A stretch of DNA of 64,000 nucleotides from Massalongia carnosa (GCA_965645245.1 OZ287085.1:496001-560000); one strand, 5' to 3'. Positions 1 to 64,000 are shown, counted from the stretch's first letter. Made by a program: numbers and translations. The notes: generated by a model not told the origin, from the letters alone.

Positions 1-719
1 CATGCCCGTCGAGAATAAGCAAGCGATATTCGCCTTGCTGTCGCTTCTTCGAATATGAATCAAATACACGTTTAAACCATTCGAAAGCGAGTCTATTATT
101 GGTCCAGCCCTTACCACTGATAACGATGTTTTTAACTCGCTTCAATTCATTCATTCAGGCCTTACCACTGATAACGATGTTTTTAACTCGCTTCAATTCA
201 TTCATTCAGGCCTTCCTTTGAGTCTTTGCTTTAAAGATGACGAAAGCAGAAAGAAGTGCTCCATCTGCAGAGATACATTCAAGAAGAGACACCCATTCCC
301 GGCTCCCATTCTGACACATGTATGCATTGAGGTTTGCCTTTGAAATCACTACTTTCTGCTTGCCTGCTTGACCTATTGCAAAGCCCTTCTCGTCCATAGT
401 ATATACGTCTCTTTTTTCAATGTTGTATTGCTTCATTGTGTCCGAAAAGAGCTTAAACCAATGATTGATTGTTTCGTAATTGACTGCGTTGATGCGCTCT
501 TTATCTAACGAAGTGCAAAAGCGAGATTTTAACGAATGATGTCAATTCAAGAACTTCTCCACCCAGTGACATCCCAATGGGGTATGATTTCCTCTTTTTT
601 TGAGAATCTCTTCTGCTTGTAAATTGATTCGATAAATCATTGGAGGGAAGCCCTATTTGGCCAATAATTCGATCCACTTTACTAAGCATTCCTCCTCAAT
701 GAAAGTGAGGCGTGTTGGA
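1..719 (-). mobile_element. Fot1/pogo-type (Tc1/mariner, DDE_1) transposase remnant, truncated by the window edge; contains a 51-bp tandem duplication (109-159/160-210)
   Basis: Minus-strand motifs VYTMDEKGF, REWVSLLECISADG, FVIFKAK and GWTNNRLAFEWF; in-frame stops present. Confidence 0.85.
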
Positions 720-982
720 TGTTAGATGATGAGGCCACCATCATCATGGGCATCCATCATGAGCCTCGGGAGGTGCCTTGCAAAGTGCCTAAACAAGCAG
801 AGATGAGAGACAAGGTCTGACCGTCAGGGGACAAGGTCTGACCGTCAGGAGGACAAGGTCTGACCGTCAGGGGGACAAGGTCTGACCTCCTAGATGTGAC
901 CGTTTTGTGACTGCTATATAAAGCAGACAAATAGCCCACATAGATAATCACCTTCAATGACAATCATGCTACTATACCTACA
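720..982. mobile_element. LTR-like repeat containing about four copies of a 21-23-bp unit (GACAAGGTCTGACCGTCAG, 808-888)
   Basis: TG start; homologous in inverted orientation to 1865-2086 (shared GGCATCCATC and TGTGACTGCTATA...ATAGCCCACATAGATAAT blocks); right end approximate. Confidence 0.55.
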
Positions 983-1080
983 AAGTGAATTTATATTTCA
1001 TAAGGCGTTGTTGGGCTTGATGAGCATTGTGATGAGATAATGTTTCAGATATCTTCCTGATCGTATGATAATAGCTGTAC

Positions 1081-1864
1081 TCATATTACTTCTAGCTTTT
1101 CTTCAACTTTCACACGCTTGACGGAACCGAGCTCGCCGTATTGCCTGTGTTTTGTAATCTTGTATCTTCTTTTGAAAGAATCCAGCCATTCAATAGAGAA
1201 TCTGAAAGGTGATTGATTAACGGTACAGAGGCAATCGTTTCCAAATTTCAAGGCCATTTCTCTTAACAAATCGCCCGACAAAGGCGCTCTTTTGCGTTGA
1301 ATGCGCTGTTGCCACTCAAATAAGGCCGTTTCTAATTCAGGCCAATGTGCAATTCGAGTTTTCTTCAGATTCGGGCGTAGCAATGCGTGAGATGTATCCA
1401 GATAAGCCCATTTATGTGAGAGGATTTTGGAAACTTGTCCTTTGTCAATTTTATGACGGTAAAGATTATCAAACCAAACGACCAGTTTTTCGTATTTCTT
1501 GTCATCTCCAGATACAGCATGATCTTGATAACGCTGTCGTAATGCTCGTCGTTGATCGTCGGTAAAGGCGTCACGCTTTTTTCTGCTTCTCTCTCTGGGA
1601 GAAAGCGGGGATGTGGGACGTTTTCGAGGATTTCGAGATGGAGGAGATGAAGTCTCCGGATTTTGACTATTATCTCTCAAAGAAGTCTAAGGGAAAGTCA
1701 TATTTACTATAAGAAGTCACCGCAAAATTTTTAGAGAAAGTTAAGAAACTTTCTAATAGAGCGAGGTTTCTTATCCCTCATCAGAAAAAAACCAGTCTTT
1801 TCGTCCGAGTTTCTTACTAGCCGAGGTTTCTTAATCAGCAGTTTCTTATAACCGGATCTGACTG
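1081..1864 (-). mobile_element. 5' part of a pogo/Tigger-like DNA transposon (CENP-B/Tc5 HTH region)
   Basis: ORF 1081-1680 has WPELETALFEW, LSGDLLREMA and FSIEWLDSFKRRYKI; terminus TA|CAGTCAGATCC at 1864-1866 with repeated AAGAAAC subterminal motifs; catalytic part missing. Confidence 0.8.
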
Positions 1865-2086
1865 TAATTATCTATGTGGGCTATCTACCTGCTTTTATAG
1901 CAGTCACAAAAAGCAGCCACGTAACAATGATGCTGTAGGCCTCCCATAGCTGCCTGTAAGGCACCTCCATAACTGCCTATTAGGCACCTCTTATAGGTGC
2001 CTGGCAGGCACCCGTGGGACTCACGATGGATGCCTATACTGGTGGTAGTCTGATCATCTAACCGATGGTAGCCTCACCATTTAACA
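1865..2086. mobile_element. Truncated LTR-like repeat, diverged inverted relative of 720-982
   Basis: Ends ...ATTTAACA; reverse complement aligns with 720-950. Confidence 0.55.
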
Positions 2087-3063
2087 GGAACGTTTGAGGA
2101 ACGTAATTGAGGCGGTGAAACATTGAGGAGTTAGCAGTGGAGGTAAGTAGCGAAGCATTTAATCTGACAATCGAAATCTGACTTGCCGATTTAGCCTGAA
2201 ATGGCTTCTATCAGTTAATATGAATGTATATGATGTGATCTATGAGAAATGAATTGCATGAAAAGAGTTCAAGCGCTAATAGAATAACATCATGACTCGC
2301 ATGAGTGATGATAATGATGATTACGACGAAATGAGACAATGATCTGCTGAATGAGCTATGTACGAGAAGATTAGACAAGACCTTATCTCCACTTTAGCCT
2401 AAAATGAATCAACACCTTAACTTGTGAACGTGTCTGCCGTACAGCAGTATTCATGATCACAGTCATATGCATAAAACCATTAACTTGGGCGTATTCCACA
2501 CTGGAGTGCTGATACGCAATCCGATTTCTTTGAAGATATATACTTGCCGCCCCATGACGTTCTGAGCACTTGCGATAAAGTACATAAATCATCGCCAATC
2601 CTATCACAAGCGAGAGGCAGATTATCAAGCCTCAAAATACAGTAGATTCTGAACTGCTGCAACTGATGAATTCATAATACTGATTTCAATCAGGAGCAAG
2701 AGCGATGCTTTTCATCGAAGTTGCCAAAACATGTGCAGGAAAATCATAACTCCAAGCATTGTTGAGAAGCAGCATAAATTCCGCCTATCATGCAAAATGT
2801 GTCTAGTCTGGCTAGTCAAACATGGCTCGAGATACAGCAAAATCAGGTTCTGAACATTCAGCGGCTCGTTTCCGAAATGCTGCTTTCGAGCTGAAACATG
2901 CAATAGTGAACTATGCCGGGTAGAAGATAATCAATTTCGACTATGATTTCACTCGCTATGGCGGGCTTTATCATGATATCAAGACCAGCCGGTTATGAAT
3001 GACAACAGGCTTGCAGCGTTCAATGGACCCGGAGTTATCCTGAGCATGATCATGGGTGCTTAA

Positions 3064-3200
3064 TTGGTAGAGCTGGAGGCACAAGCTCAGCACGGGCGGA
3101 CAGCGTTAATATGGGCAGCGGAACTAGACCACGAAACGGTGGCGGAGATGTTGCTGGACAAGGGCGCGGAGACGAATGCTCAAGGGAGAAGGTTTGACGA
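3064..3200 (+). pseudogene. Ankyrin-repeat gene relic
   Basis: GRTALIWAAELDHETVAEMLLDKGAETNAQG is one canonical ankyrin repeat; no intact gene around it. Confidence 0.7.
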
Positions 3201-3440
3201 CTTCCTGCTATTTGGAACAGTTCGAGCACACTGCTTAGGCCTTTCTGCTACCGCGGGCGAGTTCAAAACCTAGGAGTAGTCGCGTGCGTCAGCGAGCTCG
3301 ATCGTTCTGTCACTCATGTTCTGAGCTTTCAGCTTTGGACAAAAAATAAAGTAGTATTCTTACGCTGCTTTGTTCACCAAACGCTCAAACAGTTAAGTTT
3401 TAAGAAGAATGGGATTCAGTTCTGATTTATATGAATCGCT

Positions 3441-6418
3441 TTAAGATTCCACTGTTAAACTCTCCTTCTGCCACTCATTGAGAGCCTCAAGCGAAGACTC
3501 TGTTTTAGGATGTTGAGGACCTAGTTTGTGTTTTCGTAGCAGAAAACATTCTTTTAGCAGTGAAAGAGCCTCATCATTGCGGCCTTGAGACTTCCACGTG
3601 AATGCAAGGTTGCTCATGCTGGTCAGCGTGGAAGGATGCTCCGTCCCTAGCACCCTCGCACTCGTCTCCATCACTTGCACCTCCAGCTCTTCGGCCTCCG
3701 TCCATCGTCCTTGAATCCCATACGTCGACGCAAGGTTGCTCATGCTGGTCAGCGTGGAAGGATGCTCCGTCCCTAGCACCCTCGCACTCGTCTCCACCAC
3801 TTGCACCTCCAGCTCTTCGGCCTCCGTCCATCGTCCTTGATTCGAATACGTCGACGCAAGGTTGCTCATGCTGGTCAGCGTGTCTGGATGCTCCGTCCCT
3901 AGCACCCTCGCACTCGTCTCCATCACTTGCACCAGCTCTTCGGCCTCCGTCCATCGTCCTTGATTCGAATACGTCGACAAAAGGTTTTTCATGCTGGTCA
4001 GCGTGGAAGGATGCTCCGTCCCTAGCACCCTCTTTCTCGTCTCCACCACTTGCACCCCCAGCTCTTCGGCCTCCGTCCATCGTCCTTGAATCCCATACGT
4101 CGACGCAAGGTTGCTCATGCTGGTCAGCGTGGAAGGATGCTCCGTCCCTAGCACCCTCGCACTCGTCTCCATCACTTGCACCCCCAGCTCTTCGGCCTCC
4201 GTCCATCGTCCTTGATTCGAATACGTCGACGCAAGGTTGCTCATGCTGAGCAGCGTGTTAGGATGCTCCGTCCCTAGCACCCTCTTTCTCGTCTTCATCA
4301 CTTGCACCCCCAGCTCTTCGGCCTCTGTCCATCGTCCTTGATTCGAATACGTCGACGCAAGGTTGCTCATGCTGCGCAGCGTGCTAGGATGCTCCGTCCC
4401 TAGCACCCTCGCACTCGTCTTTATCACTTGCACCTCCAGCTCTTCGGCCTCCGTCCATCGTCCTTGAATCCTGTACGTCGACACAAGGTTGCTTATGCTG
4501 GTCAGCGTGTCTGGATGCTCCATCCCTAGCACCCTCGCACTCGTCTCCATCACTTGCATCTGCAGCTCTTCTGCCTCCTTTCGTCGCCCTCCACCGCTGT
4601 ATGCTATGGCTAGCATAGCCATACTATCCAATGTCTTTTCATTTTCTAGACCTAGCACCTTTTGCCTGGTTCTTGTTGCTTTTAGGGCCATTGTCGCTGC
4701 TTCAGCGTAACTCCCTTTCGCGCACGCATACCACGCAGCGTGATATAGTATCAAGGCCCAATCTTGTAATGAGCTATCGACAGCTGGCTGCTGCGCTACT
4801 GCCGACTTTGCGTGAGGAAAAAGCGCTTGACACTTTGTCCAATTCTCGTAATCTCCCGTCGGAAATACTGTACTGAGATTCTTGATGAACTGCTGCTTCC
4901 ATCTTTCGAGCTGATTGGATGCTTCTAGCCACTTTCTGATGGCAAGCTGCACTAGCCCGTGCATCTCAAAGGTGGTTTCATTCATGCTGATGGTGATGAA
5001 CGAGTAGTTTCTCAAGACAAGTATGTCGGCTTCAAACTCGTCGACGCTGGAATCGGACACGGTATCCTCTTCGCTATCGTCTTCTTGGTCATCATCTTCG
5101 TCATCTCCAGCATTTTCTCCCGTATTTTCATTTCCTGCCTCATTTTGTGTCTTGAGTAAAGCCTCAGGAATTCCCTGTCGATCGAAAAAGCTCATAAGCG
5201 ACAGCAGATTAGCCGCCGAAGGCCTGATCTGATGAATATGATCAAATGAAATTTGCCAGGTTATAATAATTGAGTTTTTAGCCTCCAAGTCCCTTCGAAG
5301 ATGTCCCCCTTCTTGATTCAAGAGACTTGCTTTTCTTTTATCATTCTTATGGAACTCATCTACGTACTGTCGTACAGAATATCTTGGTACTCTTAGTCGA
5401 ATGTATGCAGCCGCTTGAACAATAGCAAGCGGCATAAATTCAAGTGCTACTGCTAGCTCAGAAGTATCTTCTCTATCGATCTGTTCTCCCAGTTTCTTTT
5501 CAAGGAGCGTTAGCGCATGTGTATGATTCATCGGCTCAATCGGTATTATGTCACTTTCTTCCACTAGCTGCAATGCCACACTTTTAGTCCGGGTGGTGAC
5601 GAGAATCGAGCCGTTTCGGCTCTGAGGTAGATATGCTAACAGTGATTGCGTGGGCCCGCTGCTAGATCCGCTGACCTGCGCCTTCTGGCCCGTGAGAAGA
5701 GTTTCGAAAAGCACAGTAGCTTCGTCGGCATTGTCGAGGACCAGAGCCCACTTTCCGTTCTTCTCGTCACGTAACCACTTGTCAACTAGCCGGAATATGT
5801 CCGCCTTTGGGTCCCCCCTGCCAGGAATCTTGACTTGCGCTGCAATCTCTCTGTAACCTTGCTCGATACGGGCTGCGTTGCTGGCGTGTATCCAGAAAAC
5901 CCACGTCGACGGCAACTGCTCTCTGATTTGATAGCAGTATTCGATGGCAAGCTGCGACTTTCTTTGCGAAAGTAAGCTATTAGAACTAGCCTGAGGCCCT
6001 TTGGCTTACCCAACGCCGCCTAGGCCGACAAGCGCTACCCTTGACGCTGGCGCGGAGCACTTTTCGTGGATCTGATCAAGTAGCTTTCCGTGATCGACGA
6101 AATCAGGGTCGCGGCGGAAAGGAACAGTAGATAATGGGCTTGGTGGGGTATCGGGTCTTTCTACAAACGCAGAATGCTATCAGCCTTGGCTCACAGAACG
6201 CTATATCATTGCGAATGCCGACTTGCCTGGATATTGAACAATATTGTTTATCTGAGAGCCTAATCAGGATTTAGCATAAGATCAATATCGATGTGAACAG
6301 GACCCAGACCAATCACTTTCGCATGGCCTGAGACGTCACCGACCACAACGCCTTGGTTGCCAGAAATGGTGCCAAAATCCTTCGCGCCTGTAGAGACTGC
6401 TAGCGTGCTACCGACCAT
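3441..6418 (-). CDS. Fungal NLR (STAND) protein of about 937 aa: short N-terminal putative amyloid signalling motif + NB-ARC + TPR repeats
   Basis: Spliced by eye: exons 6418-6310, 6259-6227, 6160-6010, 5961-3441 (intron 2 is GC-AG). Protein starts MVGSTLAVSTGAKDFGTISGNQGVVVGDVSGHAKVIGSQINNIVQYPERPDTPP; contains VPFRRDPDFV, P-loop GLGGVGKSQLA, Walker B LVLDNAD, ILVTTR, LEFMPLAI, MHGLV and kinesin-light-chain-type TPRs. Confidence 0.92.
3602..4590 (-). repeat. Array of near-identical 126-bp (42-aa) TPR-coding repeats
   Basis: Seven GRWTEAEEL...VLGTEHPxTLxSMSNLASTY units plus divergent flanking units; one unit lacks a codon (near 3931). Confidence 0.95.
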
Positions 6419-6758
6419 TGCTGCGTCAGAAGATTGTAGACATTAGAGCTCGGAGCTATATTGAATAAGACTGAAAACCATTATCTTTTACCGTGCTCAG
6501 GACCGCATCTAGGCTCGGTCGGAAACTCGACGCCCACGACTTTCCAAAAGCACTGTTCATCTCTAAGTATAAATATAGGCACGGACTCGCCGATGGAGGG
6601 CTCCCCGCCATCATGCGGGATAGATGGCTGATAGAACCAAGGCTATGCACGTGCTGAAGCGCCTGGTCTCTCCATGCAGGCGCTATCACAATTATCTCGC
6701 ATAAGTTATAGTGCTAAATTTGAAGCACGACCCTCTGTATTGCGATGACAACGCCAGC

Positions 6759-8025
6759 ATGGCCGAACAATACGGATTAGGCGACCCCCTCTTTGATTCT
6801 CCAGAGGCGAATATAGAGTACGCACCGGATGTCATTTCTCGTCCGGGTTGCTTTGTACTGACCAAACAGTATTGTCTTCGTCCACGGGCTCGGCGGCGAC
6901 AGAGTGAAAACGTGGACATGGGAGGGTCGAGATAGATCGCTGTTGTGGCCGCAAGATCTCTTACCTCAAGCCTGCCCAACAGCTCGCATCCTTTCCTTTG
7001 GGTACAATGCGGACTTTGCTCACTTCTATCCGTTTGTTGGACCGAAATTCATCCCGGAGCATTTGACTATTGATGATCACGCGACTGCAATGTTCCAGAG
7101 CCTAATCGGTCTCCGCGAGAAAACCAAAACTGTAGGAATCGGCGCACCCCTACCCTTTCCACCAGAAATATGCTAATAGGATGTCTATGTCCAGGCTGAA
7201 CGGCCGATTATTTTCGTCTCGCACAGCCTTGGCGGTCTCGTGTGCGCCAATGCGTTGTCAAGGCACAATGGTACCGACATGGCTAGCACTACCCTCGTAG
7301 AGAGAACGATTGGAGTCGTCTTCCTTGGAACGCCCTTTGAGGGATCGTCAAAAGCAAAATGGGGAAGCAGGGCTCTACAGATACTGGGCTGGATAAGCAC
7401 CACGCATAAGCAGGATATAAAGGATCTTGAAGAGCGTTCGGCAAAACTCATCAGCGTTAACGAAGCTTTCCAGAAATTCCTGAAAGCACGGGATCGTTCT
7501 GAATCAAGAAAGTTTGTGGAAGTAGCTTGTTTCTTTGAACAGTATGCTATTTATAAGGGAGGGACGAAGATGGGATTTATCGTGCCCAAGGAATCGGCTT
7601 GCCTGCCTGGTATCGATCCACAGTCGATCCAGGCGAACCATGTTGATATGTGCAAGTTTGAGGATGAAGACCGAGAGGGATACAAGAGAATTTCACAAAA
7701 GTTGGTTCAATGGATATCGGATCTTAATAGCCGATCCAAAGGGTCTGGAGAGGATCAACAGGTCTGACAACTCTTTCGCGCGCTTGAAATCAGCTGAAAC
7801 CCAACAGAAACACTCGGTTCGTATGGGCGATGTTAACTTTAGGGACAAAATCGATAACAATCGAGGTGTGATTATGGGTCATGCAAACAGTACGGCCACA
7901 GACGGGGTTAGGATAACTGGAAGTAATATCACTGTAAGGATCACCTATCCTTTTGATAGCGAAGTACAAGCTGATAGAACATAAAGAATACTTATCATGG
8001 CATTAACCCAAAAGACTCTGTGTAG
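6759..8025 (+). CDS. SesB-like alpha/beta-hydrolase of about 350 aa with a C-terminal putative amyloid motif; candidate NLR effector
   Basis: Exons 6759-6817, 6870-7131, 7195-7761, 7808-7933, 7987-8025 join in frame. Motifs DIVFVHGLGG, LWPQDLLP, ARILSFGYNAD, RPIIFVSHSLGGLV, VFLGTPFEGS, CFFE, ANHVDMCKF; C-terminus HSVRMGDVNFRDKIDNNRGVIMGHANSTATDGVRITGSNITNTYHG. The last intron is the least certain. Confidence 0.88.
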
Positions 8026-8689
8026 ACCGAGGATAGGAAATGGCGGAACTACTAGTCAACATGACGGAGTCATTCTAGGACATTATTCAGGAACATGAAA
8101 TTATCAATTGACATTTTGACGTCTTTCGAAACTATTTTTTTCTTGCGCAGTCACCAGCTTCGAGTGGAGATTGACTTCTTGTGAGACGTGAAGAGCGCGC
8201 ATGGCAAGAGTTACAGGCTTCAAATATGCCGCAGCTAGAGGGGGCCACTTCCTAGAGCATACTTATTCGTCTTATGTCCAATCTCTAAATACTACCTTTA
8301 CTTCCGTAAGCACTTCGGAACAAAATTCTGACAAGATCTTAAATCATTAATGAATGAATAAGCTTCTTACTTCATTAATCCACGTAGATGCATCACCGAG
8401 ATTTATAAAGACGTGCAGTCAATGCTTACGTCTGTCGAGCCTTTGATAAAGTAGGCTGAAATTAAAACTCGATAGAGCATCATAATCGACGACAAAACTA
8501 AAGCTGAGACGAGCAATTACAATACATCAAGTCCTGACATCTATTCCTATCATCATCATTATCTCAGGTCGGTACGTTGACAGTATTGAGGTTCCGCCTT
8601 AAGATTCCAAAGCGTTTGAGCGAGGACTGAGGTTGGCGGGAAAATCTTCACTGATCCAAGTTGATAATTGGCTTGCGATTCATGGAGAT

Positions 8690-8905
8690 GAAGTGCAAGC
8701 CGCATCATCTGAAGGTCATGACCAAGCATCGCAGCTACTGCTGAAGATAAGAGTCAACGTGAACGCTCAAGGTGCTGACGGCGTCATCTAATGATCATGA
8801 TCGAGTGATGCATATACTGCTCGACAAAGAGGCTAATCCCAACGCTCAATGTGATATGACAGCGCATTACAGGCTGCATCAGCTGAAGATCATGACAAAG
8901 TAATG
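8690..8905 (+). pseudogene. Degenerate ankyrin-repeat relic
   Basis: Frameshifted copies of QAASSEGHD, LLLDKEANPNAQ, VNAQG and ALQAASAEDHDKV. Confidence 0.6.
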
Positions 8906-9207
8906 AACTTTTACTTGCTGATGATGCAATAGATTAGAAACATAGTCCAGCTTACTCGCTAGAATGCTATGAATGTTTTTTTCACTCCTATTGTAATAGT
9001 AAAATCGTCAAACTGAAGAACTAAATAGCTTCCTTTAACAACAAAGAACCATCTTTTACCGTCACACTCGCAATAAGAGCCCTCCGCTTTGGACGACGCA
9101 ATTGTCAAAACTCACTGTCTCGATAATGCGGCCGTTATAGTCAGCATTAAAAATATATTGAGAAGTTCAACAGCAAGCTCGACAAGTTAGAATGACTCGC
9201 TTGCGAT

Positions 9208-11796
9208 TAGGGCTCCGAAAATTTCGCTCTTCTGACAAGATGACACGAAAAATTCATCACGTGCTGACATGGACCCTGAATTTTTGGAAATTAATTACCT
9301 AAGCACACATAACTTATACGACAATTAGTAGAATATCGGAGTACCTCGATTTACTAGGTAATTGCACTTATAATCAGGAATCTTTCTAATATCATCTATT
9401 ATGTCTCAACGAGGTGGACGTCAGAAAAATCACCTGGTAGATGAGAATTTCAAGGATATCATTACTGAGGGCTTAAAAAATCCTCAACATCAATGCATTC
9501 TTTGCGGTCATCAATCAACCAGAAATGATGCTAGGGGACAACAGCATCTAAATCAATGTGATGCCTATCAATAAGAGAAAGCTAGAAAACAGAAGGGTAT
9601 TCTCAGTAATGCCTCTATTCAACTGCCAATCACTACGTTGATTCGTCCTCTTAATCAAGCCCAAATTGCATCAGCACATCGAGCAGCTGCGATGTCTGTC
9701 TATATGACAAATCTGCTATTTAACCACTTCGAAAAACCGTACGTTATTGCTCATCATCAGGCACTTAATCCGGGCTATAAACCTCCTTATTCTGGCCTTG
9801 TTGCTGGCAAGCTGCTGGACGAAATCTATGGCATCGTTAAATCGAAAGTTATCAAGGAATTGAATGCTTCTAATTACCTGAACTTCTTCACTGACGAGAC
9901 AGCCAACATTCGAAAAGAACGTGTTATAAATCTCTGTTGTCATGTTCCCCCGTCCGCCACCTCCAATGGAGGAGGATTTCAATTGAAGCTGATGCTGGTG
10001 TTGCCGAGAAGATGAGTGCTGTCGTTCAAGCTCAATGGGTGATAAAAGGTTGTAGGGAAGCAACCAACGATCAGCTTTGGAGAATCAATTGCATTGCTAC
10101 TGATACGTGTGCAACCATAAAGGCTATTTGGACGGAGATAGCAAAATTTCCAGAGATGAAACACGTGTTTTTCGTTCCTTGCGACAGTCATGGTCTGCAA
10201 TTGCTGATGGGAGACATACTGAAATTTCCATTCTTTTCGGAGGTTATAGAAAAGACACAATTGATAGTAACCAGCTTCCGGGGGTCGAATAAGGAAATAT
10301 CCATTTTAAGGGGTTATCAAATGAAGGTATGCCAAATTCTTGAATTATTAAACTTTCTGACAACCAACCTTTCTGATGATCAAACTTCTAGGCCTATCAA
10401 CAACGTCGTTCATTGATTCTTAACGTTCTTACCAGATGGGGAACGACGATAGGCTTATTAAACTCAGTCCTCAGGAATCAGCAGGCCTTATTGGATTATT
10501 TTCAACAAAAGAATCCCGGCATTGATCAGGGAAGAAAGAATTCTTTGAGAAGCTTCGTCAATGACTTTTCTTTTTGGAAAAAGCTGACTATTGTCAAGAA
10601 AGTGATGGATCCCATACATCAGTTTCAATACATGTCCGAGGCCGAAGAGCATAAACTTTATACCATAGCTGTAACGGTTCGACCAAGCGTGGTGCGGACG
10701 GCAGGACCTACAGCAAACATAGCAGGAGACCCAGTTATAGTAGAATAGAGCTTGGTCTGCGGACTAAGTATTGTGCCTTTTGGTCGGGAAGGACAGGTGG
10801 CGCAATGGTAGAAATCTATTCACTATCTCGCTTCGTCACAATAGCCAACACCTGGAATAAGATTCGATCTCATCTATATTCAGTGGCTGCCAATGAAGAC
10901 GACGAGACGGATTTGAATCATATTGCTCAGGTGATTTGGGAAGACAGATATCTCAGTCAGATTACTGAGCTTCATGTGGTAGCAGCTCTTTTGCTTCCTC
11001 AGAATCATGCTATAAAGGTGATTGGCGTATCTACGGAGCCGACATTTGCTCCGCTAATGCATAGATTTTTCAATCAATATCTGACTAGTGCAGAGGCAGC
11101 TACTGCCATGAAGCAATGGCTCGCATTTCGCGATCAAGAAGATGGCTTTCATACAAGCTCCGAATGCTGGACGTATCAAATGGATCCGGAGCTGTTTTGG
11201 AAATTCAGCAGAAATTTTGCATCAACCTTAGCAGCTTAGCCAGAAAGGTGATGAAACTTCCTGGTAATTCGGTATTGGCCGAAAGAAGCTGGTCGGTAAT
11301 GAATCTGATCATGAATAAAACGCGCATGAGCTCGATAAGCGTAGATAAACTCATGTTTATCTACATGAATGAGCGTACCCTCAACCGACCTGGGGATATC
11401 AAAAAGAAGTTAAAATTTGCTGGCATCGACATTGACGAAAGCGATCTATGTGAAATGGAAGACAGATTGCTGCAGGATGAAATTGTCATTAAGGAGTCCT
11501 TGACGTCATCGAAACGTCCGGCCAGTCAAGAGATAGGAGGTGATTCAGCGAGATCATGGGTTGAATAAGTAGAAATACATACAATTAATTGTATGACGAT
11601 GACCGGCAAAATTACGTACTTTTTAAGTTTACTATTTGCTGACTTTTCCCCGCTTTTCCCCCTTTCCGCACCTCCCTACCCACCCCCTCCCCCCCTGTAA
11701 ATAATCCATGAAAGTTTCACTTATGAAGATAACAGTGAAAGTTTCGCCCGATCGGGTTAGGCAAACTTTCAGTGTTCTTTTCAAATCGGAGCCCTA
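9208..11796 (+). mobile_element. hAT DNA transposon, full length, with a disrupted transposase (about 9401-11568)
   Basis: TIR TAGGGCTCCGA...TCGGAGCCCTA; 8-bp TSD CTTGCGAT (9200-9207 and 11797-11804); BED-like CxxC, FTDET, CDSHGLQL, TRW and AERSWS motifs; stops and frameshifts. Confidence 0.93.
10670..10840 (+). mobile_element. Solo LTR (family A, 171 bp) inserted in the hAT transposase
   Basis: TGTAAC...GTCACA; 5-bp TSD ATAGC; same family as 17677, 18077, 18491 and 33103. Confidence 0.92.
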
Positions 11797-12696
11797 CTTG
11801 CGATGTATGTAATGAGATTGACTTCCACGCGGGTAAAAAAATAACTGTCACAGTGCCGAGGTAAACCCACACTTATCAAAAACATATCAAAAATAATCAA
11901 ATTGCTTCATTTATTTACATTCAATATTCCGTTAATGCTTCATGACTATCAATGATAACTCTCAATCGATTAGGCATTGATCGAACTCGTTCATTAATAA
12001 ATTCCTGAGAAATACGATTCCAGCTCTCTCGAATCAGTTGTTCTAAGGTAGCATCATTTTTCAATAAAGATATTTACAAACATGCTGCTTAATTGATAAT
12101 GAGCAATTTTCAATGAAAATCAAATCGAATGACGAAGAACAATTGAAATAATGCTTCAAATAATGATTCTGTTGAATATCCAATTCCTACCAGCACAATG
12201 AACACCTATCAGTACGATGAACATAGCACCTACGGCTGCCCTAGATGGACAGATCATCTACGGAAACCGTAGATGCCGCATTAGGCTTAGTCCCAAGATA
12301 AGATAAGATCACCTCGCTTAGAAGGGGGTGACCAGTAATAGGAAAAGATTGCTGCCTAGCAACTCTTCATCCTTAACATCACGGTCATACATACCTTTAT
12401 TATTACATAGCCATATAGCCATAGTCATATACCTATTTCAACAGGTTATGAGCCCGGAAGGGTGCTATCGATTTAAATGAATCGAAGCTTTTAATCCGCA
12501 GCATCGCAGTGCAATTAGCTAAGCATCGTTCCTATTCAATGAATCGTAGACACATGACTAAAATCTTTCTGTGTCTTTAGAAACGATCCCTCAAATCACA
12601 TCAATCAGTTCTCTCTTCTGTACACAGCGATTTCTTGTCAGAAGCACAAAAACAGCGTATTAGAAAGAGCATGAACACATTGATCGTACTACACCG

Positions 12697-13498
12697 AAGC
12701 CCTCGGACACCAAAGAGCTTGCTAAGCTCGATGGTCGAAGGCACCCAAGTCCTCGGACACCAAAGAGCTTGCTAAGCTCGATGGTCGAAGGCACTCAAGT
12801 CCTCGGACACCAAAGAGCTTGCTAAGCCCGCTGGTCGAAGGCACTCAAGCCCTCGGACACCAAAGAGCTTGCTAAGCTCGATGGTCGAAGGCACTCAAGT
12901 CCTCGGACACCAAAAGAGCTTGCAATGCTCGATGGTCGAAGGCACTCAAGTCCTCGGACACCAAAGAGCTTGCTAAGCTCGATGGTCGAAGGCACCCAAG
13001 TCCTCGGACACCAAAGAGCTTGCTAAGCTGGATGGTCGAAGGCACCCAAGTCCTCGGACACCAGAAGAGCTTGCTAAGCTCGATGGTCGAAGGCACTTAA
13101 GTCCTCGGACACCAAAGAGCTTGCTAAGCTCGATGGTCGAAGGAACTCAAGTCCTCGGACACCAAAGAGCTTGCTAAGCTCGATGGTCGAAGGCACTCAA
13201 GCCCTCGGACACCAAAGAGCTTGCTAAGCTCGATGGTCGAAGGCACCCAAGTCCTTGGACACCAGAAGAGCTTGCTATGCTCGATGGTCGAAGGCACTTA
13301 AGTCCTCGGACACCAAAGAGCTTGCTATGCTCGATGGTCGAAGGCACGCAAGTCCTCGGACACCAGAAGAGCTTGCTATGCTCGATGGTCGAAGGCACCC
13401 AAGTCCTCGGACACCAGAAGAGCTTGCTAAGCTCGATGGTCGAAGGCACTCAAGTCCTCGGACACCAAAAGAGCTCGCTAAGCTCGATGGTCGAAGGC
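12697..13498 (+). repeat. Tandem array of 16 x 50-51-bp units in the Copia 5' leader
   Basis: Consensus AAGTCCTCGGACACCAAAGAGCTTGCTAAGCTCGATGGTCGAAGGCACTC; degenerate extra copy near 13600-13645. Confidence 0.95.
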
Positions 13499-16400
13499 AA
13501 AAAAAGTATATTGCTGACCCTGAGCGCCGCATTGGTTCAAAAATCATCAAAGCGTCAGTTTCACCCGTGGTTGAGTTCTGGACACGCAAAAATACAAAAT
13601 CCCTCAGACATCAAAGAGCTTAGTAAACTCATTGATCGAAGGCACAAAGACCTTTCTTTTTGGCAATTATGCCTTCTTAAGGCACTAGATGAGATTGTGC
13701 GGCAGTTGCCTCTTATTATTTAACCGGCCTAAAGCCGGTTAAATCAAATTGGAATAACCCTGCGCTCAATTTGCTTCTAGTCAATTGGACCCTTGAAAAA
13801 GCCGAAGTGGAAATTCTCATCATGGCAAACAAGCATGTTAAGCAAACAGGTTTCTCTGTTGAGACATCAGAGTGGACTCTGGCTAAGGAGGGACTGTTTT
13901 TTCTTTGTCTATAAGAAAGGTCACAGATCCACATTCTTTCAGTCACTACTAAGTTTCTCGCCTTGTTCAATTGCTCCCCATTCTCCCATTATGTCTATCA
14001 TAGATACGTCACATTTTTTGGAGAAAGCCGAAAGATATTCGGCATGGGCAAGCTATACGAAGGGCATTCTGCTCAAGAACAACTGCGAAGGAGCCATTCT
14101 GGAGAATCAATCAGAAATCACCGCTGAAACCATCAAGGAAGGTTTAATACAAGCAGGCTTCGACGCCAAAGGTATTTCAGTCAGCATCTTGGTAAAAGAA
14201 CTGCGTGACTAGAAGAATAGACAGAAGGCCGAGATGACCAAGGCTATAGGAATCATTCACGGATTAGTTGCGGAGTGCCATTACAGCCTCATCGACAACA
14301 AGAATGCGGCAGAAAGGTGGAAAATCCTGAAGGATAGATTCCAAGATATAGCACCAATGAGCATCAGCGACATCATTCTGAAGGTTAGTTCCAAGAAGAT
14401 GACCGACTTCGAGACGACCAGTCTATACTGTGCATATTACGAAAGCGCTTTAAACAAGATTAAAGGAATACTGGACGACAAGGCCAAAGTGGATGTGCAT
14501 ACCGTGGAGTTTATGCTTAAGGGAATGATGCTGGGTAACACCAGACGTCTATTCCCCATTGATAGCCCAACTTCGACGAGATTGAGCATACGAAACCACA
14601 AACCTGTCGGAAGCAATGAAGACCATTATTGCTTATTATGTCAACATGAAAATCACCAAGGCACTTCATATCAGCACACCTGACTCAAGAGGTCGAGCCC
14701 CATCAGGGAACTGCACCTTCTCTTAATGTGTCAAGAGAAAGAACACTCGTCATTGGCTAGATACCTGTTTACAGAAGTTTCCACAGTTAAAAAGACATAG
14801 AAGTTCGCTCGAATCCGGAAGAGCAAAGAAACAAAAGACTACCTCGTTAGAAACGAAGGGCGGACTTATCTCATACTTCAACCAACATTCCAACGACCAT
14901 TGACACTCCAGATTTGAGGATGCAGTTGAGCAAAGTGGACGAGGACACCTATCATGGACTGGACGTCACTACCTGTCAAATCAAAACTCACTACATGGCA
15001 TGGAAGGCTTGGTCATCTCAACATAGCAACGTGTCGAAAATATCTGAAAACGCTAGACATAACGTACGATGACGATATCAACCACGGTTGGTTTTTCCAT
15101 GCATGCGAAATGGGAAAAGCCAAAAAGATATACAACCGAACACGGTAAGAGAAGGCCACAGAGCTCTTTCAAAAGATAAACTCTGACCTAGTGGGACTAA
15201 TCAAGCCATCAGGACTTCTTGAAGAACTTTACTTCTTCACTTTCACCTGTGATGCTAGCAGATACACTCATGTCTATACCGGACACAAGAAGAGTGAATG
15301 GTTTGATCACTTGTTGACATACTACAGCATGGCTCAAAACAAATCCGGAAAGGCTAAACTCATAAGCAGTTTTCGCACTGACTTCGGCACGGAGCTTCGC
15401 AGTCACAAGTCAGACGTTTGGTCCTTGGAACAAGGCATAACGTTTGAAACAGCTGCTCCATACTCAAGAGGAAAACGGAGTCGCGGAACGAATGGGAAGA
15501 ACCATCATGGACATGACAAGATGCAGTGTCATTGCCGGAGACATTCCAGACAACTTGTGGGCAGAAGTGGTTCTAGCCATGGTTCACACCAAGAACATCA
15601 GACCAACCAACGCCTTAGCAGGTAAAACCCCGTATGAGATCTTCGAGAAGAAGTCACCTAAGCTGGATCACCTGAGAATTCTCGGATCTACAGTCTATGC
15701 ATTAATTCACGAAAAAGAGCGAAAAGGAATAAACAGCAAGGCTGCTAAATTTTCTCCGAGGGCTCAGAAGGAATCCTGTGTGGATATGACAGAAGCACCA
15801 TCTATCGCGTCTTTATGGAAAAAGACTACAAGGTCATCAGGGTCATGGACTTACGAATTCATGAAGACGCCACATTCAAAGATGGGACCGATCTACCCAC
15901 GTACGACTCAACATATCATCAAGCAATGAACTCCAAATACGCAAACGAATGGAGTCAGTCTGGGTAATGGATGAGATCAAAAATCTGATGGAGAATAAAA
16001 TCTGGGATACATTACCTACCGAGTCCATGGAACCCGGACATATAGTCTTAAGTGGCAAATGAGTATTCAAGCTGAAACGGGACGTAAATGAAAAGATCGT
16101 TCGCTTTAAAGCCAGATGGGTTGTCAAAGGATATCTACAACAATACTGAGTAGATTTCGATCAAACCTTTGCATCTATGGTCAAACAATGGCTTTTCGCT
16201 TGCTATTCGCGTTAGCTGCTCATCACTATCTGCACATCGAGCGACTGGATATAGTGACAGTTTTTCTGAACGGTCTCATTATCAACTCATCTATGTCCAC
16301 ATGCCGAAAGGATATGACACAGCTGGCATGGTGTGTAGGTTGAACAAAGCCCTGTACGGTTTGAACAGTCTCCGCGTCTCTGGTATGAATGACTGTCAGC

Positions 16401-17676
16401 TTTTCTATTGAGCAAATTAGGATTGGAGAAACTCCACGCAGATCATAACATTTTCGTCACACCTCAAGGGATAAAAGTACACATTGTTACCTCTTTCGTT
16501 GACGATTTGAACATCATAGGCCCAAAGGGTTCCCCGATGATCACCGAAGTCAAGAAACAGCTCAAGCTAGCTTTCAAGATGGTAGACATGGGACCAATCA
16601 GATACTATCTAGGCCTTAAAGTCGAACGAGATCGAGTCAACAAAACCATAAAGCACTCCCATGCGAGAAGGCTGTCTCTTCATCAATGAATTTCAAGACT
16701 CCGACAAGGACATAAAGCAATATCAAACCATGGTCGGATCCATCACGTTCGCAATGATAGAAACCAAGCCTGACATAGCTTTCGCAACGTCCGTAATCAG
16801 TCGACATGCAAAGAATCCAGGCAAAACAAATATGGAAGCGGCCAAACACATTCTCAGATACCTTAGCGGTACCAAGAATAGAGACATCACCTTCGACAAA
16901 TAGCAGCGAAAATCCAACTGAGGTTATGTGTTCATGCTGAACAATGGACCAATAAGCTGGTGTTCCAAAAGACAAACAACCGTCACATTGTCATTAACCG
17001 AAGCAGAGTATATGGCACTCACCTTAGCAGCAAAGGAGGCAACATGGCTACGTTTACTGATGACCCAACTCGGATTGATGACTTCTGATGACGGATCCCC
17101 GACAATAAACGTGTTAAGAGGAGAAGGCACAATTGCATTGAAAGGCGACAATCAAAGCGCCATAGCACTGGCCAATAACCCCGTATTACACTCCAGGACC
17201 AAGTATATCGACATTCAGCACTACTTCATACGAAACGAGGTGCTAGAAGGAAGAATCGACCTCACCTATGTTCCGACCGAAGACATGATTGCAGATGGAC
17301 TGACAAAAACCCTCACGCACGTCAAGTTCTTCTCCTTTATCAGACAGCTCAACATGGACAAACAGACATGAGAGGTAAAGAAGTTCAACCACGGTTGAAT
17401 CCACGATGGAAACAAGTACTGGTAGGACTTGAGGGGGGGTGTTGAATATCCAATTCCTACCAGCACAATGAACACCTATCAGTACGATGAACATAGCACC
17501 TACGGCTGCCCTAGATGGACAGATCATCTATGGAAACCGTAGATGCCGCATTAGGCTTAGTCCCAAGATAAGATAAGATCACCTCGCTTAGAAGGGGGTG
17601 ACCAGTAATAGGAAAAGATTGCTGCATAGCAACTCTTCATCCTTAACATCACGGTCATACATACCTTTATTATTAC

Positions 17677-18247
17677 TGTGACGAAGCGAGATAGTGAATA
17701 GATTTCTACCATTGCGCCACCTGTCCTTCCCGACCAAAAGGCACAATACTTAGTCCGCAGACCAAGCTCTATTCTACTATAACTGGGACTCCTGCTATGT
17801 TCGCAGTAGGTCCTGCCGTCCGCACCACGCTTGGTCGAACCGTTACACTACCGCCCGTCTAGCTGCGGCTAGCCCCTAGCCGCTTCCAGTTATAGTTAGC
17901 CCCGAAGAATGGGCTCTTCTTAGCGTACGGCCCTCGCCGATCCGACTTAGAGAGTTTTCATCCAACGCTTTCCCGTTTCGTCCTAGCTTCAGTCCGTCGA
18001 AGCAAGGCGAAAAAGCGAGGAACTCAGGTCAGGAATCGAACTCACGACAAGTACACCGATTGATGACTAAGTATTCTGTGACGAAGCGAGATAGTGAATA
18101 GATTTCTACCATTGCGCCACCTGTCCTTCCCGACCAAAAGGCACAATACTTAGTCCGCAGACCAAGCTCTATTCTACTTTAACTGGGACTCCTGCTATGT
18201 TCGCAGTAGGTCCTGCCGTCCGTACCACGCTTGGTCGAACCGTTACA
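17677..18247 (-). mobile_element. TRIM-like non-autonomous LTR element (571 bp) inserted in the Copia 3' LTR
   Basis: Family-A LTRs 17677-17847 and 18077-18247 (2 differences); 229-bp non-coding interior; TSD ATTAC; purine-rich tract and self-complementary PBS on the minus strand. Confidence 0.88.
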
Positions 18248-18490
18248 ATTACATAGCCATATAGCCATAGTCATATACCTATTTCAACGGATTCTCTTAT
18301 CATTTTTTGATAGCGTTTCTGGTTTTGCTCGTTTCATGTCCCGAATCGTGATTTTTCTTCAGAACGAAATCGTTATCTCTTTTCAGTCAAGACTTGACAA
18401 TTGATTTCAGAATAAAATCGATATAGATCTGATGAGTAATCTTTTCATTAATATATTCAGGAATATTATTATCGGACTACCGGCCGATAT

Positions 18491-18660
18491 TGTAACGGTT
18501 CGACCAAGCGTGCTGCGGACGGCAGGACCTTCAGTGAACATAACAGGAGTCCCGGTTATAGTAGAATAGAGCTTAGTCTGCGGAATAAGTATTGTGCCTT
18601 TTGGTCGGGAGGAGAGGTGGCGCAATTGAAGAAATCTATTCACTATCTCTCTTCGTCACA
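18491..18660 (+). mobile_element. Solo LTR, family A
   Basis: TGTAAC...GTCACA, TSD GATAT. Confidence 0.9.
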
Positions 18661-18867
18661 GATATCATGTAACAAAAAAGATAAGCTTATATAAAATTCT
18701 CTTCTTGTAAATTTAGGTTTAGAGGATTCATGATAAATTTATCAATAAATCAATCATTTATCTCATTATAAAGTAATATTCTTCTAACGTAAATATATAT
18801 CTATTATAGAGCTTATTGTTATTAGACATTCAGCTAAACAGTTACGAATCCGAAAACAATTTCATCT

Positions 18868-19110
18868 GTCACGATTCTTCTCGGCACGACCTCGGCACTC
18901 GGATAAACTCAGCACTGACTAGGGCAATCGTAGATAGAAAATAGAGACACTTTCTATTTCGTTCCCGCTGCTACTAGAAGATTCCATGACGACTACCTTA
19001 TTATCTGGCAGATAAAACCCTAATTTTATGGACAAATTAGTTGACGAGGGGTCGCAGGTCTTATAAATCGGGGGTGTCTTATGGGGGGGAGTGGGCTGAG
19101 TCAGCACCTA
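18868..19110. mobile_element. Truncated LTR related to family B
   Basis: Starts TGTCACGATTCTTCTCGGCACGACCTCGGCAC, the reverse complement of the ends of 32481-32725 and 33841-34084; interrupted by the Tc1 at 19111. Confidence 0.6.
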
Positions 19111-19213
19111 CAGTCCCGTGTCAGAAGTTTCCGACTCTACCTGAGATTTTCGTGATTTCGCATTTTAACCTACCAACCTATCAACTTTGACCTTATCATT
19201 TCACCATGCAACG

Positions 19214-19661
19214 TACGCCGCGCAACGAGTTAGGTTAAACCCGTCGGGTTTAGGTCGGGTTTTGGGGTCGGATTGGAACCCCTCGAACCCGACCCGACGG
19301 GTTCGGGTTTTTTATGCGGGTTTCCGGGTTAAACCGTTCAACCTGGTCAGTTTTTTCTTCAAATTAAATATGAAAATTCGACGAAAATATAACGTTTGAT
19401 GTGATAAAAGTTTTGCTTACTATTCATCATTTCTTGATGACTAATTTCCAGAACTTTCAGAATTTTTAAATATGTTTAAAATGTCTAAAAAACACGTTTA
19501 AAATTGAGATAAAAATCGACCGGGTCGGTCCAACGGGTCTAACGGTTAACCCGTGAACGGTTCTCCATCCTACCAGGTTGAGCCTAAAGGTTCCCCAAGC
19601 CGGTAGTGGGTCGGGTTCAACTAGTCGAAACCCGAACCAACCAGACCCGTTGCGTGGCGTA
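19214..19661. mobile_element. hAT-derived MITE
   Basis: TIR TACGCCGCGCAACG...CGTTGCGTGGCGTA; 8-bp TSD ATGCAACG/ATGCCACG; many AACCCG subterminal motifs. Confidence 0.85.
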
Positions 19662-22600
19662 ATGCCACGTACTACGTTGAATTCAATTTCTGGTAATAAG
19701 CCTCGTAATACCGAATTGAATCAATGTTAAAGAGGTATAATTATTGGAGCCTAGGCGTTGGGGCATGAACCGGCCGAAATTGTAAAGACATTAAATATGC
19801 CTCGAACTTACGCCGTGGAATGGGCTGGGTATTACCCACCCCAAAACCCAACCCAATGGGTTATGGGTTGGGTTGGGTTAGGTTATTAATATGAGAACCC
19901 AACCCAATGGGTTTTGGGTTGGGTTGGGTTATCGTTGGGTTACCCAACAGAAAAGGGTACTGATATATGGACACCCCATCCGCTACCTAGACACACCCTC
20001 TCCGGCTACCTAGACACACCCCTTCCGGATTTTCAATCATTGTAGATTTATTTTAACGACTATCACAAAGTAAAATATAGATTATAGATAAAATATTTAT
20101 TTTGTTGACGTCGAACTACCATAAAGACTATCACAAATGCATATGCTATCTTCTATCGAATATCGAAGTATGTCGCCTATTCATCGCTTCCTATTCAAAA
20201 CTCGTAAAGAAAGTCTCTCGCCATCTCTTCCTTTACTCTCCACCTTCTTGTCACCCCCACCCTCTCCACCCCCCTCCTCTACCTCATCCTCCACCACACC
20301 CTCCTCTTCCTCCTCCTCCTCCACCTCATCTACTATACCCCCTTCCTCCTCCTCCTCCTCCACCTCATCCACCACACCCTCCTCTATCATACCCTCCTTC
20401 ACCTCCTCGCTTGATGGAAGCCTACCCCTTCTTGTGTGCGTTGCAATCCTCTTATTCCTATCGCGTTGCTCGGAAATGGAGTTTCTGTTATTGTAAGTTC
20501 GTTTCTTACTTTTCTTTAGAATAATTAGCTCAAGAAGAAACGAAAGTAAGTGACTCGATGCTTACATCTCGCGCTGAGACCTGCTCAACCTGCGATGACC
20601 CGATCTGCGTTAACTGGTCCTCGTCATTGTTATCGTCTTCTTTATTACTAATGTAGACCTTCTGAAAAACCTATGTTAGGCCTTCATGTCGCCTTTGCAT
20701 CTCATTAGTCAAATCCTCAAGACTCATGCTTTCTTCTTCTTCTAAATCTACGTCTAAATTTGAATCAACATTCTCCTTCTGATCGTAGAAACGAACCATC
20801 ATCATCGCGGAGAATGTATCCTGATGAAAATTCTTGCGATGATCGTAAAGGGCTCCCGCAACGCTAAAAACGCGCTCACATCCAACGCCAGCGGCTGGTA
20901 CAGCAAGGATGTCCCTGGCAACCATACTCATTTGTGGAAATTCCGGCTCGAGATCTTTCCACTGTTGTAGAATAGGACCCGAACGATCATGCATCGCTGT
21001 TTATTGTAAATAAGATGAACACAATGAAAAAAGATCTGATTTATTGTATCAGTTAACCTACCTCGCTGACGATAGCAGTTGAACTCGTTATCTAGAGCGA
21101 GCGGAGTAGCATTATTCGTACTCAGAAGAAGATCCAGATTATTCAAGTCTCGCGACATTACGCCTGCGTACTTGTGAGGTTTGAGAATTCTCGTAGATAT
21201 CGAATTCCGCTTCCAGAGATTGCCAATAATGATCTTCCCATCGACTTTCCCCATAGGGCGCATCCCAATTGGGACCCTTGAAAATTAGGTCCTTCTTATT
21301 GGGAGATAGCAATGCCGCCTTTCCATATAGATAACCTAATGACCCCTGAGTTTTAGAATAGTATTGACGTAATTTCGTTGCAGCCGCCTCGATGCCATTC
21401 AATAGCGCACGTTTCCACGATACTCGCTTACGAGATAATCTTGCGCGAGCTTGATCCAGATAATCGAACAGCTTATTGTAGATCTCGAACACCTGATGAA
21501 TGGTCCGTTGCTTTGAGTGACCAATCATCTCTGTGAAGACGCAGAATAGCTTCGTTTAATCGATAAGATATTCTATCTGTGACCATTCCACGTCGAGCAA
21601 TCTCAAATACTCGGCTTCATGTTTATCATGATATCTATTCAGCGCTTGTCGCAACTTGAGCGCTCGATTTAACATGTGACATGTGGAGTCCTATCGAGTA
21701 TTTACATCTTGAAAAAGCTTAAGTACTGTACCGCTGACCGAGTTTCCAGTGCGTCTCTCTTCGTCATTCAATGCTCGTTGAACAGCGTAGAAGTTCTCCT
21801 TTCGTAAATTGCTACTGTTAATATAAACAGCTAATGCTCGAACCTAATCGAAATTTAGAACGACTACCACAACGACTACCACAAAATAAATCTTGCCTTA
21901 GCTAGCGTAAGTGGAACTCCAGGTGTCGGGTTTTCGAAACCCCGTCTATCTTACTTATCATCCCAGCGAGTTTTGAAATCGGCATTTTTGGGATTAATGT
22001 GAATATACCCAAGTAGCTGTTTCACGGCAATTTGAATTACATGCAATAAACAAGGCACTCGCTGTATCTCATCAGCAGCAGTGTATAGAAGTGCCAAGGC
22101 TCGATTGCTTCGTATCATTCGTCGAAACTCATCTACTATCGTTGTGTTATTAGATGCACTCTCCGTGGTTAATGCCAAAACACGATCGTCAATAGAATGT
22201 CTAATTAAAACGCTGTTCAATACTTCAGCAAGTTTTATTCCCGTGTGTGAGCCTTCAACGTGTTCGAAGGCAAGAAGCACTTCGTGATAATTCCATTTAT
22301 CGTCAATGAAGTAAGCATTGATGGCCAGATAACCTTGACGATTAAATGACGACCAACAATCCAAAGCCAGAGAGAGCTTTGAACTACCCCTAGGTAGCCT
22401 CTCGAGCAAAAGCGGAATAATCTCTTGACTTCGGGTCATCAAGCGATTCTTGATTGTCGATGGTGAAGGAAACTGTACATTATCGAGCAGACAGTTGAAC
22501 GCTCTTTGCAATTCGACATTGGCGACACTTCGTAACGGTAGCCCAAGAGCAACAATCATGCGAAGCAATTGAGGCGTGAAATCATCCTTTTTTAGTCTAC

Positions 22601-23308
22601 GCCCGTTGAGAGTTAAGGCCTCTTGTCTTTTTGCTTAAATCTAATATTGATTAGCAAAGCACGTAATGTGGTAGTCATTGTGGTAGTCATACTTCGACAC
22701 GATATCCAACCTTTAAGGAAAGTTGCTTCATTCCTTTCAATGTCGACGTTTTTTTACAGGACTCGGAATTTAAGTGATTAGTCATGCAGTTATTTCCGGA
22801 GCCCAGTATTTGCCTCAGTACCTCAGACGTGCGTGGCTCAATGAGCCGGCTAAGCCCCTCCGGGTTAGCCTATTTTCGCTAAGCCCCTTCGGATTAGCGT
22901 CGCTGCTGACTAACATCAGTGCGATAGCACGTCTGAGCGCAAAACTCAAAATTACGGCCAGATCCGCGTAATAAAAATTTTAGCAGTGCAACCATTCCTT
23001 TTATGGATTTAATACAATGATTAGGGTCGTATTAGTTTACCAGAGTCTGTATTTTATACCAAAAACGCACCTCTCAAGATGGATGACTCGATAATCATGT
23101 GTTATAACTACTGTCAGGCTAAGAAAAGCGATGTGAAAGTCGATTAAGTGATAAATTGTTCGCTTTCGCTCAATTTTGAGGTTGATGAACTGATTATTTT
23201 CATGTGGCGCGATTACATTGAGTTACAAAGATCATGATGATATGAATAACGACGGCCAATCAATGGTATTGTATGATTTATCTAGATTGAAGCTATCTGA
23301 CGAAAGCC

Positions 23309-25987
23309 ATGGCTTTTGTCGGGGGCCCCTCCTCGCCACTTACCGACCTACGGACAAGTCCCTTGACTCCCGCCGGTGCGCTCAAGCGGCCCCACCCATC
23401 GCCGTCAGGCAGTATTGATAGCTCACCCTCTTCCTCCTCCCCTCCTGCCTTACCTGAAAAAAATGGAGGCGCGAAACGCCACCGCCGGCGCATATCAGAT
23501 TACGACAAGCTGGTTGAGGTGCTTAAATTTCTGAGCTCTCTAAATTGGTCGGTAAAAGATTTTTTATCAACACTTTGTAAGAATCGAGCCCGTCATAGTA
23601 TGCGAAAGGCGCAAGGCCAGCTCTTCGATTTTGTCTATGTCGATATTGTGCGGCAAGAAGACTTTTCAAGCCTCATTGGGCCTGGTAGAATATCCACTAT
23701 CCTTCGCAAGAGAGGATGGGTTTGGGCCGCGGATGTGCTTCGTGAAGAAATCAAAGCTTTGGCAGATCACGCAGCCTTTGGCCCTTTCCAGCCGCCCTCT
23801 GCGACAGTCGAGTTTGGGACCTTGGAGGCTATTAAACTTGCTGCATCTGCCGCCAAGCAGTTGGCGCCACGATGGCTTGAGCTAATTGATAGTGTTTGTC
23901 GCGAGGCTCGCCCGCAGGAACCTCTCGATGTGACGTTGAATTCTCCCAGCGGCCGGCACACCGTTTTATTGGCAATGCTTTGTCACAAATTGCGACCAAA
24001 TAAGGCGACCAATATTCAGTCCGTCTTAGGCCTTTATATTTATCAAGGTGGGGCGAGGCGGCGAGTTCTAGATACACTCTGTCATTTTGACCTGACGATG
24101 TCATATACTACCCTGCAGCGGCGCATGTTGTCCTTGATTAAGGAGGCCGAACGAAAGGTTCAGATGCTAGGACAAGGCTCAAACATGATCTTGACATACG
24201 ATAACTTTGACTTCGCAGAAGGTAAACGAGGAGAGCGCACGGGGGATAATAGAGACGTCAGATCAATCACTACCGCTCTAATTTTCCAGGGGCAAGGATT
24301 CGATGCCGGCGCTTTGAGGCAGGATATGTGGCGCCCCGCCACGCATCTTTTATCAGCTGAAAGAATTGCGCGAAAGCTGGAGACTGGTGATCTCGAGATG
24401 CAGGTGAGTTCAATACAGGACGAGGTGTATATACCGCGCTCAATCGCTAATGCACCGCGTACCTAGATTCGTCTTCATCATCTAGAGTCAGCGATTCGAG
24501 CGCTTTATGGCCCAGAGATCGGCGACGTTCAACTTCCTTGGTCGACTGCAATGCCCGTGCTGAATAAGATGAAAAAATACAAGACCAATTACATTCCTAT
24601 CAAACCAGTCATGAAGGATGAGAGCACAACATCTAATAATATTCAAATATTGGAGGATATATTTGTGCGACAGTTCAAGTTCAAGGAGGATGACTCGACG
24701 TTTGCGAGCGTCATTCGGCTTATCTATGGTGACCTCAAGACATGGTCGAGAATGCAATCTGTCAAGGAATTACGTCGTGGGATATCGGAGCAATCTTTCG
24801 ATCGGTTCGACTGGATTTTACCGGGATTAGGGTTATGGCATCTTCGCTTTAACATGCTGCAGCTTATTCATAAAATACATTGGGGAGAGGCCCAGCCGGT
24901 TGATCCTTCGACTCTTCAATATGCCGCCAATCGGTGGGGCCGCGCTCGTGTCGTGCAGCCGAACGATTTCCAGGCCTTAGAGGATCTGATCATTCAGAGC
25001 TATCAAGCTAGAATCGTTGGGACGTGGATTAGGTTTTTACGAAAGGATGGATATGCTCCGCAGCGAATCGAAGCAACTATTTCGTGGCTCACAGCGCAGA
25101 CTTGCGGGCAGGATGGCACCTGGATGAATATGTTGGGCAGGATATCTCGCAAACTTCACGCGGAATTACCCTCAACGTCAATAGATATGCTTCCTCCAAC
25201 GCTTGATCAACAATTTCAGAATCATCAGAACTTCTGTGATCACGTTGAATCGTATCTAACACTTCGATACGCAATCAAATATGCGGATATTGGACTACTT
25301 CGTCACGCATTGCGCCACGCAACGGTGATCTTTCAGGCAAGCGTAGCTGGCACCCCGAAATATGCGCAAGCTCTTCTATACACCCTTCATGCGATTGATT
25401 CTTCCGCAGCGACCATAAGGCTACAGGAAAGTATTTTAATGAATAGTCTTGTCAATTTACGCGGTGACGAAGAGTCGAGTTTTGAGACTGATCGGCTTTT
25501 AGAGATACTAAACAATAACCTCAAGACGTTCCAGCACGAGCGATCTTATTTTTCAAAGTATAGTGACACCTTGCTCGAGAACTGGGCACTCAACGGTCCA
25601 TATCTTATGAAGCTCAAAGAAATCGTTGAGTTTTACTTTGGAAGAGTCAACTCTTCAAGGCATCCAGCAAAATCGGCCGCAGAGGATGTGTGGGGCATGG
25701 CTACGGCACTAGCGCATAAATCACTCTGTAAAAGAAGCTATGATCGATTTTCAACTAATCCAACAGCTAATCTTTATGTTGAGGGATTGAAGAAACTTGG
25801 AGAAAATGTATTAAAATACAATCAGCAGTATCTTTCCGAAGAAATTTCAAAAGAAATTTCAACAGACGACCTTGAGGGTAAGTATGAAGCCGAGCCCGAT
25901 TTTGTCAATGAAACAAAGCAGGTCCCCGACAGCCCTGTCATTTCAATGGCCCGTCTCGAGATATCCGGCGGTATGTTTTTTGATTAA
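23309..25987 (+). CDS. DUF6589/Academ-type transposase, about 871 aa, apparently intact
   Basis: Phase-0 intron 24404-24466 (GTGAGT...GCTAAT...TAG) joins the two ORFs; motifs TYDNFDF, IYGDLKT, PGLGLWHLRFN, PKYAQ, NSLVN and FETDRLLE. Confidence 0.8.
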
Positions 25988-26046
25988 ATCATCGATACCA
26001 CGAGATAGCCTAGTCATGTAAATCCGCGCCGCGCGGCTTTACAGAG

Positions 26047-28222
26047 TCAGAGGTAGCGGACGGGGCACTTTCTTTCTTGTCTAGATCGTGTCGGAGGAAG
26101 GGCCATGGGTACATTCAGCGACAACGCTTCCATAGGATCTCGAGGCGCTTTTTTGGTCTTTGATGCCTTCATCGATGATTTAAGAGCATCAACATTGTCA
26201 ACAACGAGCGCCGCATCGGAGATATTGTGATTAGGCGCAGGATTCTCGCCCGATGGCTCCGTGCTCTCGCTTTCCTTCGAGACTTTCTTCTTGACCGCAT
26301 TTCGCTTTTTAAAAACCTTTCTCGACATATATCCTTGTTTGATCATCCAATTTTTCCTCCGTTCCTCAAATTCAATACTGGCGGAGTTGCATGTTAGGCT
26401 GGGTAATCGTTTTCTCTTTATGTCGTTGTGTCGTTTCCATTCCTCGAACATGTCTCCCTCGTCTAATCTCATTGCTTGACCCCGCTTTAAAATTTCTAAA
26501 AGCTCGGCGCCGTAGGGCCTAATACCAGTCCATGTGTTACCAATCCATCGCCGCATGGTGGGCTCGTCCACAATCTGATCCGCCCAAGTGGTCAAAGAAT
26601 TCAGTACCTCATCGGGCATTATCAATGATGGGAAGTATCGCATATGTGAATTTGGGAACTTTTCCTGCGCCTTGGCCACCCTCTATTCTCGAAGTTTAAG
26701 GGTGAACCAAGGCCGCCTAGACGAGTCACGCTCGGCCGTTCTATTTAACATCTCATTGGCGGCTGTTGATGTCTGAAAACTTGGATCGCAAATTGAACAG
26801 CAAGGTTGCGGCTTAACATAGGCCGACGTTGGATACACTTTATCATTGAAGAAATTCAAGCCAATACCTCGAACGCAACCATCTGAAGGCACATTGATTA
26901 TCTCCCAAAGACCCGGTAGCATATCTCGTCGCCGATCAGCATCCTTTTGATTGATGCGGCGTTTACTGGCCTTGGATTCAATCTCGATTCCCGCGTCATA
27001 TCCGTCCTGTTCGTCCATTTTTGATCCGCTTCTTGGACCCATGCACCAAGAAGGATGCAAAAGAGTAAAATGCGCCTGTCCTCGACCGCAACGCAAAGCA
27101 CGACCTAAACGTTGGTATAGCTTCGCCATTGACGAGGGTAGCAGCCATTGCGTAACTCTCATAACGTCTGGATTATCAATACCAAGCCCGTATGCATCCG
27201 TTGCGATCAGGATTCGAGGAAATTTACATTGATTCGAGGGCATTTCGAAGCGAGCCGCAATCCTTTCTTTGTCTTGGGTGGCCATGTCGGAAAAGAAAGG
27301 CGCGACCCAACTAGCAGCCTCAATTGGATAGGACAATTGATTCATCCATACTTTCATTAGCGCACACGCCTTTTTGATAGATGAAATTGAATCCATGAAG
27401 ATAATCGTTTTCGGAATATCAAAAGGACTCTCAGCCCGTGTTGGTAAAAGATGTTGAAGATCGATCATGCTGTTCATAGGCCGCTGTAGACTGCTTGTCT
27501 GTATGTATATCTTTGGACGATCAAGCGCTGTTTGAATAACAGTACTTTCGTTATCAAAGCCACAGCGATCTTTAACGCTCTCTAGGGTTCTTGGATCCAG
27601 CGTTGCAGACGCACCCAGAAAAGGAATACCATCTGGTAATCGTGTACGAAGCACACCGAGATTGAAGTATTCGGGCCGGAAATCTCGCCATTCGGATACA
27701 AGATGCATCTCATCAAGAGCTAAAAGACATAAATTCAAGAAGAAACTTGGATGCCTCAGAACCTCCTGATTAAACAGCTTTGACGTCGCTATCTCTGGGC
27801 TAGTAAAAACTATTCATATTAACGAGTAAGTTTTTATATTTATCTCAATCATAATTTGAATACACACCATGCGTATAATTGTTTTCACGAATTAACTTTA
27901 AATTAGAAGAATTATTACTATCACCGTCCAACACGAAAGGCTTGCATCCCTCGATAACGCTCAATTTCTTGCACTGTTGAGCTTCTAAGGTCTTGAGAGG
28001 CATGATAATTAAAGCGATCTTAAGACAAGAGAACATTAATGGCATAGCTTGAAAGATAATACTCTTTCCAAATCCAGTCTTGGCGATAAATATCAGATCC
28101 TTTTGATCTTGTGCTAAAGTCATGATAGCGTCAACTTGCTCATTCTTTGGATAAAAGCCGAATTTACTTAAAATCACGGTCGTCACCTGCTCGCAAGTTA
28201 TCGACGCTATAGGATTGTCCAT
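26047..28222 (-). pseudogene. RecQ-like SF2 helicase (about 705 codons) with Zn-binding and HRDC-like C-terminus; one internal stop
   Basis: Exons 28222-27868 and 27809-26047; AKTGFGKS, VFTSPE, DEMH, WRDFRPEY, SAT, ATDAYGLGID, QRLGRA, CC-x2-C; TAG at 26685-26683 within LRE*RVAKA (expected W). Confidence 0.88.
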
Positions 28223-29255
28223 TTCGATGTGTTCGCGAGCGATATTCGACGATTCGCGAGTTGGATTCTTAGCCCGCAAAACGCACATCAAGCAAGTTCA
28301 TCACATTCAACGATTTTAGGCATTCGAAAACAACGCTCGGAGGATCAGATTAATGATCAGAAGCGCCGACAATGAAAAACTGGAGCTAGTGACCCGTTGA
28401 GTCTGCTGTGGTGGTGTCGAAATTTCGAGTCAAAGTCGAGTCCTCGTCGCGAGATCGATATTGCGACTCAAGTTTGCATCGATATGTTATTAAAATATTG
28501 ATTAATCGATAGAATGTATATCAAAGCATCATTTCTATTATTACATAATTTATGAAATGTCGTTGCGCGTTGTTGATTCCGCCGTCAACTTGATTCTTGA
28601 TGATTTTTGAGGTTAAGCCAAAAATTTGTATGAGCGCGCACCAAAATAAGCCGGATCTGACAAAAATACAGAGTTTTGCGCTCAGACGTGCCGCCCGTAG
28701 CATGCGTAGTCAGCTAAAGGGCCGCTAACCCGAAGGGAATTAGCGACGCTAACCCGAAGGGGCTTAGCGAAAATAGGCTAACCCGGAGGGGCTTAGCCGG
28801 CTCATAGAGCCACGCACGTCTGAGGTACTGAGGCAACCCAGTATGGGATGAGTCAAGACCAGGGAGCATCGCGAGCAAATTATTTTGGGATTACTATCGC
28901 CCACAGTGGCGCCTTCCTGAAACTCTTTCCATTCCGCCGCCTTTCTTTTGGTCGATTCCCAATCGATCTTCTTCATCGCCTTTCTACACTTCTCTTCATT
29001 AGCAAAATGCCATCTCGTACTTCGCCACCATTCCATAAACTCCTCGCTCTTCTCGGCAAAATATGCGAAGCATCTGGTGGGTTTGCCCACAACTTGAAGA
29101 TCGTATATCTCTAAATCTATCATCTGCGAGCTGCTCATTGTTGCAAATAACGAGGATTGTATATATAGGAATGTATATATAGGATGTAGCTGTAGGAATG
29201 TAGCTGTGGGAATGTAACTTCATTGACTAGATTATGCTGCGATAAAGCATTTATA

Positions 29256-30582
29256 CAGTACTAGGCCAAAAGTCTGCGGCCCCGCACCCCACCAACATTT
29301 CAATCATTCTATTCAATCAACAATCAACCACGTTATGATTACTGAAATGTCTTGAACTTTTACATAATGATTACATAGATACTAAACAAAAATTTGATTT
29401 TTAATATTTAGTATACCATCCTTCCGACGCTATACACGCTTTTATCCTCCTATTCATGCTCGCTATTAATCTCCCCATCATTTTCACATCTATCAACGTC
29501 CAGGCTTCTTCTAACGCTTTCCAAAGTACCTCACGAACAGTTTCATCACTGCCGATCACCAAATCTATGTTCGGGTTGACGTGATAGACGAGCATTTTGA
29601 ACACATACCAAACGTGCTCGATGGGATTTAAATCAGGTGAATATTGGGGCCAATCGATGACCTCTATGCCGTTCTCATTAAACCATTCCATCACCTTTTT
29701 AGCCTTATGTATAGGAGCGTTATTCTGCATGAAAATGAGGCCCGGTTGCCAAATTCCAAGCAGATTATCGTTCACTAATTCCATATATGAGTTCGCCGAG
29801 TACCCCATCTTCTTCGCAGCAAAATCACGAGCCAATTTTTAAAGATCTGACCTGTCATCTCCCCAAAAAGCTGACCAGACCATGACACAGACTCCTTTGA
29901 CTTTGGAGACAGGCTGTATCATCTCTTTATTCCATTTTTCTTTCGGCAATCTGAACAACCACTGACGCTGTTTTCCTAACCCCTTTTCTACCGAGCACTC
30001 ATCTGACAATATAACTCTTGACCACTGCTCAAAAGTCCACTCACGCCGCAGCAAGCACCAATCCAATCGTTTCTTGGCCACCTCAGGCGTCAATAAAGGT
30101 CGTTTTTTAGCCACCCAGTAAGTTAAACAATACAGTTTGAGGGCCCGATAAATGGTCGTACGACTGCAGTCAAGCCCCACTTCTAGTTTGATTTATGCAT
30201 AAGTGATTCGTGGATTGATTCGTACATGCTTGATGATATAACGTCGATCGCGTTCTGACAGCACTTCAGGCCGTCCAGAACGTGATTTAGACACGCTGTC
30301 GTTGCGAATTGAGTGCTTCTGAATGGTGCTCTGCACGATCGATTTAGTAAAATTAAGAGTCTTCCCAATCTCAGTCGGTGTGTGCCCTAACGCCTGGGCC
30401 CCAACAATCATACCATGTTGATATGACGTCAATTCAGTATTACGAGGCCGATTACTACTTATGGGGGTCAAAGAAGCACGAAGAATGGTGAAATGATTAG
30501 GTGGAAGATGGGGGGTTGATGAGTTGAAAACGCGAAATCGCGAAAATCTCGGGTTGGGCCGCAGACTTTTGGCACGGGACTG
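29256..30582 (-). mobile_element. Tc1-like transposon, full length (transposase 29401-30471 with two stops)
   Basis: TA TSD; TIR CAGT...GCCAAAAGTCTGCGGCCC; SDEC, QNNAPIH and SPDLNPIEH. Confidence 0.95.
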
Positions 30583-31331
30583 TAACTACGTTTACGTTCT
30601 AAAAACTCAGTCTAATCCAACGCATTCATACATATTCCACCTAAACTAGCCAACCTAACCTAGTCATACTGAACCTAACCATACCCAACCTAACCTAATT
30701 ACCACGCGCGACCACTGATAACCTGTCTGCTTGCCTGTTTGCTTTTAGATATGGCACCGAAGACTCCGCGCAAGCGTACGCGCAAACCTGCGCGAATTCC
30801 AAACCGAATACTCGACAGAATACCCGGACCAGGTACCAGAACTGGTGCGATAAGAAAACCAACCACCAGGAAGAGTATGCCTGGTGGTAAGTAGATGGTA
30901 TAGTTGAGAATACATAAGATACTAACGCTGATCGCCACGTTGATAAGTCAAGGTTATTGATTAACATTACTAAGCATGTGATTTGGATAACCCAATGAAA
31001 ACCCAACCCAAACCCAACCCAACCCAACCCATTCCGCGGCGTACTCGATATACCGTCATTTATACTCTTATAAAGCATACAGAACGCAACTACGAAAAGT
31101 TTAAATCGCGATCGGGTCGGCCTGGAATATTTTCGAACCGCGATCGAAGACGTATCATCAAATTTACACGAATCAATCAACGCATTACCTACGCGCAGCT
31201 GCGTACGGAGGTTGAGGTGAAATGTAGTCGATCCACTCTCTATTGGACGCTTAAAGACTATAGTCTAACAAACTGGCTTGTTAAAAATCGACCTTTATTG
31301 ACGCTCGATATAGCAAAGAAGAGACTGGACT

Positions 31332-31815
31332 TGAAACGGGGAGACCTTTTCCCAGCAGGCATTCACTACTGGAAAACAGGATCTACAGAGGTTACACAAC
31401 GTAATGGTCACAATAGAGGTACAAATAGGTAGGGTCGGGTCAAATGGTAGACTAAATGCTACCCTTTTGAAGTGCTTGATCATTGATCTATGTAGAATAG
31501 GACAATCCACAACCTAAGCTCTTCTTCCGTACCTTGCCCATACTACCTGGTATTTTCCGTTACCGAAATACTTCGGTCACCGAAAGAGACGGGTAGATGA
31601 GACTAGGCAGGCGAGCTAGGGGAGGGGAGCCGAGGCGAGGGGATACTTCGTGTATTTAGAAAACATCTCCATAATAAGTTAAGTCCGCACACTATACCTA
31701 ACTGGGTTAGGCGGAACCTTATTATCTTGGTGGTTGTTTTGGCTGTACGTATCCCACATAGCCACATAGGCTAGTCTTACGTTCAACGAACGCATACTAG
31801 GCCTACCCTATTACA
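31332..31815. mobile_element. Solo LTR, family C
   Basis: TG...CA; TSD GGACT splitting the Tc1 KRLD|WCLLRR coding sequence. Confidence 0.85.
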
Positions 31816-32387
31816 GGACTGGTGCTTGCTTCGGCGTGAGTAGACTTTTGAGTAGTGGTAAAAGATAATATGGTCGAACGATTGCTCGGTGGAAAATTGG
31901 GGTCGGGAAAACAGCGTCAATAAGTGTTCAGGTTTCCGGGCGAAAAATAGAGAAAACCTATGATACAACCGTACGGCAAAGGAAAAGAGGTCAAGGTTAT
32001 AGTATGGGGGCTTTTGGGGGGGGAGGTCGGATCTTTATAAATTGGCCCGCGATTTCGAGGCAAAGAAGATAGGGTACTCCTCGAATTCATATTTGGAATT
32101 ATTAAACGATAATCTGCTTGGAAATTGGAAACCAGATCTCATTTTTATTCAGGATAAAGCCCCCATTTACACTTCCAAAAAGATGAAGAAATGGTTCGAT
32201 GAAAACGGTATACCAGTTATCGATTGACCCCCTTATTCTCCTGATTTGAATTCTATCGAGCAAGTTTGGTACGTGTTCATAAAGCTCGTCTACCAGGTCA
32301 ATCCGGATATTGACTCGGTGACTGGTATTGATAATAGGGTCCGCGAGGTACTTTGGACAGCTTTCGAAGCCTTGATAGATAAGGAAA

Positions 32388-33037
32388 TGCTAAAGAGATA
32401 CGTACAGTCCAAACAACTACAAAGACAATAAGGTCCGGCCTAATCTAGTAAGGCCTAGTGTAGGGACTTAACTTATTATATTTTATGATCTACCTAGAGA
32501 CAAGTCATAGGGACACTAGAAACGAATACAATAAAGATAAAGAAGAAAAAGCCAATCGACATCCCGAACCTATCCCTATATATCATCTACTGCGCTGGTA
32601 TCCATGTGGTATAATCGCGGTAGAATCTTCTCATGACTGCAGGAATAAAATCGAAGGTGCGGGTATCTAAGGTTTAGTGCCGAATTTATCCGAGTGCCGA
32701 GGTCGTGCTGAGTAGAATCGTGATATTATAGAGGTATTTTTGTAGTACACGAAGTATCCCTTCGCCTCGCCTTACTTGCCCTAGCTCGCCTGCCTAGTAT
32801 CATCTACCTAAGTATTTCGGATACCGAAAGTACGAGGTAGTATATGCAAGGTATGGTAGAAGAGCTTATATGGTAGATTATCCTATTCTATATAGATCAA
32901 TAATCAATCACTTTAAAAGGGCAGCATTTAGTCTACCCTACCTATTTGTAACACTATTGTGACTATCACGTTGTATAGCCCCTGTGGATCCCGTCTTCCA
33001 GTAGCGAGTACCTGCTGGGAAAAGGTGTCCCGTTTCA
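32388..33037. mobile_element. Family-C-related LTR in opposite orientation, with a nested family-B LTR
   Basis: 32740-33037 is the reverse complement of 31332-31660; left boundary approximate. Confidence 0.7.
32481..32725. mobile_element. Solo LTR, family B
   Basis: TSD TTATA; matches 33841-34084 and 41361-41641. Confidence 0.85.
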
Positions 33038-33102
33038 AAAATGTACTTTGTCACTGAATTAAACACGATTTTAGTCTTCTGAATAAATTATCTCATTAAC
33101 AT

Positions 33103-33272
33103 TATGACGAAGTAAGATAGTAAATAGATTTCTAATATTGCGCCACCTGTCCTTCCCGACCAAAAGACACAATACTTAGTCCGCAGACCAAGCTCTATTC
33201 TACTATAACTGGGACTCCTGCTATGTTTACTATAGGTCCTGCCGCCGCACCATGCATGGTCGAACCGTTACA
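33103..33272 (-). mobile_element. Solo LTR, family A (RIP-eroded)
   Basis: TATGACGAAG...CGTTACA, TSD AACAT. Confidence 0.88.
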
Positions 33273-33599
33273 AACATAATCTTCGAATTCTTCATTTTGC
33301 GATTCATGAATGAATTATTGAATAATTATTTTACATAAATCATGCATTTTTGTAATCGAGAATCGACAGTGTAAAAGTTTGCATAATTTAACCAATAACG
33401 TCAATTTTTATCTTTATAATTAACTGATGTCATGTGAGTCTTTTTTTCTTCAATCGTACCTCATTATCTTATAAAATATAATCCGCTTCTCGTACTTGCA
33501 CGCTCGTAATTTTTTACTTTCGATCTCGAGTCTCATTTAATTCCGAATAACGTCGAATTCGTGAAGAAGCGTTTTTCTCGATTATTTGATAATTCGATT

Positions 33600-33751
33600 T
33601 ACGCCGCGTAACGGGTTAGGTTTTCGCCACAAAATTGCTTTTCGCCACCGGGTTTTTCTCTGAAAACTCAACCCGGACACCAAAAATCATAGGGTTCGCC
33701 ACTAACGGGTTGGGGTTTTTTGTAGAGAAACCCGACCCGTTGCGCAGTGTA
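33600..33751. mobile_element. 152-bp hAT-derived MITE
   Basis: TACGCCGCGTAACGGGT...ACCCGTTGCGCAGTGTA; perfect 8-bp TSD ATTCGATT. Confidence 0.88.
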
Positions 33752-33840
33752 ATTCGATTTCGTCTTTATATTGAATTCTTTGAAAATATTCTTCGAATCA
33801 ACAGGAATATCTTTAAAAAGAATATACTGATAAGCTTCCT

Positions 33841-34084
33841 TATTATAATCTACCTAGAGACAAGTCATAGGGACACTAGAAACGAATACAATAAAGATAT
33901 AGAAGGAAGACTAGAATCGACAACCAGAACCTGCTCCTATATATCCTCTGCTGCGCTAGTACCCATGTGGTATAGTCGTCATGGAATCTTCTAGTAGCTG
34001 CGGGAACGAAATCGAAAGTGCCTGCGTATTCCATCTACGATTGCTCTAGGGGGTGCCGAGGTCGTGCCGAGTAGAATCGTGACA
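33841..34084. mobile_element. Solo LTR, family B
   Basis: TATTATAATC (RIP form of TGTTATGATC)...CGTGACA; TSD TTCCT. Confidence 0.88.
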
Positions 34085-34395
34085 TTCCTGAACTTTAATC
34101 TTTTGAGATATGTCGTAGTAAGCATTATAGGATTTGAAAGACTTAATGTGAAATATAAAATGAATTTTTGATATAAATTTGTTGATATTTTTGATATGGC
34201 TCAGCAGGGGTAAACCTCGGCACTGTGACAGTTATTTTTTCACCCACGTGACTTCGGAAGAGGTAAAGAAACTAAGGAGTTGGTTTTTCCGACTAAGTCT
34301 TGGCGAAGGTCGCAGGGAAGTCAGGTGACAGATAGATCTTTTCCTTTAGATATACCTATAGCTACAATATATAGCATCAACATATAGAGTTCACA

Positions 34396-34680
34396 TGTCA
34401 CGGTGCGAGGTCAAGTAGCTATTTGAGGTAGTGCAAACGCATTACTTGATTGTCTAGCTAGGTAGACAGGACGTTCGACAAGGAGAAAAGAAACAGAAAA
34501 TCAAATGTGGGCAAGTATAAAAGAGACGAGTAGAACTAGTCCCAATTCGGCTGTTGATCTAATTTCTACCTTGAAGTTCCTACCATAGCACTACTGGCAG
34601 ATACGGTTACCCTAACTGAATCGGATTAGGCTAAATGACTTTACATATAGAGACAGGAGGCACGAGGCATACAGTAACTA
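34396..34680. mobile_element. LTR fragment, family D
   Basis: TGTCACGGTGCGAGGTCA...CTTGATTGTCTAGCTAGGT is the reverse complement of 46150-46249; right end approximate. Confidence 0.65.
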
Positions 34681-37600
34681 GTCTCGCTATTGTTTTATTC
34701 TATTGTCTTGTTCTTCTCTTGTTTTTTTGTTCTCCTAACCTCCCGGAAATAGTAGACCACGCATACTACCCAGTTTATCCTTCCACATCGTCCTTCTTCT
34801 TTGCCAACGAAAAAGCAAATTATGATTCTGAAACTATCTTCTTTGTCCATTAATTATAGTGCTGTGCGTCGAGAGTTTGAAAAATCGTTTAGAGTACAGC
34901 GTAAATTGGATTTTCTAACTGCTTATCTTTCAAACATCTCTTTTAATTAACCGAAGTCCTACCAATGTAGATCAATCTGATTCTATACTTAATGATAAAG
35001 AGGAAAATGATGTGGATAAAATTACAGATGAGAAAGCCACGATAAATAAACTCAGGACTAATGATACCACGCATAAAGCCATAGATAAAATGATGAATGA
35101 ATTACGAATCATGATAAGAACAATCAGACCTCAAAAAGTAAAGAATGCACAACAAGAGAAGAAAATCCCTGTTAAGAGAAAAAAAAGATACAAGTATTCA
35201 TGAGGCTAATATAATGGGCGATGACTATTTTCGACTTTTCTCAACTTCTTTGCATTTTTTAGAAATCCCCCTAAATCCTTATGAGTATATGTCTGCTGGC
35301 TTCATAATACATTCAGACCTACTAAAAGATAAACCCCTTATTGATACTTACTATATGCCGGATATTATTAACGGCAGAACTAAGCTTGAATATCTAATAG
35401 AGCAGATTATGCACCTAAATAAATAGGTCATTCCGATTTACTTGCCAATGACCTCTTTGAGGTCGGTGTCACAGTCGAGAGGAATAAAACTTTGCATATT
35501 GCAAGTATAGCTTTTCCTATTCTTATTCCTACTGGAGTGGCAGAATTAAACTGTCCTTGGGAGAAGATCGTGACAATAGTCGATCACCACTATTATTTCA
35601 TACTGTATCTTGATGATCGATTTGCTTGACACATTCAATTTTGATTTTAGGCCTTGAAAAGTCAGATAATATATCACGCTTTTAAGACAAGCAAGTGGTG
35701 CACTTAACAAAGCTCTGATCAGATTACGTGCGTAACGTAACACCTTTTAAAAAAGCTCGCGGTAGTATTAAAACATGGTTCACCCAGATTCTCAATGGAA
35801 AGGAGCCAGCTTATTAAACTCGACCATCATCGTTTTAAACAATATTTATCAAGGCTCATGGAGTCCTTTTCGCGGGAAAGTCCCTGAAAGAGTGAAGTTT
35901 GACTATCGCCCGATTAATAAGTGAAGCTGACCTCAATAATTACAATACCGAATTAATGTAAAGTTTAAGAAACAAGAAACTTTAAATGCGATTGTCAATA
36001 TCGCTGAAATTTTAGAATACGAAGATGCGGTGAGATAATCATATTCTTCAAGGTCAATCTTTCGACTTTTCTTTCAAGAACTTAGAAACGCCGAGATAGA
36101 GCTTAAAGCGTCTGCAAAGAAAGTCAATCGAGAATTGCCTTTCAACAGCTTCTTGAAATTGAAACCTCAGCTCGATAAGGCTCCTGCGGCTGCAGACAAA
36201 GTGAAAGCCTTCGAAGAAAGAACGAAGATGCGCCAGAAAGCGTTATCGAAGACGAGAAAGAAAAGAACGAGGATGCATCGAATTGAAAGAACTCGGTCTC
36301 AAATAGTACTGAGATCTCGAGAAGCGGCAAGGATCTCTTCAAACGAGTGAATTCAAAATCAACTCTGATATCAAGAAGCTCATGTCTTACGGTCCTGATG
36401 AATCAGTCCGATCGAGTCAATACACCTGAACTTCAAGCCTCAGAGGCCAAAGTTCTAAGGATAACTCTTGGAATTATTTTGGCTGTAAATCAAGAGATCA
36501 TCATTAGATAGGATCGTAACCCGTGCCTAATCTTTCATTCGGCATGAGACCTACGAGCTGGATTATATCTGACGTAATATATGAATGCCTTCGCGTATTT
36601 TACTGATATGGGAATAGTTACATTTGAGAATTTCTGGTATCTTCGATGCTTAGAAATTCAGGTCTACATATAGACGTTCGAGGAGAATCTCGAATGTTCT
36701 GTAATTGTAAGAACCACTATCCAGGGAAGACGAATAGTAGTCAGCTACCTAAGAGACTAAGCATGAAGAAGAGAAATCTATCTACAAAGAAGAATGTGAA
36801 ATCTATATGCCCCGTTTGCCCTTCTTCTCGAAGTTTCCATCCGGCTCTAGAAGCTTATCTCCGAAGCTTCGGTCGGAAAGAGCCGTTGGATTTAGCGCTC
36901 CCACACCCGAGTCCTGACAGTAATCAACATGTATATTGTATTACTCTTATGCGTAGATTAGAGATTAGTCGCAATAATCTGAATTATTTCATCAATAGAA
37001 GTTCTGTATTATCCAGAGACTTCTGGCACTCTGTGTCAGGTCACGCACGTCCTGACATAAGCGAATCGGTAGTAATAACCGATCTCCGATCTCCGACTAG
37101 GACACGGCTCGTTTTCGTATTCTTCTTTTCATTGTACCAATCATAAACACTGTAATTAAATCAACGGACTCGCGACCCGAAGAAGTGGGGCTATAGGATA
37201 AAGACCTGATCGCCCACTTCTATCGAGGGGTTACTGATCAATTTATTTATTTACTACTCTCTATTCGGACATTCATCACGAATCCATAGAGTAGTCACGC
37301 TGTTAGACTTGACCCCTTACATTTTGATCAGTCTTATATCCTAGTAACAGCCCGACGATACTATGGCACCCCGACGTGCGACTTCAGCTGTAGTGAGAGG
37401 TAATTCCTCTGGAAACAACGAGTCGGACACAGTGAAAAACACGCCCGACTCTGGGACGACTAACCCGCCTCTGTCCTCCATAGACGATATGCAACGTGAA
37501 TTAGACGAGATAAACGCCCAAAGACAACGCGCCCAGCTGGCTACTAGTCTAGAAAAGCCAGAGCAGACAGAGACACCGGATTCCCCGCCGAACCCCTCCC

Positions 37601-39762
37601 GACGACGTTGACTATTCGTCCGAAGGAAATCGACCCATTGAGTCTTTAAAAATCGTTCAAGACTGCTGACCCAAAGACCTATACAGGAACTAATCAGAAG
37701 GACTACGAACAATTCGTCAGAGAATGTCTTCGTACCTTTAATCAAAAACCCATCACCTATGAAAAGAACACAACAAAGATCTTGTATGGGGAGAATTATA
37801 TTGGAGGAACTCCAGCAGATGACTGGCATAGAGAGAAGCCCGCACTTGATGAATCTTCTCTTACCTGGAAATACTTTGTTGACTTTCTCCAGGAAAAGCT
37901 AAAACCAAAACATCTGCGTCTATTGGATCTCGGAGGACAATTGAAGAAATTAAAACAACGAGCAGGACAAACAGTATCGGAGTTAGTTTATCATCTCGAC
38001 ACACTGGAAGATTAACTTCCAGAAATACCTTCCGAATCACAAAGACATAGTAATCTTCTACATTCTCTTCATGATTATCTACAGAGGGCTATTATTCGAG
38101 CTAATCTCAGAGCACAACACGACATGCATTAATTGAAGCGGCCCGAGTAGCAGAAAGAGTGGAACCTAAACCCGATTTCGTTCGGAACGCCACTCGTCCC
38201 CATTATCGATCTACAAACGAAGAAAGGTCGCAGAGGGCCCCGAGTCACCAACGAACCATGACCTACAACATGGCCTCGAGTTTAAAGACGAGCGAAAACT
38301 CCAAGGCTAGTCCCGCTCAAGCAGCCGTTATCTCCCCGAGTCGTAAACGACCCCGAGAAGACACCACCGACTCTCTAAAAATCATTTGTTGGAATTGTGG
38401 TAAGAAGGCTCATAAAAATTCTGACTGTCGAGCCCCAACAACGAAGACGGGAAAAGATTAGAGTCAATCGATATTGCCTCGATTGTGTTGGCTCGTAAAA
38501 AGAGAGGTGAAAAAATAAATCAATTGTTTACTATGATAACTTTATATCTAGGACAAGTCATACTACGAATTCGGGCCATGATTGACTGCGGCTCGACATG
38601 GAATTTCGTGTCATAACTCAAGGTCAAAGAACTCGGTATCCGATTCACCCCCGACTCGTAACCGCCGTCCGATTTAAAGACTCTGGATGGAAAACCTCTG
38701 CGTACCTATCGAAATCCCTCCCTACTAGTTGGGGTTGTTGATAGTAGGGGTATTGAGGATCGAACGGAACATAAGTTCGTGGGTGCTGACATGTTCGGGG
38801 TAAATATGATACTAGGCCTACCTTGGTTAAATTGGGTAGACCCGGTTATCCGCTGGCACGAGCGCAAATTGTTCCATGTTCGTCGGACCAAAAGTGGCGT
38901 CGATGGGGCTTGTCTGCATAAGATTTTACCTCTCGAGACTGAAAGGCCTGTAGACGGGGGGGTTAATCCCCCCGAAGTAAAAATACCAGTAGCCAAGCGG
39001 ACGTAGTGATGGTGAGCAGTGACGAAATTTGGGACATTTGTGAAAAAGATGGAGTTCAGGCATTCCTTTTAGATATCGAGAAGCTCGATCGGGCAGGAAC
39101 CGTAGTCGGTTCGGTGACGGAGGTTACAAATAAAATTCGTTCCAAATATTCGGATTTGCATGACGTCTTTTCGGAAGATAATGCACAGAAGTTGCCTGAA
39201 CATGGACCTCAGGATCATGCTATCGATACGGAAGGAAAACAGCCTCCATTCAGCCCAATATACAATTTATTCTTGACCGAGTTATAAATATTACGGGAGT
39301 ACCTCGACGAATATTTGGCCAAAGGATTTATAGTTCCTAGCACTTCATCGGCCGGTGCTCCTATTTTATTCGTCAAGAAAAAGGATGGTAGTCTGAGACT
39401 ATGTGTTGATTATCGGGGACTGAACGCTATTACCATAAAAAATCGATATCCTTTACCCTTGATCATGAACCTATTAAATGTTCTTGTTGGCGCCGTCTAC
39501 TTCACTAAACTCGATATCCGGGATGCATATCATAAAATCCGGGTACGGGCCGGTGACGAATGGAAAACGGCTTTTCGATGCAGGTACGGTCAATTTGAAT
39601 ACCGGGTTATGCCTTTCGGACTAGTCAACGCCCCTGCGTCATTCTAGGCCTACATAAACGAAGCCCTACGGGAATGTTTAGATGACTTCGTAGTGGTGTA
39701 CTTGGACGACATTTTGATATTCTCCAAATCGATGAAAGATTATTCATTTCATGTCCGACTAG

Positions 39763-40104
39763 TGTGGTGGGGCGACATGTGTCATCTATGGTCAGGTGAC
39801 ATGGCAGGCCTGTGTGGGGATAAAACGGGTTTTTTGCTGGCGTTTTCATCATCATCTCCAGACATCATCTTCTATCACCTACGCTGTTATCATAATCATC
39901 GTGTCACGTAGTCATCGACACACGTTCATTTCGTGTATCAACTAGTCGTTCAGTCGTTCAGTCGTCGAGTTCTTTTCATGTCTATGCAGTCGTAGGTCTA
40001 TTCAGACGTTTGTGTGTGTGTGTTTATGTGTATTCACTGCTCAGTTCGCAATCTATCATCACGTACCACCACCTTCCATTAGCACGCACGACTACACTTC
40101 TTCA
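39763..40104. mobile_element. Solo LTR-like insertion in the Gypsy RT
   Basis: TG...CA flanked by a CTAG duplication; removal restores HVRLVLEKLRK. Confidence 0.75.
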
Positions 40105-41360
40105 CTAGTCCTGGAGAAATTACGGAAATTCAGTCTACAGGTGAAATTATCTAAGTGCCTCTTTGATCAGACTGAAATTGAATTTCTGGGATTTATTGTA
40201 AATCGGAATGGTATATCTATAGACTCGTCTCGGGTGGCGACGATTATAGATTGGCCTGAACCCAAAAATTATCGAGATGTTCAAGTATTTCTCGCGTTCG
40301 CAAATTTCTATAGGCGATTTATCAACGAATTCTCTCGCATTGTGGCCGCCTTAACGACGCTACTAAAAGGGGAAAGAAAGGAAAGTTCGATATTAAATTC
40401 TCATTTACCGAAGAAGCAAGAGAATTATTTCGTCGTCTCAAGCATGTTTCTACCACCGCTCCTATGTTATTGTATTTTGACCCTAAGCGGAAAATACAAT
40501 TAGAGACGGGCGCGTCCGGAGTCGCGATTTCAGCTATTTTATCATAATTGGTTGAATCGACGGGACAGTGGCATCCTATTGCTTTTTGGTCAAGAAAAAT
40601 GCATGCAGCCGAATTAAACTACGGTGTTGGCGAAACAGAAATGTTGGCCATTGTTGAAGCATGTAAGGAGTGGAGACATTATCTTGAGGGGGCGATACAT
40701 TCGATTCGGCTAATAACCGATCATTGTAATCTCCGTACCTTTCTTACTACCAAAAATTTATCTAAACGAGACGCGAGATAGTGGGAAAGACTTTCTAGTC
40801 TTGATCTCGTCATTGAATATCGTCCAGGTCGTCATAATCCAGCCGATGGACCCTCTAGACGCCCGGATTATATGGAAGAAAGGCATGACTTGTCTCATCA
40901 AGCCGGAGCTATAATTCCTGGAAGATTCGGGGGGGTCTCAGAGGGAAATCGGGTTAGGATAGAGGAGCTCATTACGTCAAATTGGACAATGGCACTTGTG
41001 AATAATGAAACTCAAGTAGCTGACGATGCTATGGATTAGGAATCTACTATAAATAAATTATCAGACGGGGCAAATCGCAATTTGATGAGTCCACCCGTTG
41101 TCGACAAAAATTGTCGGAGTACTACGCAGGCCCAACAAACCACTGAAGGAATTGGAATTGATTCAGCTGAAATTGTCGAAATTCCTGAAATTCTTGCAAT
41201 TGTTGGAAGAACTAAGGGGAAAAAATCAGGAAGTAGTTCCGATACCTCTCAGTTACACGAGAAATTGATTAATTTAGAATCAGTTGGACTCAAACTCGTG
41301 GAAACTTCGGATGAGAAGTTTGAAATTTCTCGGAAAGAGATAAAAAATGTCTCTGAGAAA

Positions 41361-41641
41361 TGTTATGATCTACCTAGAGACAAGTCATAGGGACACTAGA
41401 AACGAATACAATCAAGATTAAGAAGAAAAGATCAATTGAAAGACAAATCTCGCTCCTATATAGTCCAGCGGCCCCTAGCCCTCGACCGACTCGTGGAAGG
41501 ATCTAGAAGGTTCGAGCATTGACCAGCTATGGAAACCGTCAATGCCGCGATGAGTCTAGCGCGCACACGCGATCCCGTGACTTCGGCTTGTGGCTTGTTC
41601 CGCTCCAGTCTACCGAAGTAGTGCCGAGTAGAACCGTGACA
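41361..41641. mobile_element. Solo LTR, family B-related, inside the Gypsy pol
   Basis: TGTTATGATC...CGTGACA, TSD AGAAA. Confidence 0.85.
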
Positions 41642-41939
41642 AGAAAGACTCGGCGTTTGGGGCCGCCCCAATAAAACTACGCACCATTTTACAAATTCTG
41701 CAAGAGCCTGATCAACTAGTGCAGAAGAAACGGCCCTCCATCGCATCGTCGATAGATAAGGGGCGGATTTCTATAGAACGACTACATGACGCGTCGAGGG
41801 ATAAATCGGGCGGTAACGAAGACTCGTCAGGCTCTCAGCTCCAAGACGGGCGGGAGTCGGAGGGTGAAGTCGAAGGAGACCTAGAAAAAACCCGATGGCA
41901 CATGAAGGATAATATCCTATGCAGGGACAATAGGTGGTA

Positions 41940-43277
41940 CAGTACTAGGCCAAAAGTCTGCGGCCCCGCACCCCACCACCATTTCAATCATTCTATTCAA
42001 TCAACAATCAACCACGTCACGATTGCTGAAATGTCTTGAAACTTTACATAATGATTACATACATACTAAACACGAATTCCCCCAAAAATTGATTTTAATT
42101 ATTTAGTATACCATCCTTCCGACGCTATATACGCTTTTATCCTCCTATTCATGCTCTCTATTAACCTCCTCATCATTTTCACATCTATCAACGTCTAGGC
42201 TTCTTCTAACGCTTTCCAAAGTACCTCACGAATACTTTCATCACTGCCGCTCACCAAATCTATGTTCGGGTTGACTTGATAGACGAGCTTTTTGAGCACA
42301 TACTAAACATGCTCGATAAGATTTAAATCAGGTGAATAGGGGGGCCAATCGATGACCTCTATGCCGTTCTCATTGAACCATTCCATCACCTTTTTAGCCT
42401 TATGTATAGGAGCGTTATCCTGCATGAAAATAAGGCCCGGTTGCCAAATTCCAAGCAGATTATCGTTCAATAATTCCATATATGAGTTCGCCGAGTACCC
42501 CATCTTCTTCGCAGCAAAATCACGAGCCAATTTGTAAAGATCTGACCTGTCATCTCCCCAAAAAGCTGACCAGACCATGACACAGACTCCTTTGCCTTTG
42601 GGGACAGTTTGTATCATCTCTTTATTCCATTTTTCTTTCGGCAATCTGAACACCCACTGACGCTGTTTTCCTGACCCCTTTTCCACCGAGCACTTATCTG
42701 ACCATATAAATCTTGACCACTGCTCAAAAGTCCTCTCACGCCGCAGCAAGCACCAATCCAATCGTTTCTTGGCCATCTCAGGCGTCAATAAAGGTCATTT
42801 TTTAGCCACCCAGTTGGTTAAACCATACAGTTTGAGTGCCCGATAAATAGTCGTACGACTGCAGCCAAGCCCCACTTCTAGTTTGATTTGTGCATAAGTG
42901 ATTCGTGGATTGATTCGTGCATGCTTGATGATATAACGTCGATCGCGTTCTGACAGCACTTCAGGCCGTCCAGAACGTAATTTAGACACGCTGTCGTTGC
43001 GAATTGAGTGCTTCTGAATGGTGCTCTGCACGAACGATTTAGTGAAATTAGGAGTCTTCCCAATCTCGGTCGGTATGTGCCCCAACGCCTGGGCCCCAAC
43101 AATCATACCACGTTGATATGGCGTCAATTCAGTGTTACGAGGCCGATTACCACTTCTGGAGGTCAAAGAAGCACGAAGCATGGTGAAATAATGAGGTGGA
43201 AGATGGGGGGTTGATGAGTTGAAAACGCGAAATCACGAAAATTACGGGTTGGGCCGCAGACTTTTGGCACCGGACTG
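41940..43277 (-). mobile_element. Tc1-like transposon (second copy of the 29256-30582 family) inserted just upstream of the Gypsy integrase zinc finger
   Basis: TA TSD, same TIRs, high similarity; splits RWY|IPPG. Confidence 0.95.
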
Positions 43278-44802
43278 TATATTCCCCCTGGTCTATTACG
43301 TGCTGAACTTTTGCGGCAGAATCATGATGATCCCAATGCGGGCCACTTTGGTTATTCCAGAACGTTCGAATTAATCCAGAGGAAATATTATTGGCCCGAA
43401 ATGGTAAAGGACATCAAGCATTATATGGAAACGTGTACTCGTTGTCATCAAGTCAAATCGTCCAGACATAAGCCCTTCGGATTATTAGAATCCCTACCCG
43501 TACCAAAAGGGCCTAGACAAAATTGGACGATGGACTTCATAACGGATCTGCCCCCGAGTCTCCGCCGTACCGTGGCATATGATGCGATTCTTGTCATGGT
43601 GGATCGGTATACCAAATATTCTCGATATATTCCCGCACGAAAGGACTGGAATGCTGAAATCATGGCTGACGTCCTAGTGGAAGAAATATTTACCAAATTC
43701 GGTATGCCAGTGTCTATTGTCTCGGATAGGGGTAGTTTATTCACCTCAAAGTACTAGTCTCATTTCTGTTATCATTTGAGAATTCGACCCAGTTACAGTA
43801 CAGTCTTTCATCCACAAACGGCTGGTCAAACCGAGAGACAAAATCAGACACTGGAACAATATCTACGATGCTACGCCAATTATCAACAGGATGACTGGAC
43901 TTACTGGTTACCCTTGGCAGAATTCGCTTATAATAATAGCTTACATAGTGTCATAAAAATGACCCCCTTCGAAGCTATATTTGGAGAAGCGCCCAAATGG
44001 GAAGATTAAATTCTGACTGAAAAGGGGTCCGAGATTCCTGCTGCACGCGTCCTGGCTACTGATATAATGGACAGAAGAAAACACCTGGAGAAATTATTAC
44101 AAACAGCTCCAAGTACCCAGGCTAAATATTATGATCAGAAACATATTCCCAAGACGTATAATATGGGTGATAAAGTCCTCCTGAACGCAAAAATTATTAA
44201 ATCCACTCGTCCGTCCAAAAAACTGGACTACAAATATTACGGGCCATACGAAATTGTCTCTCCTATAGGAAAACAGGCCTACAAACTCCAACTTTCTCCG
44301 TTATTGAAGGGTATTCATAATGTGTTCCATGTTTCCCTATTGGAACCTTATAGATATGACCCGAACAAAATATCTGAACCGCCTCTACCCATAGAAGTAG
44401 AAGGGGAAGAACAATGGGAGGTAGAACAGGTGCTGGATAGTAGAATTCACTATGGAAAACTCCAATATCTAGTGAAATGGATGGGATTTTCTGATACGGA
44501 TAATCAATATCCGGAAAAACCTTCCAGAACTCCTACGAGGAAGAAAAGAAAATCGAAGGCATGAACCATTTCCATTGGAGTCGAATGATCCAGGATTAGA
44601 CTGCTATCTACCACACCACAACCACCTTCTCTCACCCCTTCACCCCCTTTTCAATCCATCTAAATATCCTCCCCTGGAGGGGGTCCAACCTCTAATCCGG
44701 CCTAAAAGTGTCAAAAAATGATTAAATTAATTCGACACTAGATCTCCACCAAGAGATAAGCCACCGAGCAGCGGAAATTGACTGGAACCTACCCAAATTA
44801 GA

Positions 44803-45210
44803 TCAAATTTTCCATAACAGAGCTCCACCTACCAGAAAACATTTATCCTTCTTCCGGCGACACTCCCCACACTTCCCCGACTCCTCGGACCACTCACAGG
44901 CGACAGGGTCGCCCCCAAGGGTCTGCTTGGCACACCAGAGGCAAACGCTTACCTCCGGGGTAGGCCCACCCAAATAGGCGGGTGGAGAAGCGGAAAAGGG
45001 GGAGGCAGAGGGAACCGCCACGAACCGGGGCGGAAACGGGTGGCGCGCCGGAGGAAACCACGACACCCAGGAAAACATGGTCCTGCGGACCAGGAGTGGT
45101 AGGGCGGCGGGGGCGAGGAGGGGGTGAAACGGCCGGGTGGGACCGCTTGGCCCGCTATGAACGGGCAGAAACCGGAACAACACGCCGAGGTTGTTTAGAC
45201 CTCGACATGA
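44803..45210 (-). pseudogene. Antisense accessory gene of the Gypsy element with a six-cysteine Zn-cluster-like motif
   Basis: CLWCAKQTLGGDPVACEWSEESGKCGECRRKKDKC preceded by an Arg/Pro-rich region (MSRSKQPRR..., with a stop and a frameshift). Confidence 0.5.
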
Positions 45211-45877
45211 GAGTTGATGATAGAGTGGTTGATGGTAAAGTGATGAAAGATTGATGAAAATATGGAGTACGGAGTTGGGTGAGGTGATGTTTGAAGAGAA
45301 AGAAACAACGAACCCTACCTGTTGATATGAAAAGAAAGAAGACACTAACTAAGCCCAATGAATTTGGTACCGCCAGCAAGGTACGCTCAACAACAACAAA
45401 TGGTTAAGACTGATGAGACGTCAACAAACAAAAAAGAAAGGGTTGAGACTTGGACTCATGACAGCAAGCATGACTTCTAGACTGAACACGGATAACGTGT
45501 GTCTGAAGATGCTATCCCTAGTACTCGGGTAGTACCCAGAACCACTTGCGACATGAAGTTATACAGAACTTCCACATCGGGCTCCTGAGGACATGAGCCC
45601 TTGAAGGAGGGTAATGTCAGGTCACGCACGTCCTGACATAAGCGAATCGGTAGTTATAGCCGATCTCCGACCTCCGACTAACACGGCTCGTGTTCGTATT
45701 CTTCTTTTCATTGTTCCAATCATAATCACTGTAATTAAATCAAAGGACTCGCGACCCGAAGAAGTGGGGCTATAGGATAAAGACCTGATCGCCCACTTCT
45801 TTCGAGGGGTCACTGATCAATTTATTGATTTACCAATCTTTATTCGTACATTTATCACGAATCCATATAGTAGTCAC

Positions 45878-46249
45878 TGTCATGGAGTGACTGGGCACCT
45901 GCCAGTTAGTTCATTGAACCAACCTTAGCTGCTTGAACGAAGCACTAGCCGGCTAGCCGATCCGAAAGGAACTAAGCTTAATCCGGTTTAGTCAGGGCAA
46001 TGGTAAGTGTTCCGGCTGAAGGTAAGTGTTCGGACTGTCAATAGTGTCATAGCGATAGTTTCATGCCAGGGACTTGGGAAATTGGATCAACGGCTGGATT
46101 GGGACTGGTTCCGTTCGCCAGAGTCTTATACTCGCCCACGTTGGATTTTCTGTTTCTTTTCTCCTTGTCGAACGTCTTGTCCACCTAGCTAGACAATCAA
46201 GTAATACGTTTGCACCATCTGAATTTCTACCTGACCTCGCACCGTGACA
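45878..46249. mobile_element. Solo LTR, family D, inside the Gypsy 3' LTR
   Basis: TGTCA...TGACA, TSD GTCAC. Confidence 0.9.
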
Positions 46250-46282
46250 GTCACGCTGTTAGACTTGACCCCTTACACTCTG

Positions 46283-46825
46283 CACCTATTTTCTGTATAT
46301 TGGGTCCATCATTCTTCATTCATCCCTCCTATTTTAAACAGGTTATAGGGCCGGTTAGCCTATAGTGCTGCCGAGTGATTTTCTTATGTCAGTTTCGAGG
46401 TTATACATAATGAGATGGCGGACCAACGCGACTCCATAGACCCTAATACACCAGCAAGTATGACTAGCCCCTCCCCTACTCCCTCTTCATCTTCTGGCCC
46501 CGATGGGTAGTATACAATCGCGGTAAGGAAAGAGGATATAAGGGTAGAGCCCAAGCTAGGTGCCGATAATTATTTAACCTGGGCGGAAGAAATGTGGATT
46601 CAGCTTAAATCTATGAGAGTCCTCAAGTTAGTAGAAGGAAAAACCCCTCAACCGGATACAGTAGCCCGACCAAAAGTCTTTTACGAATGGGACCACGATA
46701 ACACCAACGCATTGAAATGGATACGGGCCAATTGTGAGAAAAGCCAATTGACTCACCTTCGAAGTAAAACAACATCCAAAGCCGCCTGGTACGCTCTAAA
46801 GAAGGTGTTTGATCAGAAATCCTAG
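46283..46825 (+). mobile_element. 5' remnant of a second Copia element (LTR end, PBS, gag start); its LTR likely begins near 36700 and was split by the Gypsy
   Basis: ...AAACA followed by PBS-like GGTTATAGGGCC; gag motif KLGADNYLTWAEEM...SKAAWYALK. Confidence 0.7.
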
Positions 46826-47520
46826 CTGTCTGACGGGTTTTAATTGACTGATTTTGGTAATTCTGGAGGCAAATAGGAGCGATATCAAATAATTATTCTG
46901 ACAAAGACTACATATTTTAAACCCTTTGCGGGCATGCTTGGAAGCTATTTGCAAACTATGACGTGATCGACCTTTGAACTTAATCAATTGCTCATCAACT
47001 GAAACAATGCTTCTTGGTTGATAATATTTCAACGAAGCCGTTTGAAAATCAGTAGCAAGCGACTCCAATTTCTTCCACCAATCAGGACCTTTGCCCATGT
47101 CTGAAGGCTCTGTACTTCCGCTGTTTATTTTCAAGAATCGTTTGATATTTTCAAATCGATTCAGAGATATAGCCTCCTGAATAGACACGAAAACAGGCTT
47201 ATCAGGACATGTATTCCAATAGTCGCTCTCCGAAGGCGCATGATACAAGCCCATAAACAAAAGAATGCCCAGAACACCTCGATCTCAGGCCCAATAACGT
47301 CATGCCATGCGCGATGATTATTCTCCTTCTTCTTCTTTATATAGTCGTGCGCCTTGATATTGGTATGATACGCGATGGTGCGACAGTGTTGAGCTGAAAT
47401 GAACAGTTGAAACAATTCAAGAGGCGAATCAGCAAGGCCTTTAGCCAGTGATTTAGGAGGTCTGTCATCAACTGACACGGAAGTGTAATTGGGGGAGGGA
47501 GGTAGAATATCGGCCACAAT
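46826..47520 (-). mobile_element. piggyBac-like transposase remnant
   Basis: SPLELFQLF, RFENIKRFL, VSVDEQLIKFKGRS and KGFKI motifs; frameshifted and truncated. Confidence 0.8.
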
Positions 47521-48255
47521 GCTTTCGATGGTGCGCTTGCTATTGATTTTGTGCTGTATTGCTGAGATAGGAGATTTATCTGAAAATCTAAGAATCTCTT
47601 CTTAATTTAGTCGCATGTTTTGCAGTTAAATATGAGATGATAATCACAATAATTGATGAACAATTTAATCAGTTCGTGAGAATAGTGATGCTCGGGGTTA
47701 AAAAGGTAAACAAAATTTTGATGTTCTGATTACTAATGCAAAGCAGCTAATTACTAACTAATGCGAGGGGGTGGTGCCCTTCGCAGCGACGACTATTACG
47801 TATTGCCGTTTTTGCGGCCTTCCCAATCACTCTGCGGACGATTTATTTCTGTGACTTCAGATATTTAAGATATAATTCTGACGTGTCTGTTACAATAGAC
47901 TAATGGGATTAGTCTATGTCTTAAATGAAATCACGTTCTTATGATTCCCACTGTTTCGAAGACTGCACACATCATCCTCTAAGCCTCGTGAAGCTGTCAA
48001 GCAAAAGGGATTCGTGTCAATCATATTTGTGGCCTCGGCTTGCAAGTATAAAGAGTCAAGTCACTTTGAATGGCTGTAGTCTTTAAGCCGTGAGTTGCAC
48101 AAGCAAAGAAAGGAATCAGGCTGAATAACAGGTAACGAGTTCTCGTCATCGCCTCGTCATGGGGTTTTGTTATCGGCAATTTTGAAGCCTGACTACAATT
48201 ACTTTTAACTCCTCTATCGTATCTCTACATCGGCTGGTTTGCATCAACGTCAACA

Positions 48256-49512
48256 ATGACATCTACTATCATAGCTGAGATCTCTCGCCTAGATCTCCAA
48301 GACCTTAGTACTCCTTCTTTAGCGTCAATCACTAACGTCAAGTATCTTTCCTCCTATAACTGGATTGAGGCACCCATACCCACCATTGCCGTACCGGGCT
48401 GTCCACCTCTTTGGTCTGCTCCAAAAGTCGCTAAACAGCTAAAAAAGGACTCTGGCTTTATCTACATCGCACAGAATGCAGCTCGCCATCCGGATAGTCC
48501 ACTTGAACCCCTCTTTCGCGCGTTGTACATCACAAATCCTTCATATGACGTCCGTTCGATTGATGTTGTGACCGACCGAAACAATATCCGTAAACTCCTA
48601 TCATTTATCAACCCCAGCTCGACAAGAAACGGACTCGAAACATTCACCATCAAAATCGAAGCCACGAAAAACACTGCAATATTCTGTCGCATGGAGACCG
48701 CGACCCATGAATATATCGAACCACATGAATTCAGGGGCTTTGGCCATGAATTCGAGAAGGCCAATACTACTAGCCAGATCAACGATAGCACTGGACATCA
48801 CAGAATCATCTCATACCGCTTTAGCAATCTCAATTTTGTTGTTCGCCATGAAACAGATGGATATGTAGCCGCTAATGCAAGAACAGCTTCAAATAGCATA
48901 GCGCAGGAAAACGAAAATCTCTCCAGCATGCTCGGATCAATGTCTCTATCCTCGACTAATAGCCTTCGTAATATCACTCCTGCCGGGTCCAGGTTGACAA
49001 TCAAAAACGAGGGCCAGATAGTCCCGCTCGAATCAATCCTTGAAATCAAAACACGTGTTTCTCATAAACCTCTAAAGACTCAAGACGTCGCACCACAGCT
49101 CTGGATATCTCAAACTCCTAAGCTTGTGCGAGCTTACCACTACAAGGGTACGTTTCAGGGACCAGAGGTTGAAGATATAGCGGCTCAGATCAAGAGATGG
49201 GAAGAAGACAATCAGAGCGATCTGAGGAAATTAGCTGCATTGATCAACAAAATTCTCGATGTGGTAAAGAAATGTGGTGGAAATGCTATTGTCAAATATG
49301 ATGAGAATGGAGACAAATTGGTAATTTGGAAAGTTGACGGGAAAGCAATGCTGCCAAAGGACTTGTATTCCAAATGGGATGATAGGAACAATGGCGAAGA
49401 CGCAGGAGCTGAGAATGCTGTAAAGCCTGTCGACAGAGAGGAGACCAAAGGAGACAAGAGCTTAGAGACGAAGGACAAACATGAAAGCCTAGCACCTCGC
49501 CAAGAGTCTTAA
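48256..49512 (+). CDS. Conserved fungal protein (418 aa) with DXO/Rai1-like PD-(D/E)xK nuclease motifs
   Basis: Intact intronless ORF; SYNW, PTIAVPG, TDRNNIRKL, GFGHEFE, RHETD, LEIKT, PQLWISQT. Confidence 0.8.
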   Translation: MTSTIIAEISRLDLQDLSTPSLASITNVKYLSSYNWIEAPIPTIAVPGCPPLWSAPKVAKQLKKDSGFIYIAQNAARHPDSPLEPLFRALYITNPSYDVRSIDVVTDRNNIRKLLSFINPSSTRNGLETFTIKIEATKNTAIFCRMETATHEYIEPHEFRGFGHEFEKANTTSQINDSTGHHRIISYRFSNLNFVVRHETDGYVAANARTASNSIAQENENLSSMLGSMSLSSTNSLRNITPAGSRLTIKNEGQIVPLESILEIKTRVSHKPLKTQDVAPQLWISQTPKLVRAYHYKGTFQGPEVEDIAAQIKRWEEDNQSDLRKLAALINKILDVVKKCGGNAIVKYDENGDKLVIWKVDGKAMLPKDLYSKWDDRNNGEDAGAENAVKPVDREETKGDKSLETKDKHESLAPRQES

Positions 49513-50282
49513 TCACTAGACATGCCATTTATCGCGTTCGAAGATTGAGATAGTCTGTGAATTGATTAATAGAATACGCATCCTAGTATCGATCGAGCCT
49601 TTCGCATTCCGCGTCACCAATGCAAGATTAAACATGCATTCAAAAAGATGACTAGTTGCATTATAATGATTGCAATTGCATGCCTGAGGCTAAAAGTAAT
49701 GCTTTGAAACCTTACTCAACTCGAGCGAAGAAGCTTTCTCAGAGTTAATGGTTTGGTACTAAGTCTTCCAAAAGTGGATCTTCTGGATCTGGTCTCTGTA
49801 CGGCGTCCTAGTAAGACTCGCCTTTCGTTAGAAACGCCCTGCTGACTCCATTCGCAAATCTATTATGACGGTCCACGTGGCTGGAACCTAAGTGAAAAGG
49901 TACAGAGATTTATAATATCATGTGGTAGAATCTGGTTGCGCCTGAGATCAGCTGGGCTCTCAGAAACGTAGGAAGACGTGACGTGACAGCTGTGATTTCA
50001 CGCCTTTATACGCTCCTGAAAGTGTTCCCCAGTGAATCATTAGAGCATAAAGTCCCGCGAGCAAGCTGAAATCACCGAGTTTCACGGACAGTGAATGATC
50101 TGTCCAGGTCTGAGAAGACTGTTCGTTCGGAGTAAGTACTTGATAAAGCGACGATCGTGAAGAACCGAATGACTCAAGCTGAAGAAAATGATGATCGTGT
50201 AGTAACTGACCTCAGACTGACAAGGGTAGCCAAAACGAAGAACAACAACAGGATTCTGAAGGCATCTTTAGTTATTGTAACA

Positions 50283-50305
50283 GGATGGATGGATGGATGG
50301 ATGGA
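50283..50305. repeat. (GGAT)n microsatellite
   Basis: About 6 tandem GGAT units. Confidence 0.9.
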
Positions 50306-52478
50306 TAGATTTCAGGCAGTTGATAAATCTAAGGTTTGAAAACGTGGATCTTGTTTGCTCCTTCCGCGTTTTCAGAGTACTCCCTAGAGCAAAGTATATA
50401 CATTATTGCAAAAAGAACTCTATTCGCAAGCTCGCTCTTCCTCAGCTAAGATCCGTTCATGTTCTCTCTCGCCATAAACCTCCCCGTTGAGGATCCAGTC
50501 ATCATTGTCATCGGTATTGTCTTGAACTCTCCGCCATGTGCTCCCGTCAGATTTCTGCGCATTATCATCAACGGCTTCATGCTTGACAACGCTGTCCTTT
50601 CGGTTTTCATACAAGCTGAATGAATTCCCCAAGTAACGTGTTCTTGCTGAAAGCCCCGTTTGCTGTTGCTATTTCTTGAAAATTGACACTCCTATATTCC
50701 GGGTTCCGTGCCCTCCCGATCGTTTGATCTTTCGACCTGAGCCATCTCCTTCACAAATTTATCCCCTACGAGATCGACGTTCATAACCACCTCTCTCTTT
50801 TTATACTCTAGCATCGCGTTCTACTCCTACTCCTACAATATCTTTAACTATCGCTTTAGCTACCCCGCGCGCTTTTTGAGACTGCTCCACATGCTGAAGC
50901 CGGAGATCGGTGTCTCGAAGTCGGCCACCTTGTCAGTGATATGTGTGCGACGAGCGTTTTCGTATTGAGACGCCAATAGGTTGTCTCGATGCTGACGGGC
51001 GAGGTTCCAGATCGACTTCGTGGTTGAAGCACTAGGTGATGTATTGGGTTTAAAAGTCGAGTTTGTGGGAGGTGTAGCAAAGGTGCAAGGAGCCTGAGAG
51101 ATGTTCACCCTTCGGTGCGAGGCATTGTTGAGAGATGTTTTTTTCGACGCCGCGCTATTCTCGCAAGGCACAGATCATAATTGTTACATCCTCCGATGAA
51201 AGTAGCGGGTGCGAGCAGAAGATGGAAGAATCCATACGATTCTTCACAGAGATGATTTCCCTGCAATTGAGACAGTGTGATGTAGTCGCCAATAAACGAC
51301 GTCGTGTGGCCAGGCAGTCGCAGCGACGTGCCGCGAATGTAGAGACACGAGACGGTGTAAGCTTTTCGCGAATGGGTTACGGGTACGCTGACGGGACAAA
51401 TATGCCTATCCGTGACCCATACTTTCGCTCGGTCGTAAGCGAGGCCGACCGAGCGAAAGTGGATAATTTCTCATCCGTCTCTGCGCTACTTCCTGGTGCT
51501 CTTCACGATCCGCACGTACAAATCGGCAAATGATGGCTCTCTCGCTGCAGGGTCTGGGCCTTTTGGAGTGACCGACAATCAGAATTGGGCCGACACTTGA
51601 GATTCCACTGGGATGGTTTTACGCTCGGTCAATATACAGCGGGATATATCCCACGGTGCCTTTTACATGATTAAATAACCTCGTCAGCATTCGAAATTCC
51701 AACCCAGTCAATCGAGTTTCCTCTTGAAATTTTATAGGAAGAGTTTAGGTATTTCAAGCAAGATCTTCGACTTAAAGTTAGTTGACTCCTGCCGCCTCTG
51801 CAAGGTTTTCCCGCAAGTCCGCTTCCTCGAAATAACTATAAAAGAAATATGATTCTGAAACACGAGATACAGTTTCAAAAAACCTGGTGATGTTCGTTTA
51901 TCTTTTGCGTGATACTTCATCTCGGGGGCTAAGGGATCTTAAATGCTAGAATTTTCTTTCTATCGAGTAACTATCTTGTCTTCATCATCGGGGCAGTCAG
52001 TCTTTCCTTTGATAAATATTGGCCTTCGTCATCAGCCTACGCCCTCAGTCTACGCCATCCGATGTCTGTGTCTCTGGTGCCTCCCAAACCACCGCACAAC
52101 AACGGAGACATTTGATTTGCTTTCCCATGAGCAAATGACCCCAAGGACCCAGTACTACACATATACTCTGTACTTACTTTTGTAAGGAGATGGCGTCCCT
52201 TGCCGTGTCATCCCGTCCCGTTGCGCGGCAAGGCAGAAAAGCTTCGGAAAATTCGTTATTTTCTTTCGACGGTACCGAAGCCGCTTCTTAGCGGAGAAGA
52301 GGTTCGATTGACGTACCAAGTGAAGCTGTCGCTGTGAAGGATCGAGCTAACGCGTAAGCTGCCGCTACTTGGAGTGTTTTTATAGCTTCTCGGAACAAGG
52401 AAGAGGAAGGTTTCTCTTTCAATTACCTTTTTGGTATTACATCTAGAAAAATTATCTTTGCTACATAACCTATTCAAA

Positions 52479-53540
52479 ATGCTTTTTACTCCTGAGGCTC
52501 TCCTCATCTTTTCACTCCACATTCTATCAATCAACTCCGCATCAAGCGCCGTGGCGGCGGGATTCGATCTCAATCTTGATGATGCGTTATCGGCAGATTC
52601 GACGAATATGTTCCTTGATGATAAGGTGAATAGCGATTATTTCATGACCTCTGCCGGATCAACGAATCTGTTGGGTTCGGAAAGAGTAACTCTCGATTCC
52701 GGTTCTGACTGGAACTAGGAAAACATGCTCGCCGGAAACATAGGAACCGGCAAGTCCTGTCGCGCCGAAGATATGCAATTATTGCCCGCGGTTGGCAGGT
52801 TGAGAGCGCGACAACCGAGGGGATCACAATCGGGAAAGGGGAAAACCTGCGAGACGGAACAGCAAACCCCGGACGAAACCCCGGACGAAAATCCGGACGA
52901 AAACCTGACCCCGTTTCTGGAGCAATTGCAGAAAGTGGAGGAACTCGCGCCTCCGCTAGTCGAGGGCAGATCGGATATCTGCCCCCCGTGGGAATATGCC
53001 GAGCGCGATATCCCGCTATGTAGCTCAGGTAATCCGCGTGACGAAAAATCTATTCCGGGGGATCTGGGGATCATACTTAGAAACGCGATCGCTTGTAAGT
53101 CTTTGCTTGAACTTGAGACGGGTTTCACTATCAACTCCGGCGGCAGCACTGGAGCTATCAATATTTATTACAATCCGCCTTCTCGGTGCACGCGCAGATG
53201 CTGATGCAGATTTGTTATGATCTCTAGATCGTGGAGGTTGCATTAAGCCCGAAGTGCTCTTCTGCTGCGATTCATTTTCTCTCTCCGTAAGACTCCTCAC
53301 CCGATCAAAGAATAACCTTGCCCCTAACACACTGTTTGCCCTAGGAACCCGGATGGAACGTTGGTGTAAGTTTCTTCCATCTTCATCCTCAATTTCCTCT
53401 CTCCCAATTTCTTCAAAACGGGTTTTCTCCTACAAGACCCTAATATCAGACTAGGAAATACCCGGATGGGGTATCACGGGATATAACTGTTTGCACGGAC
53501 CAGGAGAACAGAACGCCCCCCGATCTTTCTGAGTGATGAG
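52479..53540 (+). pseudogene. Small secreted cysteine-containing protein gene with one premature stop
   Basis: Signal-peptide-like MLFTPEALLIFSLHILSINSASSA; TAG at 52716-52718 in frame with ORF 52725; probable intron 53095-53228 then GCIKPEVLFCCD; 3' exons uncertain. Confidence 0.55.
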
Positions 53541-54549
53541 GGCCTACCCATCTCGTTTCGGAACCACAAAGGGCTTGTGACAGATGGAAAAGTGAACAGA
53601 GGCGGCTTTGCATGCAAATTCAGCTTTAGAAGAAAGACATTAGACTTTCTTGCAAGCTTATTGAAGAACGAACGAACATCGAGAACGAACATGGAGAAGG
53701 AAGGGAGAGAAAGATTTCAACAAAGATGTCACAATCTTCTCCTAGGCATAATATCGTTTATTACCCCTCATAGCCCTCGCCTCAATAGATTCTCATCCAT
53801 TCTCTCTCCCTCTCATCACGAAACCCATAACCTACTTATCAGATCAAGTGATCAATCAATCAAAACCTTATCCTTCGCCTGAGCCTGCTCAGCTAAAATG
53901 TCAGAATACGTAGACACTACTTTCAGTACTCTTGACACAAGCTTTATCAGAGTGTTCGCACTTGAGGCTAGAATTAAACACAGTTCGTTAATCTTATCAT
54001 GGGTTGTTCTATTATCATTATCAGATCCAGTTTCTACAACGTGAGCATGCTACGACGATTTCTTTAGAAACTGACAAGAAATCTCGCGAATACGCTGACC
54101 GTCATGACAATGATGACATGATAAAAGCGGTATCGTCTCGAGTTCAATATTCGAGACTTCAGGACGAAGATTTGGTGCAATTTTGATTCACAAAAGTGCC
54201 AGAGAAAATTGATGACTGCGTGGAGATTCAAGCAAATGAAAACATCACAACTTTTCCTTCCTGGCCTTACGGTAAGGTCGAGGATGTGAGTTAAAGCTTT
54301 AGGCCAGGACGAAGGGCACGCCACTCTGCTCGTGTGAAAACTGCGAAATGTTTTCGATTGACGTACATTCGTAGATATTATTCGATCGTTTGATTTATTT
54401 TTCTGTTTGTTCATCGGTTTAAGAATGATAAAACGTTGATAATTTTAACTTCATTTTTATTTTTCGATTAAGAGGATTAAAAATTTAATAATAAATAAAT
54501 AATTTGCTTCTGTTCGATATTATTTTATTTAAAAAATCTTCGAAAATGA

Positions 54550-57500
54550 TCAACCCACTCGCACAAGACCGCGAGAAACGCAAGAAGGAGCAAGAGGAGA
54601 AGATAAAGCTCTTGGGAGCAAAGATAGATGAGTACTTAAAGCCCGGTAACAGCGTAGGAGACCCGGTGGCGCAAACTCTGTTGAAGGACGTTGCAAGCCC
54701 AGCTTCACATTAATTCGGTAAAACGAAGACACCGTCACGGTAGCAGAGTCCCTACGGGACATAAGAAACGCACTTAATCGCATGGAAGGCATCAAAAAGA
54801 ATAGCGAGCCCCCCACAAGCTACGCCGCCGCGGCCACCCCGCTGGCGCCCCAGAACCAGGCCGGGCAAAGCCCGACGTACAATCTTAAGCACCCCAAACC
54901 CCAAAAAACCAAAGAGCCATTCCCCAGTGAGGCCAAAAGGGCCCGGGAGAACACACTACGAATCACGAACGAGGCCGATCGAGAAAGAGTGAGACAGATG
55001 CCCACTCAGGAGTTGGTGGAATCGCTGCAGAAAAACGTCGAAGGGATAGTGGGAATATCGCGACTTACAAGCGGAGACATACGAATTCACGCAGAATCAG
55101 CAGAGGTCAAGAAGACCCTACATGAAAACACTGAATGGATCACCGCGATTGCGGCGTCTGCTACAGTCCAACGCCGCACCTATGCAGTACGAGCTAGCGG
55201 AGTAAAGATGGCACATATCGATGCCACCAATCAGAATCAAACCATACAGTACTAGTACCTGCAGGCAGCTAACACACGATTACACTCAGGCCTAAAAATC
55301 ACGAGAATCGCCTGGTCGTTCAGGGCCATAAAAGAAAAGAAGACATACTCGTCGCTGCATGTAGAAGTAGAGACTCCCACGATGGCGAACCGCCTCATCA
55401 CCGAGGGCTTCCGCGTCGATCATGAGATTAAGAATTGCGAAAAATTCGTAAAAAGTTGCAAGCTAACGCAGTGCTTCAACTGCTATAAATATGGACACAT
55501 AGGAAAACGCTGCCGCAACCCAACGGCGTGCGGGCTCTGCGCCAACGGGCACTCGACCAACGAATGCAACCCAGAAACAACAGGTAAACACAAAAGGTGC
55601 CCATGCTGCGAGGAGAGAGGCCACGTAGCGTGGGCCCCAACATGCAAACTCAGATTACTAGAAATGAGCAAGATAGAGAAGGCCAGGAAAAGCTCACCCC
55701 AGCTCTTCGTCACGGGCGACCCGATCGTAGCACGGTCATTCATCTTCTTGTCTCAAACCTCAACGGACAAGGAATGCAGCGCAACACCAGGGGAGGCAGC
55801 GGAGAGACCCGTCAACGGTGCCTGAAAGGTTGTCACCAGCAAGAAAAGGAAAACCACCCCAGCGGGTTCCCAAGAAGTCTCCTCGGCAGGTCCCAGCCGC
55901 GTAGCGGGCATGTCATGGAAGGGCACGGAGATCATGAAACCCGTGAACATGCAAAGAGCGATGGCGAAGCCCACTCTTGGCAGACCACCAAACACACCAA
56001 CCGCAGCAACACCCGCCCCGTCCCGCACGGATCCCGCCCCCCCCCCCCCGCCGACCTCTGAATCATCTCCCTCCCCCGCCGACCCAGAATCGGACCACCC
56101 CACCGCCCTGGCAACGGACGTAATGGAAGAAGGAGATTTATGAAGGACACAAACTCCATTAACATACTACAGTACAACGTCAGAAATGATCGAGTAAGCA
56201 CAATGATTCCACTTTTGGCAGATTTAAACAAGCAGGACTACGATTTTATAGCAATACAGGAACCGCGGAGCATGCACGCTCCCACAACGCTCAGCTCACA
56301 TCAAAGCGGATTTCACCTCCTGTATCGTCCCGGCGGTGACACACGTATGTTTTTACGTTAACGAGAAAATAGACCCGGAAAGCTGTGAAGTAGAATTCCC
56401 TACCGCAGATCTATTCACGTTGAAATTGAACGTGTGTACCGATGGAGTTACAAAAGTGCTGCACATTCATAACGTGTACAACCCGTCCCGGTCCTATTAT
56501 TCATCCACAGACAGCCCGTCCACACTCCCCGTCGTACGCCAGCAGCTTGCCGCAGATGCACAGCACGTTCTTCTCGGCGACTTCAATCTTCACCACCCCT
56601 TTTGGAATGGAATCACAAGGCCAACACAACACGTAGCCGCAGATCAGTTATTGAATATAGTAGAAGAATTTGACCTCTCACTGACGCTGCCCAAAGGAAC
56701 CGTCACGTGGGAGGCCCGGAACTCTTTTAGCACTATAGATCTAGTATTCATGTCGGAATTTCTGGCGGAAAGACTGGAACACTGCATGTCAAGACCGGAA
56801 ATGAATCAATACTCTGATCACATTCCGATATCCACTTCATCTTCTCGGGAGTGAACAGCTAACGAAAGTAAAGCGCAGAGCATGGAAGCTACTGAACATG
56901 GAGAATTTGAGGGAGGCTGAAAGCAACGCCCCGCCCGTAACCCATCCCCACTCAACCGCAGAAATAGATCAGTACGCTCAGACAATTCAAAAATTCCTGC
57001 AGAAAATCATAACCGCCTCCGTCCCCTGGGCCAGACCTAGCGAATATGCGAAACCCTTTTGGAACGAAGAATGCAACCGCGCCACCCGCGAGACTCGCAA
57101 ATTGCGCCGCTTCTGGTCGTCATTGCGCCACTTAGACGACTAGAAGGCATATATGAAGTCCAACGACAAGAAGCAAAAGATAATCCAAAAAGCAAAAACG
57201 CTCTCATTTCGCAAAGAGATAAGCAAAGCCACAGAGTCGCCGTTGGGCATATGGAAGCTAGCAAGATAGGCAAAAGACAAGAGTCAGAAGCCCCGCGAAA
57301 TACCGAAAATGCCGCCATTGAGGCACGAAGGGCAAACAGCGGAGACGTTCGAAGAAAAAGCGGAAATGCTGAAAGCCAAATTCTTCCCCCCCCCCCCGCC
57401 GGCCGACTTGAGCGACATACCCGGGTCGTTTTACCCCGCCGCCGCGGATTGCCCCATGACAATCACAAATGACGAAGTGATCGCAAACATACAACGTCTT

Positions 57501-59690
57501 AAGTCCGACAAGGCTCCGGGCCCTGACGGGATCACCAAGAGAATTCTCAAGGCATGCTCCACAAGCTAGCAGAGCTGCTAACCCCTTTATTTCAGGCTTG
57601 CGTCGCGCATGCGTATCATCCCCGCGAGTTCAAAAGAGCAAACACGATCGCGCTCAGAAAACCGGGAAAGAAAGACAATACCAGTTCAAAGGCATACAGA
57701 CCCATAGCTTTACTGAACACAATGGGTGGGGTATTAGAAGCAGTCATCGCAAGGAAGATCACTCATACAGCGGAACAGCACCAGCTCCTGCCGGACACAC
57801 AAATGGGTGCTCGGCGTAGCCGATCTACCGAGTCTGCGCTCGAACTCCTCACCGAACAGGTACACACTGTATGGGGACAAGGCAACAACAAGGTGGCAAC
57901 TCTCCTCAGCATGGATGTAGCAGGCGCATTCGACAAAGTGTCTCATCGCAGGCTGATACATAATCTGCGAAAAAGGAAAATCCCGAAATGGATCACAGAC
58001 TGGACGGCAAGCTTTCTGAAGGAAAGAAGAGCCACGCTAACGATAAGTAACCGAGGAGTTCGCGGTGCGCACGGGCATTCCTCAAGGCTCACCCGTTTCC
58101 CCTATTCTCTACCTGTTCTACAATGCGGAACTTTTAGAGATATGTGAGAGACCCGGCACAAATACGAGCGCGCTAGGATTTGTAGACGACGTAAATGTGT
58201 TGGCATACGGCAAGAGCACGGAAGAAAACTGCAGAACCCTCGAAAGAATTCACAGAAAATGCGAACTATTGGCGGCACGCCACGGGTCCGTATTTGCACC
58301 GGATAAGTATGAGCTCATCCATTTGTCCAGAAATCCAAAGAAATTCGACATGTCGGCTACTAGTCAAATAGAAAACAACATAATAGAACCGAAAACGGAC
58401 ATACGAGTTCTGGGCCTCCAAATCGACACCAAATTGAAATGGGGAGCCCAGATACAGAAAACACAGGAAAAGATGACGTCGCAGTCGCTGGCACTCACAA
58501 AAAGTTCGACATCCACCTGGGGAGCTTCTTTCGCGAAGGCCCGGCAGGTTTACACCGCAGTCGTTCGCCCGGCAATGATTTATGGAAGCACCGTGTGGCA
58601 CACATCCAGGGAAATCAAGAAAAACAAGGCCACGACGTCCAAACTCAGCGTCATGCAGAACAAATGCTTACGCACCGTGACAGGGGCGTTTAAGGCAACA
58701 CCCGTCGAAGTTCTCGAAGCGGAAACGTTCATCGCCCCCATGGAGTGGCATCTGGACAATCTACAGATCAAAGCAAGGTATCGTCTACGGGCCGCAGGGC
58801 AGGCGAAACTAATTTCCAAAGCCTGCAACACAATAACGAACAAGCTACGGGGTAAGGCAGGACGCAAAAGAACGCAACACCTCACCCCAGGAGAGTTGAA
58901 ATACGAATGGGCCAGCAAAATGTTGAATAACGAGGCACCAGTCACAATGCCCCCATCGCCCCCGCCCTGGTCCACACCCGACCCGGCGCACCTCGAAAAA
59001 TGCACCACGACACGCCATACCATAGAGAAACACACAAAGGCCACCACAGAACGCATCAAGGAACGCTGGGAATCCAAATGGAAGACGTACCAGAACCGCA
59101 TTCCCCGCCCGACAGAGGCACAGTTGGGATCTCTCAGTAGGACGAGACTGAAGATTCACAACAACCTGATGAAAGCGGAAAGCGCGCTAACCACGCAAAT
59201 CCGCACCGAAAAAATAGGCTTGGCAAACTTCCTATTCAATCGTCGGGTACCGGGCCTTATGACCCCGGCCTGCTCGTGCGGATGGCAGAAGCAGACAGCC
59301 AAACACATCATTCTACATTGCAGGCTAATCGACGGCAGATACGAAGTACTAAAACAAATAGGCACCAACGACTATCGAACGATCATGAGCTCGTCGAAAA
59401 TGTTGAAAAAACTAACCACATGGATAATAAAAGTAAATTTGCTGACCCAATTTTCACTAGCATCGCAACTGTTATACGAGTGATGACTCTCATTTTGTCA
59501 AGGGTTTCACAGAACATCGAGCGAAGAATACAGTCCAGAAACGGAACACGTTTGGGATAATGGTGCAGTCTGCATAGTTTTTATCCCTTTAAAAGGGTTT
59601 CCCTGTAAGAAAAAGTAGATAGCCCGCATGGGCCGGCCTTCGGCCGGGGTCAGATCGGTATAAGAATCAATAATCATTATTATCATAATC
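54550..59690 (+). mobile_element. Tad1-like LINE retrotransposon, near full length and disrupted
   Basis: ORF1 (about 54550-56143) with three CCHC-type knuckles; ORF2 56140-59483 with AP endonuclease (ILQYNV, IQEP, GDFNLHH, SDH), RT (GIPQGSPVSP, FVDD) and C-terminal CxC...H...C; AT-rich ATC/AAT tail. Confidence 0.92.
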
Positions 59691-60049
59691 ATGATGTCAT
59701 TCGATACAAATATTTTATCAAAATCAATTGTTATTTTATCTTTTACTTCAATCCTTAAACGTGAGCGAGATAAATTCAGAAAGCATATTTATGTGAAACA
59801 CATATTGTTTCTGTTCTTCGACAAAGCTTTAATTGAATTAAATCCTGTTCATACATCTGAAAACAAACATGCAGAGAATTCACATGTTCTGTTAATCAGA
59901 ATTCTAGAAAAAGAAGAATCTTCAAAACTGCAGAATTATGATGTACTGTCTTGTCTCGACGTTGTTGAATTACAGATATACAATCCGATCATAAAATGTT
60001 CTCATTCAGACAATTGAAGTCATTTTAAGAACAAGATCCGCCTTCGGCA

Positions 60050-60577
60050 TACCGTAACAAGAGCTCAGTTAGGCCTAGTGCTACCTGCTAGCCTGGCACG
60101 CTATCGCGGACATGACTACTCTGACATCGGCATCTGCGAGTACAAGACGAATCGGGAGCGTATGACTCGATGGATAAGCGATGACAACACAGGAAGGAGT
60201 GGGACGGGAGAATCTCATTGGATATTATGAACACATCAGCGTTGATTTAGAGGAACAGTGATCAGACGTGATCAGTCTGCCTAAAGGGGAAATCTACCGC
60301 GGTAGATTTAGCGATACGGGACATCGCTGCGGTCGGCATAGTCTGATCACCTCTGATCACCTCTGATCACCTGTACCCTGCACCTTGTTTTGGAAAGGGC
60401 TTGGACTGCTATATATACGCTCGTTATGTCTAGATAGGAACAGCAGTGTTCAACTACTATAGCTTATCAATAGCTCGTATAGAGTCTTAGCAAAGATAAT
60501 CGCTCTGAAGTCTGCTCTCCATCTTTGCCAAGCCTCCATTCCCCTGTGGCGGAAAGACAGCCCCTTGAAATCTTACA
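60050..60577. mobile_element. Probable solo LTR or non-coding repeat within AT-rich decayed DNA
   Basis: GC-richer island with TATATATA, tandem TCTGATCACC and a ...CTTACA end; no TSD found. Confidence 0.35.
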
Positions 60578-61199
60578 TCAGTCATCATTTATCAATTTCA
60601 GTTATGTTTGCCCTTGTCGACAATACTCGAACTCAAGCTGCTGATAAGACGTTTCTACGTTTCCTTTATTTCAGAAATTTCAGTTGCGGTTGACAAGAAG
60701 AGAAGGAAGCTGCTAATGTGATGATGTCATTCTTTCTCCTTCATCATCTATTAAGTCCATGTTTTACAATCCTTGATGACAAATCACTGTTAATGAAGAG
60801 TCGAGAGCTTCTACATTATCAGAACTTTCGAGGAACTTATCTGTTGCGCCGTTCGCTGTCCAAGACCGTGCGAACGAACAACAAGTGACATTCTCATCCT
60901 CGCTTGAAGAAGCATCCACTTTCTAGTCCTGTGTCCTCCTCGACGTCCCGACTGCAGTTGCGCATGTACATCGGCTCTCGCTGCATTTATTTCCGCAGCA
61001 TGCTCTCGGTAATTCGCGGGCTCCATCGTGTCAGCTGAACATATACATAATTTCTATCTATGTTTGGGCAACTCTCCCCTCGCTGCTGCCCTGCTGGCGC
61101 TCGGTTTTTCTGAGGGACCCTCCTATAATGGCTTTGTTTTGGCAGCAGTGAGGGGAAAAACTCCCAACCCCAAGCAGAAAATGGCCCACCTACGGTGGT

Positions 61200-64000
61200 G
61201 CTGTTCGGAACGTGGTGGGGGGTCGTTGAAAACGAAGGGAGGTCGCTATTAATTGGTCCGGGTGTGTCTGAATGTACAATTAATACGAGTCTGATTTCCA
61301 TCAGCCCAAGGTCTGAATATCTTCCTCTAGCAAGCTCAAGTTCTTGGCCGTTGTTGCTGCACCCCGTCGAACGAATGACCCGAGTAACTCCCTCGGACGC
61401 CAATTGCCCGGAGGCCACTCCGTAGAGCCTACACTAAATATTCACGAGTGAAGGCCCTGTCCTGAACTTGGAACAATGGGGGCGATGCTGGTTTCGGGAA
61501 TCGGGTAAACAAGTTCCGAATAGAGGTGATCGTGCATACTTCGTCGATTATTGCTACGATAAAAAATTTCCTATCCCTTCCGAAAGAGTCCGTCTTGGAT
61601 GACGGTAGGGAAAGGATTATTCGATTCGCTTGTAGATCCACCGATTTCCTAGTTAAATGTCATGAATCGAAGCTGAAGTCTTGCATTTCTCCCTGTTTGT
61701 AGGTAAATTCTCCCGCTCTTAAGAAGGCGGCAAATGCGATGCTGTATGCTGCATGAAGTGTTGCCTGGACCTCGTCGGTAGTGTCAAGTTTCCGTAGCAA
61801 TTTTATCAAAACGTTGCGTGTGTTTGGTAGCCTTTTTCGTCTTTCTGGTTCACCGTGCATTCGTTTTATTCCCGCTATTATTCTTTCTAGGACTGGATGG
61901 TGAAAGACCTCCAGGTCCACTAGGCCCATGTCCAATTGGCTCGATCGTACTCCAGCTAAATAGTTTTTGATGGTTTTGGGGCGGAGCCCTCGCTGACCCA
62001 GGGCGGCTATTCATGCCGAAAGACTTCGAATTGTCGTTGGAAGGGGAGAGAAATTCGTTGCCAATTGATAGTGGGTCGTGTAGCTTTTCCGGGCTGCATC
62101 GTATAGCCCTCGAGTCCTAATTGCTATGCCTCACCATAAATATCTGGCTGCTCGGCGATCCAGCGGAACATCGCTATACCAAGTCTCTGGGGGGTCGCGG
62201 GCTAGTGACGCCGTTATTTGTTCGATAAAATGCCTTGTAGGTTGGGGTAATTGTCAGCGATTTTTCCAAATAGTCCTCGGGACAACCAATCTGCTAAGAA
62301 ATTTCCTTTGGTAGACAGCCAGTGAGGTTCAATCTCATTGTCATATTTGCCGCCATCATGGCGATATTCCGGGGGGGATGCATGGCCCCGCCCCGAATGG
62401 AGGTCTTTTTGACCCCGGACATTACAGCAAAGCTGTCGCAATAAAGAAGGAGATGGGCTCCCTTGCACAGGGGGAGCCACCGCCGTATGGCGTGCAGAAT
62501 CGCTGTCATCTCCTTCTCATTGATATGTTTGGCTCTGAGCCTGGTGATATAACATTTAGAAACCACTTGCTCAGCGGGCAATATGTGTGTGATCTGACCA
62601 CCATGAAGTATGTATGCCCCGATTGCGAAGTCCCCTCTGACATCCATCCAGAGACAGAGCAGGGGTCTCGAAGGGCTAATAATGTGTATGCCGTTCCATA
62701 ATGGAAGGAAATTATGCCACTATAAAAGATCAGCTTTTATGTGAGAATTGATATACATAAATGGGCGCGCGGGCCCGATTTTGCAGTTGAAAAGGCGTCG
62801 GAGAAAAGTTCTTTCCGGCACCAGCGCTTTGGCTGCAAAGCCTAGAAATCTTAGCAAGAGTGTCTAGCTTGTTTCTGGTTATCGTGGATTTATTCAATGT
62901 TGTTTGGACGAGATCGTTAGCTTTCTGAAGCTTTTCGGCCGGTAGTCGTGCCTGCATGAGGTGTGTGTCCAGCTCGATGCCTAGGAATTCGACTACCGTG
63001 CATTGTCTATTTTTCTTATCGTTGATTTTTAGGCCGAGGTCTGAACAATTAATCATCATCCAGTTCAGACATTTCGCGAATATGTCAAACAAGAAGGGAG
63101 ACGTCCTGAGGCCGAATGGAAGAAAGCGTTCCATCAAGTAAACCGCGTTTCAACAAAAACCCAGCAACCACCAATCGCTTTGCGCCACTGGAACGTGGCG
63201 AAAGGCATCGGCTGGATCTCGTTTGATCAGTACGCAGTCCTTGCCCATTCTTCTGACGCCGGCGAGGGCTTCGTCGAAAGTGATATATTCCAGAGCGCCC
63301 AATCTTCGGGAATGAAGTCGTTCACCGAATTACCCTCGGGGTGGGAGAGGTAATGAATACGGCGCCATCCTCCGTTTACTTTGGGGACCAGGCCTAAGGG
63401 GGAGCATATATATCTGGTTGGTAGGGTGGGTACCTCGATCAATCGGTTCTTGGCCCTCTGGTCCTCTACGTCCATGGTCAGAATTTCTGGGCCCGCGTTG
63501 GCCGAGGCCAGGTTGTTGCTTAGAATGAACTGATCTGGGCCGGTGTAAACAATCTTGGCCCCGTACATGATTATATCGTGAATGGTCTGTTTGTAATTTT
63601 TTTCCGGATGACCCATGAGGTGAAGTTCCCAGCCTTCTTTTCTTAGAGGCCCTGAGGGTACGATTGCTGATTTATCTATCAGCGGATAGGGGAATCCTTC
63701 GGCGATATGATCAAATGGGCCGGCTAGTCAATCTCATCTACCCGTTGACATGAAATTTGGGTTGCTGATAAGTGCCTTGGGGCAGTTGTTTTTCGTGTGA
63801 TGGCCGAAACAGAGACTGCAGACGTGAGGGTACCTGCAGTCCTTGCATTCCCGCCCTGCGTTGTATCGATTGTAGGAGATGGGCTTTGATTTAGTGGAGC
63901 CGCCTACCGGGATTGATTCCGGGTGCTGTTTGGTGGTACCTCCCGTCATGTACAAGTTAGGTGTCCGTCGAGTAAGGTACATGTTTTCGATGGTGGTGTC
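61200..64000 (-). mobile_element. Tyrosine-recombinase (DIRS/Ngaro-type) retrotransposon, degenerate, running off the window end
   Basis: gag Cys/His finger (63734-63982), RT (SPLGLVPK, WRRIH, LPFGLRTSP, FLGIELD), RNase H (HINEKEM, CDS, NFLADWLSR), then YR (AFLRAGEF, SKTD, HSFDG/HSFRRG-like region near 61370). Confidence 0.88.

Follow-up and report, generated by a model that had tools for sequence, protein, structure and literature searches.

A SesB-like hydrolase and a divergent NB-ARC/TPR receptor of Massalongia carnosa share an apparently undescribed, putatively amyloid-signalling tail

Introduction

SesB-like lipases bearing PP or sigma tails have been described adjoining NLR genes in fungi (PMC3321046, PMC5485727, PMC7885112). 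A divergent NLR/hydrolase pair in Massalongia carnosa raises the question of whether its two products are likewise coupled through a shared terminal tail and whether such a tail belongs to a known motif family. The DNA analysed, hereafter the window, is a 64,000-nt stretch of this genome (GCA_965645245.1 OZ287085.1:496001-560000), with the pair at positions 3441-8025. This interval encodes an NB-ARC/TPR NLR beside a SesB-like (DUF676) alpha/beta-hydrolase, and the tails of both proteins share a motif.

Results

Gene layout and receptor model

The NLR starts at ATG 6418 on the minus strand and the hydrolase at ATG 6759 on the plus strand, making them divergent neighbours around a shared 340-bp intergenic region (6419-6758) that would act as a divergent promoter. 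Coordinates and gene models agree with the head-to-head arrangement and ATG distance given in the initial annotation, and both models reproduce letter for letter the peptide strings that it quoted for the two tails. A minus-strand upstream ORF of five codons (ATG 6443) lies inside the intergenic region, and transposon fragments are abundant throughout the window.

The predicted NLR product comprises 937 aa encoded by four minus-strand exons (6418-6310, 6259-6227, 6160-6010 and 5961-3441), separated by introns of 50 nt (GT-AG), 66 nt (GC-AG, donor GCAAGT) and 48 nt (GT-AG). Exon 4 (3441-5961), an open frame of 839 codons that runs to the stop codon, encodes the rest of the NB-ARC domain, a DUF7779 region (32.3 bits, cut-off 27) and C-terminal TPRs (TPR_10, E 3.7e-124; TPR_12, E 5.8e-94). 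Its NB-ARC match scores 19.7 bits, under the 23.5 cut-off of the family, as the exon that was scanned does not include the P-loop portion. The TPR-coding sequence contains a 126-bp repeat array of 7.8 copies that are 91% alike (3604-4578, minus strand; Tandem Repeats Finder). The linker and the start of NB-ARC are encoded by exon 3 (6010-6160, minus strand), as reconstructed from splicing: the Walker A motif G-L-G-G-V-G-K-S is interrupted by the 48-nt intron (5962-6009), and only an acceptor at 5961 rebuilds GLGGVGKS. The Walker B motif (LVLDNAD) is intact. Walker A, the NB-ARC fold and the C-terminal TPRs identify the product as a fungal NLR (STAND NTPase) of the NB-ARC/TPR type. Only about 60 aa precede NB-ARC, and Pfam agrees with the earlier claim that an N-terminal effector domain is missing.

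The exon 3 ORF contains no Met before the P-loop, and the NLR start must therefore lie upstream. Exon 1 (6310-6418, minus strand; 36 codons plus one base) is backed by homologous ORFs and profile matches, and includes the receptor-side motif, which extends from V8 to K34 (6317-6397). Eight homologous ORFs have an identical start Met and are conserved to residue 36; reading on through the G|GT donor adds a Gly, past which they diverge. Of the ten matches to this exon, two are unrelated repeat proteins, and the other eight are homologous, motif-bearing first-exon ORFs. The intervening exon 2 (6227-6259, minus strand; 33 nt, phase 1-1) is a prediction of the gene model. A nearby GT donor would lead to a stop while GCAAGT preserves the frame, so the downstream intron is modelled as GC-AG; skipping exon 2 likewise stays in frame.

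Hydrolase model and the motif-bearing exons

The hydrolase model comprises 350 aa in five plus-strand exons (6759-6817, 6870-7131, 7195-7761, 7808-7933 and 7987-8025); the four introns between them, all GT-AG, measure 52, 63, 46 and 53 nt. Pfam and relatives assign the SesB-like alpha/beta-hydrolase domain to exons 1-3 (6759-7761), where a nucleophile elbow (H-S-L-G-G) and an A-N-H motif are present; exon 3 alone reaches 20.6 bits against DUF676 (cut-off 20.3). Residues G120, G121, E222 and H256 are invariant among 31 relatives, and H117 and S118 nearly so. Source names of relatives include 'SesB protein' and 'SesB-related regulatory protein'. The DUF676/PGAP1-type domain, the catalytic Ser and His and the SesB homology place the protein among the SesB-like alpha/beta-hydrolase effectors. 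The exons are corroborated by the spliced relatives P0005 (90.4% identical), P0011 and P0027 (Logan contigs, 1.3-1.8 kb), and further spliced relatives are available as NCBI models (P0008, P0024-P0029).

The effector-side motif is encoded by the penultimate exon 4 (7808-7933, plus strand; HMM E 4e-21), which has 12 homologues at 78-96% identity. Exon 5 (7987-8025, plus strand), placed by the junction seen in relatives, supplies the motif end (N-T-Y-H-G-I-N-P) and the stop codon; P0008 and P0011, two spliced relatives, have the same exon 4/5 junction and tail. Both exons lie downstream of the 46-nt intron 3 (7762-7807, plus strand), which is defined by the gene model and by relatives. Were this intron kept in the mRNA, the hydrolase would stop two codons later and lack the motif. 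One relative on a transcript-like contig (P0031) has introns 1 and 2 spliced and intron 3 read through, hence no motif, and 12 of 34 motif-less relatives terminate at the position of this intron.

Homology between the two tails

The pattern N-x-G-[VIL]-[VILM]-[VILM]-G occurs twice in the six frames of the window, exactly at the two tails, whose core tetrads are V-V-V-G and V-I-M-G. Direct Smith-Waterman alignment of the tails scores 43, a value that 13 of 5000 composition-preserving shuffles also reach, which is a modest level of significance (p about 0.003). An effector-side HMM was built from 44 hydrolase C-termini of other fungi, leaving out the window's own hydrolase, and compared with 2648 six-frame ORFs of the window. 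The top match was the motif exon of the hydrolase (E 4e-21), and NLR exon 1 ranked second (E 0.007). Furthermore, hhalign comparison of effector-side and NLR-side profiles yielded a probability of 88% (P 2.9e-6) over 27 columns. Judged at the profile level, the NLR and hydrolase tails are homologous.

The initial annotation had aligned the tails in two blocks. Within the window, the core pattern is confined to the two tails. The second block (KVIGSQINN/RITGSNITN) adds no profile score: exon 1 alone scores 15.1 bits and exon 1 plus the predicted exon 2 scores 13.5. On the NLR side, this second block falls in the predicted 33-nt exon, to which homologue support does not extend. The conserved unit is far longer than these blocks suggested. 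It spans about 45 aa, is best defined on the hydrolase side and falls into three segments bounded by glycines: phi-x-phi-G-[DN]-V-x-[YF], then I-x-N-N-x-G-V-V-x-G-[HN], and finally [RK]-I-x-G-S, followed later by N-x-Y-G.

Distribution of the motif and its partners

On the hydrolase side, pattern matching detects the motif in at least 44 of 78 full-length relatives and inspection by eye adds 11 more; the motif-bearing hydrolases span the Dothideomycetes, Eurotiomycetes and Sordariomycetes. In a related assembly, NLR-exon ORFs (P0013, P0023) and hydrolase-motif ORFs (P0003, P0004) lie on contigs that share a length of 3,767,895 nt. A clade test of co-evolution gives a mixed picture: effectors from the orthologue clade have a higher mean score (37.8 versus 31.8; Mann-Whitney p 0.004), yet the four top scorers belong to other clades.

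Two metagenome loci, L002 and L004, pair this hydrolase family with a protein that bears the motif N-terminally. They are the only other loci with a visible partner, and neither partner is an NLR. When the tails of the window, L004 and L002 were compared in a three-by-three matrix, the cognate N-side/C-side pair scored highest in every row and column. The NLR-side HMM had no match in 80 metagenome loci, and the 2022 NLR table lists none of the accessions neighbouring three members of the family, accession neighbourhood being a weak test. Searches with the pattern and the effector HMM turned up no third, HeLo-like gene bearing the motif within 64 kb.

Comparison with known motif families

Pfam searches returned no family on the two motif exons at E<=10, and in none of the motif-bearing proteins scanned did a match fall on the tail. 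A total of 54 motif copies (9 NLR-side and 45 effector-side) were scored against known patterns, and no copy fits the PP, sigma or PUASM pattern as published. The PP consensus, FxGx(x)NxGLQLxGxNxGxL, is a 17/18-aa pseudo-palindrome centred on a conserved Q (PMC3321046), with a G-phi-Q-phi-G core quoted for both PP and RHIM (PMC7885112). A loose PP pattern matched none of the 9 NLR-side or 45 effector-side copies, compared with three of four PP-looking control tails from other SesB-like hydrolases; a strict pattern matched no copy and no control either. The Pfam PP model, PF17046 (PMC8086366, PMC12261475), run without a positive control, had no match in any sequence scanned.

The sigma motif, in which GxGxQFNxx and/or GGTQNINT is repeated three times (PMC3321046), was found in the controls P0126 and L016, which also match Pfam NACHT_sigma PF17106 (E 1e-7 and 9e-15, respectively), and in 0 of the 54 copies. 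The HRAM unit is 21 aa long and has N/Q/H at position 3, R/K at 15, G at 19 and hydrophobic residues at 5, 8, 10, 16 and 18, present twice in the effector (PMC4518210); here only positions 8 and 18, two of the five core positions, are hydrophobic, and the Pfam HET-s models, run without a positive control, had no match in the motif-bearing sequences scanned. PUASM (FxGxGxQxxGxGxF), a motif of PNP_UDP effectors and NACHT NLRs (PMC9815663), matched no copy and belongs to a different effector class.

The RHIM/BASS3 tetrad [IVL]-Q-[IVL]-G occurs in neither window copy. With A, T and C also allowed at the third place, the tetrad is present in 4 of 45 effector-side and 0 of 9 NLR-side copies, all four with a G-V-Q-[ATV]-G core, which denotes resemblance and probable kinship to RHIM/BASS3 short of membership. 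In 40 of 44 aligned effector copies the central Gln gives way to V, I, M, L or A, and it is also replaced in the effector copy of the window and in all nine NLR copies. The original description of a core without central Gln thus holds for both window copies, but not as an absolute rule for the family. Given the four G-V-Q-x-G relatives, the family is probably related to RHIM/BASS3/PP as a cousin with a hydrophobic core.

The searchable supplements of a 2022 survey yielded neither the motif strings nor six family accessions. Its Table S5 has 34 SesB-like (PF05057) rows; in the 30 covered here, motif identifiers derive from other effector families or NLR N-termini, none is PF05057-prefixed, and we read them as PP-type and sigma-type. 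As far as these comparisons reach, consensus patterns, Pfam and survey tables set the motif family apart, and the suggestion that it is undescribed is apparently correct.

Discussion

The pair has the architecture of an NLR/effector amyloid-signalling unit: the genes are adjacent, the motif lies at the NLR N-terminus and at the effector C-terminus, and homologous copies exist on both sides. Adjacency, domains, tail homology and conservation favour the receptor/effector unit proposed at the outset, and we consider it probable that the locus is a two-gene fungal immune module in which an NLR signals to a lipase through an amyloid-forming tail. The highly repetitive TPR array of the NB-ARC/TPR receptor would bind a ligand, and nucleotide-dependent oligomerisation would gather several unstructured N-terminal tails. 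These could then fold into a beta-arch, amyloid-like nucleus able to template the homologous C-terminal tail of the SesB-like serine hydrolase encoded by the adjacent gene. The clustered hydrolase, probably a lipase in regulated cell death, would thereby be switched on or relocated.

The closest known counterpart is the PNT1/HELLP/SBP cluster of Chaetomium globosum, in which an NB-ARC/TPR NLR devoid of an effector domain also lies beside a SesB-like lipase, with a tail shared between the NLR N-terminus and the lipase C-terminus (PMC7885112, PMC5485727); unlike that cluster, the window holds no HeLo-like third motif gene. This common architecture, together with a core start (N-x-G-phi) that equals the left half of the PP consensus (PMC3321046), the quoted PP/RHIM core in the four Gln-bearing copies (PMC7885112) and a bacterial BASS3 instance with V for Q (R-G-V-V-V-G-D-H; PMC8086366 supplement), would be expected if the mechanism were the same and the tail merely a divergent member of the RHIM-related PP family. 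Our comparison with PP relies on patterns and PF17046, as distinct from the in-house PP profile of the original authors. We regard a divergent PP tail as unlikely, however: the window copies lack the central Gln, their G-to-G spacing is one residue shorter, the pseudo-palindrome is missing along with its right-hand G-x-N-x-G half, and the conserved unit covers about 45 aa as against 17-18 or about 20 in PP. The loose-pattern result, the lack of PF17046 matches (with the control caveat above) and the accessible survey tables point the same way.

Other systems share parts of this organization. At the het-eN/sesA/sesB sigma locus of Nectria haematococca, a C-terminal tail of about 40 aa in the SesB effector is likewise homologous to the N-terminus of the neighbouring NLR, whose copy was also initially missed through an unnoticed 5' intron (PMC3321046); sigma repeats and a sesA gene are absent here. 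NWD2/HET-S and the HRAM families follow the principle proposed for this pair, with the NLR copy templating the effector (PMC4518210). The conserved N and the 'V-I-G' glycine, which in the relatives' ORFs is the G|GT read-through, are 16 residues apart in all nine NLR-side copies (seven by script anchoring, P0018 and P0019 after re-anchoring on the second N), as are HRAM positions 3 and 19. In contrast to HRAM, K/R is at position 16 instead of 15, the effector has one copy instead of two and an enzyme in place of a HeLo domain, and effector-side spacing is 20 instead of 16 in 43 of 44 relatives' copies and in the window copy. RHIM of mammals and BASS3 of bacteria have the same G-phi-x-phi-G core geometry with D, N or H coming next (PMC7885112, PMC8086366, PMC12261475), but V/I here usually replaces Q, the defining residue of the RHIM tetrad, and the present motif has long conserved flanks that RHIM and BASS3 lack. 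PUASM, also a recent fungal family found through NLR/effector adjacency and linked to one enzymatic effector class, associates PNP_UDP with NACHT (PMC9815663), as opposed to SesB-like hydrolase with NB-ARC/TPR.

A conserved peptide with a non-amyloid role in interaction, localisation or regulation, such as beta-strand docking or membrane targeting, could also account for a shared tail. The present analysis is at the sequence level, with cross-beta structure as a proposal, and the tail family is also found N-terminally on the non-NLR proteins of L002 and L004. Moreover, the two tails differ by a four-residue loop indel, which is unusual for in-register templating and suits docking better than in-register stacking; effector P0074 is also short-looped. 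Against this stand the short, G-bounded hydrophobic/polar strands with conserved N, G and aromatic residues, which match amyloid signalling motifs (PMC3321046, PMC4518210), and the terminal positions and adjacent genes, which are as in every validated fungal case; we judge a non-amyloid role to be quite unlikely. It is very unlikely that the NLR-side copy is not expressed within the NLR, through a wrong 5' model or a decaying copy, leaving the pair non-functional. Transposon fragments do fill the window, and the 5' end of the model has three short predicted exons, one with a GC donor, but all 937 codons are open, both Walker motifs are intact and no Met intervenes between exon 1 and the P-loop. 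In addition, eight relatives share the start codon, the 36 codons and the donor position, and the intact hydrolase shares 90% identity with a relative that is spliced. Chance resemblance of two G/N/V-rich stretches, which the shuffles that reach the pairwise score would allow, is extremely unlikely in view of the profile-level matches, the restriction of the core pattern to the two tails and the conservation in relatives of both copies, each at its expected terminus.

Within the favoured reading of an NLR-to-lipase amyloid module, the tail may represent a sixth family of amyloid-signalling motifs in fungi, one specific to SesB-like lipases, present in at least three Pezizomycotina classes and forming a RHIM-like beta-arch with hydrophobic residues in place of the ladder-forming Gln; we advance this combined interpretation tentatively, as a possibility of somewhat less than even standing. 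If true, the family would have been overlooked because gene callers skip the small terminal exons in which both copies reside, as the relatives ending at intron 3 indicate, and because the receptor-side copy precedes three 5' introns. It would not be restricted to NLRs either, since two loci would couple the lipase to another, unannotated family of N-tail proteins, and retention of a 46-nt intron could switch production to a lipase incapable of being templated.

Architecture of the NLR and hydrolase genes

The gene models confirm the divergent arrangement described in the initial annotation, with the start codons of the two genes 340 bases apart. The NLR gene is modelled on the minus strand as exons 6418-6310, 6259-6227, 6160-6010 and 5961-3441, encoding a product of 937 aa. 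In the splice modelling, acceptor 5961 alone restored the Walker A motif (G-L-G-G-V-G-K-S), and a GC donor (GCAAGT) was required for the second intron because use of the GT four bases further on leads to a stop codon. The resulting model contains no Met between exon 1 and the P-loop. Pfam searches with the large exon matched TPR_10 (E 3.7e-124), TPR_12 and DUF7779 (32.3 bits; cut-off 27), together with a sub-threshold NB-ARC match (19.7 bits; cut-off 23.5), and the ~60 residues ahead of the NB-ARC region returned no Pfam family at E<=10. Highly conserved internal repeats are typical of fungal NLRs, and the TPR array of this gene agrees with this pattern, comprising 7.8 tandem copies of a 126-bp unit that are 91% alike (3604-4578, minus strand). 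One of these units is 3 bases shorter, with the reading frame kept. On the opposite strand, ~170 bases beyond the NLR stop codon, a short ORF (3064-3273, plus strand) matching a single ankyrin repeat (Ank, E 1e-6) is probably a fragment.

A phmmer search with NLR exon 1 against 1.84 billion representatives returned 10 matches at E<=1e-3, two of which (P0015 and P0021, long unrelated repeat proteins with an internal match) were dropped. The other eight are short ORFs that share the start Met and are conserved through residue 36, reading on through the G|GT donor as Gly before they diverge. They lend indirect support to the modelled splicing of the NLR. Exon 1 had no match among the longer proteins of the word-index database, so no full-length NLR orthologues were seen. 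Of four sequencing runs listed as containing this sequence, none is recorded as RNA. Among the differences listed for related DNA runs (X1-X4), the four within 6310-6418 are all residue-changing by translation (A12T, V24A, V26I and H32Y), with states also found in P0013 and P0014. The contigs from these runs pass straight through the predicted introns, presenting no intron-sized joints, and are hence uninformative on splicing.

The hydrolase gene is modelled on the plus strand as exons 6759-6817, 6870-7131, 7195-7761, 7808-7933 and 7987-8025, with a product of 350 aa. Exon 3 alone reaches the Pfam cut-off for DUF676, and the source names of its relatives include 'SesB protein' and 'SesB-related regulatory protein'. 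The closely related P0005 (344 aa, on a 1831-nt Logan contig) shares 90.4% identity with the hydrolase across 342 aligned residues; for P0011 and P0027 the identity is 81% and 76%, respectively. All three are continuous ORFs with junctions exactly as modelled and with the motif present, and they would derive from spliced RNA, because the same gene caller yields intron read-through fragments of this gene on other Logan contigs (P0006, P0007 and P0012). The same junctions and motif are found in the NCBI models P0008 and P0024-P0029. At the level of sequence comparison, these relatives settle the modelled exon structure of the hydrolase.

A motif shared by the two genes

The core N-x-G-[VIL]-[VILM]-[VILM]-G has just two occurrences when the 64 kb is read in six frames, and these are the sites claimed for the NLR and hydrolase tails. 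Aligned locally, the two tails reach a score of 43, which was matched by 13 of 5000 shuffles. An effector HMM, trained on the C-terminal tail sequences of 44 hydrolase relatives with the hydrolase of the window excluded, was searched against the 2648 six-frame ORFs of the window. Hydrolase exon 4 was the best match (E 4e-21) and NLR exon 1 the second-best (E 0.007), with all remaining ORFs at E >=0.23. Alignment of the effector-side profile against nine NLR-side copies with hhalign yielded a probability of 88% (P 2.9e-6, 27 columns). Core uniqueness, shuffles and profile searches therefore confirm the reported tail match as more than chance. Complex prediction on the two motif exons, run without alignments, gave no verdict (score 0.02, mark 0.34).

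The second block of the proposed match (KVIGSQINN/RITGSNITN) is the weaker part of this claim. Its NLR-side copy lies in the predicted 33-nt exon 2, the addition of which brings no profile gain (13.5 bits, versus 15.1 for exon 1 alone), and skipping this exon keeps the reading frame.

Downstream of the hydrolase, in a different frame from its last exon, a plus-strand stretch (8040-8095) reads ...D-G-V-I-L-G-H-Y-S-G-T-stop. It is the third-best match to the effector HMM in the window, at a non-significant E of 0.23, and may represent the remnant of a duplicated motif exon or a product of chance. The rest of the window presented no second NLR and no further motif copy. It is rich in transposon-type fragments (1081-1686, 9895-11568, 15149-15929, 24467-25987, 26683-28297, 42303-44564 and 56252-59483), with Tc5/pogo HTH, hAT, chromodomain-bearing integrase, DDE_3 and DUF6589 content, as well as a reverse transcriptase with endonuclease and a split DEAD/helicase.

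A family of hydrolase tails

Using P0011 as query, 132 relatives were identified at E<=1e-5. Among the 120 listed, the 78 with at least 270 aa were taken as full-length, and shorter ones were left out as fragments. A loose tail pattern is present in 44 of these 78 relatives, and the aligned tails define a unit of ~47 columns with three glycine-bounded segments. Named members of the family come from the Dothideomycetes, Eurotiomycetes and Sordariomycetes. The absence of a central Gln put forward in the initial annotation holds for 40 of the 44 copies, which carry V (27), I (8), M (2), L (2) or A (1) at the position of the PP/RHIM Gln, and fails for the remaining four, which carry Q.

The 34 relatives lacking the pattern comprise 11 with a displaced or more divergent version, as judged by eye, two with PP-like tails, one with a sigma tail, eight with other or unalignable tails, and 12 models or ORFs without the motif exon (P0030, P0031, P0034, P0047, P0049, P0064, P0069, P0090, P0092, P0103, P0107 and P0114). 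The latter stop where hydrolase intron 3 lies, no more than 34 residues beyond the final helix of the hydrolase, which points to frequent mis-annotation. Real retention of intron 3, yielding a tail-less hydrolase, is possibly also involved. In P0031, a protein of 297 aa encoded on a Logan contig of 980 nt, introns 1 and 2 are removed, intron 3 (7762-7807) is read through and the motif is missing, and this relative speaks against uniform inclusion of the motif in hydrolase transcripts. The distant SesB-like hydrolases P0125, P0132 and P0128 bear yet another tail (…I-N-I-L-G-x-x-V-N…I-x-I-Q-N-Q…), which matched none of the tested patterns and no Pfam family.

Comparison with described amyloid motifs

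Five amyloid motif families are recognised in fungal NLRs: HRAM, sigma, PP and PUASM 1-2 (PMC12261475, 2025). The consensus of PP is given as FxGx(x)NxGLQLxGxNxGxL and sigma as three repeats of GxGxQFNxx and/or GGTQNINT (both PMC3321046), and PUASM is given as FxGxGxQxxGxGxF (PMC9815663). The loose PP, sigma and PUASM patterns matched none of the 54 copies of the tail (0/9 NLR-side, 0/45 effector-side). In control tails of other SesB-like hydrolases, the loose PP pattern was recovered in 3/4 and sigma in 2/2. The strict PP pattern was discarded as a test; only the loose version is informative, because the strict one missed the controls too. HRAM is described as spanning 21 aa, with position 3 occupied by N/Q/H, position 15 by R/K, position 19 by G and positions 5, 8, 10, 16 and 18 by hydrophobic residues, and as present in two copies on the effector (PMC4518210). 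The NLR-side copies keep the N3-G19 spacing of HRAM, but only 2/5 of their core positions are hydrophobic, and the hydrolase differs further in having one copy and a longer spacing.

Pfam searches assigned no family to the motif region of any scanned sequence, with the PP model (PF17046) run without a positive control; NACHT_sigma matched the controls P0126 (a protein) and L016 (a metagenome locus). Among the SesB-like effector rows of the 2022 survey covered here, the only motif identifiers are ones that we read as PP-type and sigma-type. The portions of the PMC9815663 supplementary tables covered here contain none of the motif strings, except for one unrelated 'GVVAG', and no entry for six accessions of the hydrolase family. 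NLR34, the only unassigned Ascomycota-wide motif in the covered part of that source, was considered as a counterpart and rejected, as it is listed there on Fusarium NACHT and Tuber proteins with 0 effector matches.

The core common to PP and RHIM has been formulated as G-phi-Q-phi-G (PMC7885112). In four relatives the core reads G-V-Q-[ATV]-G with N or H as the next residue, and the part of the PMC8086366 supplement covered here includes a BASS3 instance with V at the Gln position. These likenesses speak for a tail related in type to RHIM, BASS3 and PP. Given this kinship and the comparison with each family, the tail is therefore filed outside every described family, yet within a known kind. 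As first suggested, published patterns, Pfam and the survey tables set apart what is apparently an undescribed motif family.

Partners at other loci

P0013 and P0023, near-identical ORFs of the NLR first exon, and P0003 and P0004, different ORFs with the hydrolase motif, are each located on a contig 3,767,895 nt long. This shows co-occurrence, not adjacency, in one related assembly, and the pair may accordingly be present twice on a single contig of that relative. In 80 metagenome loci around hydrolase relatives, the effector HMM detected the tail in L001 and L004, and weakly in L002, and the NLR-side HMM returned no match at E<=1. Divergent pairs are present in L004 (7933-8865, minus, with 5649-7862, minus) and L002 (2263-3060, minus, with 892-2259, minus), the gene divergently upstream of the hydrolase bearing a matching N-terminal tail in both. 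These partners share homology (E 4e-10) and are not NLRs, with no Walker A and no Pfam family detected. Searches with the L004 partner against the ESM Atlas gave only scores <0.9.

When the tails of the window, L004 and L002 were compared in a 3x3 design, each N-side tail scored best with its own hydrolase (43, 65 and 32, respectively; 18-28 off the diagonal). Such within-locus resemblance is what would be expected of templating partners, three loci being few, and a clade-level co-evolution test of the tails had an ambiguous outcome. Six accession neighbours of three family members were absent from the listed rows of the PMC9815663 NLR table, which constitutes a weak test.

A putative receptor/effector unit

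Domain content, tail homology and conservation, all established in this analysis, support the initial proposal of a receptor/effector amyloid-signalling unit, and we consider it fairly probable that the pair works in the way already described for amyloid signalling in fungi. Under this scheme, binding of a ligand by the TPR array would lead to oligomerisation through NB-ARC. From oligomerisation onward, we infer the steps from the precedents of PP, sigma and HET-s: the N-terminal tails of the NLR would nucleate a beta-arch fold, which would template the tail of the lipase and thereby cluster and activate it. The loops of the NLR and hydrolase tails differ by four residues, which argues against in-register templating, but the short loop is also present in the effector P0074, softening this objection. 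The pair stands solidly as a testable extension of a known system, not as a new kind of system.

A further motif family with dozens of members would enlarge the five-family catalogue, and its natural Q-to-V/I series could be used to probe the role of the RHIM-type Gln ladder in templating and seeding barriers. Surveys based on deposited gene models would be seen to miss motif-bearing terminal micro-exons. As a useful side lead, the non-NLR partner of L004 and L002 hints at a possible role of amyloid templating in tying effectors to non-NLR receptors as well.
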